Assembly (NCBI GenBank): GCA_030649205.1
Contig: JAUSGE010000020.1
Location: forward strand, 850-64,849
Source of the DNA: a bacterium
Lineage (GTDB): Bacteria > Patescibacteriota > Patescibacteriia > Patescibacteriales > GWC2-42-12
Direction: 5' to 3'
Length of the DNA stretch: 64,000 nucleotides
Program-made: the position numbers and the translations under genes
Part shown: positions 1 through 64,000 of the stretch, piece after piece
Position numbering within the stretch: the stretch's first letter is position 1
How the letters are laid out: each line of letters starts with the position of its first letter
Notes under the pieces: generated by a model
The model's input: only the letters and a program-made list of their open reading frames with translations
Databases searched by the model: none
What the model was told of the DNA's origin: nothing

Positions 1-143
1 TGGCAGTTTTTTAAAGTCGGGCTTTGCTCGTTAATGAATTTATACTTTTAAAAGCGGGGGCAGCCTGTCCGCCTCGGGCGGAGGCGCTTTTAAAAAATAG
101 TTTAAAACCTTTTTTTGAATTCAGTTCGAGCTAATTTATAAAA

Positions 144-224
144 TGCCAGCCAATTTGGAAAGGTGTCGCTTCGCGACGCCAGCTCCCACTCAAATTCAGC
201 TAAAAATTCAAACTTTCCGCCTTG
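144..224. repeat. Left inverted repeat (IR-L) of the serine-recombinase cassette
   Basis: tgccagccaatttgg...caaactttccgccttg is the reverse complement (about 85 percent identity by eye, one 3-nt indel) of 2104..2180. On the minus strand it reads [24 protein letters not shown], mirroring the recombinase C-terminus. Confidence 0.85.
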
Positions 225-260
225 CCAGCCAAAAGAAAACTTTTCTTTTTTTAAATTTAG

Positions 261-307
261 ATTAAATAAAAACGAGTCGCGGGCAGTAATTAAACCGCCT
301 GCGACTC
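261..307 (-). terminator. Rho-independent terminator downstream of the 109-aa ORF
   Basis: The minus strand reads gagtcgcaggcgg...ccgcgactc (hairpin) followed by GTTTTTATTT, 13 nt after the stop at 320. Confidence 0.6.
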
Positions 308-319
308 AATGGAAAATCT

Positions 320-649
320 TTAAATTCCCTTTCGCAAAGGGACAACCGAGTCGAAACTGGACTCGATCTCGGGATCAATAATGGCACTACCCTTTTGCTG
401 AAAATAATCAACCAATTCATCCCACGTCATTTGGACCATTATCACCCCCTCAAGTTTCGCAGCAATGATAAGTCTCACGGCTTTCCCCTCTGATGAGAAA
501 ACATAAATTTCTCTACTCCCCTGCGCACAAAGAGTAGAGGACTTATCCTTGGTCTGAATAATTACAACTGGATCGGGATGTGGGATTGATACCTTTATTC
601 CGCTTGCTTCGTTAACCAATACCCCTGGTACTACCTCCTTAAAAGCCAT
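320..649 (-). CDS. Hypothetical protein, 109 aa (element cargo)
   Basis: ORF-track ORF with a GGGAGG Shine-Dalgarno about 8 nt upstream of the ATG and a terminator downstream. Divergent from the recombinase. No family recognised. Confidence 0.6.
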   Translation of the reverse strand: MAFKEVVPGVLVNEASGIKVSIPHPDPVVIIQTKDKSSTLCAQGSREIYVFSSEGKAVRLIIAAKLEGVIMVQMTWDELVDYFQQKGSAIIDPEIESSFDSVVPLRKGI

Positions 650-738
650 GATGCTACCTCCCTTTTTTACATTATTGTTGATAAAGAATATTTCTTTATA
701 AATTTAAAGATTTTTTATAATAACATATAGAACTAACC

Positions 739-2373
739 ATGTCAAATCCAAAATTCTTTCTCTACGCCAGAAAATCCACTGATGATGAAGAACGGCAAAT
801 TTTAAGCATTGAAGCCCAGCTTGCCGAATTAAAAGAATTTGCCAACACAGAAAAACTTGAAATCGCCGCCTCCTTCACGGAGGCAAAAACTGCCAAAGAA
901 CCTGGCCGAATGAAATTCGGCGAAATGCTAGCTTTGATTGAACAAGGCAAGGCTGATGGCATACTTTCATGGCATCCTGACCGTTTAGCCCGCAACCCGA
1001 TTGACGGCGGTAGAATCATCTATATGGTTGATACGGGCAAAATAAAATCTCTCAAATTCCCCTCTTTTTGGTTTGAGGACACGCCACAGGGAAAGTTTAT
1101 GCTTAACATCGCTTTCGGGCAAAGTAAATATTTTATAGACAACCTTTCGGAAAACGTAAAACGAGGCCTTAGACAAAAGCTAAGAAACGGAGTTTATCCG
1201 GGCTGGGCGCCTTTGGGTTATCTAAACGAGCCTAAACGCCACAATATTGTCATTGATCCGGTTAAGCATAAACTTATCCGCAAGCTATTTGAGATATATG
1301 CCGGCGGTGAACATACGCTTGAAGCATTAACGACCAAATTTAACGATCTAGGGCTAACTAGCGTGCGTGATAAGGCCTTACAGCTAAGTATGGCCCATAG
1401 AATACTGCGAAGTCCGTTTTATTACGGCGTGTTCAAATATAAAGGCGAAACCTACCAAGGCAAACACGAGCCAATTATAACCAAGAAGCTTTTTGATCAG
1501 GTACAAGAAGTAATGCGATATAGAGGCAAAAAACGAAAAATAATCAGGCACGGTTTTATCTTTACCGGATTTTTAAAATGCTCTTGCGGCTGTTCTATAA
1601 CCGCCGAAACTAAAAAGGGGCATATCTATTATAGATGCACAAAAAAGAAAGGGCTTTGCGCTGAAAAATATATTAGAGAAGAAAAACTAACAGAGCAATT
1701 TAAAAATATATTACAAAAAGTTTCTTTACCCGATGATTGGGCGGATAAGATGCTAAATGAATTAGATAAAGAAAAAATAACGGCCGCCCAATCATCCGTT
1801 GCCCTTGTCGAAAAAACCCGGGCGGAAATTAATAAAACCGAAACCAGACTTGATAATCTGCTTAATGACCGGATAGACGGGATAATAGAAAAAGCGGATT
1901 ATGTTAATAAAAAAGACAGCCTGATTAAAGAGAAACTGGATTTTCAGGATAAAATAAGAGAAATTAAAGACAAGGGCAATAATTGGCTCGAACCCATGAG
2001 AGATTTTATTTTGCGTTCAAAGTTAGCAAAAAAGACCGCCGATGAAGGCGATCTTTCTGAACTCAAAGCATTTCTAAAAAATATCGGCTCGAACTTTATT
2101 TTGCAAGGCGGAAAGTTTGAATTTTTAGCACAATTTGAGTGGGAGCTGGCATCGCGTAGCGACGCATTTCCCAATTGGCACGGGATGGAGGAATCGAACC
2201 CCCGCATGCGGTTTTGGAGACCGCCGTACTGCCACTATACGAATCCCGCAAAAATAACAGCGACTGGCTGTTATTTAGTTTCTTTATGCAAAGTGTGTTT
2301 TTTGCAGTGCTCGCAGAATTTATTAAGTTCCAAGCGATTTTTCAAAATCTTTTTGTTTTTTCTGGAAAAATAG
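739..2373 (+). CDS. Large serine recombinase (resolvase/invertase N-domain, recombinase domain, zinc ribbon, coiled coil). The 3' end runs antisense through tRNA-Trp and rpmG.
   Basis: N-terminal [21 protein letters not shown] and HPDRLAR motifs, the Cys cluster [10 protein letters not shown]...YYRC...C, and a long K/E-rich helical tail. There is no in-frame stop until 2373, so the last approximately 65 aa are probably not native. Confidence 0.9.
2104..2180. repeat. Right inverted repeat (IR-R), inside the recombinase 3' coding end
   Basis: caaggcggaaagtttgaattttt...cccaattggca is the reverse complement of 144..224. It encodes [25 protein letters not shown]. Confidence 0.85.
2176..2249 (-). 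tRNA. trnW: tRNA-Trp (anticodon CCA), CCA end encoded
   Basis: The minus strand reads GCGGGAT..GGCGGTCTCCAAAACCGC..GGGGGTTCGATTCCTCCATCCCGTGCCA. It folds as a cloverleaf with anticodon loop CTCCAAA and a T-loop GTTCGATTC. Confidence 0.9.
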
Positions 2374-2426
2374 TTGACGCGCTTGCAAGCCGCGCACTCC
2401 AGTTTGATTAGATTATCCTGTGACAT
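2271..2426 (-). CDS. rpmG: 50S ribosomal protein L33 (51 aa, below the ORF-track cutoff)
   Basis: Manual translation: [51 protein letters not shown]. It has the CxxC...CxxC zinc form and the HKE(T)K C-terminus typical of L33. Confidence 0.85.
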
Positions 2427-2486
2427 AATATTTTAATTTAAAAAATAAATCCAAAATCAAAAATCCTCAATCTAAAATTTCTTCGG

Positions 2487-2569
2487 TGGGCCGGGAAGGA
2501 TTCGAACCTTCGAAGGCGTGAGCCAACAGATTTACAGTCTGCCCCATTTGACCGCTTTGGTACCGACCC
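2487..2569 (-). tRNA. trnY: tRNA-Tyr (anticodon GTA), long variable arm
   Basis: The minus strand reads GGGTCGGTACC...GCAGACTGTAAATCTGT TGGCTCACGCCTTCGAA GGTTCGAATCCTTCCCGGCCCA. It has a class II variable arm. CCA is not fully encoded. Confidence 0.9.
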
Positions 2570-2582
2570 TAAAAATTCCTTG

Positions 2583-2655
2583 AGCCGTTGCGCGGAATTG
2601 AACCGCGGACCTACTCCTTACCATGGAGTTGCTCTACCAGCTGAGCTACAACGGC
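2583..2655 (-). tRNA. trnT: tRNA-Thr (anticodon GGT)
   Basis: The minus strand reads GCCGTTGTAGCTCAGCTGGTAGAGCAACTCCATGGTAAGGAGTAGGTCCGCGGTTCAATTCCGCGCAACGGCT, with anticodon loop ATGGTAA. Confidence 0.9.
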
Positions 2656-2723
2656 GTAAAAATAAAAAGTAAAATATAAAAAATAAAAAACTTTTTTATA
2701 TTTTTATTTTTTATATTTTACTC

Positions 2724-3590
2724 CTATATCCCATCAATCTGTTTTTTAAATTCAGCCAATTTATTATTCTCCGGATTGGTTTTAAATAATTTCTGATAAG
2801 CATCCAAGGCCATGGCTTTATCTTTAATTATTATACTGATTTCCAGCATGGTGTCAAGGTATCTGGGATTGGCAGGCTCTATCTTTAGCGCTTTTTTTAG
2901 GCTCTTGACGGCTTCCTGCCATTTGCCCATGGCTTGATAAATTAATGCCAAGCTAAAATGGGTCTGGGAATTTTGCTTATTCAGATTAAGTGATTTTAAA
3001 TACTCGTCGCGCGCCTCATCCAATTTTCCTGTTTCCTTGGCGATTTGCGCCAAATTTTCATAGATCGCCTCGTCATCTTCTTTTAATTTTAAAACGTGCT
3101 CAAAGGTCTGCCTCGCTTCTTCAAATTGCTTTTTCTCAAAATATACCCGGCCCAGTTCCTTGAAGGCTTTAATATTCTTGCTGTCCAGGCCGATTATTTC
3201 TATATATTTATTCTCGGCTGAATCCCAATCATTATGCTTTTTGAATTCTTCGGCTTGAATGAATAGCTGCTCTATCGCTTGCGCGCCGGAAGCGGGGGCG
3301 GCAACAGTTTTATAATCATTTTTCAATTGATATAATTTGGATAAATTCGCTTTTAACGAATTATTAACGCCCTGAAACAGGGGCGCGGCCAATCGGCTTA
3401 ATTTTGACGACCATTTTATGAGGTTGCGCTTAAGCCGATTGGAAATAATCCTCTCCTTAAACCTGGCTTCCTTCTCGGCCGGTATGTTAGCCACGTCCAA
3501 ATTAGCCAACACGGAAAATTTCTTTACCACAATCACGATAATTACGCTTAAGCTGATCAAAATTAATAGCAAGGGAATAATATTATACAT
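2724..3590 (-). CDS. Membrane-anchored TPR-repeat protein
   Basis: N-terminal hydrophobic helix (IIPLLLILISLSVIIVIVV) followed by several 34-aa TPR-like repeats (AFKELGRVYFEKKQFEEARQTFEHVLKL...). Confidence 0.75.
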   Translation of the reverse strand: MYNIIPLLLILISLSVIIVIVVKKFSVLANLDVANIPAEKEARFKERIISNRLKRNLIKWSSKLSRLAAPLFQGVNNSLKANLSKLYQLKNDYKTVAAPASGAQAIEQLFIQAEEFKKHNDWDSAENKYIEIIGLDSKNIKAFKELGRVYFEKKQFEEARQTFEHVLKLKEDDEAIYENLAQIAKETGKLDEARDEYLKSLNLNKQNSQTHFSLALIYQAMGKWQEAVKSLKKALKIEPANPRYLDTMLEISIIIKDKAMALDAYQKLFKTNPENNKLAEFKKQIDGI

Positions 3591-4449
3591 ATCGCGCTAT
3601 GCGGCCGGCGCTGCCGAATAATTTCATTTTTTCAATCACCGTTTTTTCCACCGCGCCAATGGTGGGTTTTAATAAATTTCTGGGATCGGTTTCGGTTTTA
3701 TTTTTTAAACAGACCTTTATCAAGGTTTGGCAAAAAGCGATTTTCAAATCAGAGCCCGCGTTAATTATATTGACCCCTTCTTTGATCGCTTTCTTAATTT
3801 GCGAGTTGCTCACGCCCGAACTGCCATGCAAAACAAAAGGAATCTTAACGGCTTTCCTGATGGCTTTAAGCAAACTGAAAACAATCTCTTCGTTGCTATA
3901 GACGCCGTGAGCCGTGCCTACGGCCGCGGCAATGGTATCAACCTTGGTTTCGCGAACAAACCTAATCACGTCCTCCACGCTAGCCAAGGGAATATTCTCT
4001 ATTTTTCCCCTAATATCGCCGTGGCCGCCTTTAATCGCTCCCACCTCGCCTTGGACCCAAACTTTCCTGGCATGAGCCACCTTTACCACCTGCTTGGTTA
4101 AATTTATATTTTCGTCCAAAGGCAAAGACGACGCGTCAATATGCACCGAGGTAAAACCGGAGCTGATACATTCAAACACCGCGTCAAAACTCGTGCCATG
4201 ATCAAGGTGCAAAGCGATCGGCGCCGGCGCCGCCGTGTTTTTCGCCACCGTGGAGACAATATGGGTAATCGGCTTAAGGCCCATATATTTTATGGCGCTT
4301 TCGGAAACCTGGATAATGGCCGGCGAATTGGCCTTGACGGCCGCTTGCGCCACGCCCAAAATTGACTCAAAATTGGTAATATTAAAGGCACCGGCCGCGT
4401 AGCCGCCTTTTCTAGCGTTCTCAACAATATTTTTAATATGAACCAGCAT
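3583..4449 (-). CDS. fba: Class II fructose-bisphosphate aldolase family protein
   Basis: GGYAAGAFN, IIQVSE, HLDHG and FVLHGSSG motifs of the class II FBA/tagatose-bisphosphate aldolase family. Confidence 0.85.
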   Translation of the reverse strand: MLVHIKNIVENARKGGYAAGAFNITNFESILGVAQAAVKANSPAIIQVSESAIKYMGLKPITHIVSTVAKNTAAPAPIALHLDHGTSFDAVFECISSGFTSVHIDASSLPLDENINLTKQVVKVAHARKVWVQGEVGAIKGGHGDIRGKIENIPLASVEDVIRFVRETKVDTIAAAVGTAHGVYSNEEIVFSLLKAIRKAVKIPFVLHGSSGVSNSQIKKAIKEGVNIINAGSDLKIAFCQTLIKVCLKNKTETDPRNLLKPTIGAVEKTVIEKMKLFGSAGRIARYV

Positions 4450-4454
4450 GTCAA

Positions 4455-5222
4455 TTATTTAGTTATTTCATTAGCAATTTTATAAAACTCATCCGCTTTA
4501 AGGCTGGCCCCGCCGACCAGCAAGCCGTCAAGATTTTCCAGTTTGGCAAAACCCTTAACATTGCCCGCGCCAATGCTGGCGCCATAAATGATTTTAAAAT
4601 TTTTGCTGACCGCCTGCATGCCGAACATATCATTTAATGCCAGCTTGATTATCTTGTGCGCGTACTCGGCTTCAGCCGGCTCTATGGCTGTGCCGGTGCC
4701 GATCGCCCAGGTGGGTTCATAAGCGATGATAACCTGCTGGCCGCCAAAAACATCAATGCCGGATAGCGCTTGCTGCAGCTGCTCCACTAAGACGAAATCG
4801 CGCCGATTGGTTTTTCTTTCTTCAAAATTTTCCCCGATACAGACGATAGGCGTTAATTTTTCCGTTTTTAAAACCGCTTTGACCTTTTTATGAATCATCT
4901 CGTAGTTTTCCAGCAGATATCTTCGCCGTTCGCTGTGGCCTAAAATAACATAATCACAGCCGGCTTCCGCCAGCATACTGGCGGAAGTTTCCCCCATGTA
5001 CGGACCGTTTTCTTCCCAAAAAACATTCTGCGCTCCTAATTTTATCTTGCTCCCCTTAAGGACTTTAACTGCTTCAGTCAGCGCCAGAGTTGACGGACAA
5101 ATAATAATTTCTCCTTGGTTGAAAACCGCAAATTTATCCTTAAATTTCTTGGCTAAACTGACGGACTGGGACAAAGATAGATTCATCTTCCAATTGGCGA
5201 TGACATATTTTTTTGTAGGCAT
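4455..5222 (-). CDS. tpiA: Triosephosphate isomerase
   Basis: IANWKMN, GHSERR and AYEPTWAIGTG motifs. Confidence 0.95.
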   Translation of the reverse strand: MPTKKYVIANWKMNLSLSQSVSLAKKFKDKFAVFNQGEIIICPSTLALTEAVKVLKGSKIKLGAQNVFWEENGPYMGETSASMLAEAGCDYVILGHSERRRYLLENYEMIHKKVKAVLKTEKLTPIVCIGENFEERKTNRRDFVLVEQLQQALSGIDVFGGQQVIIAYEPTWAIGTGTAIEPAEAEYAHKIIKLALNDMFGMQAVSKNFKIIYGASIGAGNVKGFAKLENLDGLLVGGASLKADEFYKIANEITK

Positions 5223-5234
5223 ATTGGGTCTCTT

Positions 5235-5297
5235 GTCATTCCCGCGGCTTGCCCCGTGAAATGCGTAGCCTATTTCACCGGGGAGGCGGGAATCCAG
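5235..5297. repeat. GTCATTCCCGC...GCGGGAATCCAG palindromic repeat (family 1, long-loop copy)
   Basis: gtcattcccgcgg...ggcgggaatccag. Related copies are at 7877, 26657, 33972, 39909 and 60538. Confidence 0.8.
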
Positions 5298-5349
5298 ATT
5301 AAATAAATATTACTTCTTAATTATATCACAAACCCGGCGATTAACAAAT

Positions 5350-6417
5350 TCAATTATTATTACTCTTATAATACAAATCCACCAGCTTTTTCGTTAAGCT
5401 GAAGCGGCTGCTGTCCGAATCCGCGCCTAAAATCACGGTCACGATTGATTGGCCGGCTTGATTCTGAAATTGGCTAACCAGGCAAAAACCGGATGAATTA
5501 ACGTAGCCGGTTTTGCCGCCTAAAATATTTATATCTCCTTGAGGAAAACTGTTTAAGAGCTCATTAGTGCTGGTAACAGCCTTTTTCCGGCCTTGCCTGG
5601 TAGTAAATTCGTATTGTTTGGTTAGCAAAGCGCGGCTGATGTCCGGATTAGCCAAGGCGATTCTGGCAAATTCGGCGACTTCGCGGGCGGTAGAAATATT
5701 ACCGTCCGCTAAGCCGACCGGATCAGCCAATCTGGTATTTTTAAAGCCCAGCTGTTTTATTTTATCGTTCATCTTTTTGACAAACTCTTCTTCGCTCAAA
5801 CCGGTGGAGCTGACCAAGGCCGCGGCGGCCGTGTTATCAGAGCCGACCAGGCTGAAATAAAATAAATCTTTCACCGTGACGCTGTCGCCGGTGAACAAAT
5901 AAATTCTGCCGCCTTCGCGCCGGTCCGAGGCGGCAATTTCATAACCGGTATCCCAGCCAGGATTGTAATCCAGAAAAGTATAGGCCGTGAACAGTTTAGT
6001 GATGCTGGCGATCGGCCAAGTCCGATCCGGCCGTTTGGCGAAAAACAAACTGTCATTTTGGCTATCCAGAATAACGCCGTTAGCCGCCGGCAAATCAAAA
6101 TCAGGGGCCGGCATGGCCGCCGGCGCCTCTTGATTCGGCGGCAAGCGCCTCATCGGCTCATTAAGCCGGGTCAGCTGCTTAAGCTGGGGTAAAACAATAG
6201 TTTTAGCCTGCTCCAGCACTTTAACAACGGCCTGATTCAAATTATCATTCTGCTCCACCAAAACGCCCGCGGCGCCCGCGGCCTCGCTTACACCCATGAT
6301 CCGGCCAACCTTAACCGGCCGCGGCTGGCCCGGCAGAGAAATCGCGCCCGGAACCAGCAGGCTTAAATTTAAAAAAATAGTGGATAAGATTAAACTGATG
6401 GCGGCAGGGATCAACAT
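5350..6417 (-). CDS. Serine-type D-Ala-D-Ala carboxypeptidase (peptidase S11-like)
   Basis: SxxK (SITK), SxN (SDN) and KTG (GKTGY) motifs in the canonical order, with an N-terminal membrane/signal segment. Confidence 0.8.
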   Translation of the reverse strand: MLIPAAISLILSTIFLNLSLLVPGAISLPGQPRPVKVGRIMGVSEAAGAAGVLVEQNDNLNQAVVKVLEQAKTIVLPQLKQLTRLNEPMRRLPPNQEAPAAMPAPDFDLPAANGVILDSQNDSLFFAKRPDRTWPIASITKLFTAYTFLDYNPGWDTGYEIAASDRREGGRIYLFTGDSVTVKDLFYFSLVGSDNTAAAALVSSTGLSEEEFVKKMNDKIKQLGFKNTRLADPVGLADGNISTAREVAEFARIALANPDISRALLTKQYEFTTRQGRKKAVTSTNELLNSFPQGDINILGGKTGYVNSSGFCLVSQFQNQAGQSIVTVILGADSDSSRFSLTKKLVDLYYKSNNN

Positions 6418-6420
6418 AAA

Positions 6421-6500
6421 ATAATTTCTACCCGGCTTTAGCCGGCGTTATTTTCTTTAGATAATTTCTACCCGGCTTTAGCCGGCGTTATTTTCTTTAG
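6421..6500. repeat. Perfect 40-bp tandem duplication containing the REP-like unit TTTCTACCCGGCTTTAGCCGG
   Basis: 6421..6460 and 6461..6500 are identical (ataatttctacccggctttagccggcgttattttctttag). The second copy encodes the last codons and the stop of scpB. Confidence 0.95.
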
Positions 6501-7029
6501 CCTCCAGCATCCTCTCAATCGTATCATCCTGATGCAGCTTTTCGTAATCCGGCAAATCCTCCAGCCGGCTTAAGCCCAGGAATCTGATAAAATCAAAAGT
6601 CGCTTTATAGTATGTTTCATTTTTCTTTTTATCAAACTTCTCTTCAATCAAGCCGCGCAAAAGCAGATTTCTGATGATCAGCGCGCAATTCACTCCCCTG
6701 ATCCGGTCCAAATCTATCTTTGTTACCGGCCCGCGGTAGGCGATAATAGTTAAAGCTTCCAAACTGGGCTTGGATAATTCGCCCGTAGTTTCATCCTTAA
6801 TGAATTCCTGAATAACTTTAGCGTTCTCCGGCGCGCTGACCATTTGATATTTAGCGCCGTCTTTTATAATTTGCACTCCGGCCTGGTTATTCTTGTAATT
6901 TTCCAGCAGTTCATCGGCGGCTTTAACTACCTCTTTTTTTTCAGCCCGCAATAAATCAGCCAGCTGGCTCGCGGCCATGGGCTTGGCGGAAATAAAGAGC
7001 AGAGATTCAATTTTTGATTTTATGGACAT
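6478..7029 (-). CDS. scpB: Segregation and condensation protein B
   Basis: Two winged-helix segments typical of ScpB (SLEALTIIAYRGPVTKIDLDRIRGV...). Located immediately downstream of scpA. Confidence 0.85.
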   Translation of the reverse strand: MSIKSKIESLLFISAKPMAASQLADLLRAEKKEVVKAADELLENYKNNQAGVQIIKDGAKYQMVSAPENAKVIQEFIKDETTGELSKPSLEALTIIAYRGPVTKIDLDRIRGVNCALIIRNLLLRGLIEEKFDKKKNETYYKATFDFIRFLGLSRLEDLPDYEKLHQDDTIERMLEAKENNAG

Positions 7030-7038
7030 ACACTTTTT

Positions 7039-7154
7039 GTCATTGCGAGGAGCCGTACTCGGCGACGAAGCAATCTCACGGATAACAAATTTCTATTTAA
7101 GACTCCATATTCGTTAGATTGCTTCCCCCGGCTCAAAGCCGGGGTCGCAATGAC
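7039..7154. repeat. GTCATTGCGAGG...AAGCAATCTC / ...TCGCAATGAC foldback repeat (family 2) between scpA and scpB
   Basis: The termini gtcattgcga and tcgcaatgac are inverted, and the internal agcaatctcac / agattgcttc segments are also inverted. Related copies are at 32820, 43164 and 44147..44298. Confidence 0.85.
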
Positions 7155-7157
7155 AAT

Positions 7158-7862
7158 TTAATTTATTTTGCTCACTTCAATCTCCCCGAACATCTCCACT
7201 TGCGCCACCACGATGTCTTTCTGTTTTATCAGCTCCAACAGGGCCAAAAAACTAACAATAATTTCGGTTTTATTTTGCGCCGCGGCTAAGATGTGATTAA
7301 AGCTGATTTTTATTTTATTTAACAGCATCTGCTCTATGGCTAAAATTTTATCTTCCAAGCTGACAGTTTGCTCTAAACTCTTTTCTTCTAATTTCTCAAC
7401 CGGCTTGATATTTTTTACGATTTGAAAAAACAGCTCGGCCAAATCATCGGCTTTTAAGTTTTCCGGCGGATAAAATAAGCGAGCGCTCCACAGAATCGCC
7501 TGGCGGTTGAACTCCCGCGCGAAGCCGAATCTTTTCCGGCCGATGATAGCTTCAATTTTTTCAGAGGCCAGCAGGAACTCCCGATATATTTTAAGCTGTT
7601 CTTCAAACTCCTGTATTTCCTCTTCAGCTTCTGCCTGCAAAAACGGCAACAGCGCCCGGGATTTAATTAACAGCAGTTTGGCCGCCACCACTAAAAAATC
7701 CGCCATGTCTTCCGGCTGAATCCCCTCGGCCTGCCTGATATACTCTATGTATTGGTCGGCAATTTTAGCTAAGCTGATTTCCGTAATATCCAGCTCTGAT
7801 TTTTCAATTAACTGCAAAAGCAGGCCTAAGGGCCCTTCAAATTTGTCTATTTTAATAATCAT
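7158..7862 (-). CDS. scpA: Segregation and condensation protein A
   Basis: N-terminal FEGPLGLLLQLIEKSELDITEISLAKIADQYIEYI, characteristic of ScpA. Confidence 0.85.
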   Translation of the reverse strand: MIIKIDKFEGPLGLLLQLIEKSELDITEISLAKIADQYIEYIRQAEGIQPEDMADFLVVAAKLLLIKSRALLPFLQAEAEEEIQEFEEQLKIYREFLLASEKIEAIIGRKRFGFAREFNRQAILWSARLFYPPENLKADDLAELFFQIVKNIKPVEKLEEKSLEQTVSLEDKILAIEQMLLNKIKISFNHILAAAQNKTEIIVSFLALLELIKQKDIVVAQVEMFGEIEVSKIN

Positions 7863-7876
7863 ATCCAGTCTAATCC

Positions 7877-7903
7877 GTCATTCCTGCGAAAGCAGGAATC
7901 CAG
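7877..7903. repeat. Family 1 palindromic repeat (gtcattcctgcgaaagcaggaatccag)
   Basis: Perfect short hairpin cattcctgc/gcaggaatc with the family consensus ends. Confidence 0.8.
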
Positions 7904-8001
7904 AAATAAGCTTGCATTTTATTTCTTTTTCTTGTTTTTCTTCTTGCTTGTTTTTTTAGTGCCGCAACAGCATCCGCATGACATAAGTTTATATTTAATT
8001 A

Positions 8002-8553
8002 TTATTTTTTCTTCTTGGCTAAAACAATTTTCTTTTTCACTCCGAAACTTCCCAATATGGCGTTTTCCAGTTTAATAAAATCTTTAACCGCCATTTCCAC
8101 CGAATGATTGAAACTGCCGGAAGCGAACACGGCCTGTTTCAAGTCGGCCAGTTTCTTTTCCATCATCACCGGCAGTTTATGCAAGCCGCCGAACGCGCCC
8201 ATGGCGCCGGCTTTTACTTTCAATAATTTAGCCATTACCGCCTCGCCCGGAATTTTAATTACTTTAATTTTCTTGCCCGCGGTTTTACTAATCCGCGCGG
8301 CCAATTTTTTAAAGTCCAGGTTGTGGTCGGCCGGCAGTAGAACCAAATAATAATCTTTATCCGCGGCTACCAGCAAAGTCTTGGCGATTTCCTTTAACTT
8401 TTTGCCCATGGTCTGCGCCGCGTCATAAGCCGTATAGACGGTTTTATGTTCCAGAATATCATGCTTAACTCCGGCTTTTTCCAAGTATTTAGCTAATTTT
8501 ACAGGAAATTTTACTTTTTTTGGCATATGATTATGATTAAAAATTATATTCAC
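8002..8553 (-). CDS. YbaK/aminoacyl-tRNA-deacylase-like domain protein (start possibly at 8526)
   Basis: Resembles the YbaK/EbsC editing-domain fold (HDILEHKTVYTAYDAAQ..., LLVAADKDYYLVLLPADHNLDFKKLA). The family call is from memory only. Confidence 0.55.
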   Translation of the reverse strand: MNIIFNHNHMPKKVKFPVKLAKYLEKAGVKHDILEHKTVYTAYDAAQTMGKKLKEIAKTLLVAADKDYYLVLLPADHNLDFKKLAARISKTAGKKIKVIKIPGEAVMAKLLKVKAGAMGAFGGLHKLPVMMEKKLADLKQAVFASGSFNHSVEMAVKDFIKLENAILGSFGVKKKIVLAKKKK

Positions 8554-8557
8554 ATTC

Positions 8558-9505
8558 TTATCTTGCCGGTACCGGCACAGGCCTGGGCTTCAGATTATCC
8601 TGCGCGCCAATCCCCTGCTTTAGGCACTGGTAGCCGGCATCGTGCAGCCAGCGCTTGTCAATAAAATAATACTTGCCGCTGTCCTGGCTCGCTTGCTTAT
8701 TGGAAGTTTTAAAAGTCGCGCACAGCTCGTAAGCATCTTTGCCGTCAATTTTATAATCAAAAATTTTATTGGTCGCCGGATCGGTTAAATCATTGTCAGT
8801 TAAATAATAAAGCGCGCCATTATTAAGCAGGGCTGGCAAATCCGCCGGCAGTTGGCCGTTTTCGCTGTAATAGGCGTTAATCGCGCTGTCAATCTGGTTG
8901 AACTTATTGATGATCGTCTCATCAAATTTACGGCTTCTGACCGCGAAGGGCGATTCCACGAAGAAAAATCCGCTGACCAGCGCCGCCAGGACCAAAGCCA
9001 TGCCGCCGTAATAATAGGCGCGGATGAGATGATTATTTTTTGTCACCTCCGGCCTTTTAATGTCATACAAATAAAAACTGAAAATCGCGGCGGCGATAAA
9101 AATCGCGGTAGCGGATTTTAAAATGAATTTAGCGGTCAGCTCGCCGTTAAGGAAACTATTGAGCGTGGCAATCAGCCAGCCGATCATTACCACGGCGCTG
9201 ACCAGCAAAATAAAATAAGTCAGCCACTTTCTGATACCCGACTCTTTCTCTAATTTTCCGGCCAAGAGATTCTTGTTAATCAGCCGTATCATGACAAAAT
9301 AAACCGGCGCGGCGATCACAATGGCGGAGATGGCAAATTTCAACGCGTCCTGGCTAAAGCCGCCCGGCGCGCTGGATAAAAGATCAACAATTTTTTTATT
9401 AATAATTTGAAACACAATCATGCCTGCCGCCACGGCCGTGAACACCAAAGCCACTAAGGACAGCATGTAAAAAAAAGCGAATTTGGCGTTTTGTTGTTTA
9501 TCCAT
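8558..9505 (-). CDS. Hypothetical multi-pass membrane protein with a C-terminal soluble domain
   Basis: About 6 hydrophobic helices in the first 190 aa, then a hydrophilic Cys-containing domain. No family assigned. Confidence 0.5.
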   Translation of the reverse strand: MDKQQNAKFAFFYMLSLVALVFTAVAAGMIVFQIINKKIVDLLSSAPGGFSQDALKFAISAIVIAAPVYFVMIRLINKNLLAGKLEKESGIRKWLTYFILLVSAVVMIGWLIATLNSFLNGELTAKFILKSATAIFIAAAIFSFYLYDIKRPEVTKNNHLIRAYYYGGMALVLAALVSGFFFVESPFAVRSRKFDETIINKFNQIDSAINAYYSENGQLPADLPALLNNGALYYLTDNDLTDPATNKIFDYKIDGKDAYELCATFKTSNKQASQDSGKYYFIDKRWLHDAGYQCLKQGIGAQDNLKPRPVPVPAR

Positions 9506-9536
9506 ATATGTTATTTAGTTATAAATTTATATAAAG

Positions 9537-9628
9537 GCAGCTGGCTGAAATTAGTGATTTTTGAAGTGAGGACTGTTTGAGCGAAGCGAGTTCCGCAACG
9601 AGAAAATCAATGATTTCAGCCAGCTGCC
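9537..9628. repeat. Foldback element, family 3 (core GAGGACTGTTTGAGCGAAGCGAGTTCCGCAACGAG)
   Basis: Copy-specific outer stem ggcagctggctgaaat/atttcagccagctgcc around a core shared with 13087..13175. Confidence 0.85.
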
Positions 9629-9645
9629 AATTAGCCGCGTAATCG

Positions 9646-11472
9646 TCATTTTAATTTAATATTCAACTCTTTCAATTGCTTTTCGTCAACTTCGCTCGGG
9701 CTGTCGGTCATTAAGTCCTTGCCTTTACCGTCTTTGGGAAAAGCGTAAATGTCGCGGATTGATTCCCAGTCGTTTAAAACCATTAAAATCCGGTCCACGC
9801 CCGGCGCGTTGCCGCCATGGGGCGGGGCTCCGTATTCAAAGGCGCGAATCATGGCGCCGAATTTTTTGTCCACTTCTTCGCGGCTGTAGCCGGCGATAGC
9901 GAAAGCTTTATACATAATTTCCGGCTCATGATTTCTAATGGCGCCGGAAGAAACTTCAAAACCGTTTAAAACCAAATCATATTGATAAGCTAAAATTTCC
10001 AGCGGCTGCTTATTTTCCAGCGCTTCCAGACCGCCTTGCGGCATGGAAAAAGGATTATGGCCGAAATCAATCCGGCCTTCTTCAATTTCCGAGAAGTCAT
10101 ACATGGGAAAATCAATGATCCAGCACCAAGCCGCTTTAGCGTTGTCTTTCAGTCCCAGCCTCTGCGCGCAGTCATTCCTCACCGCGCCCAAACTTAAGCA
10201 AACCGTTTTCCAGGAGTCGGCGCCGAAAAAAATTATATCACCGGCTTCGGCTTTTACTTCTTTAACAATCGCTTGCGCCAGTTCATCGCCTAAAAATTTT
10301 ACAATCGGCGATTGCAGATCAAACTTTTTGGAGGTTGAACCTCCACTTGGAGGTTCAACCTCCTTTAATCCTTTTACCACAATATACGCCAGCCCTTTAG
10401 CGCCTTTAGCCTTGGCAATTTCAGTAATCTCATCAATTTCCTTACGCGAAAATTTAGCGCCGCCGTCAATTTTTAAAGCATGTACCACGCCGCCGGCTTT
10501 AATAGCATCGCTGAACACGGCGAAGCCGCAGTCTCTGATTAGATCAGTAATCGGCGCAATTTCCATTTCAAAGCGCAAATCCGGCTTGTCCGTGCCGTAT
10601 TTTTCCATGGCCTCGCGCCAAGAAATTCTTTGAAAGCGTCCGTCTTTTTCCAAAGCAACTAATTTTTTATCTGAAAACTTGTTCGTCACTTCCTTCCATA
10701 ATGGCTCCATAATTTCCCAAATATCCTCCTGCGCCACAAAACTCATTTCCATATCCAGCTGGTAAAACTCGCCGTAATGGCGGTCCAGGCGCGGATCTTC
10801 GTCGCGGAAGCAGGGCGCGATTTGAAAATATTTATCCAAGCCGCCCACCATCAGTAATTGCTTAAACTGCTGGGGCGCCTGAGGCAGGGCGTAAAATTTT
10901 CCCGGGTAGATTCGCGACGGTACTAAAAAGTCGCGCGCGCCTTCGGGCGACGAGTTGGCCAGGATCGGCGTCTGCACTTCAACGAAATCACGCTCATGAA
11001 AATATTTTCTGATAAAGCCGAAAAAATCATCCTTTACTTTTAACATTTCCTGCAGTTTGGGCCGCCGCAGATCAACGAAGCGGTATTTTAACCTTAAGGC
11101 TTCATTGGCTTCAGCGCTTTTCTCTTCATTCAATTCAAAGGGGGGAGTTTTGGAGCGGGATAAAATTTCAATCTCCGCGCAATCTATTTCAATCTCGCCG
11201 GTCGGCAATTTCGGGTTCACCATCTCAGCCGGCCTGGCCGTTACTTTGCCTTTAACTTTTATCACCCACTCATGGCGCAATTTATCAGCTTGGCTAAAAG
11301 CCTGGCGGCTGGTTTCCGGATCAAAAGTCAATTGCGTCAGGCCGTAGCGGTCGCGCAGATCAATAAAAATCAAGCCGCCATGGTCGCGCCGGCTATGCAC
11401 CCAGCCGCAAAGTTCCACGCTTTGGCCGGCTTGTTTTTTAGTCAGTTCCCCGCAAGTATGAGTTCTTAACAT
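9646..11472 (-). CDS. aspS: Aspartyl-tRNA synthetase (bacterial type with insertion domain)
   Basis: LRTHTCGELT start, an OB-fold N-domain, and the class II motifs FRDED..LDRHYGEFYQLDME and GGNAPGVDR. Confidence 0.95.
   Translation of the reverse strand: MLRTHTCGELTKKQAGQSVELCGWVHSRRDHGGLIFIDLRDRYGLTQLTFDPETSRQAFSQADKLRHEWVIKVKGKVTARPAEMVNPKLPTGEIEIDCAEIEILSRSKTPPFELNEEKSAEANEALRLKYRFVDLRRPKLQEMLKVKDDFFGFIRKYFHERDFVEVQTPILANSSPEGARDFLVPSRIYPGKFYALPQAPQQFKQLLMVGGLDKYFQIAPCFRDEDPRLDRHYGEFYQLDMEMSFVAQEDIWEIMEPLWKEVTNKFSDKKLVALEKDGRFQRISWREAMEKYGTDKPDLRFEMEIAPITDLIRDCGFAVFSDAIKAGGVVHALKIDGGAKFSRKEIDEITEIAKAKGAKGLAYIVVKGLKEVEPPSGGSTSKKFDLQSPIVKFLGDELAQAIVKEVKAEAGDIIFFGADSWKTVCLSLGAVRNDCAQRLGLKDNAKAAWCWIIDFPMYDFSEIEEGRIDFGHNPFSMPQGGLEALENKQPLEILAYQYDLVLNGFEVSSGAIRNHEPEIMYKAFAIAGYSREEVDKKFGAMIRAFEYGAPPHGGNAPGVDRILMVLNDWESIRDIYAFPKDGKGKDLMTDSPSEVDEKQLKELNIKLK
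10330..10363. repeat. 34-bp perfect palindrome inside the aspS coding sequence
   Basis: ggaggttgaacctcc-actt-ggaggttcaacctcc, translated in frame as EVEPPSGGSTS. Confidence 0.9.
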
Positions 11473-11507
11473 ATAATTATATTAACTTACTTTACTAATA
11501 CTTGCAA

Positions 11508-11540
11508 GACACTCGGTGTCCCCAAAGGACACCGAGTGTC
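11508..11540. repeat. Hairpin repeat, family 4 (GACACTCGGTGTCC-loop-GGACACCGAGTGTC)
   Basis: 14-bp perfect arms. Other copies are at 12170..12200 (inside recO) and 36095..36125 (with a compensatory A/T to G/C change). Confidence 0.9.
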
Positions 11541-11551
11541 CACTATTTTTT

Positions 11552-11582
11552 GGCTCCATAGTCCCGCAAGGGCTGTGGAGCC
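11552..11582. repeat. Hairpin repeat, family 5 (GGCTCCATAGTCCCG...GGGCTGTGGAGCC)
   Basis: A second copy in inverted orientation lies at 16406..16435. Confidence 0.85.
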
Positions 11583-11600
11583 GACATGGCATTCAGCGAA

Positions 11601-11647
11601 CAAAAAAACTGGCTGCGTTAGTACGAATTGCGTACTGCTGCAGCCAG
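11601..11647 (-). terminator. Rho-independent terminator of the recO-orf61 unit
   Basis: The minus strand reads ctggctgcagcagtacg-caatt-cgtactaacgcagccag followed by TTTTTTTG. Confidence 0.7.
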
Positions 11648-11660
11648 TCAAGGGTGCCGT

Positions 11661-11846
11661 TTAAAATACTACACTTATTTGCCCGTTAAATGGGGCCGGC
11701 GTTGCCCAGGTCAGTTGGACTTTAGGTTCTACTTCACGAACTCTTGCCGCAACTCCAAACGCATCAGCCAGAGTCATCTTAAGCTCAATGCCCTCCTTGT
11801 CCTTTGCGCCTGTCAGAGTAACGTCCAAAACATTCTCCTGCTTCAT
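11661..11846 (-). CDS. Hypothetical small protein (61 aa from the ATG; the track ORF starts 9 nt earlier)
   Basis: AAGGAGG lies 8 nt upstream of ATG AAG CAG. The gene starts 16 nt after the recO stop and is followed by a terminator. Confidence 0.5.
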   Translation of the reverse strand: MKQENVLDVTLTGAKDKEGIELKMTLADAFGVAARVREVEPKVQLTWATPAPFNGQISVVF

Positions 11847-11861
11847 CTCACTCACCTCCTT

Positions 11862-12578
11862 TCATCCTTGATAATATTGAAAAAAACAATTAACGATATT
11901 CATAATTTCTTTTTCCAGCCTATCACTAATCTTAATTTTTATCAACCCCGCTAATTTACAGCTGATTGCCAGCCGTAAAAGCTTAATGGCATCGTCGCTA
12001 ATCTCCAGGCTGCCAGAGTTTGATGGACAATTGCTACAAAACAATCCGCCTTTGGCCGGATTAAAAAAATTATGCCCGGGCATAATTTTTTTACCGCAAC
12101 CCAGGCAATTATCCAGCTCCGGCCTATAGCCCAGCTCAACCAATAATTTTAAAATAAAAAAACTATTAAGACACTCGGCGTCCAGTGGACACCGAGTGTC
12201 CAAATTCAGCAGTTGCAAAAAATCTTTCAACAGCGCAAACAGGCCTTGATCAGCTTCACCAGCCTTAACTAATTTATTAAACACGCCAACCGCCTGTCCG
12301 GCAATAGTTAACTTATCCAGATCATTTTTAATCCGGCCAAAACATTCCTGACTGACGGCCGCGCCCGCGTAGTCATGCCGCCGCCCGCGCACCGCCATAA
12401 TATCAACTAATGTCATCGGCTCAAGATGACCGGCCAGCTTGGATTTTATCTTTTTCAGGCCGCGCACTGTTAAGTCCAGCTTGCCTCGCTCCAGCGAGTA
12501 GACCGTTACTCGCCCGTCGTCTTCCGCGTACGGCCGGCGATTTAAAACTATGGCAGTTAAATTATAAGTCTCATCCAT
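11862..12578 (-). CDS. recO: DNA repair protein RecO
   Basis: N-terminal OB-fold region (LTAIVLNRRPYAEDDGRVTVYSLERGKL) and the zinc motif CLGCGKK...CSNC. Confidence 0.8.
   Translation of the reverse strand: MDETYNLTAIVLNRRPYAEDDGRVTVYSLERGKLDLTVRGLKKIKSKLAGHLEPMTLVDIMAVRGRRHDYAGAAVSQECFGRIKNDLDKLTIAGQAVGVFNKLVKAGEADQGLFALLKDFLQLLNLDTRCPLDAECLNSFFILKLLVELGYRPELDNCLGCGKKIMPGHNFFNPAKGGLFCSNCPSNSGSLEISDDAIKLLRLAISCKLAGLIKIKISDRLEKEIMNIVNCFFQYYQG
12170..12200. repeat. Family 4 hairpin repeat inside the recO coding sequence
   Basis: gacactcggcgtcc-agt-ggacaccgagtgtc, read in frame as LDTRCPLDAEC. Confidence 0.9.
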
Positions 12579-12584
12579 TAGATT

Positions 12585-12658
12585 TTCTTTCTACCCGGCT
12601 TTAGCCGGAGTTAAAAAATCAATTGAAGATAACTGCCAGCTAAAGCTGGGTAGAAATT
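12585..12658. repeat. Inverted pair of REP-like units (family 6, TTTCTRCCCGGCTTYAGCCGG)
   Basis: ttctttctacccggctttagccgg ... ccagctaaagctgggtagaaa. Confidence 0.85.
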
Positions 12659-12661
12659 AGC

Positions 12662-13066
12662 TTATTTTTTATCCAGCCAGCTTTGCAAAATAAGCATAGC
12701 CGCGATTTCGTCGCGCGAGGCTTTAGTTTTTTTATCCCCGGGCAAAGCGTCCGCCGCCTTGCTTGACAAGCGCTCGTCCACCAGTTCAATCGGCGCGTTT
12801 ATTTTACTTTTCAGTTCAGTAATAAATTTTTCAAATTCATCGGAGATTGGATATTGTCTGGCTTCGCCAGATCTGGCATAGCCAGAGATATTAACAAGTG
12901 GGTACGGCTTGCCAATTACTATCAAATCCACCTCTTCGCTTTCCGCCACAGACACCACCTCCCCCAAATTACCCACGGTCTTAAACGGCGTGGCAATTTT
13001 AGTTTCACTGTCAGCCAGCGCTAGACCAATCCTTTTTTTTCCCCAATCAATGCCCAAATATTTCAT
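12662..13066 (-). CDS. ruvX: Holliday-junction-resolvase-like nuclease YqgF/RuvX
   Basis: YLGIDWGKKRIGLALAD N-terminus and the size are typical of YqgF. Confidence 0.85.
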   Translation of the reverse strand: MKYLGIDWGKKRIGLALADSETKIATPFKTVGNLGEVVSVAESEEVDLIVIGKPYPLVNISGYARSGEARQYPISDEFEKFITELKSKINAPIELVDERLSSKAADALPGDKKTKASRDEIAAMLILQSWLDKK

Positions 13067-13086
13067 AAAAATTTTTTTATAATTTA

Positions 13087-13175
13087 ACGCCTGCCTGGCA
13101 TTTGTTTTTTCAAGCGAGGACTGTTTGAGCGCAGCGAGTTCCGCAGCGAAGAAAAAATAATGTCAGGCAGGCGTT
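13087..13175. repeat. Foldback element, family 3, second copy
   Basis: Outer stem aacgcctgcctg/caggcaggcgtt around the core gaggactgtttgagcgcagcgagttccgcagcgaag. Confidence 0.85.
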
Positions 13176-13186
13176 ATTAATGTTAT

Positions 13187-13960
13187 TTATTCATACCTCG
13201 TCAGCACCTCATGCCCGCTTTCCGTCACGACTACCGTGTGTTCAAACTGCGCGCTCAAGGAGCCATCAGCCGTTAAAATCGTCAGCCCGTCCGCGGCTTC
13301 TTTGACGCGCCAATCGCCGGCATTGACCATGGGTTCAATGGCCAGCACCATGCCTGGCTTTAAAATAATTTTCTTGTTATACGACAACTCATAGTTGGGT
13401 ATCTGCGGCTCTTCATGCAGGCCGTAGCCCACGCCATGGCCCACTAAATCCCGCACCACGGAAAAACCGCCGGCTAAGACATGTTGTTCAATCGCCTTGC
13501 CAATGTTATTTAAATTATTGCCCGGCCGGACCTGCTCAAGCCCCAGCTCCAGCGCCTGCTTGGTAATTTTGATCAATCTTTGCGCTTCGCGGCTGGCTTT
13601 GCCCGTGGCCGCGGTCGCGGCCATATCTGTATACAAACCTTGATATTGCATGCCGATATCAATATTTATAATATCGCCGGATTTTAGCTGGCGCGGCGGC
13701 AATGACGGCGCGTGCACTACTTCGTTGTTAACGCAAGCACAAAGCGCCGTAGGAAACGGCTGATCATTCTTTTTGGACTTATAACCTTTAAAAGACGGCC
13801 TGCCGCCCGCCTCTCTGATCAAATTATCGGCCATTTGCTCCAACTGGCCGGTGCTCGCGCCGGGTTTTATTTCAGCCAGCAGCTTTTTCATAATACCGCC
13901 TAATATTTTTCCGCCTTGGCGCAGTATTTCTATTTCATTTTCTTTCTTTATGGTAATCAT
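13187..13960 (-). CDS. map: Methionine aminopeptidase, type I
   Basis: The metal-ligand context DIINIDIG, VGHGVG, LAIEP and FEHTV. Confidence 0.95.
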   Translation of the reverse strand: MITIKKENEIEILRQGGKILGGIMKKLLAEIKPGASTGQLEQMADNLIREAGGRPSFKGYKSKKNDQPFPTALCACVNNEVVHAPSLPPRQLKSGDIINIDIGMQYQGLYTDMAATAATGKASREAQRLIKITKQALELGLEQVRPGNNLNNIGKAIEQHVLAGGFSVVRDLVGHGVGYGLHEEPQIPNYELSYNKKIILKPGMVLAIEPMVNAGDWRVKEAADGLTILTADGSLSAQFEHTVVVTESGHEVLTRYE

Positions 13961-14074
13961 AACTAAAACAAATTTTTAATTTTATAATTTTTAAAAAATT
14001 AAAGCATTTAAAATTATTTATAAAATTACAAAATTCAAAAATTAATAATTCTACCGTATCATCACAAAAATCAG

Positions 14075-14737
14075 CTAGACAAGCTTCAATCCACTCAATT
14101 CCTCCATTATATCTTTATGTATTTTAGCAATCGCCTGCTCCCCGTTAATCTTAATCAGCTTACCCTGTTTTTTAAAGTAGTCAAGCAGAGGTTCGCCGTC
14201 ATGATGATAGACTTTCAAACGATGAGCGATAACTTTTGGTTTGTCGTCGTTTCTGGTGAACAGCTGGCCGCCGCAGATGTCGCAAAGGCCGTTATTGATG
14301 GGCGGGTTGTAGGCCAGATGATAAACTTTGCCGCAAGCGCACAGGCGGCGCTGGCCCAGGCGCCGTTTCACTTCGCGGTCGCTTACCGCCACTTCCAAAG
14401 CATAGATCTGATCTTTCTTCTTGAATATTTTGGCAAAAATCATAAGCAGTTCTTTTAACTGTCCGCGGTTCCTGGGAAAGCCGTCAAAAATAAAACCGCT
14501 GGCCTTTTGTTTTAAACTTTTTTCCACTAAACTGGCAGTCACCTTGCCAGGCACCAGTTTTCCCTGCTTAATATATCTATCCGCCAATATTCCCAGCTTA
14601 GTTTTAGCCGCGATTTCGGCGCGGAATAAATCGCCGGTGGAAATTTTTTTCCAGCCGGTCAGCTTGGCGAGCATTTCAGCCTGCGTGCCCTTGCCCGAGC
14701 CGGGCGGACCGAAAAAAATAACTATTGTTTTTGGCAT
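14075..14737 (-). CDS. adk: Adenylate kinase (zinc-lid type)
   Basis: P-loop GPPGSGKGTQ and the lid cysteines CACGKVYH...CDICGG. Confidence 0.95.
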   Translation of the reverse strand: MPKTIVIFFGPPGSGKGTQAEMLAKLTGWKKISTGDLFRAEIAAKTKLGILADRYIKQGKLVPGKVTASLVEKSLKQKASGFIFDGFPRNRGQLKELLMIFAKIFKKKDQIYALEVAVSDREVKRRLGQRRLCACGKVYHLAYNPPINNGLCDICGGQLFTRNDDKPKVIAHRLKVYHHDGEPLLDYFKKQGKLIKINGEQAIAKIHKDIMEELSGLKLV

Positions 14738-14842
14738 AAATATTCATGCCCCCTTTAACAAATGCCCGTCTCGCCAGCCTCGCCGAGTCTAGGCGGGCCG
14801 AAGGCTCGCCGAGGCGGAGGGTTAGGGGGATTTTATTTACTT

Positions 14843-15412
14843 TTAACCTTTTTTATTAATACTAATCGTGGCTTGTCCGGTATTGCCGGCGGAAATTGCC
14901 GCGTCTTTTTTAATTCCTAATCTTTCCAGGCCGATTTTCCCTTTGTCAGCCCAGTCGGCCGAAATACTGCCTTTAGGTCTGGCCACCCCGATGCCTGGAC
15001 GGCCGCTTGCTTCAGCCACTCCAACCTTGGCCCCGCCATATTGATATCTTTTAAAATCCGTATCAAGCGCCTGCCGGTATTTTGGCACCGACGGCTTTTC
15101 TTTTTTTTCAGAAACAGGCTTGGCCGCATGTTCATTTTTCGCGTGATCTTTAATTAATTCCATTATTGCCTTTCTCTTTTTTTCTTGCGAACCGGCTATG
15201 CCGTATTTATACTGTAATTCCCGATTGACGGTATAAGGCATCTTTCCTTTGGCTATCTTAATTAATGTCGATTGTAAATTTGTTCCTCTCTGGTTACCGC
15301 CAGCCGCTTTTACTCCATTCTTGTTTCCTTTAAAATAAACGCCACCCACCTTGCTTAATTTATCCAAGCTGAATTTTTTTCTTAAACCAAACTCGCCAAA
15401 TTTTTGCGCCAT
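14843..15412 (-). CDS. Hypothetical Lys/Gly-rich protein (track ORF extends to 15484; start at M25 avoids overlap)
   Basis: Open frame with no recognisable family. Located between secY and adk, where no gene is normally expected. Confidence 0.45.
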   Translation of the reverse strand: MAQKFGEFGLRKKFSLDKLSKVGGVYFKGNKNGVKAAGGNQRGTNLQSTLIKIAKGKMPYTVNRELQYKYGIAGSQEKKRKAIMELIKDHAKNEHAAKPVSEKKEKPSVPKYRQALDTDFKRYQYGGAKVGVAEASGRPGIGVARPKGSISADWADKGKIGLERLGIKKDAAISAGNTGQATISINKKG

Positions 15413-15437
15413 ATTTTTTGTTGCCTTATAAAACAAA

Positions 15438-16352
15438 CTACGCATTGCCATTTTCCGCTTTAGACTTATAGAAAAAATAACCAACTACGCCGAAAGTGGC
15501 GGCCGGTGACAGCCAAGAAGGAATATGCCAGTCGAAACTGTCCAATAGCATGATTGAACCCAGCACCAGAATGGAATACATGGCGCCGTTTTTCAAATAC
15601 AGGTATTTTTTTATCCGGCCGATATTGCCCATGGTAAGCTGGCGCACCACTAAAGCGCCGATGCCGTTGCCCAGCAAAATCAGTGGCACGGACAAAGTAA
15701 ATGCGAAGGCGCCTAAAACTCCGTCAATGGAAAAAGTCGCGTCAATCACTTCCAGATAAAGTATCTTGCTCATGTCCGACAAGTGGCTTTTGGCCAAATC
15801 CTTTTCCCTTTGCTCGGCGTTTTGCTTAAAGCCGTGGGTAATGAAAAAAGCGGTGGAACCGATAACCGCGCCGAAAGCCAAGAGCGGATTTTTACTTAAA
15901 GCCAGCCAGACAATAGCCGCCAGAATCACGGACACAACCGAAAAAAACCAAATGCCGTTTTCATAAAAAAATTTTTCACCCCGCAATCCGAAATTTTTTG
16001 CTTCCAAAAATAGCCAATGAAAAAATAAAAAAATCAGGAATACGCCGCCGCCGATTAATAATATGGGCGCTGATTTTTCCACGGCCGCCGTTACTCTTGA
16101 ATCGCTGGAAAAAGTGGCGGTTACTGCCTCAATCGGCCCCAATCCGGGCGTGGCCAGCCAAACAATTAGCCAGGGCAAAAGCCCCCTGATTAAAAACACC
16201 GCGATTATGATCCCCCAAAGCAAAAACCAGCGCCGCGCTTTAGCGGCCATAGTGGACAGCACCTCGGCGTTAATAATGGCATTGTCAATGCTGGAAATTA
16301 CTTCAAACAAGCACAAACCGGCGACTGTTAAAATTATTGGGAACAAACCCAT
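15438..16352 (-). CDS. Integral membrane protein, DUF475/TerC-like
   Basis: About 8 predicted helices. The N-terminal FEVISSIDNAIINAEVL resembles the DUF475/TerC superfamily signature. Family call from memory. Confidence 0.55.
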   Translation of the reverse strand: MGLFPIILTVAGLCLFEVISSIDNAIINAEVLSTMAAKARRWFLLWGIIIAVFLIRGLLPWLIVWLATPGLGPIEAVTATFSSDSRVTAAVEKSAPILLIGGGVFLIFLFFHWLFLEAKNFGLRGEKFFYENGIWFFSVVSVILAAIVWLALSKNPLLAFGAVIGSTAFFITHGFKQNAEQREKDLAKSHLSDMSKILYLEVIDATFSIDGVLGAFAFTLSVPLILLGNGIGALVVRQLTMGNIGRIKKYLYLKNGAMYSILVLGSIMLLDSFDWHIPSWLSPAATFGVVGYFFYKSKAENGNA

Positions 16353-16405
16353 ATAAAAATATTATATCACATTTCAGCCAAATTGCCATAAACATAAACA
16401 AGAAC

Positions 16406-16435
16406 GGCTCCACAGCCCTTCGGGACTATGGAGCC
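16406..16435. repeat. Family 5 hairpin repeat (inverted copy)
   Basis: ggctccacagcccttcgggactatggagcc. Confidence 0.85.
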
Positions 16436-16448
16436 AATAAGTTATATA

Positions 16449-16665
16449 GATTAATTCCTGAGTTTTACGAGCAGACATATGATTTTTAGGCTGAATTTGC
16501 CGTTAAAAAAATGGCATGTTTGAGGCCGAGGCTACTGCCGAGGCCGAGTTTGCCATTTTTAGGCAAATTCAGCTGTGCCGGAGGCAAAAATCATCCTGGA
16601 TGCGAGTAAATTCAGGAATTAATCCGTTCCACATATTTTAACTCCGGCTGAAGCCGGGTAGAAAA
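16449..16665. repeat. Foldback element, family 7 (GATTAATTCCTGA...TTCAGGAATTAATC) with a nested palindrome and a terminal REP-like unit
   Basis: Termini gattaattcctgag / ttcaggaattaatc. The inner ggctgaatttgcc...ggcaaattcagc palindrome is absent from the copy at 41941. It ends with aactccggctgaagccgggtagaaaat. Confidence 0.85.
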
Positions 16666-16672
16666 TATATTT

Positions 16673-17944
16673 CTACATCCCTTCATACTCCCGCATAGTT
16701 AACTGCGACTCAACCTGCTTAACGGTTTCAATTACCACAGACACCACAATCAAGAGCGAGGTGCCGCCGATGGACAATGATTGAATGCCGGTAAAATATC
16801 GTAAAATCAGAGGTAAAATGGCGATGATGCCCAAGAATAAGGCGCCAACAAAGATAATTTTATGCGTGGTGCTGGCTAAATACTCGCTGGTATGGCGGCC
16901 CGGCCTGATGCCGGGAATAAAGCCGCCTTGTTTTTGCAAATTTTCCGCGATTTGCGTCGGATGAAAAATTACTTCGGTGTAAAAATAGGTAAAAGCAAAA
17001 ACCAGCAAAAAATATAAAACGCCGTAGACTAATTGGTTTTGAAAAAAAGTAATCGTCCATTGGGCCGCGTTAGCAATGGCAGCCGTACGCGCGTGGATGA
17101 AAAATTGCGCGATCATGGGCGGAAAAATTACCACTGAAATGGCAAAAATAATGGGGATCACGCCAGCCATATTAACGCGCAAAGGCAGATGCGTTGAGGT
17201 GCCGCCGAACATGCGGTTGCCCCTGATTTGCCTGGCATATTGCACCGGCACGTTGCGCTGTCCTTCATTCACTACCACCACGCCGACGATAGTGACAACG
17301 GCGATGGCCAAAAAACCTAAAATCATGTAAAGTTTTGACGGATCAAAAGTGACTATCACCTGCTGGGCGGTTTGCAGGAGTCCGGCCATAATGCCGGCAA
17401 AAATCAAAAGCGAAATTCCATTGCCCACTTTCTTTTCTGTCATTAATTCTCCCAGCCACATTAAAAAAACCGTCCCGGCGGTCACGGTAATTATTATGGT
17501 CAGCAAATCAAGGCCGCTGATGTCGCCCAAAATCAACCGAGATGAGCGGCGGAGCAGCGTAATCATGCCATAAGCTTCCAGTATGGCCAGCGGCACGGTC
17601 AGCCAGCGGGTCCACATGTTTATTTTTTGCCGTCCGGCCTCCTCTTTTTGCATCTCTTCCAGCTGGGGAATAATCATGCCCAAGAGCTGAAAAATAATTG
17701 ACGATGTAATATACGGGCCCACGCCCATCATGACAATGGAAAAATTAGTCATGCCGCCGCCGGCGAAAATATTCATTAAGCCTAAAATTTGGTTGGAAGC
17801 GAAAAAATCGCGCAAAGCCGCCGCGTTAACTCCGGGAATCGGCACATGCGCGGCTAAGCGAAAAATCGCGAGCATGGCTAAAACAAACAGAATGCTGTTT
17901 CTTAAATCGCGCGCTTTCCAAATTTGGATCAGTTTGTCGTACAT
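16673..17944 (-). CDS. secY: Preprotein translocase subunit SecY
   Basis: 10-TM protein with LGLMNIFAGG, GVGPYITSSII and GGTSLLIVV motifs. Located downstream of rplO. Confidence 0.95.
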   Translation of the reverse strand: MYDKLIQIWKARDLRNSILFVLAMLAIFRLAAHVPIPGVNAAALRDFFASNQILGLMNIFAGGGMTNFSIVMMGVGPYITSSIIFQLLGMIIPQLEEMQKEEAGRQKINMWTRWLTVPLAILEAYGMITLLRRSSRLILGDISGLDLLTIIITVTAGTVFLMWLGELMTEKKVGNGISLLIFAGIMAGLLQTAQQVIVTFDPSKLYMILGFLAIAVVTIVGVVVVNEGQRNVPVQYARQIRGNRMFGGTSTHLPLRVNMAGVIPIIFAISVVIFPPMIAQFFIHARTAAIANAAQWTITFFQNQLVYGVLYFLLVFAFTYFYTEVIFHPTQIAENLQKQGGFIPGIRPGRHTSEYLASTTHKIIFVGALFLGIIAILPLILRYFTGIQSLSIGGTSLLIVVSVVIETVKQVESQLTMREYEGM

Positions 17945-17952
17945 AAACTATA

Positions 17953-18008
17953 TTTCTGCCCGGCTTTAGCCGGCGCTTAATTAACTCCGGCTAAAGCCGG
18001 GCAGAAAA
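17953..18008. repeat. Inverted pair of family 6 REP-like units between rplO and secY
   Basis: tttctgcccggctttagccgg cgcttaattaa ctccggctaaagccgggcagaaa. Confidence 0.9.
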
Positions 18009-18012
18009 AAAC

Positions 18013-18456
18013 TTATATCGCCTTTCCGCCCGATTTTTCAATCTGCGCTTTGGCGCTTGAGCTTAATTTAACGCCGCTAAGCTCCAAATTTTTCAATTTT
18101 AATTCGCCTTGTCCTAAAATTTTTATCGGCGCCGCCGTTGAACCGATCAAACCGGCTTTAAACAAAGCGGCGGCATTAATCTTCGCGCCATCAGTGAAAA
18201 CCTTGTTAAGCGATGCCAAATTGACCGCCTGATTTTTCAGCTTATCTGATTTAAAGCCCCGCATTTTTGGCGTTTGCGCCAGGATTTTTTTAAAGCCCAG
18301 CCGTTTCAGCTTATTGCGTCCGCCGGCGCGGGAGCGCTGGCCCTTTTGCCCGCGCGTGCTATAAGAGCCGTGGCCCGAAGCATTGCCGCGGCCGATTCTC
18401 TTTCTTCTGTGAATTGAACCTTTAGCCGGTTTTATTGTATGAAGTGATAAAGACAT
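18013..18456 (-). CDS. rplO: 50S ribosomal protein L15
   Basis: KRIGRGNASGHGSYSTRGQKGQRSR motif, in the expected operon position. Confidence 0.95.
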   Translation of the reverse strand: MSLSLHTIKPAKGSIHRRKRIGRGNASGHGSYSTRGQKGQRSRAGGRNKLKRLGFKKILAQTPKMRGFKSDKLKNQAVNLASLNKVFTDGAKINAAALFKAGLIGSTAAPIKILGQGELKLKNLELSGVKLSSSAKAQIEKSGGKAI

Positions 18457-18467
18457 AACTTTTTTAA

Positions 18468-18598
18468 AATTCTAAATTCTAATATCTAAATTCTAAACAA
18501 ATTATAAATTCAAATATTTAAAATTCAAAACGCATTTGTCTATAATTTCGGATTTTGGTCATTTGAATTTGTTTAGAGTTTAGGATTTCGGATTTAAA
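18468..18598. repeat. AT-rich palindromic spacer element, family 8 (TAGAAT-rich arms), directly upstream of rplO
   Basis: taaattctaaacaaatt...caaat / catttgaatttgtttaga inverted arms. A homologous copy is at 25214..25334. It overlaps the rpsE stop region. Confidence 0.8.
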
Positions 18599-19275
18599 GT
18601 TTCTTGGGTTTTTATTTCTTTCTTTGATAAATCAGTATTATTAATCTTTCTGTTTTCAGTCCTCTTCAGATTCCCCAGCGCCGCCATGGCGCATTTAACG
18701 TTATTAACTTTATTGCCAGTGCCTAGGATTTTAGAGGTTACATTTTTAATGCCGCTTAATTCCAAGAGAACCCTGACTGCTCCGCCGGCGATAATGCCGC
18801 GGCCTTTTTTAGCCGGTTTGAATAAAATTCTGGCCGCTCCCAGCTTTTGATAAATTTCATGCGGAATGGTTTCGTTGGTTATCGGGATGTCAAGAAAATT
18901 CTTTTTAGCTTTATTAACGGCCTTAGTCACGGCCGCGGTAACATCAGCGCCTTTAGCCAGGCCAATCGCCACCCGGCCTTTTTTATTGCCAATCGCCACG
19001 CAAGCCCTGAAGCGCATTCTTTTGCCTCCGGCCATCACGCGGGTAACGCGGGCGATATCAATCATTTTTTGTTCAAATTCTTCCGGCATGCCATCGCCTC
19101 GGCCTCGCCCGGCGCCTCGCTTGCCTTTAAAGTTTCTCTTTCTGTCTCCGCCTCTTTCCCCGCCGCGCTGATACGATCTGGCGTCAGGCATAGCCGGGGA
19201 AGCAGCATCAACTTTAGCTTCGGTTTTAGGAGCTATTTCAGGTTGCGTATTTTCTTGTATTTTTTCTTCTTCCAT
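18580..19275 (-). CDS. rpsE: 30S ribosomal protein S5 (with an N-terminal Arg/Gly-rich extension)
   Basis: VTRVMAGGKRMRFRACVAIGNKKGRVAIGLAKG and GIIAGGAVR motifs. Confidence 0.95.
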   Translation of the reverse strand: MEEEKIQENTQPEIAPKTEAKVDAASPAMPDARSYQRGGERGGDRKRNFKGKRGAGRGRGDGMPEEFEQKMIDIARVTRVMAGGKRMRFRACVAIGNKKGRVAIGLAKGADVTAAVTKAVNKAKKNFLDIPITNETIPHEIYQKLGAARILFKPAKKGRGIIAGGAVRVLLELSGIKNVTSKILGTGNKVNNVKCAMAALGNLKRTENRKINNTDLSKKEIKTQETLNPKS

Positions 19276-19298
19276 AATATTAATATTTTCAAGTATTT

Positions 19299-19483
19299 GG
19301 CTCGGCCTGGAAAAATTGTTTTTATCGCGGCTCCTCGGTGCATGCCTCGGCGCCGAAGTAGCTGAACGGGGGCGAAATTGTAGCGATTTTTTACAAAAAA
19401 TTACTTTTCTTACCTTTTAATTTTTTGTAAAAAACGCACAAATTTTCTCTTAAGCAGGAAAAACAATTTTTCCAGGCCGAGCC
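19299..19483. repeat. Long foldback element, family 9, copy 1, filling the rplR-rpsE spacer
   Basis: 25-bp perfect outer stem ggctcggcctggaaaaattgttttt/aaaaacaatttttccaggccgagcc. The core gcgaaattgtagcgattttttacaaaaaattac...ttttttgtaaaaaacgcacaaattttctcttaagcagg is shared with 62933..63074. Confidence 0.9.
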
Positions 19484-19485
19484 GT

Positions 19486-19896
19486 TTAAAACTTAAGCCC
19501 TCCTTCTCTGGCCCCATCGGCCAAAGCCTTCACTCGGCCATGATATTTGTAGCCGTTGCGGTCAAAAACAACTTTAGAAATATTCTTTTCCACGGCCTTC
19601 TTGGCGATTATTTTTCCCAATTCAAAGCTGACAGCGCTTTTTTTGCCCTTATCTTTTACCCCGTTAAATTCCCGATTACTATCGGGACCGGCGGTGCCGG
19701 ATTTAACGGGGTGAATTTCACCCGCGCTCGCCGCCGCCAAGGTTTTGCCGATTTCATCATTAATCAATTGCGCGTAAATTCCGCGATTGGAACGAAACAC
19801 GCTTAGCCTCGGGCAATCGGCCGCGCCGCTGACTTTGGCCCTGACTCTGCCTTTGCGCCTGCCGCGTTTTAGTTGTTTTATTTTATTTACATCCAT
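19486..19896 (-). CDS. rplR: 50S ribosomal protein L18
   Basis: [19 protein letters not shown] and [26 protein letters not shown]. Confidence 0.95.
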
Positions 19897-19897
19897 A

Positions 19898-20446
19898 TTA
19901 TTTTTCTCCTTTGCCGGCGGTCTTGCCCGCCTTTCTCCTCAAAATTTCATCCGCGTATTTAATGCCTTTGCCTTTATACGGCTCGGGTTTTCTGATTTTC
20001 CTAATTTGCGCCGCGGTTTCTCCAACCAATTGCTTATCAATCCCGCTAATAGCAATGTTATTGGCCTGGACTTCCGCCTTAATCCCCGCCGGCAGATCAA
20101 AAATCACCGGGTGGGAAAAGCCGACGTTCAAAGTCAGCTTACTGCCGCTAACCGCCGCCTTATAGCCCACGCCGTTTATCTCCAATTTTTTCGCGTAACC
20201 TTCGTTAACGCCGACAACCATGTTTTTAATCAAGCTTCTGAACAGCCCCCACAAAGCTTTTTCTTTTCCGCTTAACATGTCAGTAATAGATAGTTTAATT
20301 TCTTTTTCACCAACTTCAACCTTAACCAAATCATGCAACTTGGTTCTTAGTTCGCCCCGAGGCCCTTTAACGATTATAAAACCGCTCTCCAGCTTAGCCT
20401 GGGTTCCCTGGGGCAATTCAATTGGCAGTTTTCCTAACCTGGACAT
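19898..20446 (-). CDS. rplF: 50S ribosomal protein L6 (start at MSRLGKLPI; the track ORF begins 21 nt upstream)
   Basis: [14 protein letters not shown]-terminus and [15 protein letters not shown]. Confidence 0.95.
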
Positions 20447-20461
20447 AATATTAATTATCTT

Positions 20462-20505
20462 TATCAAGTTAAAATTTAATGGCCGTAGGGCTTTGCCCGC
20501 CCGTG
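20462..20505. repeat. Partial copy of the ribosomal-operon hairpin module (family 10) upstream of rplF
   Basis: tatcaagttaaaatttaatggccgtagggctttgcccgc matches the left arm of 24782, 34489 and 35030. Confidence 0.75.
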
Positions 20506-20506
20506 G

Positions 20507-20917
20507 TTAATAAATTTCGCAAATCACTTCGCCGCCGACGCCTTGCTTTTTAGCTTCTTTATTAGTTAAAAGGCCTCGGGAAGTTGAAATGATCGCGATT
20601 CCCAAATTATTTAAAACCTTCGGCAATTCATCTTTGCTGGCGTATACTCGGCGTCCCGGCGTACTAACCTTTTTTAAAGCCGTAATCACCGGCTGGCCGT
20701 TTTTATACTTTAACACAATCTTTAGATTATTAAAAACCGAGCTGGAATTCTTTTTCGCGTTAGCTTTAATAACCTCCGCCTTGGCGATCCAGCCTCCCTG
20801 CTCTAAAATTTTGGCAATATTGAATTTCAGCTTGCTCATAGGCAAAATCACCGTTTCTTTATTAACGGCTTGCGCGTTTCTGATTCTTGTTAGCATGTCT
20901 GCTATTGGATCTGTCAT
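20507..20917 (-). CDS. rpsH: 30S ribosomal protein S8
   Basis: TDPIADMLTRIRNA N-terminus and GGEVICEIY C-terminus. Confidence 0.95.
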   Translation of the reverse strand: MTDPIADMLTRIRNAQAVNKETVILPMSKLKFNIAKILEQGGWIAKAEVIKANAKKNSSSVFNNLKIVLKYKNGQPVITALKKVSTPGRRVYASKDELPKVLNNLGIAIISTSRGLLTNKEAKKQGVGGEVICEIY

Positions 20918-20983
20918 AAATAATTTAAAGTTTAAAAATCAAATTGTCATCTTTCATTTTGATATTTGCATTTTACATTTTTA

Positions 20984-21169
20984 TTACCAGCTTGACTTTG
21001 TTACTCCCGGTATGTCAGTATTGGATGCCAGCTCCCTGAAACAAATGCGGCAGAGATTAAAATCTCGCATATAGCCGTGATTGCGGCCGCAGCGCCAACA
21101 GCGCCTGACTAGGCGGGTGGAAAATTTTGGCTTCTTTTTTGATTTGACGATTAATGCTGTTCTTGCCAT
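20984..21169 (-). CDS. rpsN: 30S ribosomal protein S14, zinc-binding short form (type Z)
   Basis: 61 aa with CWRCGRNHGYMRDFNLCRICFRE. Confidence 0.95.
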   Translation of the reverse strand: MARTALIVKSKKKPKFSTRLVRRCWRCGRNHGYMRDFNLCRICFRELASNTDIPGVTKSSW

Positions 21170-21177
21170 ATAATATT

Positions 21178-21717
21178 TTATTCGTTTTTGAACGGGAACC
21201 CTAATAATTTAAAAAGTTCCAAGCCTTGTTCATAGGCCTTGGCCGTGCCGGTCAAACAGACTTGCAAGCCATGGATGTTGCCGACTTCATCGGCTTTGAT
21301 TTCCGGAAAAGCCAAATGTTCCTTAAAACCCACCGCCAAATTGCCTTGCCGATCAACTTGCCTGGGGCTAATGCCTCTGAAATCCCTGATTCTGGGAAAA
21401 GTTATTCTAACTAATTTTTCCACAAAGTCAAACATTCTTTGGCCGCGCAAAGTTACGGCCACGCCGATAACCATGCCTTTTCTGGTCTTAAAAGCGGAAA
21501 TTGATTGCTTGGCTTTTGTCAACACCGGCTTTTGTCCGCTGATTCTTTCCAGGCTGGAAGCCACGCCGTCAATAAAAGCCTTGTCCTTGGCGTTCCGGCC
21601 CACGCCCGCGTTAATTACCACCTTGGTAAGCCGAGGCACGGCCATAATATTTTTATAGCCGAATCTTAAGATTAAGGCCGGCGCTATTTCTTTTTTATAT
21701 TTTTCTCTTAAATTCAT
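21178..21717 (-). CDS. rplE: 50S ribosomal protein L5
   Basis: NIMAVPRLTKVVINAGVG and FDFVEKLVRITFPRIRDFRG. Confidence 0.95.
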   Translation of the reverse strand: MNLREKYKKEIAPALILRFGYKNIMAVPRLTKVVINAGVGRNAKDKAFIDGVASSLERISGQKPVLTKAKQSISAFKTRKGMVIGVAVTLRGQRMFDFVEKLVRITFPRIRDFRGISPRQVDRQGNLAVGFKEHLAFPEIKADEVGNIHGLQVCLTGTAKAYEQGLELFKLLGFPFKNE

Positions 21718-21753
21718 ATATATTATCTAGTTAAAATTCAATGGCCGCAGTCT

Positions 21754-22086
21754 TTAATCAATTATTTGTTTGCATTTTTTGCAGGCTCTCGCTTTCTTTT
21801 TTTTCTTTATATTATTTATCGTTGTTTCAACATATTGATGGGCGACTCTGGTCGGCCGGTCGCATTTCGGGCAGACTAAAATAACGTTTGATAAATTAAG
21901 GGGCGCGGGAAATTCAATTCTCTGGCCCTTCTCGCCCTGTTTTCTCGGCCGCATATGCTTAATTAAAAGGTTTAGGCCTTCAATACTGGCGCGGTTGGCG
22001 GACGTAAAAACTTGTAAAACTTTTCCGGTTTTACCCTTGTCTTTTCCGGTTAATATTTTAATTTTGTCGCCTGTTTTTATTTTCAT
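21754..22086 (-). CDS. rplX: 50S ribosomal protein L24 with a C-terminal CxxC...CxxC tail
   Basis: KOW motif MKIKTGDKIKILTGKDKGKTGKVLQV. The C-terminal CPKCDRPTRV...CKKCKQ looks like a zinc ribbon. Confidence 0.93.
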   Translation of the reverse strand: MKIKTGDKIKILTGKDKGKTGKVLQVFTSANRASIEGLNLLIKHMRPRKQGEKGQRIEFPAPLNLSNVILVCPKCDRPTRVAHQYVETTINNIKKKKKARACKKCKQIID

Positions 22087-22089
22087 ACT

Positions 22090-22181
22090 ACTCTTTCTGC
22101 CCGGCTTCAGCCGGCGTTATTTTCTCTTTCTGCCCGGCTTCAGCCGGCGTTATTTAACTCTGGCTAAAGCCAGGCAGAAAT
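22090..22181. repeat. Three family 6 REP-like units (two direct, one inverted) between rplN and rplX
   Basis: ctttctgcccggcttcagccggcgttatt twice, then aactctggctaaagccaggcagaaa. Confidence 0.9.
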
Positions 22182-22187
22182 AATAAA

Positions 22188-22559
22188 TTACAAAACTTCC
22201 GGCGCCAGTGAAGCAATTTTCATAAAGCCCAGCTGTTTCAGCTCGCGCGCCACCGGGCCGAAAATTCTCGTGCCCTTAGGCTCTTTTTTATCTTTATCAA
22301 TAATAACGCAAGCGTTCTCGTCAAAACGCACATAAACTCCGTCCGGCCGCCTGATTTCTTTTCTGGTCCTGACAATCACCGCGTGCGCCACGTCGCCTTT
22401 TTTTATAGCCGCGTGCGGCGCCGCTTCTTTGACGGCCACGGTAATTATTTCTCCCACTCGGCCGTAGCGTTTTTTATAGCCGCCCAGCACTCGGATGCAC
22501 ATCACCCTTTTCGCGCCTGTATTATCAGCCACTTTTAAAATTGTTTGTACCTGTATCAT
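22188..22559 (-). CDS. rplN: 50S ribosomal protein L14
   Basis: [18 protein letters not shown]-terminus. Confidence 0.97.
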
Positions 22560-22562
22560 AGA

Positions 22563-22823
22563 TTATTTGCTCACTTCATTATAGATTATCCGCCAGCGCT
22601 TATCCTTGCTTAGCGGCCGGCATTCCACGAAACTGACTTTATCGCCGATTTTATATTGATTCTTCTCGTCATGAACTTTAAAATTCCGGCTGACTGTATA
22701 CCGCTTTTTATATTTAGGGTGTATTTTGGTAGATTCAACTTCCACCACCCTGGTCTTGTTCATCTTGTCGCTCACCACAGCACCGCTGAATTTCCGCTTG
22801 ATTATTGTTTTTTTATCTTCCAT
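22563..22823 (-). CDS. rpsQ: 30S ribosomal protein S17
   Basis: GAVVSDKMNKTRVVEVES..HPKYKKRY..KVHDE pattern. Confidence 0.95.
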   Translation of the reverse strand: MEDKKTIIKRKFSGAVVSDKMNKTRVVEVESTKIHPKYKKRYTVSRNFKVHDEKNQYKIGDKVSFVECRPLSKDKRWRIIYNEVSK

Positions 22824-22860
22824 ATAATGATTAATTTTTAAACATTAAAAATTACAAAAT

Positions 22861-23055
22861 TTAAAAAGTATTTTTTTTAACATTCAGTATCGTCAAAATC
22901 TTGGCTATCGCCTTCTTGACCACCCTGATCTCTCTCACATTCTTCAGTTGCTTATTGGCATCCTTAAAACGCAAATCTCTTAGCTTGTCGCGGGATTCGT
23001 TTAACAATTGTTTCAGCTCCTTGTCGGTTTTGCTTTTTAATTCCTTAAGCTCCAT
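22861..23055 (-). CDS. rpmC: 50S ribosomal protein L29
   Basis: 64 aa, LKELKSKTDKELKQLLNESRDKLRDLRF. Located between rplP and rpsQ. Confidence 0.9.
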   Translation of the reverse strand: MELKELKSKTDKELKQLLNESRDKLRDLRFKDANKQLKNVREIRVVKKAIAKILTILNVKKNTF

Positions 23056-23062
23056 ATAATAA

Positions 23063-23467
23063 TTATTTTTTAATATATTTGCACTTGACCGGTAATTTAT
23101 AGGCCGCCATCTTCATGGCTTCTTTGGCTTGCGATTCAGCAATGCCGGCCATTTCAAACATGATCATGCCCGGCTTGACTACGGCGACATAATGGTCAAC
23201 CGCGCCCTTGCCTTTGCCCATGGGAATTTCTCCGCCCTTGACCGTAACCGATTTATCAGGAAAAATTCTGATCCAAACCTTGCCGCCTTTTTTAATGTAT
23301 CTGGTTAAAACTTTTCTGGCCGCTTCAATCTGGCGGGAAGTAACCCAATAAGCGCCCAAGCTTTTCAGCCCATAGTCGCCAAAGCTTAAGCTAATCATGC
23401 GGCTGGCTTTGCCGCCTCGCCGGCGCTTTTGCTGTTTTCTCCATTTTGTTTTCTTTGGCATCAGCAT
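23063..23467 (-). CDS. rplP: 50S ribosomal protein L16 (start at [11 protein letters not shown]; the track ORF is extended upstream into rpsC)
   Basis: [19 protein letters not shown] start, with the ATG 1 nt after the rpsC stop. Confidence 0.95.
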
Positions 23468-23468
23468 A

Positions 23469-24155
23469 TTATTTGTTTCCTCCCACAACCTCACCTGTTT
23501 TCTGCTCTTCTTTCTTAAACACATCGCCCTTATAAATCCAGAGCTTAATGCCAATCGCTCCATAGCTGGTTTTGGCCGTGGCTTTGGCAAAATCAATATC
23601 AGCTCTTAAGGTATGCAGAGGCACTTTGCCCGAAGTCAGCATTTCCGTCCTGGCGATTTCTGAACCGTTCAGCCGTCCGCTGATCACGACTTTTACGCCT
23701 AAAGCTCCGGCTCGCTCAATCCGGCCGATTGCCTGCTTCATCACCCGCCGGAAAGGCATTCTCTTTTCAATATCCATGGCCATGGCTTGGCCAATAATCA
23801 TAGAGCTTAAATTCGGCCGGTCAAATTCCGTAATATTCAAAGCAATGTCGTTCAAACGGAAATTTTTTAAAAACTTTCCATGCAATTTCTTTTTTAAATC
23901 GCCGGCTCCGCTGCCGCCGCGGCCGATAATAATTCCCGGTTTGGCGGTAAAAATATTAATTATTATCTTATGTCCGCTTCTTTCAATTTCCACCCGATCC
24001 ACTCCGGCTTCGCGCAATTCGTCAAATAAATACTTTCTCACCCTGACATCCTGCTCTAAATATTTGATTAAATTTTTTCCCGTGCCAAACCACTTGGACG
24101 GCCAAGTCCTGGTGATATTTAATCTGATAACCTTTGGATTAACTTTATGCCCCAT
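23469..24155 (-). CDS. rpsC: 30S ribosomal protein S3
   Basis: [19 protein letters not shown]-terminus and a KH domain. Confidence 0.97.
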
Positions 24156-24185
24156 GTAGATATTTTAAATTTTAGATTTAGGGTT

Positions 24186-24773
24186 TTATCCAGACTTGCG
24201 CCTGAACATTTTCGCGGCAAAACCTTTGGCGCCGCCTTCTGCCTTGGCATGGCCGCGCCGGCCTTCCATTCTCGGGTCGGTTATCACTTTGCCTTTTTCT
24301 TTCATCTCCTCGCCTTTAGGCTCAACAATTTCTTCTTTAACCGATTCTTTAATCTTTACCGAGCTCTCTTTCTTCGGTTGGACGCCGAGCTTGACCGGCG
24401 CTTCCAGGACCGTCTTTTTAGCCGCGGCTTTGCCCGAAGGCTTGATTTCTTCCAGCACTAAATTAATATGGCTTAATTTTTTTCTTATCGGCGTGGCCCG
24501 CCCGTGCGCCCGCGGCATCCAGCGTTTTAATGTCGGGCCCTGGTCAATGGTAATTTCTTTGACGAATAAATTATCTTTAGCCAATTCAAAATTATGCTCG
24601 GCGTTAGCCATGGCCGATTCAATCAGCTTTATTACCGGACCGGCCGCTCGCTTGCCGGAAAACTTTAGTTGATCCAGCGCCTGGCCGACCGGCAGCTTCC
24701 TGATTAAATCGGCCACCAGCCTGATTTTAGTCGGCGACTGTCTGATAAATTTTGCTTTGGCCTTTACCTTCAT
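24186..24773 (-). CDS. rplV: 50S ribosomal protein L22 (long K/E-rich C-terminal extension)
   Basis: IRQSPTKIRLVADLIRKLPV..AL..LKFS core, about 80 aa longer than typical L22. Confidence 0.93.
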   Translation of the reverse strand: MKVKAKAKFIRQSPTKIRLVADLIRKLPVGQALDQLKFSGKRAAGPVIKLIESAMANAEHNFELAKDNLFVKEITIDQGPTLKRWMPRAHGRATPIRKKLSHINLVLEEIKPSGKAAAKKTVLEAPVKLGVQPKKESSVKIKESVKEEIVEPKGEEMKEKGKVITDPRMEGRRGHAKAEGGAKGFAAKMFRRKSG

Positions 24774-24781
24774 ATTTATTA

Positions 24782-24892
24782 TATCAAGTAAAAATTTAAT
24801 GGCAGTAGGACTTTGTCCGCTATTAAATTTTTACTTGATACCTTATATTTTTTGAAAATATTAAAAACTTTTTCTAAAAAAGCTGTTAAAAG
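24782..24892. repeat. Ribosomal-operon hairpin module (family 10), full copy, directly upstream of rplV
   Basis: tatcaagtaaaaatttaat...attaaatttttacttgata stem-loop plus a second hairpin aaaacttttt-ct-aaaaaagc. Near-identical to 34489..34601 and 35030..35140. Confidence 0.9.
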
Positions 24893-24894
24893 TT

Positions 24895-25209
24895 TTATTT
24901 TTTCGCCGCCGGAACTGGAGCCGGAGCCGTGCCTTTAGCCTGCTCTTTAGCCATCTTGCCGCCGTGGCTGACAAACTTTCTAGTCGGTGAAAACTCGCCT
25001 AATTTATGGCCCACCATATTTTCCACCACAAACACCGGCAAATGCAGTTTGCCATTGTGGACACCGATGGTAAAACCTACCATTTCCGGAGTAATTGTGC
25101 AAGCCCGATCCCAAACTTTAATCACGGTTTTATCGCCCGGACGCAAATTCTTAATTTTTTTAATTAGCCTGTCGTTTACGTATGGGCCTTTTTTTAAACT
25201 TCTGGACAT
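24895..25209 (-). CDS. rpsS: 30S ribosomal protein S19
   Basis: [11 protein letters not shown] and [13 protein letters not shown]. Confidence 0.97.
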
Positions 25210-25213
25210 AATT

Positions 25214-25334
25214 TTTCTAAAATTCTAAACAAATTCTAAATTCAAATGTTCTAAACTCAAAACGCATTCGTTTGTGATTTTGGATTTTGGTCATTTGAAT
25301 TTGTTTAGGATTTAGGATTTCGTATTTAGAATTT
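25214..25334. repeat. Family 8 AT-rich palindromic spacer element, directly upstream of rpsS
   Basis: Homologous to 18468..18598, sharing the centre caaaacgcatt.gt and the right arm ggtcatttgaatttgtttag. Confidence 0.8.
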
Positions 25335-25340
25335 AAAAAA

Positions 25341-26174
25341 CTATTTTTTCCTTCTGCTTATAATTAATCTATTTGATCTCTTTTTATGCTTTCTGGTCTT
25401 CACGCCCAGGGCCGGCTTGCCCCAGATGGTTTTCGGATGCTTAAGTCCGATCGGCTGGTTGCCTTCGCCGCCGCCGTGCGGATGATCAACCGGATTCATG
25501 GCTGTTCCTCTGACCGTCGGCCTAACGCCTTTTAGTCTTTGCCGCCCGGCCCGGCCGATGGTAATATGCCTGAAATCCGGATTGCTGACCTGGCCCACCG
25601 TGCACAAGCATTCTTTGTTCACTAATCTTATTTCGCTTGATGGCAGCTTTATTTGCGCGTGATTGCCTAAAATCCCCATGACAAAAACCAAATTACCGGC
25701 CGCTCGGGCGATCTTGGCGCCCCGGCCCGGCTCTAATTCTATATTATACACCTCCACGCCTGAAGGAATAAACTTAATCGGCATGGCATTGCCGGGTTTT
25801 ATTTCAATCTGCTTTCTGGAACTTAAAATTTCAGCTCCGACTTTCAGCCCCACCGGCAGGACAATATATCTTTTGGCGCCGTCTTTATAATTAACCAAAC
25901 CGATGCGGGCGCCGCGATTGGGGTCGTATTCAATGGACATGATCTTCCCCGGTATATCAAATTTATTCCTGAAAAAATCAATCTGGCGGATATACCTTTT
26001 TACGCCGCCGCCCTGATGGCGCACGGTAATTTTGCCTTGGTTGTTCCGGCCGGCTTGGCTTTTGCGGATGACGATCAAACTTTTTTCCGGTTCGGTTTTT
26101 GTAATATCCAAAAAATCATCAAAGGTGGCTGACCTTCTGCCCGGTGACGTAGGTTTTACAATCTTTATGCCCAT
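25341..26174 (-). CDS. rplB: 50S ribosomal protein L2
   Basis: GRRNNQGKITVRHQGGG and MNPVDHPHGGGEG motifs. Confidence 0.97.
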   Translation of the reverse strand: MGIKIVKPTSPGRRSATFDDFLDITKTEPEKSLIVIRKSQAGRNNQGKITVRHQGGGVKRYIRQIDFFRNKFDIPGKIMSIEYDPNRGARIGLVNYKDGAKRYIVLPVGLKVGAEILSSRKQIEIKPGNAMPIKFIPSGVEVYNIELEPGRGAKIARAAGNLVFVMGILGNHAQIKLPSSEIRLVNKECLCTVGQVSNPDFRHITIGRAGRQRLKGVRPTVRGTAMNPVDHPHGGGEGNQPIGLKHPKTIWGKPALGVKTRKHKKRSNRLIISRRKK

Positions 26175-26215
26175 ATCATTTATTGAAAATTGGTAATTGA
26201 AAATTGAAAATTAAC

Positions 26216-26647
26216 TTACACTCCTTCATAAACTTTAATCGTTTCGCCTTTTGGCAAAGTAACAATCGCTTTTTTCCAGTCTTTGCGCCTGCCGCTGATT
26301 CGCCCATAGCGCGCAATTTTCCCTTGCATTTTTATTATGTTCACGCTTACCGGCTTAACTCCGTAAACTTCCTTTACCGCTTTGGCCACTTCAATTTTAT
26401 TGGCATACGCCGACACCGCGAAAACATATTTATTCAAAACGCCTAAATTACTGACTTTTTCCGTGACTAACGGCTTGGCCAAAATTTTATAAGCATTGCC
26501 ATAAGCCGCTTTTTTAACAACGGCGGCGGCCTTGCCTTTAACGCTCTCGCCTGCGCCAGAGTATAAATCCTTCATGCTTTTCGCCTCGGGCTTTTCAGCG
26601 GTTTCTGACTTTTTCTTATCTTCAGTTTTTTTATTAAATAATGCCAT
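26216..26647 (-). CDS. rplW: 50S ribosomal protein L23 (about 45-aa N-terminal extension)
   Basis: ILAKPLVTEKVSNL...YVFAVSAYANKIEVAKAVKEVYGVKP core. Confidence 0.9.
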   Translation of the reverse strand: MALFNKKTEDKKKSETAEKPEAKSMKDLYSGAGESVKGKAAAVVKKAAYGNAYKILAKPLVTEKVSNLGVLNKYVFAVSAYANKIEVAKAVKEVYGVKPVSVNIIKMQGKIARYGRISGRRKDWKKAIVTLPKGETIKVYEGV

Positions 26648-26656
26648 ACCCTATTT

Positions 26657-26683
26657 GTCATTCCCGCGCAGGCGGGAATCCAG
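26657..26683. repeat. Family 1 palindromic repeat between rplD and rplW
   Basis: gtcattcccgcgcaggcgggaatccag. Confidence 0.85.
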
Positions 26684-26685
26684 AA

Positions 26686-27354
26686 TTATTTATATCTCTC
26701 CTCCAGCTTTTCCACGGCCGTTTTAGTCATCACCAAATTCTTATATTTCAATAAATCAACTAAATTAATATTATTTAAATTAATCAATTCCACCCCAGGC
26801 AGGTTCTTCGCCGAATACTTCAATTTCTCCTCCGCCTTTTCCGCGATAATCAGATAACTTCTCTTTGGCATTTTCCCGGTCGTCTGTTGTCTGTTTTCTG
26901 CCGCCTTTTCCAATCTGTCTATTATGCCATTAAAGATCTTAGTTTTAAACTCCGCCGCTTCCAGCTTATCCAAGACCGTGAGATTTTCATTGGCCGCCTT
27001 GTCCGACAGCGCCATCAAAATCGCGCTCTGCTTCATTTTCTTGTTTATTCTCATTTTAAAATTCCGCTCGTTTCTCGGGCCGAAAGTAACGCCGCCGCCA
27101 ATCCAAATCGGCGATCGGGACGAACCGTGCCTGGCTCGGCCGGTGCCTTTCTGCTTCCAGGGCTTGCGGCCGCCGCCTCTAACCTCGCTTCGATCTTTAG
27201 TATGGGCAATCACTTTTCTTTCATTCGCCATTTGCGCCACTACGGCCTGGTGTACCAGGGCCGGATTGACTTTCACGCCGAAAACCTTGTCGGAAAGTTC
27301 CATTTCTCCCACTGCTTCCGCGTTTTGATTGTAGACTTTTACTTTAAGGCTCAT
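26686..27354 (-). CDS. rplD: 50S ribosomal protein L4 (start at MSLKVKVYN)
   Basis: RGGGRKPWKQKGTGRARHGS motif. Confidence 0.95.
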   Translation of the reverse strand: MSLKVKVYNQNAEAVGEMELSDKVFGVKVNPALVHQAVVAQMANERKVIAHTKDRSEVRGGGRKPWKQKGTGRARHGSSRSPIWIGGGVTFGPRNERNFKMRINKKMKQSAILMALSDKAANENLTVLDKLEAAEFKTKIFNGIIDRLEKAAENRQQTTGKMPKRSYLIIAEKAEEKLKYSAKNLPGVELINLNNINLVDLLKYKNLVMTKTAVEKLEERYK

Positions 27355-27434
27355 ATTTATAATAATCAATATTCAACGCTCAATATTCAATCAATATTTT
27401 AATATTCAAATAATCATTGGATATTGTATATTTT

Positions 27435-28205
27435 TTACTTCTTTTCTGCTTCGTTTTCCTTAACTTCCACTTCTTCTTTAACTTCCGCAACAGTTTCAGC
27501 CGCAGTTTCAACCGCAGTCTCGGTATTTTCTGTCGCCTGTTTACTGTCGTCTATTTTCTTAATTTTCAGCTCCCCTTCGCCGCTGATCAGCACCAGGCCG
27601 TTTCTCGCTCCCGGCACCGCGCCACTGACATATAATATATTATTAGCCTGGTCAACTTGCACGATTTTCAAATTAGCCGTCGTCACCTGCTCATTGCCCA
27701 TGCGTCCGGGCATGCGCATGCCTTTTAAAACGTGCTGGATGCCGCCGGCGCCGATTGAGCCGGAAGTTCTAACCTGGTCTTTAGTGCCGTGCGTAGTATT
27801 ATGGCCATGCCAGCCGTGGCGCCTAACGCCGCCCTGGAACCCTTTGCCTTTTGATGTGCCCGTAACTTTTATTACGTCGCCGGCTTCAAAGGTACTGACG
27901 TCCACCATATCGCCGACTTGCAAATCATTGGCTTCATCCCTAAATTCTCTTAAATATTTTAAATTATTCTTTCCGTCTTTAGAAACGATTCCGGCCTTTT
28001 TCAAGTGTCCGGTTTGCGCTTTCTTGATATTTTTTTCTTTTCTTTCGCCATAGCCAAGCTGAACCGCCGCGTAGCCGTCTTTACCGGCGATGGCTTTCAG
28101 CTGAACCACCGGACAAGGCCCGGCCTGGACTTTGGTCGCGCCGATCACCCTCTCGCCCTGCCAAACCTGCGTCATTTCTAATTTCTTGCCTATGATAAAT
28201 TTCAT
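27435..28205 (-). CDS. rplC: 50S ribosomal protein L3 (acidic C-terminal extension)
   Basis: GKKLEMTQVW..., FEAGDVIKVTGTSKGKGFQGGVRRHGW motif. Confidence 0.95.
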   Translation of the reverse strand: MKFIIGKKLEMTQVWQGERVIGATKVQAGPCPVVQLKAIAGKDGYAAVQLGYGERKEKNIKKAQTGHLKKAGIVSKDGKNNLKYLREFRDEANDLQVGDMVDVSTFEAGDVIKVTGTSKGKGFQGGVRRHGWHGHNTTHGTKDQVRTSGSIGAGGIQHVLKGMRMPGRMGNEQVTTANLKIVQVDQANNILYVSGAVPGARNGLVLISGEGELKIKKIDDSKQATENTETAVETAAETVAEVKEEVEVKENEAEKK

Positions 28206-28390
28206 ATTTTTTATAAAACAAAAGCCGGTTGTTCAACAAACCAGCTCAAGCCGCTTGGCGCGGTTTAATCCTAAACTTTTAGAATTTTAGCTGTTGAACT
28301 TTTCCTCGCTCTTATATTAATTTTCATTTAAACACTTTCCTTGAAAGGAGTTGTCCAAACGATTATTAATATTATAATAAAATAAACAAC

Positions 28391-28771
28391 TTACATTTTT
28401 ATTTCCACATCCACGCCGGCCGGCAGCCCCAGATTGGTCAATGACTCAATGGTCTTGGCCGTGGGCTCAATAATATCCACCAATCTCTTATGTATTCTGA
28501 TTTCGTACTGATCGCGGGAATCTTTATGCACAAAAGTAGAGCTGTTGACCGTGTATTTTTTCTTCTCGGTGGGCAGGGGGATGGGGCCGTAAATCTGCGC
28601 GCCGGTTCTCGCCGCCGTATCAATGATAGTTTTGGTGGACTGATCAATAATTTTGTGGTCAAAAGCCTTGATCTTAATGCGGATTCTCTGCTTGAAATCT
28701 TCATTTTTTGTTTCCGTTTTGACTTCAGCCTCTCCGCCTTTAGCGAGCTTTTTGTCTTTTGCGTCTGCCAT
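28391..28771 (-). CDS. rpsJ: 30S ribosomal protein S10 (about 25-aa N-terminal extension)
   Basis: [30 protein letters not shown]...GPIPLPT and HKRLVDI. Confidence 0.95.
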
Positions 28772-28813
28772 GTTCCTTAAATAAATTTTTAATTTTACTC
28801 AAACCAACATTAT

Positions 28814-28841
28814 AACCCGCCCGAATTAATTCGGGCGGGTT
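28814..28841 (-). terminator. Strong hairpin between tuf and rpsJ (terminator- or attenuator-like; weak U tract)
   Basis: aacccgcccgaattaattcgggcgggtt, 7 nt after the tuf stop. The downstream tract is only TTATAATGTTGG. Confidence 0.4.
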
Positions 28842-28847
28842 AAATGC

Positions 28848-30035
28848 CTATTTGATTATCTTTGTTACTACTCCCGCGCCCACGGTTCGTCCGCCTTCGC
28901 GGATGGCAAATCTCATCTTTTCTTCCAAAGCGATCGGCGCGATTAATTTCACTTTTAAATTAACCGTATCGCCGGGCATAACCATTTCCGTGCCTTCCGG
29001 CAATTCAACCTCGCCGGTAACGTCAGTGGTGCGGATATAAAATTGCGGCTTGTAGCCTTTAAAAAACGGCTTATGGCGCCCGCCTTCTTCTTTGGTTAAA
29101 ATATAGACTTCGCCTTCATATTCGGTGTGCGGGCTGACCGACCCCGGTTTAGCCAATACCTGGCCTCTTTCAACTTCGTCCTTTTTGGTGCCGCGCAGAA
29201 GCAAGCCCGCGTTGTCTCCGGCCATGCCGGAATCCAATGATTTATTAAACATTTCAATGCCGGTGATCACGGTTTTTTGCGTATCTTTTAAGCCCACAAT
29301 TTCCACTTCTTCATTGATTTTAATCATGCCTCTTTCAATTCTGCCGGTCACCACGGTGCCGCGGCCTTCAATGGAAAAAATATCTTCCACCGGCATTAAG
29401 AACGGCTTATCGGTTTCGCGCTTGGGCTCGGGAATGTATTCGTCCAAAGCCTTGGCTAAATCTAAAATCGCCTGGCCGTATTCTCCGGCCGGATTCTCCA
29501 GCGCCTTTAAGGCCGAACCTCTGATAATCGGCGTAGTATCTCCGGGAAATTCGTACTTTTTGAGCAAGTCGCGAATTTCTTCTTCCACCAAATCAATTAA
29601 TTCTTTATCTTCAACCATGTCGCATTTATTCAAAAAAACCACGATATAGGGCACGCCAACCTGCCTGGCGAGCAGGATATGCTCTCTGGTTTGCGGCATC
29701 GGCCCGTCAGTGGCGGCCACAACTAAAACCGCGCCGTCCATTTGCGCCGCGCCGGTAATCATGTTCTTGACGTAATCGGCGTGTCCGGGACAATCAACGT
29801 GGGCATAGTGCCTTTTTTCGGTTTCGTATTCAACGTGGCAAGTGGCAATGGTGATGCCGCGCTCCCTTTCTTCCGGCGCCGCGTCAATCTGATCAACGCT
29901 TTTATTGGATGCTTTGTAGCCTTTGGCGGCGAGCACTTTAAGCATTGCCGCGGTCAAGGTTGTTTTGCCATGGTCAACATGGCCGATCGTTCCCACGTTA
30001 ACGTGAGGTTTTGTTCGTTCAAATTTTTCCGCCAT
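28848..30035 (-). CDS. tuf: Elongation factor Tu
   Basis: [15 protein letters not shown] and NKCD GTPase motifs, 395 aa. Confidence 0.98.
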
Positions 30036-30056
30036 ATTTATTTCTTTATTTATAAA

Positions 30057-30467
30057 TTAAAAAGTTACGTCTTCCAAATACTGCCGGTCTTCTTCTATAA
30101 TTTCCTCGGCCAAGCTTTTTCGCTTTGGAGGAATTGACCAGCCTCGCTTGGCCTTTTTGATTATCTGGCCGATCGCTTCCGGTTTTTTATCGTCCGCTTC
30201 GTCCGCTTGAATTTTAATATTTTCAAAATTGCCTAAATTTACATCAAAATCTTGCTCACTTTTCCAAATAGCAATGTCGCGATTTATTTTATCAAGTAAC
30301 TCATCTTCTGTCAATCCCCTGACCTCGCTCTTGCCTAAAACCAAATTTTCATAGTCTTTTAGCGCCAATATCATGAAGATATTGTCCGGCTTGGAGCTGT
30401 CAAAAACAATTAGGCGATCGCCGGTTTTTTTCGCCAAATTAATCGCTTTTTGCAATTGATCCTGCAT
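30057..30467 (-). CDS. Hypothetical protein, 136 aa, inserted between fusA and tuf
   Basis: Open frame ending 22 nt before the tuf start. The N-terminal 45 aa faintly recall a Phd/YefM-type fold (LAKKTGDRLIVFDSSKPDNIFMILALKDYENL). No firm family. Confidence 0.5.
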   Translation of the reverse strand: MQDQLQKAINLAKKTGDRLIVFDSSKPDNIFMILALKDYENLVLGKSEVRGLTEDELLDKINRDIAIWKSEQDFDVNLGNFENIKIQADEADDKKPEAIGQIIKKAKRGWSIPPKRKSLAEEIIEEDRQYLEDVTF

Positions 30468-30676
30468 AGGGGCAAATGAAAATATTTAGAATATTTACAT
30501 TATATCTTGCAAATAAAACAATTGTCAACTGAAAATAGCCTAATCAAAAAATTTCTAATTACTAATTTCCAATTCCTAATGAAAATCTAAATATCTAATG
30601 TCTAATAATTGAACATTGGGCATTAAAAATTTTATTGGATATTGGTAATTGGATATTGGATATTGGATATTTATTC

Positions 30677-32758
30677 CTACTTTTTATCCTTTCCCCCGAT
30701 AATCTCTTCGGCTACGTTTCTCGGCACCTCGCTGTAATAACCGAATTCCATGCTATAGCTGGCCCGGCCTTGTGTCATGGATCTTAACTGCGTAGCGTAG
30801 CCGAACATTTCCGACAGCGGCACTTTAGCTTTAATAAACTTAACGTTCGCCCGGTCGCCCATTTCTTCTATTTGCGCCCGCTTGGAATTCAAATCGCCGA
30901 TCACCTCGCCCATAAATTCTTCCGGCGTCACGGCTTCAACTTTCATTATCGGCTCTAAGATTATCGGCGAAGCATGGCGGCAGGCCTCCTGAAACGCCAT
31001 TGAACCGGCAATCTTAAAAGCGGCTTCAGATGAATCCACTTCATGATAACTGCCGTCAAACACGGAAACTTTAACATCAACGATCGGATAACCGGCCGAA
31101 ATGCCCCGGCTCAAAGCTTCTTTAACGCCTTTTTCTATAGCCGGAATATATTCGCGCGGAATGGTTCCGCCCTTAACATCATCGGAAAATTCAAAGCCTT
31201 TGCCCGCCTCGTTGGGTCCGACTTTTAGCCAGCAATGGCCGTATTGGCCGCGGCCGCCTGACTGCTTGATATATTTTCCTTCAGCCTCGGCCTCATTTTT
31301 AATGGTTTCGCGATAAGCTACTTGCGGCTTGCCCACATTGGCTTCAACTTTAAATTCGCGCTTCATTCGGTCAACAATAATATCCAGATGCAATTCCCCC
31401 ATGCCGCCGATAATCGTCTGCATGGTTTCTTCATCGCTCCTGACTCTGAAAGTCGGATCTTCTTCGGCCAGTTTGGCTAAAGCCATGCCCATCTTTTCCT
31501 GATCAGCCTTGGTTTTAGGCTCAATGGCAATATGAATAACCGGTTCCGGAAAAGTGATTGATTCCAATACCAGCGGCCGGCTTTCGTCGCACAAGGTGTT
31601 GCCGGTGGTCGTGCCTTTAAGCCCGATAGCGGCCGCGATTTCTCCGGCATAAACTTCTTGCACTTCTTCGCGATGGTTGGCGTGCATCCTGACGATGCGG
31701 CCGATTCTTTCACGATTGCCGGTAGTCGTATTTAAAACGTAGGAACCAGACTTTAGGACGCCGCTATAAACTCGGATAAAGCAAAGTTTGCCGACATATG
31801 GGTCGGTGGCGATTTTAAATGCCAGGGCCGCGAACGGTTCGGCGTCCGACGGTTTCACCTCAATTATTTTTTCCTTGTCATCAGGGTCAAAACCGGTGAT
31901 CGCCGGCACATCCAGAGGCGAAGGCAAGTAATCAACCACCGCGTCCAACAAAGATTGCACGCCTTTATTTTTTAAAGCCGAGCCGCAGAGCACCGGCACA
32001 ATTTTATTGGTATTAACGGCTTGGCGCAAAACTTTTTTCAGATCCGCCACGGAGATTTCCTGGCCGTTTAAATATTTGTCCATTAGCACTTCGTCATTCT
32101 CCGCGATGGCTTCAACCAACTTGGCGCGATACTCTTCAACCTTGGCTTTCATGTCTTCCGGAATTTCGCGATCTTCCCATTTAGTGCCCAGCTCATCCAG
32201 AAAAAATCGCGCCTTTTTTTCAAATAAATCAATAATGCCGAAAAATTGATCCTCGGCGCCGATCGGCAGCTGAATCGGGTGGGCATGCTTAGTCAAGCGC
32301 TTATGGATGGAATCCAAATCAAAATAAAAATTCGCGCCGGTCCGGTCCATTTTATTTATAAAAGCGATGCGCGGCACTTTGTATTTATCCGCCTGATGCC
32401 AAACGGTTTCGGATTGCGGCTCCACGCCGGCCACGCCGTCAAACACCACCACGCCGCCGTCTAAGACGCGGAGCGAACGCTCCACTTCCACGGTAAAATC
32501 CACGTGGCCGGGAGTATCAATGATATTGATGCGCGCGTCTTTCCAAAAGCAGGTCGTGGCGGCCGAAGTAATGGTAATGCCGCGTTCTTTTTCCTGCTCC
32601 ATCCAATCCATTTCAGCCGCGCCTTCATGCACTTCGCCGATTTTATGCTTTTTGCCGGTATAAAAAAGCACCCGCTCGCTGACCGTGGTCTTGCCCGCGT
32701 CAATGTGGGCGATGATGCCTATGTTTCGTGTTTTTTCCAAGCTATATTCTCGTGGCAT
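30677..32758 (-). CDS. fusA: Elongation factor G (start at [14 protein letters not shown]; the track ORF extends 66 nt into a repeat)
   Basis: [14 protein letters not shown] and NKMD motifs, about 690 aa. Confidence 0.98.
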
Positions 32759-32819
32759 AATTTGTATTTTGCCCCCTTGATTGCCCCCCTTGTAAAGGGG
32801 GATTAAGGGGGTTGGTTTT

Positions 32820-32856
32820 GTCATTGCGAGCCGCGTACTCGCGGCGAAGCAATCTC
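32820..32856. repeat. Family 2 repeat half (gtcattgcgagccgcgtactcgcggcgaagcaatctc) upstream of fusA
   Basis: Same ends as 7039 and 43164. The adjacent 32771..32815 carries a C/G-run hairpin, ccccccttgtaaaggggg. Confidence 0.8.
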
Positions 32857-32883
32857 ACGCACAACAATACTTAAATTAATTTA

Positions 32884-33756
32884 TTATCTTTTATTTATTG
32901 GCGTCTGTTCTTCCAACCCAGTTAACATTGTTTCACAATTTTGTTTTAAAATATTACTATCTTTTGTATTGAACTTTCTAATGGAATATAAACTTTTTGA
33001 ACCATCGTATAATACAGAAAATTCGCATTCATTATTATTTTTTCTCTTTTGATTTTCAGCTATCGCTATATTAGGCTCGGTAGAATATAGTTTGTTGATT
33101 ATTTCGATATTATTAAAATTTTTATTTACAAAATTTCCTCCGTCAGAAAAAAATATTTGCACTGTCGTTCCTCCGGCAAAATTATATGTATACCAATTTT
33201 TAGGATATTTAAAATTAGTCAAAACGCCAATTTTTACACCATTTTTTTCTTCATCAAATACCTGCCAATCCGCTGTCGGATCGGTAAATTTAAAAGAATC
33301 AACTAATTTATCAAATTCGTTCTCGGTAAAATAATCATTACCATTTTTATCAAATAAAAAGTCGAAACTATATAAATTTTTATTTTCTTCAGTTATACAG
33401 GTTTTCATTTTAGCACTCTCATTTATCGTCTTGGACGGCTTTAAATCACAAAACCAATTTAAACCATTATTTTTATGCGTGGTACGACGCTCGTCGGGAA
33501 ACGCTTTTGCATAATATTGAATATATTCATCTAAGCTACTGATACTTTTGTTATCTGCGCCAAGCAGAGCATAATTACCTACTATTAAAGTACCTAAATT
33601 TAATGCGGCTTCAGTATTACGACCGGCAACAACAGGAAAAAAGGATAAATTCAAATATTGCTTATACTTATTAGATGATGGTTGCTCCGCATTTAACTCT
33701 ATCTTTAATTTATCTTTATTCTTTATTTTTATACGTCTGCCAATTAGCTGTTTCAT
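32884..33756 (-). CDS. Hypothetical AT-rich protein (Asn/Lys-rich) between rpsG and fusA; probably the body of a frameshifted secreted protein
   Basis: Long open frame that is visibly more AT-rich than its flanks. The upstream signal-anchor ORF 33716..33931 is in another frame and overlaps it in an A-rich tract. Confidence 0.5.
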   Translation of the reverse strand: MKQLIGRRIKIKNKDKLKIELNAEQPSSNKYKQYLNLSFFPVVAGRNTEAALNLGTLIVGNYALLGADNKSISSLDEYIQYYAKAFPDERRTTHKNNGLNWFCDLKPSKTINESAKMKTCITEENKNLYSFDFLFDKNGNDYFTENEFDKLVDSFKFTDPTADWQVFDEEKNGVKIGVLTNFKYPKNWYTYNFAGGTTVQIFFSDGGNFVNKNFNNIEIINKLYSTEPNIAIAENQKRKNNNECEFSVLYDGSKSLYSIRKFNTKDSNILKQNCETMLTGLEEQTPINKR

Positions 33757-33931
33757 CAGCCGTGGCCAATGGATTTGAGCTTGTACTGACGCTGGTCGAC
33801 GGATTCGGACTTGTCTTTTGACTCGCTTTTTCAGCCGACTTTTGCCAAAAATAATATGAACCATAAGAAATACCGCCCAAGATTAAAATGGCGGCTAACG
33901 CAATAATGGTAATATATTGTTTTTTCGGCAT
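33716..33931 (-). CDS. Signal-anchor N-terminal segment (71 aa), likely the 5' part of the same gene as 32884..33756
   Basis: MPKKQYITIIALAAILILGGISYG is a hydrophobic anchor. It stops within ataaaaataaagaataaag, where the downstream frame is already open. Confidence 0.45.
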   Translation of the reverse strand: MPKKQYITIIALAAILILGGISYGSYYFWQKSAEKASQKTSPNPSTSVSTSSNPLATADETANWQTYKNKE

Positions 33932-33971
33932 AAAATTATTTTTACAACTGCTTCATCCCTGCCACGCCCTT

Positions 33972-33998
33972 CTGGATTCCCGCTTTCGCGGGAATGAC
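33972..33998. repeat. Family 1 palindromic repeat (inverted orientation)
   Basis: ctggattcccgctttcgcgggaatgac. Confidence 0.85.
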
Positions 33999-34008
33999 AA
34001 AAGGAATA

Positions 34009-34476
34009 TTATCTCGCGAAATGCGCGAACGCTTTATTGGCTTCGGCCATGCGGTGCACTTCAGCCCTCTTTTTCACGGCCGCGCCTTCGCCTTTGGCCG
34101 CGTCCATGATTTCCATGGCCAATTTCTCCGCCATGGGCTTGCCTTTGCGCGCGCTCGCCGCGGTAATGATCCAGCGGCTGCCTAAATTAAAGCGCCGCTC
34201 GCCGCGGACCTGAAACGGAATCTGGTAATTGGCGCCGCCGATTCTGCGGCCCCTGATTTCCAATAATGGGCTTACCTGCTTTAAAGCTTTATTAAAAACA
34301 TGCCTGGGGTCCTGCTTGGTCGCTTCTTTAATTATGTCAAAACTGCCATAGACGATTTTCTGCGCCACGGTTTTTTTGCCCCGTTCCATGATGTAGTTAA
34401 TGAATTTGGCCACGTCTTGGTCGTTAAATTTCGCGTCCGGCTGAATTTTTCTTTTTGAAACTGGTTTTCCTCGCAT
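34009..34476 (-). CDS. rpsG: 30S ribosomal protein S7
   Basis: KFINYIMERGKKTVAQKIVY and the AEANKAFAHFAR C-terminus. Confidence 0.97.
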   Translation of the reverse strand: MRGKPVSKRKIQPDAKFNDQDVAKFINYIMERGKKTVAQKIVYGSFDIIKEATKQDPRHVFNKALKQVSPLLEIRGRRIGGANYQIPFQVRGERRFNLGSRWIITAASARKGKPMAEKLAMEIMDAAKGEGAAVKKRAEVHRMAEANKAFAHFAR

Positions 34477-34488
34477 ATTTCTTAATTA

Positions 34489-34601
34489 TATCAAGTAAAA
34501 ATTTAGTGGCCGTAGAGCTTTGCTCGCTATTAAATTTTTACTTGATACCTTATATTTTTTGAAAGTATTGAAAACTTTTTCTAAAAAAGTTTTTAAAGGT
34601 T
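34489..34601. repeat. Family 10 hairpin module, full copy, directly upstream of rpsG
   Basis: tatcaagtaaaaatttagtggccgtagagctttgctcgctattaaatttttacttgata plus the gaaaactttttctaaaaaagttttt hairpin. Confidence 0.9.
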
Positions 34602-34602
34602 A

Positions 34603-35022
34603 TTATTTCTTCGGAGTCTTAGCCCCGTACCTGCTCCTTGACTGTCTTCTGCCTTCCACGCCCTGGGTATCATAAACTCCTCTGATTATTTTATAGCGAA
34701 CGCCCGGCAAATCTTTGGTACGGCCGCCTTTAAGCATAACGATGGAATGCTCCTGCAGATTATGGCCGATGCCCGGAATATAGGCGGTAACTTCCATGCC
34801 GTTGGACAGGCGCACGCGCGCGATTTTTCTTAAAGCCGAGTTAGGCTTTTTCGGCGTGGTCGTCGTCACCTTTAAGCAGACGCCGCGCTTAAACGGCGCG
34901 CCTTTAGCCAGCACGGTTCTTTTGCGATGCAAAGTATCAAGAGTTGATTGCAAGGCCGGCGACTTAGTTTTATTTCTGCTTGAATGCCGGCCTTTCCTGA
35001 CCAGCTGATTTATGGTAGGCAT
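34603..35022 (-). CDS. rpsL: 30S ribosomal protein S12
   Basis: [12 protein letters not shown] and [11 protein letters not shown] motifs. Confidence 0.98.
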
Positions 35023-35029
35023 ATTAATT

Positions 35030-35140
35030 TATCAAGTTAAAATTTAATGGCCGTAGAGCTTTGCTCGCTATTAAATTTTTACTTGATACCTTATATTTTT
35101 TGAAAGTATTGAAAACTTTTTTGAAAAAGTTTTCAAGGGG
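35030..35140. repeat. Family 10 hairpin module, full copy, directly upstream of rpsL
   Basis: Near-identical to 34489..34601. Confidence 0.9.
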
Positions 35141-35226
35141 GTAAAAAAACAAACCCGAATATTCGGGATATAAATAAATTTAATTGCTTATTCTAATTTA
35201 ACACAAGAAATAAAAACGGTCAAGAG

Positions 35227-35823
35227 CTACGTCCCCACGATCAGCCTGAACATAAAACTGATAATCGGCGCGATCAAGGAAAAGCCGAACAGCGCGAACA
35301 GCAAAACCAATGTAAATCCGTAATGTTCCAAGCTCAATAATTTAATTTGCAGATTATACGGCAAAAACGGCAGTAAAACTTTTGAGCCGTCCAAAGGCGG
35401 AATAGGCAGCAGATTAAAAATCATTAGCACTAAATTTGTTCGCACAATCGCAATTAAAAAACTGACCATAACAATATTCAGCCCCGGAATAAACCTTAAA
35501 ATTAAGCCAAAGAAGATTGCGGTTATTAAATTAGCCAAAGGCCCGGCCGCGGCTACTTTAGCGATGCCGTATTTCTGATCGCGCAGATTATGGGGGTTAA
35601 ACGGCACGGGCTTGGCATAGCCGAAAGGAAACCCGGCGGTAATAAATATCAGAGCCGGCATTATAATTGAGCCCCAAATATCCAAATGAGCGGCCGGGTT
35701 TAATGTCAGCCGGCCGGCATCTTTAGCCGTTGGATCTCCTAGCTGATCCGCCATCCAGCCATGCATGTATTCGTGAATCACTACGGAAAACAATAGGATA
35801 ATTATATAAAATATCATGTCCAT
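35227..35823 (-). CDS. Site-2 protease family (M50) membrane zinc metalloprotease
   Basis: HEYMHG (HExxH) in the first helix and NLLPIPPLDGS later. Polytopic membrane protein. Confidence 0.8.
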   Translation of the reverse strand: MDMIFYIIILLFSVVIHEYMHGWMADQLGDPTAKDAGRLTLNPAAHLDIWGSIIMPALIFITAGFPFGYAKPVPFNPHNLRDQKYGIAKVAAAGPLANLITAIFFGLILRFIPGLNIVMVSFLIAIVRTNLVLMIFNLLPIPPLDGSKVLLPFLPYNLQIKLLSLEHYGFTLVLLFALFGFSLIAPIISFMFRLIVGT

Positions 35824-35902
35824 ACTATGACTTTACCACAGCTTGCCTTTTAAATCAAAAACTGGTAAGATAGATTACATAAATAATAATTTCATATTTT
35901 TT

Positions 35903-36079
35903 ATGGCGACAAAATGCGACCTTTGCGGACGAGGTTCAAGCAAAGACGCTTCCCGCTCCCATTCCAATATAAAAACTATCAGGCGGCAATATCTTAACCT
36001 TCAGGCTAAAAAAATCAACGGCCAGTCGCGCCATGTTTGCGCTAAATGCATTAAAACTCTGGCGAAAAAGAAGAAATAA
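35903..36079 (+). CDS. rpmB: 50S ribosomal protein L28 (58 aa; the track ORF starts 60 nt too early)
   Basis: MATKCDLCGRGSSKDASRSHSNIKTIRRQYLNLQ matches the L28 pattern (C..CGK...G...SHSN.KT.R...PNLQ). Confidence 0.85.
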   Translation: MATKCDLCGRGSSKDASRSHSNIKTIRRQYLNLQAKKINGQSRHVCAKCIKTLAKKKK

Positions 36080-36094
36080 ATTGTTTCTCATTAA

Positions 36095-36135
36095 GACGCT
36101 CGGTGTCCCGTGGACACCGAGCGTCTTTTTGCTTT
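36095..36135 (+). terminator. Family 4 hairpin acting as the rpmB terminator
   Basis: gacgctcggtgtcc-cgt-ggacaccgagcgtc followed by TTTTTGCTTT. Confidence 0.75.
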
Positions 36136-36370
36136 ACAGCAAATCTTTTTTCATGGCTTCATATTGCTCTTTGCTGATTTCGCCTTTGGCATAGCGCTCT
36201 TTCAAAATATCTAAAGCGGTTTTTCCGCCATGGCGCGTTTGCTCAACTAGCCAGCGCGCGAACAAAATAATCGCGGCGATCACCAGCAACCACCAGAATA
36301 TCATGAAAATCATGCCTATGCCGCCGCCCCAGAAGCCCATCATGGGATAACCCCAATAATTTCCCCACAT
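36134..36370 (-). CDS. SHOCT-domain small membrane protein
   Basis: Two N-terminal hydrophobic helices and a C-terminal LKERYAKGEISKEQYEAMKKDLL (SHOCT pattern). Confidence 0.75.
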   Translation of the reverse strand: MWGNYWGYPMMGFWGGGIGMIFMIFWWLLVIAAIILFARWLVEQTRHGGKTALDILKERYAKGEISKEQYEAMKKDLL

Positions 36371-36652
36371 AAAATACGGATTAATTGTAATGATAACAAT
36401 TATAAAACAGCCGTATTAAAAAATCATTAACCGTGGGTTATCTGAACCTTAAGCTGGAAATCTTTTTGCCTTGATTTTTACGATGCTTTTTTTGAGCTAC
36501 TTTTTTCTTTTTATACATAGATTGGTCAAATTTATTAAACATAGGACGAACCTTTTTTATAAAAAAGGTTCAAAATTAAAAAAGCAATTCCCGCCCCAAA
36601 ATTCGAGCCAAGATTATTTTTCGTGCCAATTCATTGGCGCGCCGCTTTTGTA

Positions 36653-37540
36653 TTATTTTTTGTCGCCGTCAACGCCAATTTTCCAAACACCTTTTTCCAA
36701 AAAAGCTTCAATGGTTTGCCGATTGGCTTTATTTATAAGATTTGAATGTGAAAGTTTATTTTTCTTGCCATAGTCAGCCAGAGTAATAATTTTTTTGTTC
36801 TCCAAATAAGCCAACCGTTTATAATAACTGTTGGTAAGCGCCTTCCCCACTATTTCTTCCATAATAGCAGTTAAGCCTTTTTTATCGAATTCATTGAAAG
36901 CTTCATAATATTTTTTTCTGTCAATAAATTTAATGTTCATCGGCACAAAGCCCTCTCGGATCAATATATAATTATTGATAACGCGCCCAATGCGGCCATT
37001 GCCATCGCAAAATGGATGAGTATATTCAAAAGTGAGATGCAATTTTGCTATGCGCTTGATGATATTTTCATGGCTGGCGGCGTTATACTCGGCTAACATT
37101 TTTTCAAGACGACCCACCACCTCTTTTGGATTAGGGGCGATATGGCTGCCGACGCGGACGAATTCGTTGTCCTTTCTAAACCGCCCGGCGATATCATCGC
37201 GGATATTTGAAATCAACATACTGTGAAGCGATAAAATCACGGGAAGCGTAAGCTCTTGTTCCTTGGCTCTTTTATCTATATAAGATACAACTCGTGCTAA
37301 ATTTTTAGCTTCAAAAATTTCTCGTTCGGTAATATATCTGTCCAAATCAATTTGCAAAAGTATTTTTTCTGTTTCTTCAAGCGTAAGCGTGCTATTTTCA
37401 ATAGCGTTTGAATTATATACTTGCTCGGCAACTTCAGTTTCAGCGATCAGCGAAATAAGCGCCTCCTTGCCAATAGACGCTTTATAGTATCGCTCGCGAA
37501 GAAAATTTATTTTGTTGTAAACATTAAGTATTTTTGCCAT
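36653..37540 (-). CDS. Fic/DOC family protein (putative AMPylase)
   Basis: Canonical Fic motif HPFCDGNGRIGR. Confidence 0.9.
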   Translation of the reverse strand: MAKILNVYNKINFLRERYYKASIGKEALISLIAETEVAEQVYNSNAIENSTLTLEETEKILLQIDLDRYITEREIFEAKNLARVVSYIDKRAKEQELTLPVILSLHSMLISNIRDDIAGRFRKDNEFVRVGSHIAPNPKEVVGRLEKMLAEYNAASHENIIKRIAKLHLTFEYTHPFCDGNGRIGRVINNYILIREGFVPMNIKFIDRKKYYEAFNEFDKKGLTAIMEEIVGKALTNSYYKRLAYLENKKIITLADYGKKNKLSHSNLINKANRQTIEAFLEKGVWKIGVDGDKK

Positions 37541-37674
37541 ATATTACCATTATACTATTTTTCACGATTTTGTCAACATAACCGTGAAAAGTTGTATAAA
37601 AACATATATTTTAACGATTTTGATTGCGAATCACCAAATATCCTCACTTGTTTCTGCTAATTTACTGCTAATAT

Positions 37675-37752
37675 TCATATAATTAGCAATAAACTTCCTT
37701 CAACAATTTTTATCTCGCCTTCGGTGAAGTCGTAGAGCTTATAAACCATCAT
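37675..37752 (-). pseudogene. Possible remnant of the C-terminal tail of a restriction-modification enzyme
   Basis: The minus strand reads MMVYKLYDFTEGEIKIVEGSLLLII*. VYKLYDFTEGEIKIVE resembles the common (L)VY.LYGLTEEEI.IVE tail of type II/IIG R-M proteins. There is no upstream open frame. Confidence 0.3.
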
Positions 37753-37943
37753 GCCAAACCCGCCGTTTGCTAAATAGAGAGGTGGTTTGGGAGTGGCGGG
37801 AGGAGTGGCCCCGCAAACTTGCTTCGCAAGTACGGGGTAAAAAAATTTTGGCTGATTTTAATGCTGAATTTAAAAACTTTTTTTTAATTCGTGCGTCCGC
37901 CCTTGAGGCGGACGCATTCCGTGAACAGGAATGTTCGTTCATG

Positions 37944-38014
37944 TCGGGGTGCGGGGAATTGAACCCCGGCTACATGCACCCCATGCATGCGTACTACCGT
38001 TATACTACACCCCG
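37944..38014 (-). tRNA. trnP: tRNA-Pro (anticodon GGG)
   Basis: The minus strand reads CGGGGTGTAGTATAACGGTAGTACGCATGCATGGGGTGCATGTAGCCGGGGTTCAATTCCCCGCACCCCGA, with anticodon loop ATGGGGT. Confidence 0.88.
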
Positions 38015-38195
38015 TTATTTCTAATTATATTACATTATCAAATTTTGACAACTAAAAAAGCTTCACCAATTACCCCGCGGTGCGGGGAGCAACTGAACAA
38101 GAATTGGCTTAGTCCAATGGATTCTGCCGTATAAGCAGATTATTACCAGCCAAAATTCACGGTTTGCACTGTAAATTAGCGCTAATAATAAATTT

Positions 38196-38373
38196 GGAGA
38201 TGGCTACAAAACTGTTTCGTCGCGAAATTTATGGCTTTTTGGTTTAGGCGAGGAAAGCCAGCGACAGGATTTGAGCCGTAATAACATTACGGTGAAAATC
38301 ATTTCGCGCCCGCCTGACAAAGCCTAAAGCAAAAAGAACAAATTACAGCAGAAACAATTTTGTAGCCGTCTCT
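38196..38373 (+). ncRNA. Candidate structured RNA (unclassified)
   Basis: A 23-bp closing helix, 38196..38218 with 38351..38373 (2 G-U pairs and 1 mismatch on the plus strand). Internal hairpins are 38232-38/38254-60 and 38276-82/38286-92. An alternative 14/15 pairing is 38235-49 with 38322-36. Confidence 0.4.
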
Positions 38374-38533
38374 ATAACCTTGCTCCTCTTTGCCTCGCCA
38401 CGGCGGGGCAAAATATGGATAGCCAATTAAGACAGTTTAATCCAAAACTTGTATCAGCCTTGATGAAGCTATTTTAAGCGATAAAACCTATTATCACCTT
38501 ATTATCTTATCACACCAAATATTAAGAATCAAT

Positions 38534-38583
38534 GAAAAGAAAAAGAGCCGTGCCGCTGTTTGGTTAGAACAGCTGGCACGGCT
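38534..38583 (-). terminator. Rho-independent terminator of the DAHP synthase gene
   Basis: The minus strand reads agccgtgccagctgtt-ctaacca-aacagcggcacggct followed by CTTTTTCTTTTC. Confidence 0.8.
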
Positions 38584-38592
38584 ATCAAGATT

Positions 38593-39633
38593 TTATTCCC
38601 TCCCGACTATTGGAGCAATCGCCCGCACTTTATTCATCAGAGTCGCGAACTGCCCATGATTTAATGATTGAAGACCGTCGCACAGAGCATTGTCAGGATC
38701 ACGATGCACTTCCACCATTAATCCATCGGCCCCGGCGCAAAGAGCGGCCAAGGACATAGGCTCAATCATATCTATACGGCCGCAGGCATGAGAAGGATCA
38801 AATAGAAGTGGTAAATGACTTCTATTTTTTATCAGCGGGATATCGCCAATATCAATGAGGTTCCGGCTCAACCCGCCGCCAGCGAACAACTTACCGCCGA
38901 CTCCTCTTAGGCAAAGGATAACACGGTTATTGCCCCCGGCCAGAATATACTCGGCCGCGCCAAGAAATTCATCTATCGTGGCCGCCAAACCTCTTTTCAG
39001 AATCACCGGCTTATTTATTTTGCCCAGTTCCTTTAAGAGGTCAAAATTCTGCATATTGCGCGCGCCAACTTGCAGAATGTCAGCATATTCAGCGACCAAA
39101 TCAACCTTCTCCGGACTCATAACTTCCGTGGCAAAAGGCAGTCCGGTTATTTTCCTGGCTTTGGCCAGGAGTTTCAATCCTTCTTCACCCAGACCTTGAA
39201 AATCATAAGGCGAAGTCCTGGGCTTAAATGCCCCGCCGCGCAAGATGTCCGCTCCGTCATTTTTAACCGATTCGGCGGTACATAAAATTTGCGCTTCACT
39301 CTCGACGGAGCAAGGACCGGCGATTACCACAATTTTTTTCCCGCCAACTTCTCCACTGCCGTTGACCCGCACAGCCAGATTGTCCGGATGATATTTTCGC
39401 GAGCTTAAACGCATCGGCGAGTCCACAACCATCACCCCTTCAACTTCCGGCAGATTTTCTAGGCGGCTCTTAAGACTATTCTTTTTGTATAGCGACAGCT
39501 TGCCGATGCAATTCAAAACCGTATTAATATCGCCGCGAACAGGTGTAACCCGTTCAAATCCCGCCTTAAGTGCTATTTGAGTTATTCCCATTTCTTCACC
39601 ATCCGTTAAACCAGGTTTCAATACAATAATCAC
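38593..39633 (-). CDS. aroF: 3-deoxy-7-phosphoheptulonate (DAHP) synthase, type I-beta with an N-terminal regulatory domain
   Basis: GPCSVESEAQ, KPRTSPYDFQG and DPSH motifs, with an approximately 90-aa N-terminal ferredoxin-like extension. Confidence 0.85.
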   Translation of the reverse strand: MIIVLKPGLTDGEEMGITQIALKAGFERVTPVRGDINTVLNCIGKLSLYKKNSLKSRLENLPEVEGVMVVDSPMRLSSRKYHPDNLAVRVNGSGEVGGKKIVVIAGPCSVESEAQILCTAESVKNDGADILRGGAFKPRTSPYDFQGLGEEGLKLLAKARKITGLPFATEVMSPEKVDLVAEYADILQVGARNMQNFDLLKELGKINKPVILKRGLAATIDEFLGAAEYILAGGNNRVILCLRGVGGKLFAGGGLSRNLIDIGDIPLIKNRSHLPLLFDPSHACGRIDMIEPMSLAALCAGADGLMVEVHRDPDNALCDGLQSLNHGQFATLMNKVRAIAPIVGRE

Positions 39634-39660
39634 CTTTTCTCTCCTTTTTTAAATTTTTCC

Positions 39661-39876
39661 CTACGATCTATACAGACCCAGGGCTTCAATTTCCGATACG
39701 CTTTTAACCTTGGCCAGCGACTCGCGCGGGCCGAATAGTACTACTTGCCCTCTCTTAATATAAAAAGTGAATCTCAAAGGCACCGGGTCGCCAACCATTC
39801 TCAATGCACCCTCATCAACATTGTAAAGGCATTGAAAATAACGCTCTGTTTTTTGTTTGGTTTCAGATGTCTCCAA
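39661..39876 (-). CDS. Hypothetical small protein (71 aa, TTG start) immediately upstream of aroF
   Basis: AAGGAGGGAGGAG Shine-Dalgarno 3 nt before the TTG. A 27-nt gap separates it from aroF. Confidence 0.45.
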   Translation of the reverse strand: METSETKQKTERYFQCLYNVDEGALRMVGDPVPLRFTFYIKRGQVVLFGPRESLAKVKSVSEIEALGLYRS

Positions 39877-39908
39877 ATTCTCCTCCCTCCTTGTTATTAA
39901 TTTGTTAC

Positions 39909-39935
39909 GTCATTGCCGCGAAGGCGGCAATCCAG
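39909..39935. repeat. Family 1 variant palindromic repeat (gtcattgccgcgaaggcggcaatccag)
   Basis: Same ends and hairpin geometry as the other family 1 copies, with compensatory stem changes. Confidence 0.8.
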
Positions 39936-39974
39936 AAAGAATTGCCTGCTTCGCGGTAATGGCTGTTTTTAAGG

Positions 39975-40017
39975 TACAAAATATAATAAAACCGGCTCCC
40001 CTTGCGGAGAGCCGGTT
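39975..40017 (-). terminator. Rho-independent terminator (minus strand) ending the small transcription unit from 40181
   Basis: The minus strand reads aaccggctctccgcaaggggagccggtt followed by TTTATTATATTTT. Confidence 0.75.
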
Positions 40018-40043
40018 CTTTTCCCTAGTGAGTTTTAACTTTA

Positions 40044-40142
40044 TCAATAAGTCAAAACACCACAAAAAACCGGTCTCCGCGCGGAAAACCAATAAAAGCT
40101 AAAAAAGCTGAATAAAACAGTTTTTTGTATTGTCTTAATCAT
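40044..40142 (-). CDS. Possible 32-aa hydrophobic peptide (or a non-coding sRNA) behind a near-consensus promoter
   Basis: MIKTIQKTVLFSFFSFYWFSARRPVFCGVLTY. The ATG is 11 nt after the -10 box and has no SD. An internal hairpin plus U-run lies at 40063..40090. Confidence 0.3.
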   Translation of the reverse strand: MIKTIQKTVLFSFFSFYWFSARRPVFCGVLTY

Positions 40143-40153
40143 ACCTGTGGATA

Positions 40154-40181
40154 ATTATAGCAAACCCGTAAAAAAAATCAA
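40154..40181 (-). promoter_or_regulatory. Sigma-70-like promoter TTGATT-N16-TATAAT (minus strand)
   Basis: The minus strand reads ttgatt ttttttacgggtttgc tataat. Confidence 0.55.
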
Positions 40182-40240
40182 GAGGAACGTTTTTTTACGC
40201 ATTTATTTTACGCAATTGACACATTAGCCTGAATTCTTAG

Positions 40241-40272
40241 CAAAATTAAAAGGCGGCTCCAGGAGAACCGCC
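40241..40272 (-). terminator. Rho-independent terminator of the 62-aa ORF
   Basis: The minus strand reads ggcggttctcctggagccgcc followed by TTTTAATTTTG. Confidence 0.7.
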
Positions 40273-40284
40273 ATAGCGCGAAAA

Positions 40285-40473
40285 TTATGCCGGCTGGTTT
40301 GAACCGTCTTCATCAGCCAGCTTCTCTAATTCATCACAAGCTTTTGGCGTTATCCCCTCTTTAAAGGAGATATCGCCGCTTCTCAACAGTTCTGAAAATA
40401 TTTGCGGCTTTCTAATAGAAAACCAAATCAATACCTCCAAGCCGATCAGATATTTCTCGTCAGACTTTGCCAT
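40285..40473 (-). CDS. Hypothetical small protein, 62 aa
   Basis: AAAAGGAGGG SD 6 nt before the ATG. It has its own terminator and is preceded by a terminator/antiterminator leader. Confidence 0.6.
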   Translation of the reverse strand: MAKSDEKYLIGLEVLIWFSIRKPQIFSELLRSGDISFKEGITPKACDELEKLADEDGSNQPA

Positions 40474-40493
40474 GATGCCCTCCTTTTAATGTA

Positions 40494-40567
40494 CAAAATT
40501 TAAAAACCGTCTTGCTTTGAAGACGGTTCTGGTTAGATTATTTTATATTTATTCTTGTCTTCAAAGC
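40494..40567 (-). promoter_or_regulatory. Leader with mutually exclusive terminator and antiterminator pairings
   Basis: Terminator AACCGUCUU-CAAAGC-AAGACGGUU plus UUUUAAAUUUU (40494..40528). The upstream GCUUUGAAGAC (40557..40567) is perfectly complementary to GUCUUCAAAGC, which forms the terminator 5' arm and loop. Confidence 0.5.
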
Positions 40568-40860
40568 AAAAAATGGCCAAGAGCAATGGCCTTAATAATC
40601 GTAATAATTTTTTTGCCTTGAACTAAAAACATATGTAAATAATTATTTGGTAAATCTTGTAAGTTTTTATTTTGTCATCTTGACCGGAACTTTATAACAT
40701 TTTACAATATTTTGTAAATTTCGTTTTCCGTCCGAGATGACAAAATGAAAGATAGGTGAGGGGGAAAGAAAAATGTGTTGTGGCATTTTTCTTTCCCCCC
40801 GGCAGAATAACTTTAGGATGTTTGCCTAAGTTATTCTATAATTTCATGGCTTTTTGCGAT

Positions 40861-41061
40861 TTACATTAGTTGACTCGCGAAAAGACGGCGCTCCGCTCTC
40901 TCTCGGCGCTGTTGAATTTTCAAAAAATGAGCGTTGTCATCAAGGTCGACAAGGCCCGCCCCGCAGTCAGGACACCGCCCTTTCCTTGTATGTTTTCTTT
41001 TAGTGACGGGGCGGCCACACTCCGTCCCGTTGCGGCAAACCTTGTATGGCAACGATCCCAT
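40861..41061 (-). CDS. Hypothetical zinc-ribbon small protein, 66 aa
   Basis: CRNGTECGRP...CPDCGAGL four-Cys pattern and a basic tail. AAAGGAG lies 10 nt upstream. It overlaps the preceding ORF by 62 nt. Confidence 0.5.
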   Translation of the reverse strand: MGSLPYKVCRNGTECGRPVTKRKHTRKGRCPDCGAGLVDLDDNAHFLKIQQRRERAERRLFASQLM

Positions 41062-41236
41062 TTCTTTCTAACTCCTTTGAAGTTGTTTCCTTCTTGATTA
41101 GGCTGTAAATTTCTTCAGCTTCTATGCCCGTGATCCGCCTTTTTTTGCCGTTTGTTTGCTTAACGCAAACAATTACGGCGCAACAACCAAATTTTAAAGA
41201 AACAACCTCTTCTCCGGAATCAAGCACAAATTCCAT
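41000..41236 (-). CDS. Hypothetical small protein, 78 aa
   Basis: AAAGGAGGT SD 5 nt before the ATG. It overlaps the upstream ORF by 17 nt. Confidence 0.55.
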   Translation of the reverse strand: MEFVLDSGEEVVSLKFGCCAVIVCVKQTNGKKRRITGIEAEEIYSLIKKETTSKELERNGIVAIQGLPQRDGVWPPRH

Positions 41237-41489
41237 TTATACCTCCTTTTATCATGAAAAAATCCGCCATCTCTTGTTTTGTCTGGCAGTCCTTGACTAA
41301 CTCTCTAGTCCAGGACAGCATAGTAAAAACATGCTTCCAGTTTTCTGGCAACTTTACAAGTTGCTCCGTGCCATTAACTTTTGTTTGTACCTCTCCTTCG
41401 CCTACCGGTAACGAAGCAAATCGCGCGCGCATAATCGCACAACCGTCTGAACTGCCGTTAGGTTCGATGAAATAAAACAACTTCATCAT
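41220..41489 (-). CDS. Hypothetical small protein, 89 aa (start at MMKLFYF; the track ORF extends into repeat 41542..41680)
   Basis: AGGAGGG SD about 9 nt upstream of ATGATG. The N-terminal 39 aa of the track ORF are repeat-encoded. Confidence 0.55.
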   Translation of the reverse strand: MMKLFYFIEPNGSSDGCAIMRARFASLPVGEGEVQTKVNGTEQLVKLPENWKHVFTMLSWTRELVKDCQTKQEMADFFMIKGGINGICA

Positions 41490-41541
41490 CTTTTTACATC
41501 CCTCCTTTCTTGAGATTCTTTTAAATTTTTTAAGTTGCTTT

Positions 41542-41680
41542 CCGGAACGAAAAAGTTTGTTTTGAGCGCATACGAAATTGTAGTAATTTTTTTTAAAATT
41601 ATTCAAGTCTTCTTGTTTGAATAATTTTAAAAAAAATACACAAATTTCGTCTAAGTGAAAAACAAGCTTTTTCGTTCCGG
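41542..41680. repeat. Long foldback element, family 9, copy 2
   Basis: Outer stem ccggaacgaaaaag/ctttttcgttccgg. The core gagcgcatacgaaattgtagtaatttt...aaaattattcaagtctt...ttgaataatttt...acacaaatttcgtctaag is near-identical to 51956..52097. Confidence 0.9.
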
Positions 41681-41768
41681 CCTAATTTTAAAGATCATAT
41701 TTACACTTAAAAACCACCCTCGCTATTTGGGTGGCTTTATATTTTTATCTAAAATTTTTCTTTTCTCT

Positions 41769-41873
41769 TTAACTTTCAGCCACCCTAAATCGCATCGGCA
41801 TTACAATAATGCCGACCAACAAAATAAATACGTATTTAACAGTCGCGGTAAATTTTCGGATGGCTTGTTTCAT
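41769..41873 (-). CDS. Possible 34-aa hydrophobic peptide
   Basis: MKQAIRKFTATVKYVFILLVGIIVMPMRFRVAES. TTGACA-N17-TAAGCT lies upstream, there is no SD, and a bidirectional hairpin terminator follows at about 41715..41745. Confidence 0.3.
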   Translation of the reverse strand: MKQAIRKFTATVKYVFILLVGIIVMPMRFRVAES

Positions 41874-41940
41874 ATCTATATAATAGCTTAAATAATTTTG
41901 CTTAAGTTGTCAAGCTGATTTATCCACATATCAAGACTAT

Positions 41941-42069
41941 AGGATTAATTCCTGAATTTACCAACAAACATATGATTTTTAGCCGAAAGGCAAAAATCAT
42001 CCTGGATGCGAGTAAGTTCAGGAGTTAATCCATTCCGCATATTTTAACTCCGGCTAAAGCCGGGCAGAA
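41941..42069. repeat. Foldback element, family 7, short copy, with a terminal REP-like unit
   Basis: ggattaattcctgaattt...ttcaggagttaatcc, then attccgcatattttaactccggctaaagccgggcagaaaa. Homologous to 16449..16665. Confidence 0.9.
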
Positions 42070-42095
42070 AATAATAAAAAATAATTCATCCAATC

Positions 42096-42707
42096 TTACT
42101 CTTTTATCCCGTCCAAATTAACATCATACAAAATCTGCTCCCCGACCAGGCGATAATTATGTAATTCACCCTCCTTAAACCAAAACTTTATCTCCTTGGC
42201 CGCTTCTTCAATCGTGCCTGACGCATGAATTAAATTTCTGACGCTTCTTTGATCCAGATCGGCCATAGCGTAAGAATCAAGAGTTAAATCTCCCCGAATC
42301 GTGCCCACATCCGATGTTTGCGGCTCGGTGCCGCCGGTAATTTTCCTAACCAGCCCGACCGCGCCATTGCCTTGCCAGACCATGGCGATCACCGGACCGG
42401 AGCTTAAATATTTGGCATTGGCCTGCATCACGGCCCGGCCGTTTTCCATGTTTGTTTTAAAAGGCGACTCCAAGCCTTTTTTCTCGTAAGCGGCCCGGGC
42501 TTTGCGGCCGACTTCTTCCAGCCAAGCGTCGCCGCCCACGCCGTAATAATGCTCTATGGCCATTTTCTCGGTAGGCATAACCATTTTCAGACCCACCATT
42601 TTCAGGCCGGTTCTTTCATAGCGGCGGATAATCTCGCCGACTAAAGTTCTTTGCACGCCGTCCGGCTTAATGATAACCAGAGTTCTTTCATCTTTAGGGT
42701 GTTTCAT
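42096..42707 (-). CDS. ndk: Nucleoside diphosphate kinase (long form, 203 aa)
   Basis: TLVIIKPDGVQR and the NLIHAS active-site His context. It carries an internal insertion and a C-terminal extension relative to about 140-aa NDKs. Confidence 0.85.
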   Translation of the reverse strand: MKHPKDERTLVIIKPDGVQRTLVGEIIRRYERTGLKMVGLKMVMPTEKMAIEHYYGVGGDAWLEEVGRKARAAYEKKGLESPFKTNMENGRAVMQANAKYLSSGPVIAMVWQGNGAVGLVRKITGGTEPQTSDVGTIRGDLTLDSYAMADLDQRSVRNLIHASGTIEEAAKEIKFWFKEGELHNYRLVGEQILYDVNLDGIKE

Positions 42708-42719
42708 AAAAATATTCCG

Positions 42720-43103
42720 TTATTTTATCTTTAAAACCTGCTTAATTTTGGCGCTAACCTGGCCCGGAGTTAAACTGGCTTTTACCAGATAATCAACCGC
42801 GCCCATTTTCTGCCCCTTGATTTTATCCTCGTTGGTGCCTAAATTAGTCAGCATAATTACCGGGATTTTTTTCGTGGCCTTGTCCTTTTTAACTTCTTCC
42901 AGCACGGAAAAACCGTCCAGCTGAGGTAAAATTATGTCCAGCATGATAATATCCGGCTTTTCTTTCTTGGCCAGCTCCAGACCGAAAGCCCCGTCTTCAG
43001 CGGTTAAGACGTTAAAACCGTCGGCTTCAAATTTTGTTTTATACATGGAACTGATCATACTATCGTCCTCCACCACTAAAATCGTTTTTTTGTTTTTATC
43101 CAT
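42720..43103 (-). CDS. Single-domain response regulator (receiver only)
   Basis: ILVVEDD, DIIMLDIILPQLDG, and K in GAVDYLVKA. Confidence 0.9.
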   Translation of the reverse strand: MDKNKKTILVVEDDSMISSMYKTKFEADGFNVLTAEDGAFGLELAKKEKPDIIMLDIILPQLDGFSVLEEVKKDKATKKIPVIMLTNLGTNEDKIKGQKMGAVDYLVKASLTPGQVSAKIKQVLKIK

Positions 43104-43163
43104 AATAGATTTTTTAATTAATTTATATTATATCATTTTGCCTTAAAATAGCAAGATGGTCCT

Positions 43164-43278
43164 GTCATTGCGAGGAGCGCCAGCGACGAAGCAATCTCAC
43201 GAATGGCTAGTTTGGGTAAAAATTTATTGTTTGTGGGATTGTTTCGCCCCGACCAAATGCGTCGGGGCTCGCAATGAC
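43164..43278. repeat. Family 2 foldback repeat overlapping the 3' end of the ComEC-MBL gene
   Basis: gtcattgcgaggagcgccagcgacgaagcaatctcac ... gctcgcaatgac. The last approximately 24 codons of the ORF lie inside it. Confidence 0.85.
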
Positions 43279-44121
43279 AGATACGCCATCGCTGATAATT
43301 TCAATCGTCCCATCTTTATCCGTCCGATAAATCCTGGCGCCAACCCGCTCCAGCTTCTTTATGGTGCGTAAATTCGGATGGCCGAACTGATTATCTTTAC
43401 CCGCTTCAATGACGGCGATTTTCGGCCGAACTTTATTTAAAAATTCCTGGCCCGTGGAATACTGCGAGCCATGATGGCCGACTTTTAAAACATCGGCGCT
43501 TATGTCGGCGCCGCGGTTCAGCAGTTCGGTTTCAACTTCTTCGCCCGCGTCGCCGGTCAGTAAAAATTTGGTTTGGCCGTAGCTTAACCTGGCGATAATT
43601 GAACTTTGATTCAGATCTTCAATGGTTTGGCCCAGAAAACTTTTAGCCGGATACAGTATTTCCAGCTCACAGCCTTGCCCCAGCTTTATGGTTTGCGTTT
43701 TATCAATAATAATCATGGGCGTTTTGCTATCGCGCACCAGCTTGAGCCAAGTTAAATAATTAGGCGCCGTATGCGTTACGCCGGTGTATAAAATTTTTCC
43801 CACGCTATATCTTTTTAACACGTCTATCAAACCGGTGACGTGATCGTCATGCGGATGCGTTAAAATCATTAAGTCAATCCGCTTGTCCCACCAGGGCAAA
43901 TTTTCGCCTAGCCGCTTAACCGCGCTTTTGTCCGGTCCGCCGTCAATCAAAATATTTTGCCCCGATGGCGCCTTAATCAAAATCGCGTCCCCCTGGCCCG
44001 CGTCCAGAAAATCAACAACCAGCCGGTTGGGCGCGCGATAAGCCAGCCAGAATAAAAGAACGGCCGCGGCGCAGGCGGCCATTCCTAAAATCAGCAATAT
44101 TTTATATAATCTGGCCGACAT
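43207..44121 (-). CDS. ComEC/Rec2-type metallo-beta-lactamase domain protein with one TM anchor (start at MSARLYK; the track ORF extends into a repeat)
   Basis: VVDFLDAGQGDAILI, HPHDDH and VGHHGS motifs of the ComEC C-terminal MBL domain. Confidence 0.85.
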   Translation of the reverse strand: MSARLYKILLILGMAACAAAVLLFWLAYRAPNRLVVDFLDAGQGDAILIKAPSGQNILIDGGPDKSAVKRLGENLPWWDKRIDLMILTHPHDDHVTGLIDVLKRYSVGKILYTGVTHTAPNYLTWLKLVRDSKTPMIIIDKTQTIKLGQGCELEILYPAKSFLGQTIEDLNQSSIIARLSYGQTKFLLTGDAGEEVETELLNRGADISADVLKVGHHGSQYSTGQEFLNKVRPKIAVIEAGKDNQFGHPNLRTIKKLERVGARIYRTDKDGTIEIISDGVSVIASPDAFGRGETIPQTINFYPN

Positions 44122-44146
44122 GATTGAATTATATCTTAATTTCTCC

Positions 44147-44298
44147 GTCATTGCGAGGAGCGTCAGCGAACGCGGATCCCTCGCTTCGCTCGGGACAGGC
44201 TTCGCAATCCCCGGTTTAATATTCAAAACAAAAACATAATAAACAGCTTACTATTCTAACCGGAGATTGCTTCGCTCCCTCTGGTCGCTCGCAATGAC
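44147..44298. repeat. Family 2 repeats (two diverged halves) upstream of the ComEC-MBL gene
   Basis: gtcattgcgaggagcgtcagcgaacgc... and ggagattgcttcgctccctctggtcgctcgcaatgac. Confidence 0.8.
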
Positions 44299-44344
44299 AA
44301 TTATTATTCTAATATTAGCCATTTAACAAATAGTTATGCACATA

Positions 44345-44372
44345 TTGACAAATACTAGCCAAGTATTAGAAT
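44345..44372 (+). promoter_or_regulatory. Sigma-70-like promoter TTGACA-N16-TAGAAT
   Basis: ttgaca aatactagccaagtat tagaat. Confidence 0.6.
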
Positions 44373-44381
44373 GATAATACT

Positions 44382-44486
44382 ATGAAGCTGGAAAACTTTT
44401 CCCAGATTAAACACATTAATTATGCCATCGTTGCTATTTTGGTAGCCATGCCTTGTGTTACGCTGGGAAAAGGATTAAGGAAGTAA
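44382..44486 (+). CDS. Possible 34-aa hydrophobic peptide or leader ORF upstream of prkA
   Basis: MKLENFSQIKHINYAIVAILVAMPCVTLGKGLRK. The ATG is 9 nt after the -10 box and has no SD. Confidence 0.3.
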   Translation: MKLENFSQIKHINYAIVAILVAMPCVTLGKGLRK

Positions 44487-44518
44487 AGATAAAACCAAAC
44501 AACATCCTATCCAAAACC

Positions 44519-44547
44519 CCCGGCTAACCAAGCTGGGATTTTTGTTT
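44519..44547 (+). terminator. Intrinsic terminator between the small ORF and prkA
   Basis: cccggct-aacca-agctggg (one G-U pair) followed by ATTTTTGTTT. Confidence 0.6.
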
Positions 44548-44634
44548 AGGCCGAACTTTAACAATTTTAAGAAGAAAGGTGGTGAGTTTTACCACAACAG
44601 GCAATTATAACAACAAGCAACGGGAGGAAAAAAA

Positions 44635-46701
44635 ATGAACGGTAACAGCCTAAAGACTCTAGACAATTATTTGACAGCGGTAAAAACAGGCCAAAGGCGT
44701 TTTGAAAACGCCTATCAGTCGGTAGCCAGGATGATTTTGGAAGGCGACGATAAAATTGAAAAAGTTATCGTCAACGGCAAGATGATGTATGACTTTAAAG
44801 TTTTTCGCCGCGGCAGTAAACACGCTATCGCTATGTACGAGGTGATTAACAGCTTGGTCTCGTTCGTAAAAGACGCGGCCGAAGGCGGATCATCATCAGA
44901 GATGGCTTTTGTGCTGGTAGGCGAACCGGGTAATGGCAAAACTTTTCTGGCCGAGTCGCTCTGTTCCACTTACCGGCAATTTTTGAGTCTGCCGGAAAAC
45001 CGAAAATATACTTTCAGATTTACTAACCTGAAAAGTTTAAGCGGATTCGGCAACATCCCTGAAGCCGAATCCCAAACTTACGAAGATCCAATGATCCTGG
45101 CCATGAACCTGTCGGAGACCAAGATTGAAAATCAAAAATTCTTATCTGATCAAGGTTTTACCGACAAACAAATTGAGGCGCTTTACAAGAACTACCGGCC
45201 ATTGGGCGCTTGCTCTGATTATATCTTGAATAAAATCAGGGAGCGCACCAATGGAAATTTCCAGGACATCTGCCAACAGCACCTGCAAATTGTGCCTGTT
45301 CCAGTTAGCGAAACCCTCGGCACGATCACAGGGAAATATTCGGCTAAAGACAAAATAACTTCCTCGGCGGTTGATCTGCTGGGCGAAGAGTCAATTCAGC
45401 GGCTAATGAATATCGCCGACACCAACAATCCATACAAATTTGACCTGCGGCGCGGCGCGATCGCCCGCGTGGCCGGCGGCGGCATTCATTTCAGTGATGA
45501 AATTTTCCGCAACAAGAAAGACTTGGTGCAAGTCTATCTGGCAATTATCCAGAATCGGACAATTGAAATGGACGGCTACAAATGGCCGATTGACACCCTG
45601 ATCATCGCGACTTCCAATAATGACGTGTTCAACACTTTCAACACGGAAAAAGAAGAAGCGCCAATCGTTGACCGTTGCCGCATTTGTTTTATGTCGCACA
45701 ACACCAACTACAGATTGCAGCAAAGTCTGACCGGCTACGTTATCGGTGATGAGTTTAAAACAACCGTGGCCCATGACAAACTTCATATTGATCCAAACCT
45801 TAACTATGCCGCTTCGGTCGCGGTAACCCTAACTAGGCTGCCCAAAGCCAATAAGTTAACTCCAGTGGAAATGCTTAAACTCGCGGCCGGGGAAATCGCC
45901 GGAGACAAAAGTATTAAAACCTTGGCTGAAGTAGTTGGCGACCTTAGCCGCGAAGCCGATGTCACTAAAAGGTTCGGTCAAAAAGGGCTGGGCCAAAGAA
46001 ATTTGGGCCGGGCCATGCAGATTCTCATGGAAATGCCGGAGACCAATCAAGGCCAATGCATGTTCGCTGAAGATTATTTTCTGGCGCAGGAGCGGGTGAT
46101 CCTTGACTACGTCACGGATCCTAGCGACCGGGCAAAATTCCTTGAAGATACCAGAATCGCCAAGGGCTTATACCGTGAGCAAATTTTAATCGCCATGTTT
46201 AACACCTACATGGACGACGCGCAGGCGATCAAGCGCGATGTCATGAACTATGTCAACATGATCATCGGCATTGACGCGGAAAACCTGGGGCCGGACAAAA
46301 TGTGGCCGCGCCGCGATCCAGCCACCGGAGAAATTACTCCGTTAAAAATTGACGAAACCTGGGTCAAGAGTGTGGAAAAACGCGCCGGCATTAACACCGA
46401 AGAGGAGCGGAAAACTTTCCGCACCACCATTAAGAAGCTCTACAGCCAAAAGATGACCATAGATCCAAATTACGATTTCATGGACGATCTGCGGCTGGTA
46501 AAAGCCGTCACCGACGTGCGGCTCAAGTCTGATGTTCATGGCGTTGGCAGTTTCGCCGGAATTTTAGCGAATCAAACCAACGAGGAAAACCGAGAAAAAA
46601 GGTTCAAAGCCATTTCAACCATGATTGGCAAACTGGGCTACTGCAAAACTTGCGCGGAAAAGACGATTGAATACTACTGCAAGCCGGAAGATGAAACCTA
46701 A
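44635..46701 (+). CDS. prkA: PrkA-family AAA+ serine protein kinase-like protein (YeaG/PrkA homologue 1)
   Basis: Walker A VGEPGNGKTF. The overall layout parallels PrkA/YeaG (N-terminal helical region, ATPase core with ...IHFSDEIFRNKKDL..IIATSN, long C-terminal domain). GGGAGG SD. Confidence 0.8.
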   Translation: MNGNSLKTLDNYLTAVKTGQRRFENAYQSVARMILEGDDKIEKVIVNGKMMYDFKVFRRGSKHAIAMYEVINSLVSFVKDAAEGGSSSEMAFVLVGEPGNGKTFLAESLCSTYRQFLSLPENRKYTFRFTNLKSLSGFGNIPEAESQTYEDPMILAMNLSETKIENQKFLSDQGFTDKQIEALYKNYRPLGACSDYILNKIRERTNGNFQDICQQHLQIVPVPVSETLGTITGKYSAKDKITSSAVDLLGEESIQRLMNIADTNNPYKFDLRRGAIARVAGGGIHFSDEIFRNKKDLVQVYLAIIQNRTIEMDGYKWPIDTLIIATSNNDVFNTFNTEKEEAPIVDRCRICFMSHNTNYRLQQSLTGYVIGDEFKTTVAHDKLHIDPNLNYAASVAVTLTRLPKANKLTPVEMLKLAAGEIAGDKSIKTLAEVVGDLSREADVTKRFGQKGLGQRNLGRAMQILMEMPETNQGQCMFAEDYFLAQERVILDYVTDPSDRAKFLEDTRIAKGLYREQILIAMFNTYMDDAQAIKRDVMNYVNMIIGIDAENLGPDKMWPRRDPATGEITPLKIDETWVKSVEKRAGINTEEERKTFRTTIKKLYSQKMTIDPNYDFMDDLRLVKAVTDVRLKSDVHGVGSFAGILANQTNEENREKRFKAISTMIGKLGYCKTCAEKTIEYYCKPEDET

Positions 46702-46765
46702 CACAACGCGGGAGACGAAACATCACAAAGTTTCGTCCCCCGCAAAAAATTTAGGAGATAAAATC

Positions 46766-47905
46766 ATGAAAACACTGGACGATTTACTGGATCAAGACAG
46801 ACAAAGGAAAGCCGACGGCTTTCCGGAAAAAATTAAAATTGGGAAACTGATCGTGCCTGGCTCAAAGAATAACACCGTTGTTGTTATCCCTACCGCCACG
46901 GAAGAAAAATTCCATCACGGCCATAACCCCATGGAAGAAGAAACCACTGGCGGACAAGGCGAAGGCGAAGAAGGAGAGACGGTTGAACAGGAGCAGGATG
47001 CTGACAGCCCCCCCAGCCACCAAGCCGGCAGCGAAGGCGGCGGCGAACATGGCGCGGAAAAAGACGCCTACGAGATGGGCAGGCTGCTGACGGAAAAATT
47101 TCAGCTGCCCAACATTAAGGATAAAGGCAAAAAAGTGGCAATTGACAACTATATTTACGATCTGACCGATCGGCATCAAGGCGCCGGCCAAATTCTGGAC
47201 AAAAAAGCCACCTTGCGGCAAATTGTCAAAACCAACAACGCGCTGGGCAATTTAGACGTTGATGATATTGATACAACTAAGTTGCTGATCGCGCCCCGTG
47301 ATAAGATCTATCGGGTTTTGTCCAAGGAAAAGTCATACGAGTCGCAAGCGATTGTTTTTTTTATCCGTGATTACTCCGGCTCCATGGATGGAGCGCCGAC
47401 CAAGGTGGTAGTGGCACAGCACCTGATGATTTACAGCTGGCTGGTCTTTCAGTATAATAATCGGGTAAAATCTCGATTTATCCTGCATGATACTGAAGCC
47501 AAAGAAGTGTCTGATTTTCAAACATATTTTGGCTCAAGGACCCAGGGTGGAACGGAGATTCTGTCAGCCTACAATTTACTCAACGAGATCGTTGATCGGG
47601 AAAACCTGGCCAAAGACTACAACTTGTATGTCTTCCAAGGCACTGACGGAGATGACCAAAACGGAGACGATTACAGTCAGGAGATAATTAAACAGGCGGA
47701 AAAAATTTTAGCCTACGCTAATCGCTTCGGTCTTACGGTGGCGAAAAATGATTGGTCTTATGCCAGAGACAGAAAGACCATAGCAGAAGAGTACCTGGCC
47801 GGCCTGCTAAATTCCCATCCTGATTTGTTTAAACTGGAAGTTTTAACCGCGGCTCAAGCCAGCGATGACGAAATCGCGGCCAGCATGAAAAGGCTGATTT
47901 CTTAA
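46766..47905 (+). CDS. yeaH: YeaH/YhbH (DUF444) family protein, vWA-like (start at MKTLDDLL)
   Basis: Acidic Gly-rich linker (GGQGEGEEGE...), FIRDYSGSMDG (compare E. coli CLMDVSGSMD), HDTEAKEV, GGTEILSAY and FQGTDGDD. TAGGAG SD. Confidence 0.85.
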   Translation: MKTLDDLLDQDRQRKADGFPEKIKIGKLIVPGSKNNTVVVIPTATEEKFHHGHNPMEEETTGGQGEGEEGETVEQEQDADSPPSHQAGSEGGGEHGAEKDAYEMGRLLTEKFQLPNIKDKGKKVAIDNYIYDLTDRHQGAGQILDKKATLRQIVKTNNALGNLDVDDIDTTKLLIAPRDKIYRVLSKEKSYESQAIVFFIRDYSGSMDGAPTKVVVAQHLMIYSWLVFQYNNRVKSRFILHDTEAKEVSDFQTYFGSRTQGGTEILSAYNLLNEIVDRENLAKDYNLYVFQGTDGDDQNGDDYSQEIIKQAEKILAYANRFGLTVAKNDWSYARDRKTIAEEYLAGLLNSHPDLFKLEVLTAAQASDDEIAASMKRLIS

Positions 47906-47917
47906 AGGAGAACTATA

Positions 47918-49603
47918 ATGGAATTAATTAGCAACCACGCCAAGCAAATTATGGAGAGCTGTAAAGCCAAGGCGCGCGCCGCCGGCTTAAAGTTCTCGGA
48001 TGAAACCATGGAGTATATAGTAACTAACCGAGATTTAATCTGGCTTAGCGCTAAAAATAACGTCCCGACGCTTTATGACTATTGGCTGGATGACGTTGGA
48101 GTAATAAAAGATAAAACAGTCTACAAATTTTATCCGAATAACCCATACGAAACCGTCATTAATTCGCGGCCGCCGCTCTCCTATTACAACGACAATAATC
48201 CGGATTGGCTCAATGTAATGCTCTTCTACCATGTCTTGGGCCACATTGACTTCCTGCAAAACAATAGATATTTCGAAGAAACCCGGAACGACGACTTCGT
48301 GGGACAGGCTCTGGCCGATAAGAGATTGATCGCGGAATTACGCCAGGAACAGGGCCAGGAATCAAGGTGGGTTGATTATGTAATAGAGTTTAGCCGCGGT
48401 ATTGACAATTTGGTCGGTTTCTACAGCGAACTCAACAAAAATGATCTCCCGACGATGAACCAAGAACAGGAAAAAGTTGATTTTTACTTTGGCGGTTTCC
48501 TCGGGGAATTCGCCCAGGCAAAAAGCCGGGATTATGACGAAGAAGTCGCCAGACATAACCAATGCATCAGGGAGTTTGGACAAACTACCGGCATAAGCGT
48601 CTTTTTTGAAGACAGCAAAAAAAAGTACCCGGAGTTTGCCAAAATTTTTGAGAAGCGGACCAGGGAGAAAAAAACCAAGCCCAACGACTTGCTGCAATTC
48701 CTGATGGAAAATTCCCCGGTCATAAACCAAGGAAAAAATAACTGGATGAAAAAAGTGATGCAAGTCGTCAGAAGCACCTCGCTGTATTTTCAGCCGCAAA
48801 TTAGGACCAAGATCTTGAATGAAGGCTGGGCTAGTTTCTGGCACGATAAGCTTTTTATGGAAGACGACCGGATAACAGGCCACGGCGCTGATTATGCCAA
48901 ACTCAATGCCGGCGTAGTTTCCATGTCTCATATCGGCCTTAACCCCTACGCCTTAGGACTGAAACTCATAGATTGTCTTTATGAACTGGCGGCCAAAGGA
49001 AAGTTGAATTATAATTTTGAGAAAATTAAAGATCAACATCAACGGAAACAGTTTGACCAACAAACAGGCCGCGGCCTGGACTATCTCTTTTTCATTAGGG
49101 AAAACTTCAATGACTCCACGCTGATAAACTTTTTGTCTGACGAAGATTTCCAGGATTTTGTCGCCAAGAACCAACTGTTCGTCATGGGAACGCGGCTAAA
49201 TCCTGATACCAAGCGGCAAGAACATTATATTAAAAGCCGCCGGGCAACAGACTATCGGCAAATGATCAATAACCATCTTTACCATCCGCCACACATCACT
49301 TTTGAAAAGGCAGAGGAAGCGCTTTGCTTAACCCACCATTTTGAGGGCAAACCCTTACTGGCAAAACATATTCCCAACACCATGCTGGGAATTGAGTATC
49401 TTTGGGGCGGACCGGTTGTCCTGGAAACCACGGAAATTGTCTTGACAGACGCGGATGACGACGATGACTTACCGCCTCAATATCGGCAGCTATATGGTGA
49501 GGATTCTGACTGCTGGAAACAGCAGAGAGTCAGATACACCATGGAAAAAAGAAAATTATCTAAAAAAATTATTAAAGAAGCATCACCGCAAAATACCGGT
49601 TAA
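47918..49603 (+). CDS. spoVR: SpoVR family protein
   Basis: HVLGHIDFLQNN and NEGWASFWH motifs typical of SpoVR/YcgB. AAGGAG SD. Confidence 0.85.
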   Translation: MELISNHAKQIMESCKAKARAAGLKFSDETMEYIVTNRDLIWLSAKNNVPTLYDYWLDDVGVIKDKTVYKFYPNNPYETVINSRPPLSYYNDNNPDWLNVMLFYHVLGHIDFLQNNRYFEETRNDDFVGQALADKRLIAELRQEQGQESRWVDYVIEFSRGIDNLVGFYSELNKNDLPTMNQEQEKVDFYFGGFLGEFAQAKSRDYDEEVARHNQCIREFGQTTGISVFFEDSKKKYPEFAKIFEKRTREKKTKPNDLLQFLMENSPVINQGKNNWMKKVMQVVRSTSLYFQPQIRTKILNEGWASFWHDKLFMEDDRITGHGADYAKLNAGVVSMSHIGLNPYALGLKLIDCLYELAAKGKLNYNFEKIKDQHQRKQFDQQTGRGLDYLFFIRENFNDSTLINFLSDEDFQDFVAKNQLFVMGTRLNPDTKRQEHYIKSRRATDYRQMINNHLYHPPHITFEKAEEALCLTHHFEGKPLLAKHIPNTMLGIEYLWGGPVVLETTEIVLTDADDDDDLPPQYRQLYGEDSDCWKQQRVRYTMEKRKLSKKIIKEASPQNTG

Positions 49604-49615
49604 GGAGGAAGTGTC

Positions 49616-51892
49616 ATGACGGCTAGTCAAATAATCCAGTATCTGGGACAAAAAATGATCGGCCGAGAAAAACGCTCGCTGATTCCCTACAGTGAATTTT
49701 TGGAGGCAGTTGTTAAACAGCCTTTTTTGGCTGTCAGAAACATTTTTCAGCTGATGTATGATATGATTCACGGACATCTGGGCGACGGCGAAAATGAATA
49801 TCCGAACGATCCAGAATCCATTAATTACGTCCGCTACAACACCAACAGTCTGTTCGTTGAGGGAGCAGATAATCCATTTTTCGCCGACCGGCTGTTCGCC
49901 AATCGGCTAGTCAACGCTTTTACCGCGTTAAAAGTGGGCACCCAGCAAAATAAAATTTATATTTTTGAAGGGCCCCATGGCTGCGGCAAAAGCACTTTTT
50001 TGGCTAACCTGCTGCAGAAATTTGAAGAGTATATGTCTGGCGACCAGGGTCTTAGCTACGAAGTGGTTTGGAAGCTGGGCGTGGACAAACTAGGGGGGTT
50101 TTCCGAAATAAGCCATCAAGCCAATTCGCCCTGGCAAATGATGGAAGGCATGGGCAATGTCAGTTTTGTCCCGCCGAAGGATGGCTATATTGAAATTCCT
50201 TGTCCCAGCCATGACCATCCTCTATTGATGGTGCCGAAATCGTATCGGCGAGAATGTTTTGAGGATCTGTTTCAGAATACAGAATTCAAAACTAGGCTCA
50301 ACGACAAAGAGTATGAATGGGTATTTAAAGATACCCCCTGCGCCATCTGTCAATCGCTTTTTCGGGTATTGCTTGATAAGTTTGACAGTCCCGAAGAAGT
50401 TTTCAGCATGATTTACGCCCAAAGGTATAATGCCTGCAAAAGCCTAGGCCAGGGCATCAGCGTTTTTAACCCCGGCGACAGAGAGTTGCCGCAGGAGCAT
50501 GTGTTAACCAACCCCATGCTGCAGGAACAGATAAACCGGCTGCTTAAAAACAGCGATCTGGTCCGGTACGTCTATTCCAACTACGCGAAGACCAACAACG
50601 GAATATACGTACTGCAGGATATCAAGGACGCGAACAAGGAAAGATTTTCCAACCTCCACGGCATTATCAGCGAGCGCGTCCACAAAATCGGCAGTATTGA
50701 GGAAACGGTTAATTCATTATTCCTGGCCGTAATGAACCCGGGAGACGACAAAAACAGCGGCGAAGGCAAAACCAAGGACGTAATTGACGACAACTCTTTT
50801 CAGGATAGAAAAGAATACATAAAAATAAATTATGTCCTGGACTTCAAAACCGAGACTGAAATTTACAAGAAAGTTTTTGGCAACCGGGTGGAAAACTCTT
50901 TCTTGCCCCGCGTACTGGCAAATTTTGCCAAAGCGATTATTTCTTCGCGGCTGAAAGAGTCCAAAACAATCAACGCCTGGATTAAAGAGCCGGGCAGATA
51001 TAATCTTTATTGCGACAGTAATTTATATCTGCTAAAAATGGACATCTACGCCGGCATCATCCCGACCTGGCTCTCGGAAGAAGACCGCAAAGATTTTACC
51101 GCCGAAAGAAGAAAAAAATTAATTATGGAATCGGAGGAAGAGGGGGTGCAGGGATTTTCCGGCAGGGATTCTTTAAAAATCTTTAGCGAATTCATCACGG
51201 CTTACGCTAAAGACGGCAGACTCATTACCATGTCCAAGGTCCATGACTTTTTTCTGAAAAAAAATGGCAACCTTCACGAAAAAGTGCCGCCGGGATTTTT
51301 GGATTCCTTAATCAATTTGTACAATTATTCGGTTTTGGAAGAAGTTAAAACTGCTTTATACAACTACAACGAAGACCGAATAGCCAAGGATATCCAAAAC
51401 TATCTGTTCGCCATAAATTTTGAAATTGGGGCAAAGGAAAAATGCAAATATACCGGAGAGGAGGTGGAAATTGCAGAGGAGTTTTTTGCCTCAATTGAAA
51501 AAAAAATTCTAAGCACCGGCTCCACCGACCTGCAGCGCCTTAACTTCCGGGAAAGGTCGCTAAAAGAGTACGGCGTAAAAACCCTGCAGGAAATTATGAT
51601 CGGGGATAAAAAAATCACCGACACGGAGCAATACCGCGACCTAAAGGAAAGATACAGCCAAAACCTTAAAGAAACCGTGCTGGATCCTTTCCTGGATGAC
51701 ACAAATTTCCGTACCGCGATCAATGACTATGGCACGGAAAATTTTAGCAACAATGACAAAAAAATCAAGGATGACGTAGCCTTGCTTATTAATAATTTAA
51801 TTAATAAGTCCGGCTACACCGAACAAGGGGCCAAAGAGGTCTGCGTCTACGTTATAGACAACGACTTGGCTAGAAAATATTCAAAAAAATGA
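49616..51892 (+). CDS. Second PrkA-like P-loop protein (758 aa)
   Basis: Walker A FEGPHGCGKSTF. EFLEAVVKQPFLAVRNIFQLMYDMI parallels the PrkA N-terminus, and IPCPSHDHPLLMVPKSYRRECF parallels PrkA GCPMHEDPLHLIPHHLR. AAGGAGG SD. Confidence 0.7.
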   Translation: MTASQIIQYLGQKMIGREKRSLIPYSEFLEAVVKQPFLAVRNIFQLMYDMIHGHLGDGENEYPNDPESINYVRYNTNSLFVEGADNPFFADRLFANRLVNAFTALKVGTQQNKIYIFEGPHGCGKSTFLANLLQKFEEYMSGDQGLSYEVVWKLGVDKLGGFSEISHQANSPWQMMEGMGNVSFVPPKDGYIEIPCPSHDHPLLMVPKSYRRECFEDLFQNTEFKTRLNDKEYEWVFKDTPCAICQSLFRVLLDKFDSPEEVFSMIYAQRYNACKSLGQGISVFNPGDRELPQEHVLTNPMLQEQINRLLKNSDLVRYVYSNYAKTNNGIYVLQDIKDANKERFSNLHGIISERVHKIGSIEETVNSLFLAVMNPGDDKNSGEGKTKDVIDDNSFQDRKEYIKINYVLDFKTETEIYKKVFGNRVENSFLPRVLANFAKAIISSRLKESKTINAWIKEPGRYNLYCDSNLYLLKMDIYAGIIPTWLSEEDRKDFTAERRKKLIMESEEEGVQGFSGRDSLKIFSEFITAYAKDGRLITMSKVHDFFLKKNGNLHEKVPPGFLDSLINLYNYSVLEEVKTALYNYNEDRIAKDIQNYLFAINFEIGAKEKCKYTGEEVEIAEEFFASIEKKILSTGSTDLQRLNFRERSLKEYGVKTLQEIMIGDKKITDTEQYRDLKERYSQNLKETVLDPFLDDTNFRTAINDYGTENFSNNDKKIKDDVALLINNLINKSGYTEQGAKEVCVYVIDNDLARKYSKK

Positions 51893-51911
51893 ACAGGAGG
51901 AATAACAACGA

Positions 51912-51950
51912 TCACCAGCCGGCAATCCGCTTGCTGGTGATTTTAATTTT
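51912..51950 (+). terminator. Rho-independent terminator of the prkA operon
   Basis: tcaccagc-cggcaatccgctt-gctggtga followed by TTTTAATTTT. Confidence 0.75.
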
Positions 51951-51955
51951 ACAGC

Positions 51956-52097
51956 GGCCGCGATAAAAAGCTTACTTTGAGCGCATACGAAATTGTAATA
52001 ATTTTTCTTAAAATTATTCAAGTCTTCCTTTTTGAATAATTTTAAGAAAAATACACAGATTTCGTCCTAAGCGAAAAATAAGCTTTTTATCGCGGCC
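51956..52097. repeat. Long foldback element, family 9, copy 3
   Basis: 19-bp perfect outer stem ggccgcgataaaaagctta/taagctttttatcgcggcc. The core is near-identical to 41542..41680 and in the same orientation. Confidence 0.9.
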
Positions 52098-52104
52098 AAA
52101 CCTC

Positions 52105-54225
52105 CTATTTTCCTCCGGCCAAAGTTTGCCAATCTTTATTGGCCAGCCCCACTCCCAAACCACGCATCAAGTTAAAGGCGTCGGCCGGCCGGGACAGAAA
52201 ATATCTTTGGCCGTCAGCCGGGTTAATATACCAGGCCTCTCCCCGACCTTGCGCTTGCAAAAAAATTCTGCCTTTCTGCGCGGCCGAAAATTTAAGATCA
52301 TGATTTATTCTCGCGCCTTTAACCAGAGGCGAATGGCCGGAGGCCAGCTCTTCTTTGTCTTTATAGCCGTCGCCGTCCGTGTCGGTTTTACTTTTGTCCG
52401 TGCCGATGGCGTCCTCAAAAGCATCGGGCAGGCCGTCATGATCAGCGTCAGCCCCGCTTAAGATCTCCAGGCCAAGCGGAATTTTGGCCAGATCAGCGTT
52501 GCTCGCGCCAATACCCTGCTCTCTGATAACCTGAAAAGCATCGGCCGGCCGGCCCAAATAATAGATTTTTTTCTCTTTAGGGCTAGCGTAATATGCTTGG
52601 CCTAAATCTTCAACTTTTAAAAAAATTTTGCCTTTCAATTTATTATATAAGCCGTCATCAACCGCCGCCAAGCTCGCGGCCGCGATTGCCTTACCGGCCG
52701 TCACCGCCGCCGCGGCCGTGCCAGTGGCAACGGCAGCCGGTTCAGCTTTAATCTCCGAGCCGGCCTGCTTGGCTATCAGGAAAGTATTATCCAGGGGCAT
52801 GGTAAAACTGCTGATAACTTCCGTCTTTACTACCGTGCCATTCTGGGCGGTAATGGAATAATCATAATTTTCTCCGGCTATTAAATTATTTAAAGTTACC
52901 GCGTGCTCCAGCGCGCTGTTGGCGGCTTCAGCCTTATTGTCGTTCACATTATTATGCGCCAAATTATAATTAACCCGCCCCGCGGTTTTAACATCGGTTG
53001 TCCAGCTGATAATGGCCGCGGTGGAACTGGCAAAGCTGACAGATTTGGTTAAAACGGAAAAACTGTCCGCGTCGGCTAAACTGTTATACACTGTAACCGG
53101 CGTTGTCGTAGCGTTATTGCCGTAATCAGCTTCAATTAACTGCCGGCTTTTATTAATTAAAAAATCCAGGTTAAAATTGCCCGGCCGGCTGAACACGCCA
53201 TGGAATTTATAAGAAAAAAAGTCGCCCGGATTAAAGGGCGAGGCCATAACGGGCAAACTGCCGGCCGCCGGAGAATTTACGTCATAATCAAAGTGCGGCA
53301 AATTATAGCTGAATTCCGCCTTGGCCAAGCCGGTTCCGTCGGTTAATGATGCCCGGCCGGCATTTTTAACATTCACCGTAATATCCAGAGGTTCGCCTAG
53401 GATAATTTTGCCGGAGCTCAAGCTGACCGAATCAACGGCCAGATCAGCGTCAGCCGGATTATATACCGTGATTTTAAGATTTTGCGAATTGTTGGTTGAA
53501 TCACTTTCTTTTAAGACATCATCCGGATCCACGGTAAAGCTTAGTTGCTTTTCACCCGCGGCCGTGAACTTGCCCTCATAGCCATAATATAGATAGCCGC
53601 CGGAATCTATCACCTTGGCCAGGCTGGGCGAGGTGCTGGAAGCGTTAGCCACGGAAAAATCCGGAAAGCTTTTAACCAGGCTCAAACCGGCTTCAGTATA
53701 TAATTTATACGAACTGTTATTTTTTACTTTAATCTGGATGTAGCAATTTTGCTTGGCCATGGGTTTAGCCGGCAGAATAGTCAGGCTTTCAACCGCTAAG
53801 TCATAGCCGGTAACGCCCACCTCCAGGCTGACTGAATTGTTGCCAACATCGCTTTCCGACAGATAGCCGGCCGCGTCAACGGAAAAATTTACGGTATGGA
53901 CGCCCAATTGGGAAAAAACCCCGTAAAAAGCGTAAGTCGCGTAGTCATTGGTTTTTATGGTCGTGCCCCGAGCCGGCGACAAACTTGCCGGCGAGTCCAA
54001 TTTAAAATCATTGGCGGCCGCCTTATAATTCAATGGAAAATCCATTTTAAATTCACTGCCCAAATTTTTCACTCTGGCGGCAAAGGGACAGAGCTGATTA
54101 ACTTCGCATTTAGCCGAATTCATGACCAGCGATTCAGCCTTTAAATCATAATTTTCAGCCCTGATCGGGCCGGCAAAAACGATAGCGGCCGAACAAACAA
54201 AAATAAAAACACAAGCTTTTTTCAT
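52105..54225 (-). CDS. Secreted multi-domain surface protein (CARDB-like repeats, FN3-like domain, Asp-rich calcium-binding repeats, two C-terminal repeat modules)
   Basis: Signal peptide MKKACVFIFVCSAAIVFA. Repeated DLAVES/DSV...KNxG segments, DADHDGLPD..DTDGDGYKD, and duplicated G.IFL...G.A.Y..P......Y.L.RPADAF modules. Confidence 0.7.
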   Translation of the reverse strand: MKKACVFIFVCSAAIVFAGPIRAENYDLKAESLVMNSAKCEVNQLCPFAARVKNLGSEFKMDFPLNYKAAANDFKLDSPASLSPARGTTIKTNDYATYAFYGVFSQLGVHTVNFSVDAAGYLSESDVGNNSVSLEVGVTGYDLAVESLTILPAKPMAKQNCYIQIKVKNNSSYKLYTEAGLSLVKSFPDFSVANASSTSPSLAKVIDSGGYLYYGYEGKFTAAGEKQLSFTVDPDDVLKESDSTNNSQNLKITVYNPADADLAVDSVSLSSGKIILGEPLDITVNVKNAGRASLTDGTGLAKAEFSYNLPHFDYDVNSPAAGSLPVMASPFNPGDFFSYKFHGVFSRPGNFNLDFLINKSRQLIEADYGNNATTTPVTVYNSLADADSFSVLTKSVSFASSTAAIISWTTDVKTAGRVNYNLAHNNVNDNKAEAANSALEHAVTLNNLIAGENYDYSITAQNGTVVKTEVISSFTMPLDNTFLIAKQAGSEIKAEPAAVATGTAAAAVTAGKAIAAASLAAVDDGLYNKLKGKIFLKVEDLGQAYYASPKEKKIYYLGRPADAFQVIREQGIGASNADLAKIPLGLEILSGADADHDGLPDAFEDAIGTDKSKTDTDGDGYKDKEELASGHSPLVKGARINHDLKFSAAQKGRIFLQAQGRGEAWYINPADGQRYFLSRPADAFNLMRGLGVGLANKDWQTLAGGK

Positions 54226-54227
54226 AA

Positions 54228-55757
54228 TTATATTTTACCATTTATCTCCGGCTTTAACAATTTAGACCGCCGCAATTTTATAACTGAATAAATAATTACC
54301 GCGTAATAAACAACCGCCCAGCCCGGCCATAAATAATCAACTTCCAGATAGCTAAATGGCAGGGCGGCCAAATATTTTACCGCGGCTAAAATATATTTGG
54401 TTAAAATTAAGCTGGGCAGAAAAAAGATGAATGACAATCCGGGAATGGCCCAGCTTAACGGTATGGCGATTAAAATTAAAACCGTTAAAATCGGCAAGGT
54501 CCACAAAACCGCCAGGTTGGCCAGCGGCGCGATTAAGGAAATTTGAGAAAAATTATACGCCAGTATGGGCAGAGTAAAAGCCTGCGCGGCTAAGGTAATC
54601 AGCAAGCCGTCGCTCGCCCCTTTCAGCTTGGGCAATTTTATTTTTTGCCACAGCGCTTCCAGAATGGGATAAACGTAAACCAAGCCGGCCAGAGCTAAAA
54701 ATGATAGTTGAAAGCCAACGTCATCGCGCAGCAGCCTGGGATTAGCCAGCAATAGTAGAGCCGCGGCCAAAACCAGCGAATTGGTAATTTTATTAAGCCG
54801 CCCCAGCTTTAAGGCCCAGAGCACTAAAAAACCCATTAACCCGGCGCGCATGGCCGAAGCCGGCATACCGACCAGCACGATGTAGCCGGCGAGCATGGCC
54901 GCGGCCGCGTAAAAGGCGTAACGCCGGCTAATGCCCGCGCCAAGCAGTACTGCTAGAACCACGGCCGCAATAATACTGACGTTAAAGCCGGATACCGCCA
55001 TAATATGAGTCAGGCCGGTTTTTTGGAAATTTTGCTTAATAGACGGCTCAACGCCCCGCTGGCCGCCGAATACAATGGGCCGCGCCAGGCTAGACTCCGG
55101 CTCGCTCATGCCGGCGTCAATTATTCCGGCAATTTTTCCTTTAAGCGCGAAAATTTTAGCGTAAAAAATACGGCCGCGATTTTTTCCGATGATTTTAATT
55201 TTGGGATAATAGCAGGTTGAATAAATATTATATCTTGCCAAATAGCGATCATAAGCAAAACCTTGATATTGCTCCGGCTGTTTAAGCTCGCATTCCAGCT
55301 CCAGTTCGTCGCCATAATTATATTCCGGATACAAATCGGCAGTGGCCAAAATTTTTCCACTAACCGGAATTGAACCTCCGGCCGAGAGGTTCAGCCACTC
55401 GGCCGCGATTTCCAATTTCTGATTGGTTTCCCTAATGTCAGACTCACCAGCCGCGTAGCCGCGCACAGCCGCGGTTCTGCCGTTATAGCGCCAAATTTTA
55501 TCCGGCGCATCGGCCGGCAAGCTGGCGCCGTAGCGCCACAGAGCCAGCCAAAAAACAGCCGCCAGCAAAAAAATTTTATTCGGCCAAAACCAAACCGCCA
55601 AGGCCAAAAAAAATACGGCGGCGCCAAACCACCATACATCATTATGCAAAATTTTAAGCGGCAGAAACGATGCCAAACCAATGCCTGAAATAAAAATCAA
55701 ACAGGCAGTTAAAAAAATTCTGCTATTAGAGCGATAATAATCTTTAATTAACATCAA
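54228..55757 (-). CDS. comEC: ComEC/Rec2 competence channel, N-terminal and membrane portion only (no MBL domain)
   Basis: Polytopic membrane protein with a GLTHIMAVSGFNVSI motif (competence domain) preceded by a DUF4131-like region. It ends after the last TM cluster. Confidence 0.8.
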   Translation of the reverse strand: MMLIKDYYRSNSRIFLTACLIFISGIGLASFLPLKILHNDVWWFGAAVFFLALAVWFWPNKIFLLAAVFWLALWRYGASLPADAPDKIWRYNGRTAAVRGYAAGESDIRETNQKLEIAAEWLNLSAGGSIPVSGKILATADLYPEYNYGDELELECELKQPEQYQGFAYDRYLARYNIYSTCYYPKIKIIGKNRGRIFYAKIFALKGKIAGIIDAGMSEPESSLARPIVFGGQRGVEPSIKQNFQKTGLTHIMAVSGFNVSIIAAVVLAVLLGAGISRRYAFYAAAAMLAGYIVLVGMPASAMRAGLMGFLVLWALKLGRLNKITNSLVLAAALLLLANPRLLRDDVGFQLSFLALAGLVYVYPILEALWQKIKLPKLKGASDGLLITLAAQAFTLPILAYNFSQISLIAPLANLAVLWTLPILTVLILIAIPLSWAIPGLSFIFFLPSLILTKYILAAVKYLAALPFSYLEVDYLWPGWAVVYYAVIIYSVIKLRRSKLLKPEINGKI

Positions 55758-56157
55758 TTGCCGCTCGCGCTTCGGCCAGGCCCAATTTATTTTTTACTTT
55801 TTTAATAATATCTTCGGTTTTCCAGTCGCTTTTTACCAAATAATCATAAGCGCCCTTTTCCGCGGCTTTAGCCACTTTATCCATGTCGCTGAAATTGGTT
55901 AGCAGTATAACCTCGGCCCGCCCGCCCCAGTCATCCTGCCTTAATTTATCAAGCATTTCCAAGCCGTCCATTACCGGCATCTGAATGTCCAGCAAAATTA
56001 TATCCGGATGCTCTTTTAAAGCCAGCTCCAGCCCGCTGGCGCCATTGGCGGCGCTGAAAACCGTAAAACCTTCAATAGTAAAACTATCCGCCATCACGCT
56101 TAATAGCGCTTCATCATCTTCCACGACTAAAACTTTTTTGTTGTTAGCTTCGGCCAT
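55744..56157 (-). CDS. Single-domain response regulator (receiver only)
   Basis: VLVVEDDE, DIILLDIQMPVMDG and YDYLVKS. Confidence 0.9.
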   Translation of the reverse strand: MAEANNKKVLVVEDDEALLSVMADSFTIEGFTVFSAANGASGLELALKEHPDIILLDIQMPVMDGLEMLDKLRQDDWGGRAEVILLTNFSDMDKVAKAAEKGAYDYLVKSDWKTEDIIKKVKNKLGLAEARAAIDVN

Positions 56158-56158
56158 A

Positions 56159-57919
56159 TTATTTATTATTTAAATTATTTAGCTTCAGGGGAATGGTAAA
56201 ATAAAAAGTGCTGCCCAAGCCTTCCTTGGATTCAACTCCGATCATGCCCTGGTGCGCTTCAACGATGCCGCGCGCGATCACTAAGCCCAGGCCGGTGCCG
56301 GGAATTATATTTTTAGAATCGGTTTGCTTTAACTGCTTGAATTTGCTAAACAGCTCTTTTTGATTTTCCTCGGAGATGCCGATGCCGGAATCGGTCACCG
56401 CGACCGCCAGGCTATCGCCGGCGGCCGACAATTTAGCGGCTTGTTCCTTCAGGTTTAAAATAATACCGGCTCTTTTAGCTTCTTCAGTTATATCTTTGCC
56501 TTTAGCGTGTAAAATCGCCTGCAGATTGACCAAGCCATCCGGCTTTGAATATTTTAAGGAATTGGCCAGCAAATTATTCAATACTTGCGAAATTCGCTTG
56601 ACGTCAAACTTAACGTTAGCCGGCAAATTTTTATCAAAATTGGCGTAAATTTTTATCTTGGCTTTGGCCGCGGATGTTTCAAAAAAGCTTACTCGGTCCA
56701 AGATAACATTTTTTATGTCCGCCGGCTCCGGATTAATTTCAAATTTTTCCGATTCAATCTTGGCCGCGTCCAAAAGATTGTTGACTAAGTCAAGCATGGA
56801 CGACGAATCCCGATAAATCATCTTTAAATAATTGTCTTTTTTATCCTTGCTGACTTTGCCGGTGCTGATTAATTCAATTATTTTTTTCGTGGCATCCAGC
56901 GGGGTTCGCAGTTCATGGACAATCATGGAAGTAAAATCAGCCCGCATTTTTTCAACCTCCTTTTCCCGCGTAATGTCATGAAGAATTACCACCCCGCCTA
57001 AAATTTCCTTCTGGTTCATGCCCAGCGAGCTCTTAACCGGCGCGACAGTAATCTGATAAAAACGATCTCTGATCAATATATTCGGCGATAATAAAATTTT
57101 ATCCAGTTTGACGCTTTCTTCAAGCTTGCCCCTGATGTCAAACTTGCCCTCAAGGTTGTCAATAAAATCAAAAATCGTTGGTTCGTCTTTTTTCTCCAGC
57201 GCCAGGGCCTGCTTAGCCGCCGGATTAGCCACCATCACCCGATAATTGCCATCGGTCATGATTACTCCTTCGGTTATGCTTGCCACCATGGCGTTTAATT
57301 TTTTTTCTTCAATGCGCACCACCTCTTCCAGCCTGGTAACCGCCTGCGACGCTTGCCTGACTATTTTATAAAGAATGGTCATTTCCTCCTCTTTGTATAG
57401 GCCGATCTTTGTATGGGCAATGGTTAAGACGCCAACCACTTTATCGGCGATCACCAAAGGAATGTTAAAAAACGACCTGACCGGCTCCGCCAGCTCTTCA
57501 ACTAAAATCGCGCCGGATAAAATTTCCTCAATTCTCATTTTTTTAAAATCTTGGCTTAACAGCGCGGAAATTGATTTTATCATCCGATCCTTGATGTCAT
57601 CAATGAATTTGCGCGATACTGATTTTTCCAGATGAACCTTAAAAATAATTTTTTCCGGCTCTAAAAACATGTAGGAGGTCGCGCTATATTCAATAAATTG
57701 ATGCAAGGATCCGGTAATAATGTCAATGATATTCTGTACGTTCAGCGAATAGCCGACCCGGTCGCCCAATTCTTTTAAGATGGCCAATTCATACATGCGC
57801 CGGCGCGTTTCCTCTTCCCGTTTTTCCAGATCAATCTTAAACTGGCGGCTTTTCCATTGCGAAAAAAGCCCAATTAATAAAGCCAGCGCCGCCACGATAG
57901 TTATCGCTAAATTCTGCAT
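56159..57919 (-). CDS. Sensor histidine kinase (TM anchor, GAF-like, PAS, HisKA, HATPase)
   Basis: H-box HELRTPL, N-box NLLANSLKYS, and G-boxes DSGIGI and GTGLGL. Confidence 0.9.
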   Translation of the reverse strand: MQNLAITIVAALALLIGLFSQWKSRQFKIDLEKREEETRRRMYELAILKELGDRVGYSLNVQNIIDIITGSLHQFIEYSATSYMFLEPEKIIFKVHLEKSVSRKFIDDIKDRMIKSISALLSQDFKKMRIEEILSGAILVEELAEPVRSFFNIPLVIADKVVGVLTIAHTKIGLYKEEEMTILYKIVRQASQAVTRLEEVVRIEEKKLNAMVASITEGVIMTDGNYRVMVANPAAKQALALEKKDEPTIFDFIDNLEGKFDIRGKLEESVKLDKILLSPNILIRDRFYQITVAPVKSSLGMNQKEILGGVVILHDITREKEVEKMRADFTSMIVHELRTPLDATKKIIELISTGKVSKDKKDNYLKMIYRDSSSMLDLVNNLLDAAKIESEKFEINPEPADIKNVILDRVSFFETSAAKAKIKIYANFDKNLPANVKFDVKRISQVLNNLLANSLKYSKPDGLVNLQAILHAKGKDITEEAKRAGIILNLKEQAAKLSAAGDSLAVAVTDSGIGISEENQKELFSKFKQLKQTDSKNIIPGTGLGLVIARGIVEAHQGMIGVESKEGLGSTFYFTIPLKLNNLNNK

Positions 57920-57930
57920 GCTGTTCGCTG

Positions 57931-58260
57931 TTATTTTTGCCCGCTGATTTTCTTAGCCTCTTGGCCGGCCGCGATTAAAACTCTAAGCGACCAAACGAAG
58001 ACCGCGAACCAAGCTAAAAATACAGGCAAAACCAAATAAACCGACTTGGAGTCGCTGAACATGTAAGCGGTAGAAACTATGCCCAGGCTGTACATTTCAA
58101 CCAGCATGGTATAAACCAAAACCATAGCTATTTTACCCACCAGCGATCCTTTTACCAGTTTATACACCGCCCTGCCCCGAACAAAAAGTAAAATACTGCC
58201 GCCGATTAAAATCGGCCAGCCGATAATTAAAATCAAACTTCTTATTAAAGTTAAAGGCAT
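57931..58260 (-). CDS. Small membrane protein (3 predicted helices)
   Basis: Hydrophobic 109-aa ORF, tightly packed upstream of the kinase. Confidence 0.55.
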   Translation of the reverse strand: MPLTLIRSLILIIGWPILIGGSILLFVRGRAVYKLVKGSLVGKIAMVLVYTMLVEMYSLGIVSTAYMFSDSKSVYLVLPVFLAWFAVFVWSLRVLIAAGQEAKKISGQK

Positions 58261-58264
58261 AATT

Positions 58265-58708
58265 TTATTTTCCCATCAGTTTTTTAAGCAAAAATTTTCT
58301 GGTTTTATAGACTGTTATCAATAAAACCAAGCCAAACAATAATTCAATAATTTCCGCGAAACCGCCCAAATGGACCAATTTATAGCCGCTAAGCGCTCCA
58401 TGAACTTCAAGCAAGGCAAAAAGTCCGGAAGCAATCGCGATCATATTCCAAGTCTTTTCCAATTCTCCGCCTTGAGAAAGCGCGGCCAATTTTATAGCGA
58501 ATACTGCCGCCAGCACCGCTATGAGCATAATCACTAATTCAAGAATATTTTCTAAACTTTCGGGAATCAAAGTTACGTCATAAACAAATTTCTTAGCTTC
58601 TTCCGCCGCCAAGGCAATAGCCGGAATTAATAACAAGGAAAAAAATATAAAAATTTTTTTAGCATAGTCACTCCTTTTTAATAAATTAAAACTTATATTG
58701 TTAGACAT
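58265..58708 (-). CDS. Small membrane protein (4 predicted helices)
   Basis: 147-aa hydrophobic ORF that overlaps the upstream gene by 8 nt. Confidence 0.55.
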   Translation of the reverse strand: MSNNISFNLLKRSDYAKKIFIFFSLLLIPAIALAAEEAKKFVYDVTLIPESLENILELVIMLIAVLAAVFAIKLAALSQGGELEKTWNMIAIASGLFALLEVHGALSGYKLVHLGGFAEIIELLFGLVLLITVYKTRKFLLKKLMGK

Positions 58709-58967
58709 TCTTTATTCCCGGGTACTTTTCAAAAATAGACCCCAGCGCGTTTTTTACAATCATGCCCGAAAGCTCAACGTAAGTATTGACCAATTCTTGC
58801 AGCACGGTTTTGGGATCGCCCTTGATATCAATTACCTTGCCGTCGTCGCTGACTTCCAAGCCGCCGACGCTGCGGGCTTTCAAAATGGCAATATCCGGAC
58901 CGAGAATTACCGCTTGTTTGGCGATAATTTCCGAGGTTAAAGCCATGTATTGCGTTTTTTCTTCCAT
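58701..58967 (-). CDS. Hypothetical soluble protein, 88 aa, first gene of the sensor operon
   Basis: Open frame with an 8-nt overlap to the next gene. No family recognised. Confidence 0.5.
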   Translation of the reverse strand: MEEKTQYMALTSEIIAKQAVILGPDIAILKARSVGGLEVSDDGKVIDIKGDPKTVLQELVNTYVELSGMIVKNALGSIFEKYPGIKNV

Positions 58968-59142
58968 AATAATTTTTTAATTTTAATAAATTAATGCTGC
59001 CAATTAAAATATTTCGACCTTTGACGATACTTATTGTATTTTAGCATATTTTAATTTGTTGGTAAATAAAAAAGGGCCGGATTATTCATCCGCCCTTATT
59101 TTTCATCATTAAAGCATTAACCGCCCAGCCGCCGCGAAGCGC

Positions 59143-59544
59143 TTATTCCGTGGTTTTTCCGTCAAAATGCTCATCATCGGCTTCGGCTTCTTCCTTGGTC
59201 GCGTGCGCCACGCCAGCGCGGTGGTTAGCCGGAGAATAAATGGTGTAGAGTTTTAACGGTTCGCTGGAGGACAAATTAATAACATTATGCTGGGCCCCGG
59301 CCGGCACGACCACGGCCGAACCGTCGGCCACCTCGGACTCCGCGCCGTTAATCACCACTTTGCCCCGGCCGGCTTCAAAGCGGAAAAATTGATCCACGGT
59401 GTCATGCACCTCCTCGCCGATTTCCTCGCCCGGCTTTAGGGCCATTAATACCAGCTGGCTGTAAGCCCCGGTGTAGAGTACGCGCCGAAAATTATCATTG
59501 TCCTTGGCCGCCTCTTCAATGTTGATAAGATAACCTTTTTTCAT
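59143..59544 (-). CDS. Cupin-domain protein
   Basis: GEEIGEEVH...VVVPAGAQHNVIN two-motif cupin pattern. Confidence 0.8.
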   Translation of the reverse strand: MKKGYLINIEEAAKDNDNFRRVLYTGAYSQLVLMALKPGEEIGEEVHDTVDQFFRFEAGRGKVVINGAESEVADGSAVVVPAGAQHNVINLSSSEPLKLYTIYSPANHRAGVAHATKEEAEADDEHFDGKTTE

Positions 59545-59602
59545 AAAAGTTATTTAATAATTATATTATAAGCCTACCTAAGCGAGATTAAGTTTTTATT
59601 AA

Positions 59603-60271
59603 TTATTTATACACCTGGTGGAATTTACGAAACATAAAACCTACCACAAGCAGCAGGCCAAGGCCCAGTAAAAAATACTTGCCGACCTTGCCGTTAAACC
59701 ACTGCCAAACCGGCTTATCATAAAATTTCATTTTCAACTGCGGCACGGCGATTAAAGCCTTGCCGATTTCCGCGGCCGGAAATTCTTCTTTATCGCCAAT
59801 CACCAAAACATATTTGCCCGTATTATCCGGACTGGATACTTTAATCAGATAATAGCCGGCCTCGGCCGGCCTTTTTAACTCCGGACCTTGCCAATAATCG
59901 TCGCCGGCGAATTCTTCATGGAAATTTTCCCAAGGCGCGGAAGCCGGATCAAGTTTGGCAAAACCGGCAGCCTTAACGCCCAGCTCGGGGGCGTAATCCA
60001 CGGTTACGGTTTTGTCTTTTTTAATCTCCGGCAAATCCGGAACTAAAATCCGCAGATACAAAGCCTGTTCTTGCTTTAAGTCAATCAAATAATGGGCGCT
60101 ATCGCCCTTCAGCTCGCCGTAAAACGCCTGCGAAATCGCCGGATTTTTTATCAGCACCAGCTGGCTGTCCGGCACATAGCGCGGCTGGTGCGCGCCGGCG
60201 GATTTAGCCGCGGCGAAACTAAGTGCCGCCAATATGAGTGCCAATAAAAAGTAATTTTTAGGATTAATCAT
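59603..60271 (-). CDS. Hypothetical exported protein with a C-terminal membrane anchor
   Basis: Signal-like N-terminus (FLLALILAALSFAAAKSAGA) and a C-terminal helix (YFLLGLGLLLVVGFMF). Confidence 0.5.
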   Translation of the reverse strand: MINPKNYFLLALILAALSFAAAKSAGAHQPRYVPDSQLVLIKNPAISQAFYGELKGDSAHYLIDLKQEQALYLRILVPDLPEIKKDKTVTVDYAPELGVKAAGFAKLDPASAPWENFHEEFAGDDYWQGPELKRPAEAGYYLIKVSSPDNTGKYVLVIGDKEEFPAAEIGKALIAVPQLKMKFYDKPVWQWFNGKVGKYFLLGLGLLLVVGFMFRKFHQVYK

Positions 60272-60537
60272 GAATTAATCTAATAATAAAGCCATTTCAA
60301 AATCACCCGGGGGTTCGGGGGTTGGAGTTGGCGCCATGGCTTACAGCAGGAAGAACAATCAACTCGATAGCCAATCGGAGACCCCCGAGACTTTTTGCTT
60401 ACTTTTTAGTCATAAAAAGTAAGGCCCGCGGCGGTAGCCGCAAAGCTGTATGTAAAAAAATATTACTAGTATTATATTGTATTCCCCGTAGACTTACACG
60501 ACTTTATTATTACATTTTACATTCTTTCCACTTAAAC

Positions 60538-60564
60538 CTGGATTCCCGCCTGCGCGGGAATGAC
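60538..60564. repeat. Family 1 palindromic repeat (inverted orientation)
   Basis: ctggattcccgcctgcgcgggaatgac. Confidence 0.85.
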
Positions 60565-60575
60565 AAAAATAATTT

Positions 60576-61700
60576 TTATTTCCTCACCGTAAATCTGGCT
60601 TCCAGCTCTTTCATTTTTTCCACAATGCCGCCGTATTCCAATTCGCTGTAAGGCAGCATGGCCGGGCCGAAAAAGCCCTGTTGGCGGAGTTCAATGGCTT
60701 TAGCCGAAACTTTCCCCCGTACATGATCCCACAAAGCATGATCAAACGCGTCGGCCGGCTCGGTCAGCTTGCCGTTATGCATAGAATAAGCCGCGCAGGA
60801 AACCACGGGCGGCCCGTCAAAATAAGAAATACAAGTATTCTGCTTAACCGGCATCAGCGGCCCGGTATGGCTGCCGCGCATGAAGCCGGCCACGTAATGG
60901 CCGATTTGATAAGGCGATAAAATTTCGCCGGTGGCCGGAAAAGTTTTTTGCACCCTGACCAGACAAATCGGATCGTCTTTGCCCGTGTATGTGCCGGCAA
61001 TATTATGCAGGCGGGTGGTGGAAACCGCGGCGGCTTGCTCGCCGGACGAACGGGCGATGATTTTTTCTATTACGAATCTTTCCTGATCCCTTAATAAGGT
61101 GGCGATGCCGTAAATATCTTCCGGAGTTTTTAAAACGATGACGCGGTCGGCCTCGGTATACTCCACGTCCATGATGTGAAACTCAAAGCCTTTGGCAATG
61201 TCCGAGGCCAAAATCAGGCCGGCGTTATGCATGGGGTCGCAAAAAGATAAGTACAGGGGCAGATTGTAAGCGCCCGGATCGGTTTTATCAGCGGCAAAGA
61301 ATAAAAAAGGCTCGTTCTTTCTTTCCTCAAACTCCATTTCCGCCGCGGCCGGACCCATGCCTTTGATATTGCCGGAAAATGAATCTTTTAATAAATCTTG
61401 GCCGGCTCCATACAAACCTTGGCTGGCGGCCACGTCCGCGCCGGCCTTAAACGCGTCCCAGGCCAGTTTATGAATTTGCTCGTTGTTCACGCCCAAGCGA
61501 TGCGTGCACAAAATGGCAATATCATCGCCGGTAAAACTCAAGCGAAAATTAATCAGCGCGCCGCCGTGGTTGTCGCTGATGTAATCGCTCACCGCCTTAA
61601 TTAACCGTTCGCTGGGCTTAATGTGTCCGCCAATACTGCCCACGTCCGCCTTAATGGCGCTAACCGTGATTTTGCTGGCGCCGCTTGAATTCAGCTCCAT
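60576..61700 (-). CDS. fbp: Fructose-1,6-bisphosphate aldolase/phosphatase (class V FBPase, archaeal type)
   Basis: N-terminal KITVSAIKADVGSIGGH signature and about 370-aa length, characteristic of the bifunctional FBP aldolase/phosphatase family. Confidence 0.8.
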   Translation of the reverse strand: MELNSSGASKITVSAIKADVGSIGGHIKPSERLIKAVSDYISDNHGGALINFRLSFTGDDIAILCTHRLGVNNEQIHKLAWDAFKAGADVAASQGLYGAGQDLLKDSFSGNIKGMGPAAAEMEFEERKNEPFLFFAADKTDPGAYNLPLYLSFCDPMHNAGLILASDIAKGFEFHIMDVEYTEADRVIVLKTPEDIYGIATLLRDQERFVIEKIIARSSGEQAAAVSTTRLHNIAGTYTGKDDPICLVRVQKTFPATGEILSPYQIGHYVAGFMRGSHTGPLMPVKQNTCISYFDGPPVVSCAAYSMHNGKLTEPADAFDHALWDHVRGKVSAKAIELRQQGFFGPAMLPYSELEYGGIVEKMKELEARFTVRK

Positions 61701-61814
61701 ATTATTTCGCCCCCTTGTTAATTATTAAAATATCTTCCGCCCTGCTTTAGCAGGCTTTTAAAAGATGATTAGATTATAACCAAATTTTAGCTTAATTTAT
61801 ATAAAAAATCAATA

Positions 61815-62916
61815 CTAACTTGCCTGCTTGTTTTTCCTTAGCCACGCTTCCATAAAGCCTGCCAGCTCGCCGTCCAAAACCGCTTTAATATCAGAGGTTT
61901 CATAATCGGTGCGATGATCTTTAACCAGTTGGTAGGGTTGCATGACATAAGAGCGGATCTGCCGGCCCCATTCGGCTTTTTGCGCCGCGCCGCGCAGTTT
62001 CAATTCCTCGGCCTGCTTGGCGTCTTCCTGCAGTTTGAACAATTTGGCTTTTAAAATTTTTAAAGCGGTTTCACGGTTCTGGTGTTGAGACCGCTGGGTC
62101 TGGCAGGCGACCACAATGCCGGAAGGCTTATGCAGAACGCGCACCGCGGTTTCCACTTTATTGACGTTCTGGCCGCCCGCGCCCGAGGAGCGGAAAGTAT
62201 CAATTTTCAGATCACTCTCATTAATTTTCACGGCTTCGGTCTCCGGCAGTTCGGGAATCACTTCCACCAAGGCGAATGAGGTGTGGCGCATCTGCTCGGC
62301 GTCAAACGGCGAAATGCGCACTAAGCGGTGCACGCCGGACTCGCTTTTTAAATAACCGTAAGCCCAGCGGCCGCTGATATTTATGGCCACGCTTTTAATA
62401 CCGGCTTCATTACCCGTGCTTTGGTCAACAATTTCGGCGCGCCAGTCCATTTTTTCCGCGAAGCGCAAATACATGCGCTGTAAAATCTGCGCCCAGTCTT
62501 GCGCGTCCACGCCGCCGGCGCCGGCATGAATGGATAAAATGGCGTTAGCTTGATCATATTTACCGGAAAACAAAACAAAAAACTCCAGCCGCTCAAAGGA
62601 CAGCTTGAGTTCCTGATATTTTTTTTCCGCATCAGCCGCGATTGATAAATCTTGTTCTTTGGCGGCTTCAGCCGCATATTGCTCCAAGTCGGTTATTTCT
62701 TTTTTTAGATTTTCCCAAGTGGCAACTTCCTTTTCCTGATTTTCCATCTGCCGGCTGATGTTCACGGCGCGCTCGCGGTCCTGCCAGAAATCCGGCTTGG
62801 ACATTTCCACTTTCAACTCATTAACTTTTTCTTTTTGCCGGTCCAAGTCAAAGCAACCTCCAGGTATCCAGGAGCCGCTCCCGCAACTCTTCAATTTGTT
62901 TAAGTAAATTTTCCAT
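61815..62916 (-). CDS. prfB: Peptide chain release factor 2, with a programmed +1 frameshift at CTT TGA C
   Basis: Frame 0: [22 protein letters not shown] then TGA (62848..62850). The +1 frame continues [11 protein letters not shown].... SPF and GGQ ([10 protein letters not shown]) motifs are present, and a GGAGG SD-like element lies 3 nt before the CTT. Confidence 0.92.
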
Positions 62917-62932
62917 AATGTTTAATGCTCAT

Positions 62933-63074
62933 CACGGCTTCTTGCGAATTATTTTATCGCGCATAGAAAATTGTAGCAATTTTTTACAAAAAATTACTTT
63001 TTTTACCTTTTAATTTTTTGTAAAAAATGCACAAATTTTCTCTTAAGCAGGAAAATAATTCGCAAGAAGCCGTG
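62933..63074. repeat. Long foldback element, family 9, copy 4, between htrA and prfB
   Basis: 23-bp perfect outer stem cacggcttcttgcgaattatttt/aaaataattcgcaagaagccgtg, with a core shared with 19299..19483. Confidence 0.9.
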
Positions 63075-63093
63075 GATAATGCAATATGTGCGC

Positions 63094-64000
63094 CTATTTC
63101 ATCTCTTCCAATTTAACTTTTACAGTCTTTTCTTTGGCCTGATGCAAAACTTTTAAACTGATGACATCGCCGGGTTTAAACTTGGCCACGAGATTGGCCA
63201 AGGGGTTATTTTCGGTAATTTTCTGGCCATTAATTTCCAAAATAATGTCATTCTCCTGAAGGCCGGCTTTATCCGCCGGACTGCCCGGAATCACGGCCAA
63301 GTCGGTCTGGTTTTGGCCGCGCGCGATAATGGCGCCATAATCAACCGATAATTTATTGGCCTCGGCCACGGTCTTATTTATAATAACATACCTGACGCCC
63401 AGCCAGGGCCTGATGATTCGCCCGTTCTTTTTAATGCTGTCAATCGTGCTCTTGATTTCATTAACCGGAATGGCAAAGCCGATATTCTGCGCGCCCTGGA
63501 CAATAGCCGTATTAATGCCGATCACCTGGCCGGCAATATTGAGCAAAGGTCCGCCCGAATTGCCCGGATTGATGGAAGCATCGGTTTGAATGACGTTAAC
63601 CAATTGCTCCGAGCCGAATCGCGCGCCGCTGGCCGTCACCGAACGCGCCAGTCCGGAAATTACGCCGGTAGAAACTGTATTTCTAAATTCGCCTAACGCA
63701 TTGCCGATGGCAATCACGCTTTGACCGGCTTTCAAGCTGGAGCTATCGCCCAATTCCACGGTCGGCAAGTTTTGCGCGCTGATTTTTAACACCGCCAGAT
63801 CAATTACCGGATCCTGGGCCACCACTTTAGCCGGATATTTTTTCTCATCATTCATTAAAACCGTATAATCGGCCGCTGGATCAATAATAACATGCTTATT
63901 GGTAACAATAAAGCCATCTTTGGTAATAATAAAACCGCTGCCCCCGCCGATTTCCTGTTTAATCGTGCCCCCGCCTTGGCCGGACTGGCCATCTTGGGGC
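63094..64000 (-). CDS. htrA: HtrA/DegP-family serine protease with a PDZ domain (5' end beyond the window)
   Basis: The frame stays open upstream of the track ATG to the window edge (..GSGFIITKDGFIVTNKHV..). D in DLAVLKI, the GNSGGPL serine motif, and a C-terminal PDZ (GSPADKAGLQENDIILEINGQ). Confidence 0.9.
   Translation of the reverse strand, partial: PQDGQSGQGGGTIKQEIGGGSGFIITKDGFIVTNKHVIIDPAADYTVLMNDEKKYPAKVVAQDPVIDLAVLKISAQNLPTVELGDSSSLKAGQSVIAIGNALGEFRNTVSTGVISGLARSVTASGARFGSEQLVNVIQTDASINPGNSGGPLLNIAGQVIGINTAIVQGAQNIGFAIPVNEIKSTIDSIKKNGRIIRPWLGVRYVIINKTVAEANKLSVDYGAIIARGQNQTDLAVIPGSPADKAGLQENDIILEINGQKITENNPLANLVAKFKPGDVISLKVLHQAKEKTVKVKLEEMK

Follow-up and report, generated by a model that had tools for sequence, protein, structure and literature searches.

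Serine integrases are widely used as tools for genome engineering, and their natural attachment (att) sites are normally intergenic, single and outside tRNA genes. Religation by serine recombinases needs matching central dinucleotides. The large serine integrases cut both strands at this dinucleotide with a stagger of 2 nt, and they recombine attP with attB in one direction. In the SSV-type (type I) tyrosine integrases of archaea, attP lies within the integrase gene and integration into a tRNA alters the integrase ORF. Coding sequence also harbours attP in the mycobacteriophages BPs, Brujita and Charlie, which exhibit integration-dependent immunity, and here integration swaps the C-terminal end of the product. 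The central dinucleotide of large serine recombinase (LSR) sites has been described, and in the case of the LI integrase the zinc-ribbon-domain (ZD) motif lies 5 bp closer to the centre in attB than in attP (PMC3783163). In a study of tycheposons, 910 of the 937 integrases were tyrosine integrases, the remainder being an LSR (10.1101/2020.12.28.424599).

The locus described here lies at the left end of a 64,000-nucleotide stretch of DNA, which we refer to as the window. A recombinase gene on the plus strand comprises 481 codons up to the attR core (739–2181), and its ORF runs on to 2373, giving a product of 544 aa. Pfam searches detected Resolvase, Recombinase and Zn_ribbon_recom domains, with a resolvase-type catalytic domain at residues 7–152 (PF00239, E=1.4e-20), a recombinase domain (PF07508, E=5.8e-15) and a zinc ribbon (PF13408, E=3.3e-8). 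The serine nucleophile, S13, is invariant across 34 aligned homologues. An AF2 model likewise contains resolvase, recombinase and zinc-ribbon domains, with long coiled-coil helices (residues 332–379 and 385–412) following the zinc-ribbon strands; its mean pLDDT is 71 and confidence is low from residue 450 to the C-terminus. In PHROGs the protein matches phrog_95 (integrase), and the match to phrog_125 ('DNA invertase') covers residues 5–261 only; PDB matches also cover only the N-terminal domain. Named LSR equivalogs remained below the NCBIfam cut-offs (CcrB, 100.6 versus 900 bits; XisF, 85.4 versus 375). As judged from its domain content, the predicted protein is a member of the LSR (serine integrase) superfamily. 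Protein searches returned at least 7966 significant matches, and the clade is mostly from Patescibacteria. For the locus as a whole, the explanation that we favour, and in which we have considerable confidence, combines an element in tRNA-Trp, an attP inside the recombinase gene, a second attP in inverted orientation and a family that may be capable of flipping, of which the window copy is likely to be a frozen member.

The preliminary description of this DNA had placed inverted copies, about 85% identical, at 144..224 and 2104..2180. The pair is real, and alignment of the arms refines it to 77-nt copies at 149–225 and 2103–2179, which are identical at 70 of 77 positions (91% complementary). 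At least 70 matches out of 77 would be expected by chance about 1e-24 times anywhere in the 64-kb window, in which we found no further copy of the repeat; the runner-up inverted pair in the first 3 kb measures 31 nt at 77%. The outer ends had been read as TGCCA/TGGCA. This holds on the right, where the repeat supplies the end of tRNA-Trp, but the left TGCCA (144–148) is 4 nt out of register: the ungapped left repeat starts at 149, not 144, and its core, TGGCTG, is the reverse complement of 147–152. Five of the seven mismatches between the arms fall in third codon positions and two in first positions, and the longest perfect block that the arms share is 27 nt. Since the copies differ at 7 positions, collapse or duplication by the assembler is impossible, and more than 60 independent assemblies, which different assemblers produced, show the same architecture. 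We therefore give practically no credence to a chimeric or mis-oriented join at the repeat in a metagenome-assembled genome, even though the window comes from an uncultured-genome contig and repeats do break the assemblies of this LSR family.

The right copy had been taken for the end of the recombinase gene, and it does hold the last 25 recombinase codons before the junction within the 544-aa ORF. We assign it as the putative P arm of attR (2103–2179, plus strand); in two related loci (L002 and L003) both arms match it at 100% identity. It leads into the attR core TGGCAC (2176–2181, plus strand), which is the reverse complement of positions 71–76 of tRNA-Trp(CCA). This tRNA gene, located on the minus strand at 2176–2249, would be the integration target and provides the B' half-site. 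The right repeat contributes tRNA positions 72–76, so that the encoded CCA comes from the element, and the tRNA is intact; its T-loop sequence TCGAAC at 2194–2199 occupies positions 19–24 from the core. Only tRNAs, and no other known RNA family, were reported by the Rfam search. Beyond the residues ..FPNW, the ORF acquires a junction-created extension of 64 codons (2182–2373, plus strand) that reads antisense through tRNA-Trp and the 3' end of rpmG (2271–2426, minus strand), as had been noted from the letters alone. The equivalent tail in loci L001 and L003 consists of HGW and a stop. Directly inside the repeat boundary is a short stretch, 'seg' (2074–2102, plus strand), with the codons KNIGSNFIL and GGC TCG AAC at 2086–2094. 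The family has kept the nucleotides of this third TCGAAC motif, the TCG and AAC codons being invariant (78/78 loci each) when compared with gene-wide usages of 18% and 36%, respectively. The possibility that seg is itself a complete att site, core included, was rejected, as no core-like sequence is present at B-type or P-type spacing from the TCGAAC.

On the left side, the minus-strand reading of the second repeat agrees with what had been proposed: the copy at 149–225 encodes a 24-residue version of the same peptide, and its frame then ends in a compact tail, a stop and a hairpin. We interpret this repeat as the probable P arm of a second attP (attP*). Its core, TGGCTG (147–152, minus strand), is of the tRNA-Gln type when compared with the cores of relatives, and a TGGCTG core is found at tRNA-Gln in loci L007, L016, L061 and L069. 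The adjoining P' half-site encodes a native-type tail, LAFYKLARTEFKKRF, plus the stop at 102–104 (102–149, minus strand), and contains TCGAAC at 124–129 (minus strand), which corresponds to positions 24–29 from the T of the core. It is followed by the 3' untranslated, distal part of P' (12–101, minus strand), which is homologous to L004 8562–8690 beyond the native stop and carries a hairpin at ~50–95, between A and T runs, that was not called by a simple terminator scan. The first 11 nt of the window (1–11; aaaaactgcca on the minus strand) align with the start of a block, 'ext', that follows attP* in relatives. The start of ext copies recombinase codons about 49–52 (885–895), and the window is cut within ext; window 885–904 matches L003 1304–1285, and the loci of subfamily A show the arrangement of a 20-mer plus seg in ext. 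Taken together, window 1–257 aligns to L003 1294–1534 and to L004 6897–7123.

Inward of attP*, a remnant of the usual LSR 5' leader, which abuts attP* in relatives, is retained at 226–257 (plus strand; aligned to L003 and L004). The usual leader and start codon are then replaced by an inserted variable slot (258–738, minus strand) carrying ORF109 (P0205; 320–649, minus strand). A strong predicted sigma-70-like promoter for ORF109 at 745–717 (minus strand) overlaps the start of the recombinase ORF. ORF109 has no family in Pfam or PHROGs, its sole NCBIfam match (lmo0673 family) is sub-threshold at 17.1 against a cut-off of 80 bits, and only 3 distant homologues were found; in L001 and L088 the same slot holds unrelated small ORFs. 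The P' of the window is ~79% identical to its counterparts in relatives that have an LSR gene 94% identical to that of the window. The left copy and the LSR gene appear to be of different lineages.

In order to place these features in context, we compared about 100 related loci, of which 84 could be used for tRNA adjacency and 72 were testable for a second attP. The suggestion of a tRNA-targeting integrative element in the preliminary description gains strong support from this set. The LSR ORF runs into a minus-strand tRNA in 58 of 84 loci, involving 13 tRNA species, and a single enzyme lineage can use several tRNAs (Trp, Glu and Gln). Among the best 120 homologues, 68 have a C-terminus with a tRNA-antisense signature (for example ..[DE]SNP..), and many others have short junction tails. 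A 6-nt core is shared in 45 aligned attR/attP* pairs, and the limits of homology in attL and attR narrow the crossover to core positions 3/4–6. We also found 26 attL junctions in which P' has the expected orientation; in most of them it matches the P' of attP* at 100% identity. The attL and attR positions give element sizes of 2.5–9 kb, cargo included; the cargo comprises restriction-modification systems and membrane proteins. In the syntenic relative L001, attL lies at 2448. The gene to the left of the element in this relative lacks a NusG or SecE domain. Replication genes were not seen in these elements, and no candidate directionality factor was evident in those of 2.5–3 kb. A phage origin of the family was considered and rejected, since in viral contigs it is rare and distant (17 loci, best identity 46%).

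The aligned loci demonstrate that the predicted attP of the clade falls within the final codons of the recombinase gene, with a P arm ending in ..FPNW and a core that matches tRNA positions 71–76. They equally demonstrate that the predicted P' encodes the short native tail and contains a TCGAAC that copies the tRNA T-loop, at a distance from the core 5 bp greater than in the tRNA. CGAAC occurs at +19 in B' (41 of 45 loci) and at +24 in P' (30 of 38), and in 30/38 loci the P' motif is further out by 5 bp. This offset, the known attP/attB pattern of LSRs, matches the ZD shift of the LI integrase (PMC3783163). No T-loop-like motif was present at the mirror position of the P arm in the aligned att pairs, and attP as predicted here is more asymmetric than textbook LSR sites. 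From these observations, a small integrative element would occupy the 3' end of tRNA-Trp, and window 1–2249 would be the end of it that carries the recombinase. Integration of the window element itself we infer from its relatives and from the attR junction, its attL presumably lying beyond the left window edge.

The repeats bracket the recombinase gene, and the right one overlaps the 3' end of the gene as in many IS elements. It might thus be supposed that 149–2179 is an IS-like transposon with terminal inverted repeats and a serine recombinase as transposase, particularly as many short contigs consist of repeat–gene–repeat only (for example L006, L047 and L053). The attL and attR boundaries, however, lie elsewhere and enclose cargo, and the left repeat extends outward into conserved P' and ext sequences. 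Moreover, insertions are always at tRNA 3' ends, share the 6-nt core and are without target duplication, and the short contigs can be put down to assemblies breaking at repeats that are as long as the k-mer or longer. We regard a transposon of this kind as very improbable. Contig ends at the repeat were also examined as a sign of inversion polymorphism; this was rejected, as the lengths of the overlaps are those of assembler k-mers (55, 99 and 141) and hence reflect ordinary repeat breaks.

Next, we considered the nature of the left repeat. A complete inverted attP is present just upstream of the LSR gene in 69 of the 72 testable loci (67 plus L002 and L003) and absent in 3. It seems to be a standard part of these elements; indeed, on the predicted site boundaries, the comparison demonstrates as much for a second complete copy. 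Since the inverted copy is standard, the window layout needs no rearrangement, and the idea that the element had been caught after an inversion or rearrangement is no longer required. The left repeat could instead be debris without a role, left over from the 3' end of another recombinase gene or element that was once adjacent in the opposite orientation and decayed independently. In keeping with this, the left arm shares just 91% identity with the right, its P' is diverged to the extent described above, its core differs from that of attR, and the mismatches are mostly synonymous, as if the copy was still coding when it diverged. The family also shows tandem accretion in which older recombinases decay (L017 4124–4714 and the attL of L036). 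Against debris, tblastn finds no recombinase similarity beyond 236, outside the repeat, so that no longer decayed gene ends in the left copy, a possibility that the preliminary description had named as one that would refute it. Furthermore, its position, orientation and extent match attP* of the 69 loci in P arm, core, P', hairpin, ext start and inner leader remnant, and tandem accretion yields direct rather than inverted copies. On balance, debris is distinctly unlikely. Coding constraint on the left arm was also considered. Mismatches are enriched at third positions (37/76, p=0.004), but a coding right arm alone predicts such enrichment, and the argument was dropped.

In the relatives the whole attP repeats are 200–350 bp long, and the arms of the gene copy and attP* are 100% identical in 35 loci; identity reaches at least 98% in 50 loci and falls below 95% in 8. 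L004 and L093 represent unintegrated forms, in which both arms are complete, and L037 and L066 a flipped integrated state. A simple form, L112, has the upstream inverted attP only, and a protein identical to that of L112 sits integrated through the upstream attP at two different tRNA-Ser genes (L113 and L114). Across the loci, the tRNA-fused form (state 1) outnumbers the flipped form (state 2) by about 58 to 4. Near-identical recombinases with differing native-type tails were considered as proof of attP × attP exchange, which we rejected because tandem accretion, combining an old P arm with the P' of a new element, gives the same pattern.

These data bear on the other reading put forward at the outset, a self-inverting switch in which a flip of the 1.9-kb segment toggles the recombinase between a long read-through and a compact native C-terminus. 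The geometry of repeats and tails is exactly right for this, with the crossover site inside the gene; most relatives have arms that are 98–100% identical, as expected of repeats that still recombine, and both orientation states are present among them, in different lineages. For the window itself, however, the cores differ at positions 5–6 (TGGCTG in the left copy versus TGGCAC in attR), which are likely crossover bases, and 91% identity with a longest perfect block of 27 nt is poor for homologous recombination. The strong excess of state 1 also speaks against a switch, as does a scan of metagenomes with the repeat core, in which the 8 contigs of the window's lineage were all in state 1 or uninformative and none (0/8) was flipped. 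Neither two orientations of one element in one sample nor a circular junction was found among those contigs. We consider an active switch in this genome unlikely; what survives of that reading is a possibility at the level of the family. Flipping in the window is probably blocked because the arms are 91% identical and the cores differ. Most likely, given these differences and the replacement of the leader by an inserted small gene, the window arrangement is frozen in the tRNA-fused state.

For the integrative element that we favour, the following scheme can be proposed. Integration would join the P arm to the tRNA, creating the right repeat, the junction and the junction-made tail, while P' would move to the far end of the element, left of the window. 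The excised circle would hold two inverted attP sites, either of which may be usable for integration. The long identical arms may recombine with each other, which would keep them identical, and exchange between the arms would flip the recombinase segment, interconverting the tRNA-fused convergent form and a form that has the native tail and points the same way as the tRNA. We infer recombination between the arms from their near-identity, and recent integration of copies that were already identical would look alike. A more speculative proposal, to which we assign a low probability, is that the mosaic of duplicated attP, seg and ext constitutes a built-in orientation and C-terminus switch for an integrase that has no separate directionality factor. 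If so, a flip would take the gene from a silent, tRNA-convergent and tail-swapped state to a tRNA-co-oriented state with the native tail, and would determine whether the element stays integrated or leaves. attP × attR exchanges that preserve the type of site would then fall to the same recombinase, with seg as an accessory site.

Overall, the comparison suggests that a very large environmental clade of LSRs follows different rules from those of the familiar integrases, with attP in the last codons of the enzyme, a P' that imitates the tRNA T-loop and a second inverted attP that is maintained almost base-perfect in the clade. attP/attB pairs could thus be read straight from sequence for hundreds of new integrases. 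The clade appears to be a main class of small cargo carriers in Patescibacteria, whose mobile DNA is poorly known, and the att layout would explain both the erratic C-termini of these genes and the contig breaks at them.

Full-text searching of the literature found no description of a mirrored in-gene attP architecture, and individual features of the locus have counterparts in several known systems. The phage-type large serine integrases (Listeria A118/LI, phiC31, Bxb1 and SPbeta SprA, with the relatives CcrA/B and XisF) have the same domain set as the window LSR, and short att sites with a small shared core and a ZD motif 5 bp further out in attP, as here (PMC3783163). The window LSR is nevertheless distant from them in sequence; its attP is inside the recombinase ORF, its family targets many different tRNA 3' ends, carries a second inverted attP in the element, has no evident directionality factor in the 2.5–3 kb forms and is rare in viral contigs. 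SSV-type integrases likewise have attP in the integrase gene, but they differ in their tyrosine chemistry, their archaeal hosts and the absence of a duplicated inverted attP, and their gene is split into two large parts whereas here a 15-codon tail is lost. In BPs, Brujita and Charlie it is the repressor rather than the integrase that is affected, the integrase is of the tyrosine type and there is no inverted attP copy.

Among DNA inversion systems, Hin resembles the present locus in that the recombinase gene lies within a segment bracketed by inverted repeats, and Gin/Cin/Pin and the shufflons in that crossover sites in coding sequence exchange C-termini. Hin, Gin, Cin and Pin are small serine recombinases (about 190 aa, with a C-terminal HTH) that use 26-bp sites and a Fis enhancer, and shufflons use the tyrosine recombinase Rci, whereas here a 480-aa integrase-type enzyme is combined with repeats of the whole attP, one arm of which is fused to a tRNA. 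With at least 481 residues, integrase-type C-terminal domains and repeats of 77 nt in the window, the locus falls outside the Hin/Gin type. tRNA genomic islands and tycheposons are, as here, small cargo carriers at tRNA 3' ends that restore the tRNA and undergo tandem accretion, but almost all of them use tyrosine integrases, and in them the tRNA end is present as long direct repeats where these elements share only 6 nt. The circle proposed for L004 and L093 is reminiscent of the yeast 2-micron plasmid (FLP, with FRT in 599-bp inverted repeats), in that two long identical inverted repeats containing the recombinase site divide the circle into recombinase and cargo segments; the 2-micron circle differs in being a replicating eukaryotic plasmid in which a tyrosine recombinase has a role in amplification.

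Scanning the first 3 kb of the window for repeats verified the inverted repeat reported in the preliminary description, and placed its arms at 149–225 and 2103–2179 (77 nt, 91% complementary). The second-longest inverted pair in this region was only 31 nt at 77%, and the chance expectation for pairs as good as the 77-nt one is ~1e-24 (binomial estimate, whole window). BLAST detected no further copy of the repeat across the 64-kb window. The plus-strand ORF at 739–2373 (544 aa) encodes a large serine recombinase (LSR), since it carries Resolvase, Recombinase and Zn_ribbon_recom domains, and is overlapped on the minus strand by tRNA-Trp (2176–2249) and rpmG (2271–2426); a 109-residue minus-strand ORF (ORF109, 320–649) lies between the arms. 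The right arm corresponds to the final 25 LSR codons up to ..FPNW, beyond which the ORF runs for 64 more codons antisense through tRNA-Trp and into rpmG. Read on the minus strand, the left arm encodes the right-arm peptide with two substitutions, followed by LAFYKLARTEFKKRF, a stop at 102–104 and a hairpin. We saw both features described previously, namely a right copy formed by the last ~25 LSR codons and a left copy encoding that peptide on the opposite strand. Two points of the preliminary description are amended: ungapped homology ends at 149, and the core of the left copy is TGGCTG (147–152, reverse complement) rather than the TGCCA at 144–148 given as its outer end. A minus-strand hairpin with a T-run is also present between rpmG and tRNA-Trp (2252–2276). 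Since it leaves only ~3 nt to the tRNA 5' end (2249), production of tRNA-Trp probably relies on the Thr-Tyr-rpmG transcript, through read-through or processing.

A protein search returned at least 7966 significant relatives of the LSR, dominated by Patescibacteria, with others in some Nitrospirota, Brocadia, Omnitrophota and further groups. Their lengths range from 476 to 577 aa because the C-termini diverge directly after the W of ..FPNW. Among the best 120 of these at least 7966 relatives, 68 carry a ..[DE]SNP.. signature after the junction, which is the tRNA T-arm GGATTCGAACC translated antisense. Many other relatives have a stop 2–4 codons past the junction, and a few end in x-x-[LF]-x-x-[IVA]-R-T-x-F, similar to the tail of the left copy. 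We compared four close loci (L001–L004) and 80 loci from GTDB genomes at 50–71% protein identity, together with eight metagenome contigs sharing the repeat core and several more loci obtained via cluster members. The LSR ORF enters a minus-strand tRNA in 58 of 84 loci, and 13 tRNA species are targeted (Ser, Gln, Leu, Arg, Trp, Asn, Pro, Val, Phe, Tyr, Ala, Glu and Lys). Near-identical repeats were also seen fused to tRNAs other than tRNA-Trp, at tRNA-Glu in L090 (1373–1577, 96%) and tRNA-Gln in L092 (9257–9403, 86%). Target choice seems to require just the core and the GGAATCGAACC T-arm.

To define the attachment sites, 45 junctions were aligned at the tRNA 3' end. The element–tRNA junction containing the LSR codons (attR) and the copy upstream of the LSR are alike through a 6-nt core and then diverge. 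The core matches tRNA positions 71–76 in reverse complement (TGGCAC, TGGCGG, TGGTGC and others). The upstream copy comprises the coding P arm, the core, a P' half-site that encodes the native tail with its stop, and a hairpin, and so constitutes a complete attP in inverted orientation, which we term attP*. The tRNA T-loop CGAAC is found in attR at +19 from the first core base (41/45 loci), and the same motif is found in attP* at +24 (30/38 loci), where, read CGA-ACN, it encodes the conserved 'RT' of the native tail. The same 5-bp outward shift occurs in LI integrase, whose zinc-ribbon motif lies 5 bp further out in attP than in attB (Rutherford et al., PMC3783163).

P', the 85–250 nt on the outer side of the upstream repeat arm, recurs in the opposite orientation 0.8–7 kb farther from the tRNA, mostly at 100% identity, and this second copy is attL. 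We extracted 26 attL junctions, giving element lengths of 2.5–9 kb. Homology between attL and attP* starts at core position 3–4, and that between attR and attP* stops at position 6, so that crossover lies within core positions 3/4–6. Outer (B) arms at attL consist of unrelated tRNA-trailer sequence or of remnants of older recombinases; in L017 (4124–4714) and L036 (around 980), the decaying 3' end of an older recombinase is joined to the P' of the new element. These remnants indicate tandem accretion at one tRNA, which can explain why near-identical recombinases have different native-type tails. Several attL cores read TAGCAC, TTGCGG or GTGCGG. In eight loci (L001, at 2448, L010, L011, L020, L021, L043, L054 and L080) the displaced tRNA end is ..GCTA, ..GCAA or ..GCAC and not ..GCCA, which suggests that these tRNA genes had no encoded CCA before insertion and that the P arm of the element now supplies it. 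Overall, comparison of the loci shows an attP inside the ORF and integration at tRNA 3' ends by a 6-nt core and T-loop mimicry.

attP* is located 20–150 nt upstream of the LSR start and was found in 67 loci as well as in L002 and L003. Where it was not detected, upstream sequence is too short in seven loci, and five others stop ahead of the gene's own arm, leaving only three that truly lack it. The arms have a median length of 99 nt and are 100% identical in 35 loci, at least 98% identical in 50 and below 95% in eight. Two unintegrated elements contain two full inverted arms and no tRNA: L004 (~202 nt, 97% identity), with a type I restriction-modification system as cargo, and L093 (111 nt, 87%), with an HTH gene and a TaqI-like endonuclease. 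With respect to the 'ext' block, which adjoins the outer side of attP*, the two elements correspond to the two isomers that are possible. A flipped integrated state occurs in L037 and L066, where the tRNA lies on the plus strand and is joined to a P-arm stub lacking the gene; the LSR is divergent from this stub and, in L066, retains a native P'. In a simple form, unintegrated in L112 (1–3985), the sole attP is the upstream inverted one and the 472-aa LSR (P0197) ends just past GSNFIL. An identical protein is encoded in L113 (978–2620) and L114 (37–1680), integrated via the upstream site, each time at a different tRNA-Ser gene. Hence the upstream copy functions as an attP, and the LSR can do without the C-terminus encoded by the repeat, in agreement with a structure model of the window LSR in which pLDDT falls below 50 at residues 450–465 and 477–481. 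The second inverted attP proves to be a standard component, and natural elements have used both copies.

In the excised circle, the two inverted attP sites would split the recombinase segment from the cargo segment. Near-perfect arm identity over 200–350 bp, synonymous and non-coding positions included, would reflect ongoing recombination or gene conversion. Since serine recombinases are not known to make heteroduplex, this exchange is probably carried out by host homologous recombination, which would also invert the recombinase segment. Orientation would also matter. In the common, tRNA-fused orientation (state 1), the LSR is convergent with the tRNA and deprived of its own terminator and tail; transcripts reading through from the tRNA would run antisense to it and end at the attP* hairpin. 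With the segment flipped, or in the simple form, the LSR lies co-directionally downstream of the tRNA and has its native end. State 1 exceeds the other states by ~58 to 4, which may fit a stable silent state, with the alternatives transient or disfavoured.

Just inside the repeat boundary, an invariant Gly-Ser-Asn (window 2086–2094, GGC TCG AAC) is encoded by GG[CT]-TCG-AAC in 78/78 loci. Gene-wide, TCG accounts for 18% of Ser codons and AAC for 36% of Asn codons, and hence the constraint acts at the nucleotide level. These codons create a third T-loop-like TCGAAC motif, which we named 'seg'. In the subfamily with a 127–160 nt repeat, the repeat begins exactly at seg, and in the other, to which the window belongs, ~10 nt past it. 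The long-repeat subfamily also has a 26–47 nt imperfect palindrome in the coding sequence just upstream of the repeat (L048, 4646–4681), present at equivalent positions in L031, L056, L074, L079 and L080. In the window's subfamily, ext (window 1–11, cut by the window start; L003 1230–1304; L017 5699–5776; L004 8680–8755) is a mosaic. Its three pieces are 20 nt copied from LSR codons ~49–55, 27 nt copied from seg (KNIGSNFIL codons) and a stretch copied from the 5' leader; in L003 and L017, inspected by eye, the first two are joined in frame. Every piece tracks the gene of its own locus, synonymous sites included. In L003, a predicted sigma-70-like promoter is directed through ext at the P' hairpin. 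Several proteins, P0141 and P0197 among them, diverge directly after GSNFIL; such ends, and the arrangement in L112–L114, are what deletion between two seg copies would give. seg and ext may serve as accessory sites for the recombinase or as an antisense regulator, or may be a by-product.

Both arms of L002 and of L003, the closest metagenome relatives, are 100% identical to the right arm of the window element, but its left arm matches the right at only 91%. Identity of the LSR gene to that of L003 reaches 94%, but the left P' is only ~79% identical to any relative, and so the window element is a mosaic. Its cores differ at positions 5–6, with TGGCTG, a type seen at tRNA-Gln, on the left and TGGCAC on the right, a mismatch that should bar recombinase-mediated exchange between the copies. 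The longest perfect block shared by the arms is 27 nt, a poor substrate for homologous recombination. Formally, the earlier proposal is right that inversion would replace the long tail with one that is compact and terminated, but the event is improbable in the window. A 480-nt insert (258–738) stands in place of the usual LSR leader and start codon, although the LSR ORF is intact. The insert carries ORF109, with a strong, near-consensus predicted promoter on the minus strand (745–717). ORF109 matched no Pfam or PHROGs family, and its only NCBIfam hit, to the lmo0673 family, was below threshold (17.1 bits against a cut-off of 80); its only three homologues are distant. In L001 (9556–9864) and L088, the slot between attP* and the LSR is filled by unrelated small ORFs. 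In L002 and L003, the LSR is frameshifted (330-aa and 146-aa ORFs; L003 ~1542–2985), with arms still 100% identical. Elsewhere in the window, two 27-nt stretches 541 nt apart (34517–34543 and 35058–35084) weakly resemble the distal P' at 21–47 (85%, E=0.004), probably by chance or through a common hairpin-like motif. The window holds a somewhat decayed example of the family architecture.

The window enzyme has each of the defining features of a large serine integrase that were tested and is distant from every named family and solved structure, and the family is rare in viral contigs. Full-text literature, of which coverage was incomplete, yielded no account of a serine integrase system in which attP lies within the enzyme's final codons and mimics the T-loop, and in which an inverted duplicate of attP is conserved. 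The enzyme type is known, and this combination is apparently new, though it may have been described before. Related ideas are found in SSV-type tyrosine integrases, in which attP lies within the integrase gene, and in mycobacteriophage repressors, which undergo an integration-dependent C-terminal swap. The layout is also related to that of Gin/Cin invertases and shufflons, with inverted sites within coding sequence, to Hin, with the recombinase gene inside the invertible segment, and to the 2-micron plasmid, where the recombinase site lies within long inverted repeats.

Follow-up and report, generated by a model that had tools for sequence, protein, structure and literature searches.

Palindromic intergenic repeats of Patescibacteria with a conserved centre and copy-specific, co-varying base stems

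Four foldback sequences in a 64-kb stretch of bacterial DNA (64,000 nucleotides, hereafter the window) are true copies of one family of structure-defined palindromic interspersed intergenic repeats. Repeats of this kind are familiar, but the architecture is unusual: a conserved centre is closed by a GC-clamped stem of free sequence, and there are no conserved ends. The family appears to be undescribed, being absent from Rfam and from the searchable literature. Taken as a whole, the data lead us to favour, by a modest degree, an interpretation in which these sequences form an undescribed REPIN- or MITE-like family in Patescibacteria whose stems are intrinsic to the element, whose arms co-evolve at the level of DNA, and which spreads in trans and is co-transcribed with its neighbours.

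The four foldbacks share one orientation and lie where they were originally predicted; a covariance model built from relatives detects these four and no others in the window, with E-values of 1e-13 to 1e-27. Their positions and parts are as follows.

19299..19483, plus strand: copy 1, subtype A1, damaged; in the rplR-rpsE spacer, antisense to the operon
19299-19323 / 19459-19483: base-stem arms of copy 1; 25 bp, perfect
19330..19373, plus strand: GC-rich insertion unique to copy 1, replacing the conserved CATAnn of the 5' internal loop
19436-19454: 3' core of copy 1, GCACAAATTTTCTCTTAAG
41542..41680, plus strand: copy 2, subtype B; between the ndk terminator and a 92-aa minus-strand ORF; 128.8 bits
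41542-41563 / 41659-41680: arms of copy 2; 22 bp, one G·T
41564-41582 / 41638-41656: core halves of copy 2
51956..52097, plus strand: copy 3, subtype B; between the convergent genes for a PrkA-like protein (plus) and a CARDB surface protein (minus); 118 bits
51956-51978 / 52075-52097: arms of copy 3; 23 bp, one C·A
62933..63074, plus strand: copy 4, subtype A1, intact; antisense to htrA and prfB; 133.7 bits
62933-62955 / 63052-63074: arms of copy 4; 23 bp, perfect
62956-62976: 5' loop and middle stem of copy 4, ATCGCGCATAGAAAATTGTAG
62977-63028: inner hairpin of copy 4
63029-63047: 3' core of copy 4

Copies 2-4 each fold, on either strand, into one long hairpin (-53 to -67 kcal/mol; z -10.8 to -13.4) that none of 200 shuffles equalled (0/200), and copy 1, folded within a 204-nt stretch, is a single hairpin too. 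The 3' core motif occurs four times in the window against 0.73 expected. The division into two subtypes with different inner hairpins holds, copies 1 and 4 forming one and copies 2 and 3 the other. The outer stems, by contrast, had all been described as perfect, which is true of copies 1 and 4 but not of copies 2 and 3, where one G·T and one C·A pair, respectively, interrupt the pairing. Copy 1 scores only 72 bits against the covariance model because of its internal insertion, which spans 42-44 nt and has no second copy in the window; with it copy 1 has lost the G[C/T]G[C/A]ATA motif carried by 33/33 other copies.

Pfam annotation agrees with the gene context given in the original prediction, placing ribosomal proteins L18 and S5 around copy 1 and HtrA and RF-2 around copy 4. 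Copy 2 has an NDK gene as its neighbour; copy 3 lies between a gene for a PrkA-like kinase, which has its own terminator, and one for a CARDB surface protein, whose stop codon is 7 nt off. Copy 1 does not exactly fill the rplR-rpsE spacer, as had been supposed, since 2 nt remain towards rplR and 23 nt towards rpsE; the spacer of copy 4 is bounded by the htrA stop at 63094 and the prfB start at about 62919. All genes adjoining the four copies except prkA lie on the minus strand, so that an operon transcript would carry the reverse complement of the motif as first read.

To catalogue the family beyond the window, an exact-pattern scan (GCGCATANNAAATTGTA-N40-70-CACANATTT) was applied to GTDB species genomes, metagenome contigs and IMG/VR. 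Six contigs matched in the GTDB species genomes, five of them counted as genuine MAG contigs; the matches derive from Patescibacteria, Parcubacteria and Saccharibacteria MAGs and from one MAG labelled Gammaproteobacteria, a label that is unverified. The metagenomes yielded 22 contigs, 21 genuine and one (L013) a chance match, and the core pattern had no match in IMG/VR. A covariance model built from 26 copies recovers all copies found by the pattern scan and adds eight in the retrieved DNA. About 30 copies outside the window are on record across Patescibacteria, Parcubacteria and Saccharibacteria MAGs and metagenomes. The organism behind the window is itself a Falkowbacteria-like member of Patescibacteria, and its S5 and HtrA proteins are 79-88% identical to those of Falkowbacteria-like Patescibacteria MAGs. 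When the window was searched with Rfam 15 at gathering thresholds, only tRNAs passed; permissive searches returned only generic long-hairpin miRNA-precursor models, at 10-39 bits versus thresholds of 80-249. Nothing relevant was found in the searchable literature on CPR palindromic repeats.

Each unit is about 123-158 bp long. The base-stem arm measures 23.5 ± 2.2 bp (22-26 bp in 26/33 arms) and differs in composition along its length, with 59% GC in its outer 10 bp, 11% in its inner 12 bp, and 31% in the flanks. The inner ~12 bp (AAAWTTRTTTT) are kept in all 33 copies examined, and are followed by a small junction (ATC/AGG or GA/GA) and a 2-bp G-C/C-G clamp. A conserved asymmetric internal loop places GCAT(A) opposite (A)TCTAA, the motif strands reading GCGCATA and TCTAAG. 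The middle stem of 8-10 bp (nnAAATTGT / ACAAATTTnn) carries a bulge, and its two outer pairs covary cleanly (TG/CA, CG/CG, TA/TA, CA/TG, GA/TC). It is these mid-arm parts that are constant, namely the loops GCGCATA / TCTAAG and the bulged stem AAATTGTA / CACAAATTT. GTAG, sometimes GTAA or GTAT, precedes an inner hairpin of 14-21 bp, of which three subtypes are distinguished: A1, A2 (AT-rich loops) and B. The A1 inner loop has the consensus TTAC-TTTTCTTACC-TnTTAA, alike across MAGs.

Pairing statistics were calculated over 37 pairs in a model-based alignment of 34 sequences. Paired cells make up 97.1%, compared with 77.2% after shuffling and no more than 57% in controls with slid partners, and the covariation score is 0.567 versus 0.16, values that lean towards the model structure since the alignment is fitted to it. 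Compensatory changes on both sides occur in 26/37 pairs, which supports, as a pattern, the earlier suggestion that one long hairpin is kept by covariation. An independent MAFFT/RNAalifold analysis yields the same helices, with 21/37 pairs compensated.

The outer stems had been considered unrelated between copies. They are indeed copy-specific and diverge fast, but the inner ~12 bp are shared family-wide and even the tips retain a weak consensus, CGGCTYGG. Information per position declines gradually from the junction outward, from about 2 to about 0.1 bits, with 0.07-0.35 bits at the outermost arm positions. Positions 13-19 still show a consensus, many copies reading CGGCTYGGGGAAAATTATTTT and a second group CAGTTCAGAAAATTATTTT, and the stems follow the sub-consensus CGGCTYGG-GAAAATTATTTT. 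Even copies 1 and 4 can be derived from the consensus by block changes, as CGGC-C-TGG-AAAAATTG and CGGCTT-CTTGC-GAATTA. Judged from these alignments, the base stem is a homologous, intrinsic and fast-diverging part of the element, not foreign sequence.

Relatives for a comparison of occupied and empty sites were obtained via S5 and HtrA homologs, and three orthologous spacers were compared; these genomes share only ~80% (r-)protein identity. Of the tuf-rpsJ spacers, that of L029 carries the element and those of L035, L032 and the window do not. A terminator followed by TTATAATGT is common to 4/4 genomes, in three of them as the longer TTATAATGTATATTT; from there the empty sites continue AT-rich, with nothing like the L029 tip CCCAGTTCGAG, its complement, or such a hairpin. 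Downstream of secY, the L035 copy follows the stop codon and is itself followed by an intact canonical terminator; in L032 and L029 the terminator is there without the element. The rplR-rpsE spacer houses copy 1 in the window, a different hairpin module in L029, and short unrelated hairpins in L032 and L035. In the closest HtrA relative (88% identity, L037-L040), the htrA-prfB spacer is rearranged and has no element. Relatives differ in the spacers that are occupied, and copies are therefore gained and lost.

These comparisons bear on two origins that had been proposed for the stems. In the first, the element inserts into the loop of pre-existing hairpins, such as terminators or small REP-like hairpins, and the outer stem would be target DNA. 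These genomes do contain many small GC-rich intergenic hairpins, and in the window CGGCTNNAGCCG occurs 12 times against 0.1 expected; several tips start CCGGCT and end AGCCGG, and the elements often lie close behind stop codons. However, no hairpin is found at the empty orthologous sites, the outer stem pre-existing neither in the tuf-rpsJ spacer nor downstream of secY, and the L035 terminator is intact beside its element. Moreover, CGGCTNNAGCCG is rare in other element-carrying genomes (7 hits among 36 loci), the stems of copies 1-4 are not followed by a T-run, no terminator-like site was detected at copies 2 and 4, and the narrow stem length and gradual decay of conservation are unexpected for assorted targets. 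We consider this origin very unlikely. CCGGCTnnAGCCGG hairpins were also assessed as a target and rejected, as they are abundant in the window genome only.

The second proposed origin is an inverted duplication of the flank at each insertion, for example when fold-back priming lengthens the palindrome outward into flanking DNA. Extension of a palindrome by template switching is mechanistically possible (PMC8794818), and such an origin is consistent with perfect, copy-specific stems and with the lack of direct target duplications. It sits badly with the composition of the tips, which are 59% GC where the flanks are 31%, and with the L029 tip, which has no counterpart in three empty orthologous spacers. 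The shared tip consensus and constrained arm length likewise argue against it, as does the fact that the arms never overlap neighboring coding sequence, and we give it very little credence. The three spacer comparisons thus suggest that the base stem did not arise by the splitting of a hairpin already in place, nor as an inverted copy of the local flank, and both origins are disfavoured by this evidence from relatives that are only ~80% identical. At the level of sequence comparison, the whole hairpin, including the ~23-bp base stem, is shown to be the unit. The puzzle of perfectly paired yet seemingly unrelated stems is thereby largely resolved: the stems appear to be homologous, intrinsic and evolving in concert, and not target-derived.

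How the arms remain paired can be addressed from the composition of the pairs. Across 27 unique copies, 606 outer-stem pairs are Watson-Crick, 14 are G·T on the motif strand and 6 are A·C, with 2 mismatches of transversion type and 3 gaps besides; among the inner-stem pairs, 501 are Watson-Crick, 1 is G·T and 2 are A·C. G·U amounts to only about 3%, so wobble pairs are rare. An A·C on the motif strand corresponds to a G·T on the other strand, and an attempt to assign the folding strand from the ratio of the two (14 to 6 for the outer stems, 1 to 2 for the inner ones) was abandoned as not significant. Within the tip helix, double-sided changes number 156 against 10 single-sided ones, and all four Watson-Crick pair types occur in most columns (e.g. 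CG:11, GC:11); for the transversion-type pair swaps, a wobble intermediate is impossible. Copies from a single genome have derived core features in common. Copies 1 and 4 have an 88-nt core that is 97% identical and, among the copies compared, are the only ones with the TCTCTTAAG variant; the stems of the two are nevertheless set apart by blocks of several nucleotides, with perfect compensation. Two L024 copies are identical over 57 central nucleotides with divergent stems, and divergence in the L024 pair is about 14% in the loops and middle stem and about 25% in the inner stem, with unrelated tips. In copy 1 the conserved loop motif is gone and the 25-bp stem is still perfect.

Template switching is known to perfect quasipalindromes (PMC7202029) and to yield multi-base compensatory changes in one event (PMC8794818). 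Perfected inverted repeats and one-step, multi-base compensation are what these stems have in common with quasipalindrome template switching; that process is a mutational mechanism and not an element family, and we infer its action here from the pattern. RNA-level selection alone fits the stem pattern poorly, because G·U pairs are few, significant strand asymmetry is lacking, transversion-type swaps are present and the damaged copy 1 has a perfect stem. Our analysis suggests that the arms probably co-evolve via a DNA-level process such as intra-hairpin template switching; gene conversion of the core between copies, or recent copying combined with rapid stem change, could contribute too. The base stem would then need only to be about two helical turns long, GC-clamped and paired. 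Template switching or repair within the hairpin during replication would copy a change from one arm to the other in a single event, and such arm-to-arm copying would allow the stems to drift quickly and yet stay near-perfect palindromes.

The GCGCATA strand is antisense to the genes in about 27/30 copies between co-directional genes, the three sense-oriented copies being those of L007, L035 and L010 (at 3914), and a few further copies lie between convergent or divergent genes. Copies are placed 2-20 nt past a stop codon and 12-30 nt ahead of the next start; the L029 copy lies in the leader of the S10 operon, and the L035 copy precedes a terminator. Since the hairpin is near-symmetric, the orientation bias must act on the asymmetric loops, and could do so at the RNA level or, at the replication fork, in single-stranded DNA, the directions of genes and replication being confounded here. 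Their positions suggest that the elements are probably transcribed together with their neighbours into an RNA hairpin, most often with the sequence complementary to the GCGCATA strand. Once inserted, an element would thus be co-transcribed and form an RNA rod of ~60 bp, a plausible RNase III or mRNA-end-stabilizing site of the sort demonstrated for Correia, ERIC and REP sequences.

Three further roles in expression were considered and rejected. An intrinsic terminator is not supported, as no terminator-like site is present at copies 2 and 4 and the L035 element has a separate canonical terminator. Promoter-like hexamers inside the element on the gene-sense strand (TACAAT, or TTGCTA-17-TAAAAT) are no commoner than in shuffles, nor does their conservation extend from one subtype to another. 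In sense-strand mini-ORFs, neither start codons nor frames are conserved.

An alternative is that the element is a host-functional structured RNA, acting in cis as an mRNA processing or stability signal, or as a small RNA excised through cleavage of its base stem. Ribosomal RNAs are released from flanking processing stems in a similar manner. The covariation of the stems would then mean that pairing is all that counts. Such a role would accord with the likely transcribed positions in which the element always lies (5' UTR, intra-operon spacers, stop-to-terminator intervals), with the orientation bias of about 27:3 relative to genes, and with a basal duplex of ~23 bp, about two turns of A-form helix; massive covariation, and a core and inner loop conserved across distant MAGs, also point that way. 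The pair composition does not, with G·U at about 3%, a slight excess of G·T (14 vs 6) on the strand usually not present in mRNA, many transversion-type swaps, and a damaged copy 1 whose stem is nonetheless perfect. Furthermore, the copies are not positionally conserved among relatives, several copies of two subtypes occur within 64 kb, and no Rfam family corresponds to them. The conservation of the core across distant MAGs, down to the inner loop (TTACC), could equally reflect host function or recent spread. We regard a host-functional RNA as a genuine possibility, but clearly a minor one.

In the favoured reading, the family is a repeat that spreads. It possesses several MITE-like traits: it is short and non-coding, occurs 4 times in 64 kb, and is found at some orthologous sites but not at others. 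A DDE-type MITE is nevertheless argued against, as the termini are not conserved and no target duplication is apparent; neither a target duplication nor a flanking motif was seen by eye in 33 flank pairs. Recognition of the folded core by a structure-specific enzyme appears to fit better. Spread might then occur in trans, through an enzyme recognizing the folded core and not terminal sequences, and such an enzyme would explain why conserved termini and target duplications are missing and why the orientation is so strongly biased. Within 371 kb, no separated half-cores, a sign of an autonomous element, were found, and a tblastn search for a Y1 transposase with an IS200 TnpA query, a weak test, returned nothing better than E = 0.6. 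One full copy abuts the truncated half of another.

Structure-specific recognition of this kind operates in REP/RAYT, IS200/IS605 and attC/IntI. REP/REPIN sequences resemble the present family in being short, non-coding, multi-copy intergenic palindromes that form one long hairpin, with compensatory pairing and no target duplications. In REP sequences, GTAG precedes the hairpin, and here GTAG, GTAA or GTAT precedes the inner hairpin, a resemblance to be taken as a lead. REPINs, however, bear a conserved REP at both distal ends with a variable middle, whereas here the mid-arm is conserved and the base varies, so that in place of two conserved distal REPs there is one asymmetric hairpin with a conserved centre. 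REPINs are also mobilized by a RAYT (HUH/Y1), and no RAYT-like gene was found in the 371 kb searched here. The Correia (CREE/NEMIS) elements of Neisseria and the ERIC/IRU elements of enterobacteria influence mRNA stability and are processed by RNase III or RNase E, the effects of ERIC depending on its orientation. They are hairpin repeats of ~100-155 bp that lie in transcribed intergenic regions, also within operons, and are co-transcribed, as the present family probably is. Correia elements end in conserved terminal inverted repeats of 26 bp and are flanked by a TA target duplication, neither of which is seen here, and ERIC is conserved over its whole length, unlike these repeats.

A third comparison is with attC sites, which are recognized by their structure and a few unpaired bases, the stem sequence being free. 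The present elements are likewise structure-defined, with few unpaired bases and with stems that differ between copies. This apparent mode of recognition, together with a stem of ~23 bp, raises the alternative that they are attC-like sites of single-stranded DNA recombination or, given the stem length, precursors of ~23-bp duplex guide RNAs. In attC sites, however, it is the R and L boxes at the hairpin base that are conserved and the tip that varies; here the reverse applies, the conserved part being the middle of the hairpin and the least conserved its base. Nor are these copies found in cassette arrays next to intI: they are dispersed singly among housekeeping genes, including r-protein, prfB, htrA, ndk and secY genes. 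For the tips of copies 1 and 4, the window offers no further convincing match and IMG/VR, which also lacks the core pattern, no exact one, leaving both a phage origin and a guide function unsupported; the tips moreover follow a family consensus, unlike acquired spacers. Recombination sites and guide precursors are thus both highly improbable.

A further reading, which we offer as unlikely, is that the element is a structure-defined unit with a ~23-bp "ruler". An enzyme that binds the core would measure a fixed distance from the conserved internal loops, whatever the sequence, and cut or copy there; whenever the element is copied, one arm would be re-synthesized from the other. As a variant, RNase III-type processing of the ~23-bp duplex might generate defined small duplex RNAs in these reduced bacteria. 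Were the ruler reading true, this would be a mobile element without sequence-defined ends, whose termini are rewritten as perfect palindromes.

These repeats place 140-bp hairpins inside ribosomal-protein and other essential operons, despite the very small genomes of Patescibacteria. Together with other repeat families in the window, they suggest that intergenic hairpin elements form a layer missing from the annotation of this large, uncultured radiation. The family offers a test case for whether pairing is kept by DNA-level template switching or by RNA-level selection, and for how a repeat may spread without sequence-defined termini. Gene callers put spurious ORFs across these palindromes. 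Assemblies also break inside them, as in Logan contig L041, which is the only same-strain contig and carries the element.

Within copy 1 of the foldback element, the conserved CATAnn of the 5' internal loop is replaced by a GC-rich insertion, which folds into a small hairpin of its own and has no second copy in the 64-kb window. A truncated copy was found in an outside contig, where the 3' half of a subtype-B element (AATTTCGTCTTAAGCGAGAAAAAG...) directly adjoins a full foldback copy, an arrangement that suggests nested insertion or partial deletion.

19330-19373: 42-44-nt GC-rich insertion in copy 1
L001:2419-2457: truncated subtype-B copy, 3' half

Other repeats also adjoin foldback elements. 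Units resembling a third hairpin family of the window, GTCATTCCnGCGnnnGCnGGAATCCAGAA, lie directly beside the element in two other MAGs (L004 and L005), and the reverse complement of the repeat GCGACGAAGCAATCTCACG, present in three copies in the window, lies in the right flank of the foldback copy at L010:1986-2127, on another metagenome contig.

7877-7908, 26657-26688, 39909-39940: hairpin family GTCATTCCnGCGnnnGCnGGAATCCAGAA
L004, about 4240-4270; L005, about 2036-2075: units similar to GTCATTCCnGCGnnnGCnGGAATCCAGAA
7062-7092, 32841-32871, 43183-43213: repeat GCGACGAAGCAATCTCACG

After the foldback element, a second repeat family in the window comprises small GC-rich hairpins, TTTCTGCCCGGCTTTAGCCGGCG; some stand alone, some in tandem and some in REPIN-like inverted pairs, and their sites include the rplO-secY spacer. 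The motif has few occurrences in the other MAG loci. Within the window, CGGCTNNAGCCG occurs 12 times, versus 0.1 expected. A small CCGGCT hairpin also constitutes the terminal part of an 86-nt direct repeat (93% identical), which may represent the common 5' end of two paralogous genes.

6421-6500, 12584-12660, 16638-16668, 17949-18011, 22090-22184, 42044-42074: small GC-rich hairpins TTTCTGCCCGGCTTTAGCCGGCG
16582-16667 and 41988-42073: 86-nt direct repeat

A longer module of ~125 nt, containing the hairpin ATCAAGTAAAAATTTAATGGC...GCYATTAAATTTTTACTTGAT, is repeated upstream of genes, with minus-strand start codons situated ~10 nt beyond its end. In a relative (L029), this module fills the spacer between rplR and rpsE. 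The module is possibly a promoter or leader cassette present in several copies.

24775-24901, 34482-34608, 35023-35149: ~125-nt module
20450-20500 and 21712-21762: partial copies of the module
L029:9882-10000: the module in the relative

Mechanical ORF calls run across copies 1 and 2. For the 92-aa gene to the left of copy 2, a start near 41498, preceded by GGAGGG, is probably the true one. No Pfam family matches the small ORFs at 40285-41500. The RF-2 gene (prfB) occupies two frames owing to the programmed +1 frameshift that is usual for this gene; the listed ORF starts at 62894, but the N-terminus starts at about 62919.

18847-19365, plus strand: mechanical ORF across copy 1
41220-41606, minus strand: mechanical ORF across copy 2
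61815-62919, minus strand: RF-2 gene, in two frames

Palindromic elements such as copy 4 break up assemblies: a Logan contig of the same strain (L041), from a public short-read assembly, ends in the loop of the copy 4 palindrome.

Follow-up and report, generated by a model that had tools for sequence, protein, structure and literature searches.

A polar two-hairpin interspersed repeat upstream of ribosomal protein and other genes in Falkowbacteria-like Patescibacteria

Several ribosomal protein genes in a 64-kb stretch of Patescibacteria DNA (the window) are preceded by complete or decayed copies of a two-hairpin repeat, here called the module, which recurs at intercistronic junctions across a clade of related genomes. 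Our best reading, to which we give a probability of about one half, is that the module is a polar interspersed repeat that has spread by copying and that is transcribed within operon mRNAs as an intercistronic RNA structure. Patescibacteria (CPR) genomes are ~1 Mb in size and are thought to be streamlined and repeat-poor; here, a structured repeat of 115 nt, conserved above the neighbouring ribosomal proteins, lies inside the most conserved operon of bacteria. To our knowledge, almost nothing is known about transcription organisation, mRNA decay and translation without Shine-Dalgarno (SD) sites in Patescibacteria, and in the literature on SD sites, intergenic repeats or promoters of Patescibacteria/CPR we found no description of such an element.

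Copies of the module in the window and across the clade

The 25-mer GGTATCAAGTAAAAATTTAATAGCG occurs exactly three times in the window, in each case on the minus strand (24818-24842, 34525-34549 and 35066-35090), with zero occurrences expected from 100 shuffles of the window. With up to three mismatches, the 3' arm TTAAATTTTTACTTGATA matched the minus strand at 24782, 34489, 35030, 20462 and 21724, and its mirror matched the plus strand at the three full copies, giving a total of eight matches vs 0.46 expected. A repeat search, nhmmer and a covariance model agreed on the extent of the three full copies; the same three methods also recovered the partial copy before rplF and no other convincing match in the 64 kb. 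A preliminary description of this DNA had listed three full and two partial copies, all of which are confirmed at their coordinates and none of which is expected by chance. The copies, their parts and two elements of the rpsL leader are:

24779..24898, minus strand: complete copy in the gap from the rpsS stop (24895) to the rplV ATG (24773); covariance model score 120.2 bits
24889-24861, minus strand: hairpin 1 of the rplV copy
24860-24841, minus strand: A-rich linker of the rplV copy, with a TATAA box
24840-24782, minus strand: hairpin 2 of the rplV copy
24818-24808, minus strand: tip stem-loop of the rplV copy
34486..34605, minus strand: complete copy in the gap from the rpsL stop (34603) to the rpsG ATG (34476); 127 bits
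34596-34568, minus strand: hairpin 1 of the rpsG copy
34567-34548, minus strand: linker of the rpsG copy
34547-34489, minus strand: hairpin 2 of the rpsG copy
35027..35145, minus strand: complete copy inserted within the 5' leader of rpsL, with its end 7 nt ahead of the ATG (35022); 125 bits
~35136-35109, minus strand: hairpin 1 of the rpsL copy
35108-35089, minus strand: linker of the rpsL copy
35088-35030, minus strand: hairpin 2 of the rpsL copy
20462..20505, minus strand: deletion remnant before rplF (ATG 20446), reduced to the tip hairpin and, of hairpin 2, the 3' arm
21724..21752, minus strand: more decayed 3'-arm remnant before rplE (ATG 21717), with 3 mismatches and no predicted fold
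35223-35195, minus strand: context outside the repeat, rpsL promoter-like TTGACC-17-TAAATT, kept in the window and in the genomes CAZHZE and JBAZFW
35167-35144, minus strand: context outside the repeat, rpsL leader hairpin with a U-run, upstream of the module insertion point

In the rplF remnant, the 5' arm and all upstream parts are gone and the rpsH stop (20507) directly abuts what is left.

A covariance model built on 25 gap-free copies was searched against 611 kb of clade sequence and returned 95 matches, of which 87 are distinct; they come from no fewer than 12 genomes and metagenome contigs of related Patescibacteria (Falkowbacteria-like). We conclude that the module is one family of a ~110-120-nt two-hairpin repeat that is limited to this Falkowbacteria-like clade of the Patescibacteria.

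The copies are strongly polar. A co-directional ORF starts within 130 nt in 80 of the 84 scorable copies and within 40 nt in 73 of them (binomial P ~1e-19), and a co-directional gene ends at most 60 nt from the 5' end of the module in 65/79 copies. CTTGAT, at the 3' end of the stem, lies a median of 11 nt ahead of the ATG (mode, 8-9 nt); in the window, the gap between the terminal GATA and the ATG is 8 nt for rplV, 12 nt for rpsG, 7 nt for rpsL, 15 nt for rplF and 6 nt for rplE. The placement and co-orientation just before ATGs proposed in the preliminary description hold for the set of 87 copies, and its range of 6-14 nt becomes 6-15 nt. Because 93% of the junctions in these genomes are co-directional, gene polarity is inseparable from replication polarity, and a comparison for depletion of the module at divergent (operon-head) junctions had no statistical power. 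The copy that scores best and comes closest to the consensus (L070) is an orphan located at a convergent junction, and an intact antisense copy is present in L115.

Approximately half of the copies precede ribosomal protein genes, of which 16 different ones are represented. This is a clear excess, as the preliminary description had supposed, and it is not exclusive: the other copies lie before genes of ~20 families, including tuf, rpoB, atpA/atpF/atpI-like genes and the genes for SecDF, MurB, MraY, a PilT-like ATPase, ThrRS, epimerases and hypothetical proteins.

SD sites were found in only 17 of 330 genes (5%) in the lineage. In the window, an SD core at -18..-4 is present in 6/64 genes according to one gene caller, a second caller flags 9/71, and the SD-bearing genes lie mostly at 38.6-51.9 kb. 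The earlier statement that most accessory genes in the window have strong AGGAGG sites was therefore wrong. Because SD sites are rare across the whole lineage, and ribosomal protein genes that have no module likewise lack them, their absence is not special to the genes preceded by the module, which corrects the impression that these ribosomal protein genes stand out in this respect. Similarly, in a lineage that hardly uses SD sites the module is not an SD substitute.

Structure and conservation of the module

Full copies fold into one A/U hairpin (hairpin 1) followed by a 19-bp stem capped by a 4-bp GC tip (hairpin 2), with free energies of -27.7 to -34.3 kcal/mol and z-scores of -4.4 to -7.2 vs shuffles. 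In the alignment, 98% of cells were paired, and compensatory double changes were detected at 9 pairs among 25 sequences or at 26 pairs among 86 sequences; 0/500 shuffles matched these values, and slid controls paired at 33-60%. The tip stem illustrates these changes, occurring as GAGC/GCUC, GGGC/GCCC, GGAC/GUCC, GAGU/ACUC and GGAU/AUCC. The 19-bp inverted repeat is internal to the module (alignment columns 59-77 and 99-117). The excess of G-U pairs over A-C mismatches (10 vs 7) is weak and falls short of proving that folding takes place in the sense RNA. In total, we conclude that the structure of the module is real and selected for, as backed by compensatory changes in both hairpins, and the double hairpin of the preliminary description is thereby borne out.

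The predicted stem of hairpin 2 (19+6 bp), which is backed by covariation, amounts to approximately two turns of double-stranded RNA and fits the geometry of an RNase III substrate, and an rnc gene is present in the clade (L070). Neither hairpin was called as an intrinsic terminator by a terminator scan; hairpin 2 is followed by A-rich sequence and no U-run, and hairpin 1 consists of A/U pairs with one G-C pair. In an Rfam scan of the window only four tRNAs passed the gathering score, and at a relaxed threshold no family, including those of ribosomal protein leaders, matched over the modules with an E-value below 0.3. The sense strand of the module contains no ATG unless the free base N57 is T.

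At the rplF junction the module is 84% identical between genomes, vs 70% for the adjacent L6 protein and 39% (saturated) for 4-fold sites. Most of the variation falls into a small number of alignment columns that are free or covary, and the other repeat families of the same window are far less conserved across genomes. Moreover, two unpaired segments, TTTCAAAAAATATAA-N-GT and the loop CUACGGCC, are near-invariant across this saturated divergence, which points to sequence-specific recognition by a protein. Candidates for this protein are RNA polymerase, a nuclease, a regulator and a transposase.

Gain, loss and spread of the module

Orthologous junctions in eight genomes were filled, empty (1-30 nt) or occupied by deletion remnants, and the set of module-bearing genes varies between genomes, core ribosomal protein junctions included. 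The rpsG junction carries an orthologous copy in CAZHZE, and JBAZFW retains only a 29-nt remnant of hairpin 1; in both genomes the rpsL leader is without a module. The rplF junction is occupied in at least nine diverged genomes; CAZHZE, JBAZFW and JAQUPG, as well as several metagenome contigs, have the complete module there. The module is thus not required at these junctions, an outcome that the preliminary description had named as refuting its proposal; it had expected normal SD sites in such genomes, however, and the genomes with empty junctions or remnants are without SD sites too.

Further evidence for movement comes from the copies themselves. Cores of 110 nt are identical at three non-orthologous junctions in two genomes that have only 56-63% identical 4-fold sites, and tiny GC hairpins are nested at fixed internal sites of module copies. 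Paralogous copies in one genome resemble each other no more closely than copies from different genomes do, and they are not homogenised. The similarity of same-junction copies was only slightly higher than that of different-junction copies (0.918 vs 0.905), a difference reached by 119/2000 permutations, which does not separate vertical retention from repeated insertion. The presence/absence polymorphism, the nested insertions and the identical non-orthologous copies contradict the earlier view that the module does not look like a repeat insertion, and they suggest that the module is a polar interspersed repeat that is probably mobile.

The ends of the module give few indications of how it would move. 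It has no terminal inverted repeats, as nCTTTRAAAAC at the 5' end is not an inverted copy of ACTTGAT at the 3' end. In the flanks, TAA is common on both sides at variable offsets in an A/T-rich background, and comparisons of empty and filled sites are compatible with duplication of TA, of TAA or with no duplication, so that there is no clear target duplication. The 5' flank has an AA bias at -5/-4 (73-76%), which often derives from a TAA stop codon and is confounded with it. In tblastn searches with IS200 TnpA and YafM, no match below E = 0.1 was obtained in the window and the examined loci, which represent fragments of the genomes. Similarly, the viral contigs searched contained no copy, and no viral or plasmid-like carrier was found. 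With neither terminal inverted repeats nor a clear target duplication nor a transposase found, the argument for mobility is one of pattern.

Several known elements resemble the module in part. ERIC/IRU elements of enterobacteria are ~127-nt imperfect palindromes in transcribed intergenic regions that occur in either orientation and are not tied to start codons. They share with the module the conservation of the whole element across genera above non-coding expectation as well as longer variants made by insertion at fixed internal sites, comparable to the nested GC hairpins; however, they belong to another phylum, are unrelated in sequence and differ in their free orientation and lack of a start-codon tie. 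Mycobacterial interspersed repetitive units (MIRUs) are tandem direct repeats of 46-101 bp with small ORFs for translational coupling. They resemble the module in filling the space between operon genes, from the stop codon of one to the start codon of the next, and in following the direction of the operon; the module differs in being inserted as one copy per site and in forming hairpins. Early mRNA of phage T7 contains intercistronic RNase III hairpins, and E. coli operons contain 3' stabilisers of the REP type. These strong stem-loops between cistrons offer a functional analogy for the possible action of the module; unlike its dispersed family, they are single locus-specific sites.

The module also has some traits of a classical MITE in that it is short, non-coding, multi-copy and polymorphic for insertion between related genomes; no locus with an autonomous IS element that shares its ends occurs among the sequences examined. 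Correia elements (CREE/NEMIS) of Neisseria are many-copy, co-transcribed elements of ~100-150 nt whose long hairpin is bound or cut by RNase III; they have 26-bp terminal inverted repeats, a TA duplication and junction promoters and are found in both orientations (PMC2649163; PMC2229807). The module resembles them as an intergenic, many-copy repeat of ~100-150 nt with a long hairpin and with presence/absence differing between related genomes. It would also share their co-transcription with neighbouring genes, and it may likewise give rise to promoters at its junctions. By contrast, its long inverted repeat is internal (in the 3' half) and preceded by a second, unrelated hairpin, it has no terminal repeats or clear duplication, it is 95% polar and the sequences are unrelated. 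BOX, RUP and SPRITE (PMC3049150) and REP/REPIN with RAYT (PMC8049555) are likewise short, structured, multi-copy intergenic repeats of small or compact genomes that are often transcribed, modular and decaying by deletion (PMC3049150; PMC8049555); however, they are largely confined to a species or genus and non-polar to genes, and REPINs come with a recognisable RAYT, none of which was seen here. Finally, putative mobile promoters (PMC3488235; PMC3575422) also place one highly similar upstream sequence before many non-homologous genes within and between genomes; the module differs in matching the -35/-10 consensus of its own lineage poorly.

Possible roles of the module

We infer transcription through the module, an effect at the RNA level and a means of spread as follows. 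The module would be copied and pasted into the short gap that separates a start codon from the preceding stop codon or leader, and would persist almost solely in the orientation of the surrounding genes. Read through within the operon mRNA, it would fold into a weak A/U hairpin and a strong one of 19+6 bp, with ~8-13 nt from the foot of the latter to the AUG. Such read-through would be needed because the junctions of most copies measure 1-30 nt in sister genomes and leave no room for a separate promoter. The module may then mark a point of processing or stability, i.e. an RNase III-type cut or a block to exonucleases, that uncouples the fates of the neighbouring cistrons. By pairing with itself, it may also leave the AU-rich, SD-less start region of the downstream gene open, and this would make its presence tolerable even in the S10/spc operon. 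Consistent with this proposal, the predicted accessibility of the start region (-10..+13) was 0.595 with the native module vs 0.512 with shuffled modules (higher in 49/56 copies, P = 1e-8); it was lower than without any upstream sequence (0.595 vs 0.731). If a role at the RNA level is true, the module offers an entry to post-transcriptional control in an uncultivated phylum and might be of use as a portable part in the genetic toolkits now under development for its members.

A possible alternative, which we hold to be unlikely, is that the module is a portable promoter cassette. The A-tract and TATAA-N-GT would constitute a -10 element (TAAnGT with a free N at -9), perhaps with UP-like help from hairpin 1; transcription would start in the 5' arm of hairpin 2 to give an mRNA with a protective 5'-terminal stem-loop, a short AU leader and the AUG, and within operons the copies would serve as internal promoters and raise the output of highly expressed genes. 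In agreement with this, TTTCAAAAAATATAA-N-GTATC is near-invariant except for N (C 25, T 23, G 22, A 6), which fits TAnnnT with a free middle, the polarity is strict, copies are enriched before ribosomal protein genes, tuf, rpoB and ATP synthase genes, and the conservation of the module across genomes goes far beyond that of the other repeats of the window. Despite the conserved TAnnnT-compatible hexamer (TAAnGT or TATAAN), however, there is no acceptable -35 (none better than 4/6) and no TGn, while clear promoters of the lineage are canonical (TTGACA-17/18-TATAAT and TTGACC-17-TAAATT), and a promoter scan of the modules flagged only the rplV-specific junction CTGCCA-16-TATAAT. Moreover, nested hairpins lie between the would-be -35 and -10 in ~10 copies. 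Hairpin 1 lies upstream of the putative start and nevertheless has compensatory changes, implying that it is transcribed from upstream or important as DNA. A hairpin with a T-run precedes several copies, i.e. those of rpsL in the window, rpoB (L090), rplC (L093) and rpmJ (L016/L137), as if transcription ended there and restarted in the module; this argument fails since the rpsL promoter is kept upstream of the leader hairpin in module-free genomes and rplC of the window starts 16 nt after the same kind of hairpin without a module. Finally, 1-30 nt suffice at the junctions from which sister genomes express these genes, and an intact orphan copy and intact antisense copies exist.

That the module is purely selfish DNA we also regard as unlikely. 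As in IS200/IS605-derived palindrome-associated elements, its hairpins would be single-stranded DNA structures that a trans-acting transposase recognises; polarity would arise from strand-specific insertion at an asymmetric A-rich/TAA target or from the replication fork, and effects on expression would be incidental. The two different subterminal hairpins, the ends without inverted repeats or clear target duplication, the polar insertion (80/84) and the AA bias of the 5' flank all suit this explanation, as do the presence/absence polymorphism, the decay remnants, the identical copies at non-orthologous sites and the paralogues that are not homogenised; moreover, the most consensus-like copy is an orphan and the antisense copy in L115 is intact. 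Several other hairpin-repeat families also occupy neighbouring junctions of the same operon. However, the entire 110 nt, and not the ends alone, are conserved above the adjacent protein despite saturated synonymous sites, the other repeat families of the window are not conserved likewise, and the rplF junction is occupied in diverged genomes. In addition, no viral or plasmid-like carrier and no Y1/RAYT-type transposase turned up in the sequences searched, the latter being a weak test in view of the partial genomes. Even if the module is only selfish, it shows that SD-less genomes permit insertions at the tight stop-start junctions of essential operons and that such repeats break assemblies; Logan contig L001 begins inside a module copy.

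A plain structural role for the intercistronic RNA leaves the near-invariance of TTTCAAAAAATATAA-N-GT and CUACGGCC unexplained, as these segments are unpaired, yet kept across saturated divergence. More speculatively, and with a small probability in our estimate, the module might be a clade-wide mobile cis-regulatory RNA cassette that is read by a dedicated trans-acting nuclease or regulator and that recruits genes into a common post-transcriptional programme. Such a programme would split operon mRNAs into separately stable and separately translated units without SD-led initiation, and it would account for the stronger conservation of a non-coding repeat relative to the ribosomal protein beside it.

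It is improbable that the module is instead a shared operator of a fixed regulon, in which the hairpin-2 loop and the linker would be the site for one trans-acting RNA- or DNA-binding regulator that coordinates growth genes for the ribosome, RNA polymerase, ATP synthase and envelope. The extreme conservation of the unpaired loop and linker, the fixed position relative to the AUG and a downstream set dominated by translation, transcription, energy and envelope functions would fit such an operator; on the other hand, the module-bearing genes differ between genomes even at core ribosomal protein junctions, hypothetical genes and epimerases are among the targets, orphan and antisense copies exist and no candidate regulator was identified. 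The core idea of the preliminary description, a translational operator or enhancer specific to ribosomal proteins that replaces the missing SD, drew on the five window copies, all of which precede SD-less ribosomal protein genes, and is very improbable: it is contradicted by the range of downstream genes, with about half of all copies preceding non-ribosomal ones, by the same junctions being empty in sister genomes, by the rarity of SD sites genome-wide, including module-free ribosomal protein genes, and by the lack of a match to any Rfam ribosomal protein leader.

The preliminary description had also pointed to a TATAAT formed at the rplV and rpsG junctions. This motif is a property of the flank rather than a feature of the family, being present in only ~1/10 copies. 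A leaderless promoter at the 3' junction (TGATATAAT) was considered and rejected as a family property, since ATAAT follows CTTGAT in only ~1/10 copies and its spacing to the ATG of 3-4 nt (rpsL, rplV) is too short. Genome-wide, -10-like hexamers show only a small bump, 6 nt before ATGs.

Copies, fold and conservation of the module

The str/S10/spc ribosomal operon occupies 16.6-35.1 kb of the window on the minus strand, in the order rpsL, rpsG, a 326-aa unknown ORF, fusA, a 136-aa unknown ORF, tuf, rpsJ through rplO, and secY; the rpsE-rplO interval is without an L30 gene, as is usual for Patescibacteria. The 136-aa ORF has ~65% identity in two sister genomes and is preceded by its own perfect TTGACA-18-TATAAT at 30528-30499.

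32884-33864: 326-aa ORF between rpsG and fusA, inside the str operon; no Pfam match
30057-30467: 136-aa ORF between fusA and tuf, inside the str operon; no Pfam match

The three full and two partial copies of the module (a repeat of ~110-120 nt with an A/U hairpin, hairpin 1, and a long stem with a GC tip, hairpin 2) that the preliminary description had placed in the window were all confirmed. A 25-mer of the 5' arm occurs exactly three times in the window, where none is expected by chance, and the 3' arm is present at 5/5 sites (three full, two partial). Repeat search, nhmmer and a covariance model agree on these copies, with nothing else convincing in the 64 kb. The predicted fold of each full copy is the A/U hairpin plus a 19-bp stem that has a small GC stem-loop at its tip, with a free energy of -27.7 to -34.3 kcal/mol, i.e. 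4.4 to 7.2 SD below shuffles. The gap from the terminal ..GATA to the ATG is 6-15 nt; thus, the short spacing described earlier holds, over a range slightly wider than 6-14 nt.

The only public contig encoding the exact L22 protein of the window (L001; Logan SRR13727527, 960 nt) begins within the module, at model position 49, and the module probably breaks short-read assemblies at this point.

In an alignment of 25 sequences, 98% of cells are in standard pairs and 9/38 pairs have changes on both sides, values reached by 0/500 shuffles; when partners were slid by 1-3 columns, pairing fell to 37-60%. Among 86 distinct sequences, double changes occur in 26 pairs, the figures for hairpin 1 being model-dependent, with nested GC hairpins aligned in. 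Three of the 4 pairs of the tip stem covary (GAGC/GCUC, GGGC/GCCC, GGAC/GUCC, GAGU/ACUC, GGAU/AUCC), as do three to ten positions of the long stem, and a count aimed at the folding strand gave only a weak excess, of 10 G-U pairs over 7 A-C mismatches. Both hairpins of the module as first described are thus upheld by pairing and compensatory changes and, judged from the alignments, the structure is under selection.

At the rplF junction in nine genomes, mean identity is 70% for the L6 protein, 39% for four-fold sites (saturated) and 84% for the module, with a module value of up to 94% for genomes whose L6 is 62% identical. By this comparison, module conservation is far above neutral. Similarity is no higher among paralogues of one genome than among copies of separate genomes (0.896 versus 0.902), and a little higher among copies at the same junction (0.945, n=3; in a larger set 0.918 versus 0.905, reached by 119/2000 permutations). 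Few alignment columns vary (N57, Y41, those of the hairpin-1 loop and those of covarying pairs), and almost no change is seen in the linker TTTCAAAAAATATAA-N-GT or in the loop CUACGGCC.

Distribution, target genes and turnover

Species-representative genomes were scanned once with a 19-mer of the stem. Chance single matches occurred in unrelated A/T-rich genomes, and many paired matches 40 nt apart were detected in about 12 MAGs, labelled mostly as Patescibacteria, one as Candidatus Falkowbacteria and three as Gammaproteobacteria. A metagenome scan added 50 contigs; the module was absent from the viral contigs scanned.

The three MAGs labelled 'uncultured Gammaproteobacteria' carry a Patescibacteria-type ribosomal operon, with proteins 65-95% identical to those of the window, together with the module, and from these sequences their label looks wrong. 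Their loci are:

CAYSKV: L006, L013, L027, L052, L089, L098, L109
CAZGKM: L016, L036, L053, L066
CAZHZE: L010, L069, L100

The covariance-model search suggested in the preliminary description was run on 611 kb of sequence with a model trained on 25 gap-free copies; it returned 95 matches, of which 87 are distinct. In 80 copies, a co-directional ORF starts <=130 nt from the module 3' end (73 within 40 nt). Of the other copies, 4 point towards a gene on the opposite strand or a convergent junction, 2 are cut off by the end of their contig and 1 is without a called gene. Orientation is therefore sense in 80/84 (binomial P ~1e-19), with 93% of junctions co-directional overall. Counted from CTTGAT, the ATG lies at a median distance of 11 nt and most often at 8-9 nt. 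Upstream, a co-directional gene ends <=60 nt from the module 5' end in 65/79 copies; the stop codon is 0-6 nt away from the 5' edge and in a few cases is supplied by the module's own TTTAAA. In L046:3127-3246 (JAQVNC), the rpsC stop codon is the TAA within the module's CTTTAAAAAC, and in L115:3036-3154 an opposite-strand gene runs ~7 codons into the module 3' arm and then stops. The highest score of all belongs to an orphan copy in L070, which follows rnc where two genes converge.

Sixteen ribosomal protein genes lie downstream of copies (rplF, rpsK, rplX, rpsG, rpsE, rplB, rplY, rplV, rplR, rpsL, rplC, rpsS, rpsH, rplP, rplE, rpmJ), as do tuf, rpoB, ssb, ThrRS, atpA, atpF, atpI-like, a SecDF-PPIase fusion, MurB, MraY, FemAB, a PilT-like ATPase, an HtrA-like protease, a class-V aminotransferase, PduL, epimerases and hypothetical proteins. 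Ribosomal protein genes follow about half of the copies versus roughly 5-7% of genes (our estimate). Thus, the excess at ribosomal protein genes is real but not specific.

In eight related genomes, the same ribosomal protein junctions are filled, empty or remnant-bearing.

Intergenic lengths and module state at single junctions (rplW>rplB, junction between rplW and rplB)
rplW>rplB: 119 nt with module in CAZHZE and JAQVNC; without, 41 nt in the window and 76 nt in JAUSEG
rplB>rpsS: 127 nt with module in CAZHZE; without, 22 nt in JAUSEG and 11 nt in JAQVNC
rpsC>rplP: 109 nt with module in JAQVNC only
rplF>rplR: 148 nt with module in CAYSKV only; elsewhere 1-28 nt
rpsL>rpsG: module in the window and CAZHZE; 29-nt hairpin-1 remnant in JBAZFW

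Remnants retain hairpin 1 and a TATAA box with hairpin 2 gone (CAZHZE rpsS>rplV and rpsC>rplP) or the 3' arm only (JAUSEG rplF; rplF and rplE partial copies of the window). Identical 110-nt cores are present at three non-orthologous junctions (CAZHZE rpsG and rpsS; JBAZFW rplC); these two genomes share only 56-63% identity at four-fold degenerate positions in tuf, fusA and rpsG.

About ten copies carry tiny nested hairpins of ~18-22 nt (CCCC-N3-6-GGGG, then ATAAA), for which there are three fixed sites, and two copies have larger GC hairpins inside the hairpin-2 loop. The nested hairpins look like a separate mini-insertion family.

L098:3959-4098, L041:1799-1936, L028:3896-4031, L099:637-774, L089:6664-6817, L067:4233-4349: nested tiny hairpins
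L093:3616-3778, L053 ~1414-1538: larger GC hairpins

In L128:3900-4015 (same sequence in L163 and L121), the first 21 nt of rplX (ATGAAGATTAAAAAAGGTGAC) are doubled around a GC-rich hairpin downstream of a module copy, which looks like a small insertion duplicating its target at the start codon.

Proposed role of the module

We favour, with a probability of about 0.5, a polar interspersed repeat acting as an intercistronic RNA structure. Operon transcripts would run through the module, which would fold within the mRNA; because sister genomes have 1-30 nt at most module-bearing junctions, read-through and mRNA folding are the simplest reading. The predicted 19+6-bp stem could be an RNase III or exonuclease-blocking site; a long stem between cistrons is the classic form of such sites, and an rnc gene exists in the clade. 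By pairing with itself, the module may also spare the downstream start region: the start site has a predicted accessibility of 0.595 next to the native module and of 0.512 next to shuffled inserts, the native value being the higher in 49/56 copies.

The module might instead be a promoter cassette, which we consider unlikely. TAAnGT with its free middle base resembles a -10 element, and a start within the 5' arm would yield a protective 5'-terminal hairpin; however, a decent -35 and a TGn are both lacking, whereas the evident promoters of the lineage are canonical. Moreover, nested insertions separate the would-be -35 from the -10, and hairpin 1 covaries though upstream of any such start. An argument from a terminator followed by the module also fails, since the rpsL promoter-like element and its leader hairpin are kept upstream in module-free genomes, and rplC of the window begins 16 nt past a hairpin of the same kind as that leader hairpin. 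The rpsL element adjoins the stop of an upstream M50-peptidase-like gene, and its arrangement with the U-run hairpin is kept in three genomes; instead of a plain terminator, this arrangement may be a leader or attenuator of rpsL. Elsewhere in the window, canonical -10 hexamers 8 nt before the ATG of two genes suggest, from sequence, leaderless or near-leaderless transcripts for some genes.

35144-35223, minus: rpsL promoter-like TTGACC-17-TAAATT, preceded by TG and followed by a hairpin with U-run
37540, minus: start of Fic-domain gene, TTGACA-17-TATAAT-8-ATG
16352, minus: gene start, TATAAT-8-ATG

Polarity could stem from selection or from strand-specific insertion. The antisense strand has an AUG in A/U context in 84/86 copies, the sense strand only if N57 is T; selection could act on this antisense AUG, and a promoter that fires outward would likewise do harm in antisense. 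With 93% of junctions co-directional, selection and strand-specific insertion are inseparable here. That the module is a selfish element acting purely at the DNA level seems to us quite improbable, and a regulon operator very unlikely.

A four-nt Shine-Dalgarno (SD) core at -18..-4 was detected in 17/330 genes of the window and related loci (6/64 in the window), T occupies position -1 in 76% of the 330, and module-free ribosomal protein genes have the same A/T-rich upstream context ending T-ATG, with the SD absent. SD absence is thus the norm here and unlinked to the module, which refutes the SD contrast claimed for module genes. Strong SDs are few in the window and concentrate at 38.6-51.9 kb, on the genes for a DAHP synthase and a PrkA-SpoVR-PrkA set and on small ORFs; in this otherwise SD-poor genome, the cluster may be of foreign origin or a special expression class.

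38593-39633, 39661-39876, 41000-41236, 44635-46701, 47918-49603, 49616-51892; also 320-649: genes with strong AGGAGG-type SDs

The lineage is SD-less, and the module has many non-ribosomal targets and junctions that are filled or empty, which excludes both an operator for ribosomal proteins and an SD substitute; likewise, control specific to ribosomal proteins is not upheld for a module that precedes many other genes and comes and goes.

Relation to other interspersed repeats

ERIC elements are conserved in their entirety across genera and have internal insertion sites, and MIRU are intercistronic, polar and adjoin stop and start codons; the module is like both in these respects. Correia elements are co-transcribed and polymorphic for insertion, contain a hairpin for RNase III and form promoters at their junctions (PMC2649163), and the module resembles them in look and function, its RNase III hairpin being predicted. 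It is also near pneumococcal BOX/RUP/SPRITE repeats (PMC3049150) and REPINs (PMC8049555), and matches the description of putative mobile promoters (PMC3488235).

The module is a member of none of the Correia, ERIC, MIRU, BOX/RUP/SPRITE or REPIN groups. Terminal inverted repeats are absent from the module, no clear target duplication was found at its flanks and no Rfam family matched it. No module transposase was found with IS200 TnpA and YafM queries in the window and the related loci, which cover parts of the genomes, and no description of such an element in the literature on Patescibacteria/CPR. In total, we conclude that the module is a real, non-random repeat family that is found across the clade, is polar and structured, and shows unusual conservation; it belongs with the small, structured repeats interspersed in the intergenic DNA of bacteria. 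Its features of note are strict polarity, start-codon proximity in an SD-less lineage and conservation exceeding that of adjacent proteins.

Unlike the module, the neighbouring families (115-nt, 88-nt and CCCGGCTTTAGCCGGG units) are barely detectable in other genomes. At least three such hairpin-forming families occupy expanded junctions of the window:

25220-25334, 18488-18602: 115-nt family
19375-19462, 41575-41662, 51991-52077, 62968-63055: 88-nt family
17949-18011, 22090-22184, 6421-6500, 12584-12660, 16638-16668, 42044-42074: further hairpin-repeat units

Inside the same ribosomal operon, these other families are present at rplB>rpsS, rpsE>rplO, rplR>rpsE, rplN>rplX and rplO>secY.
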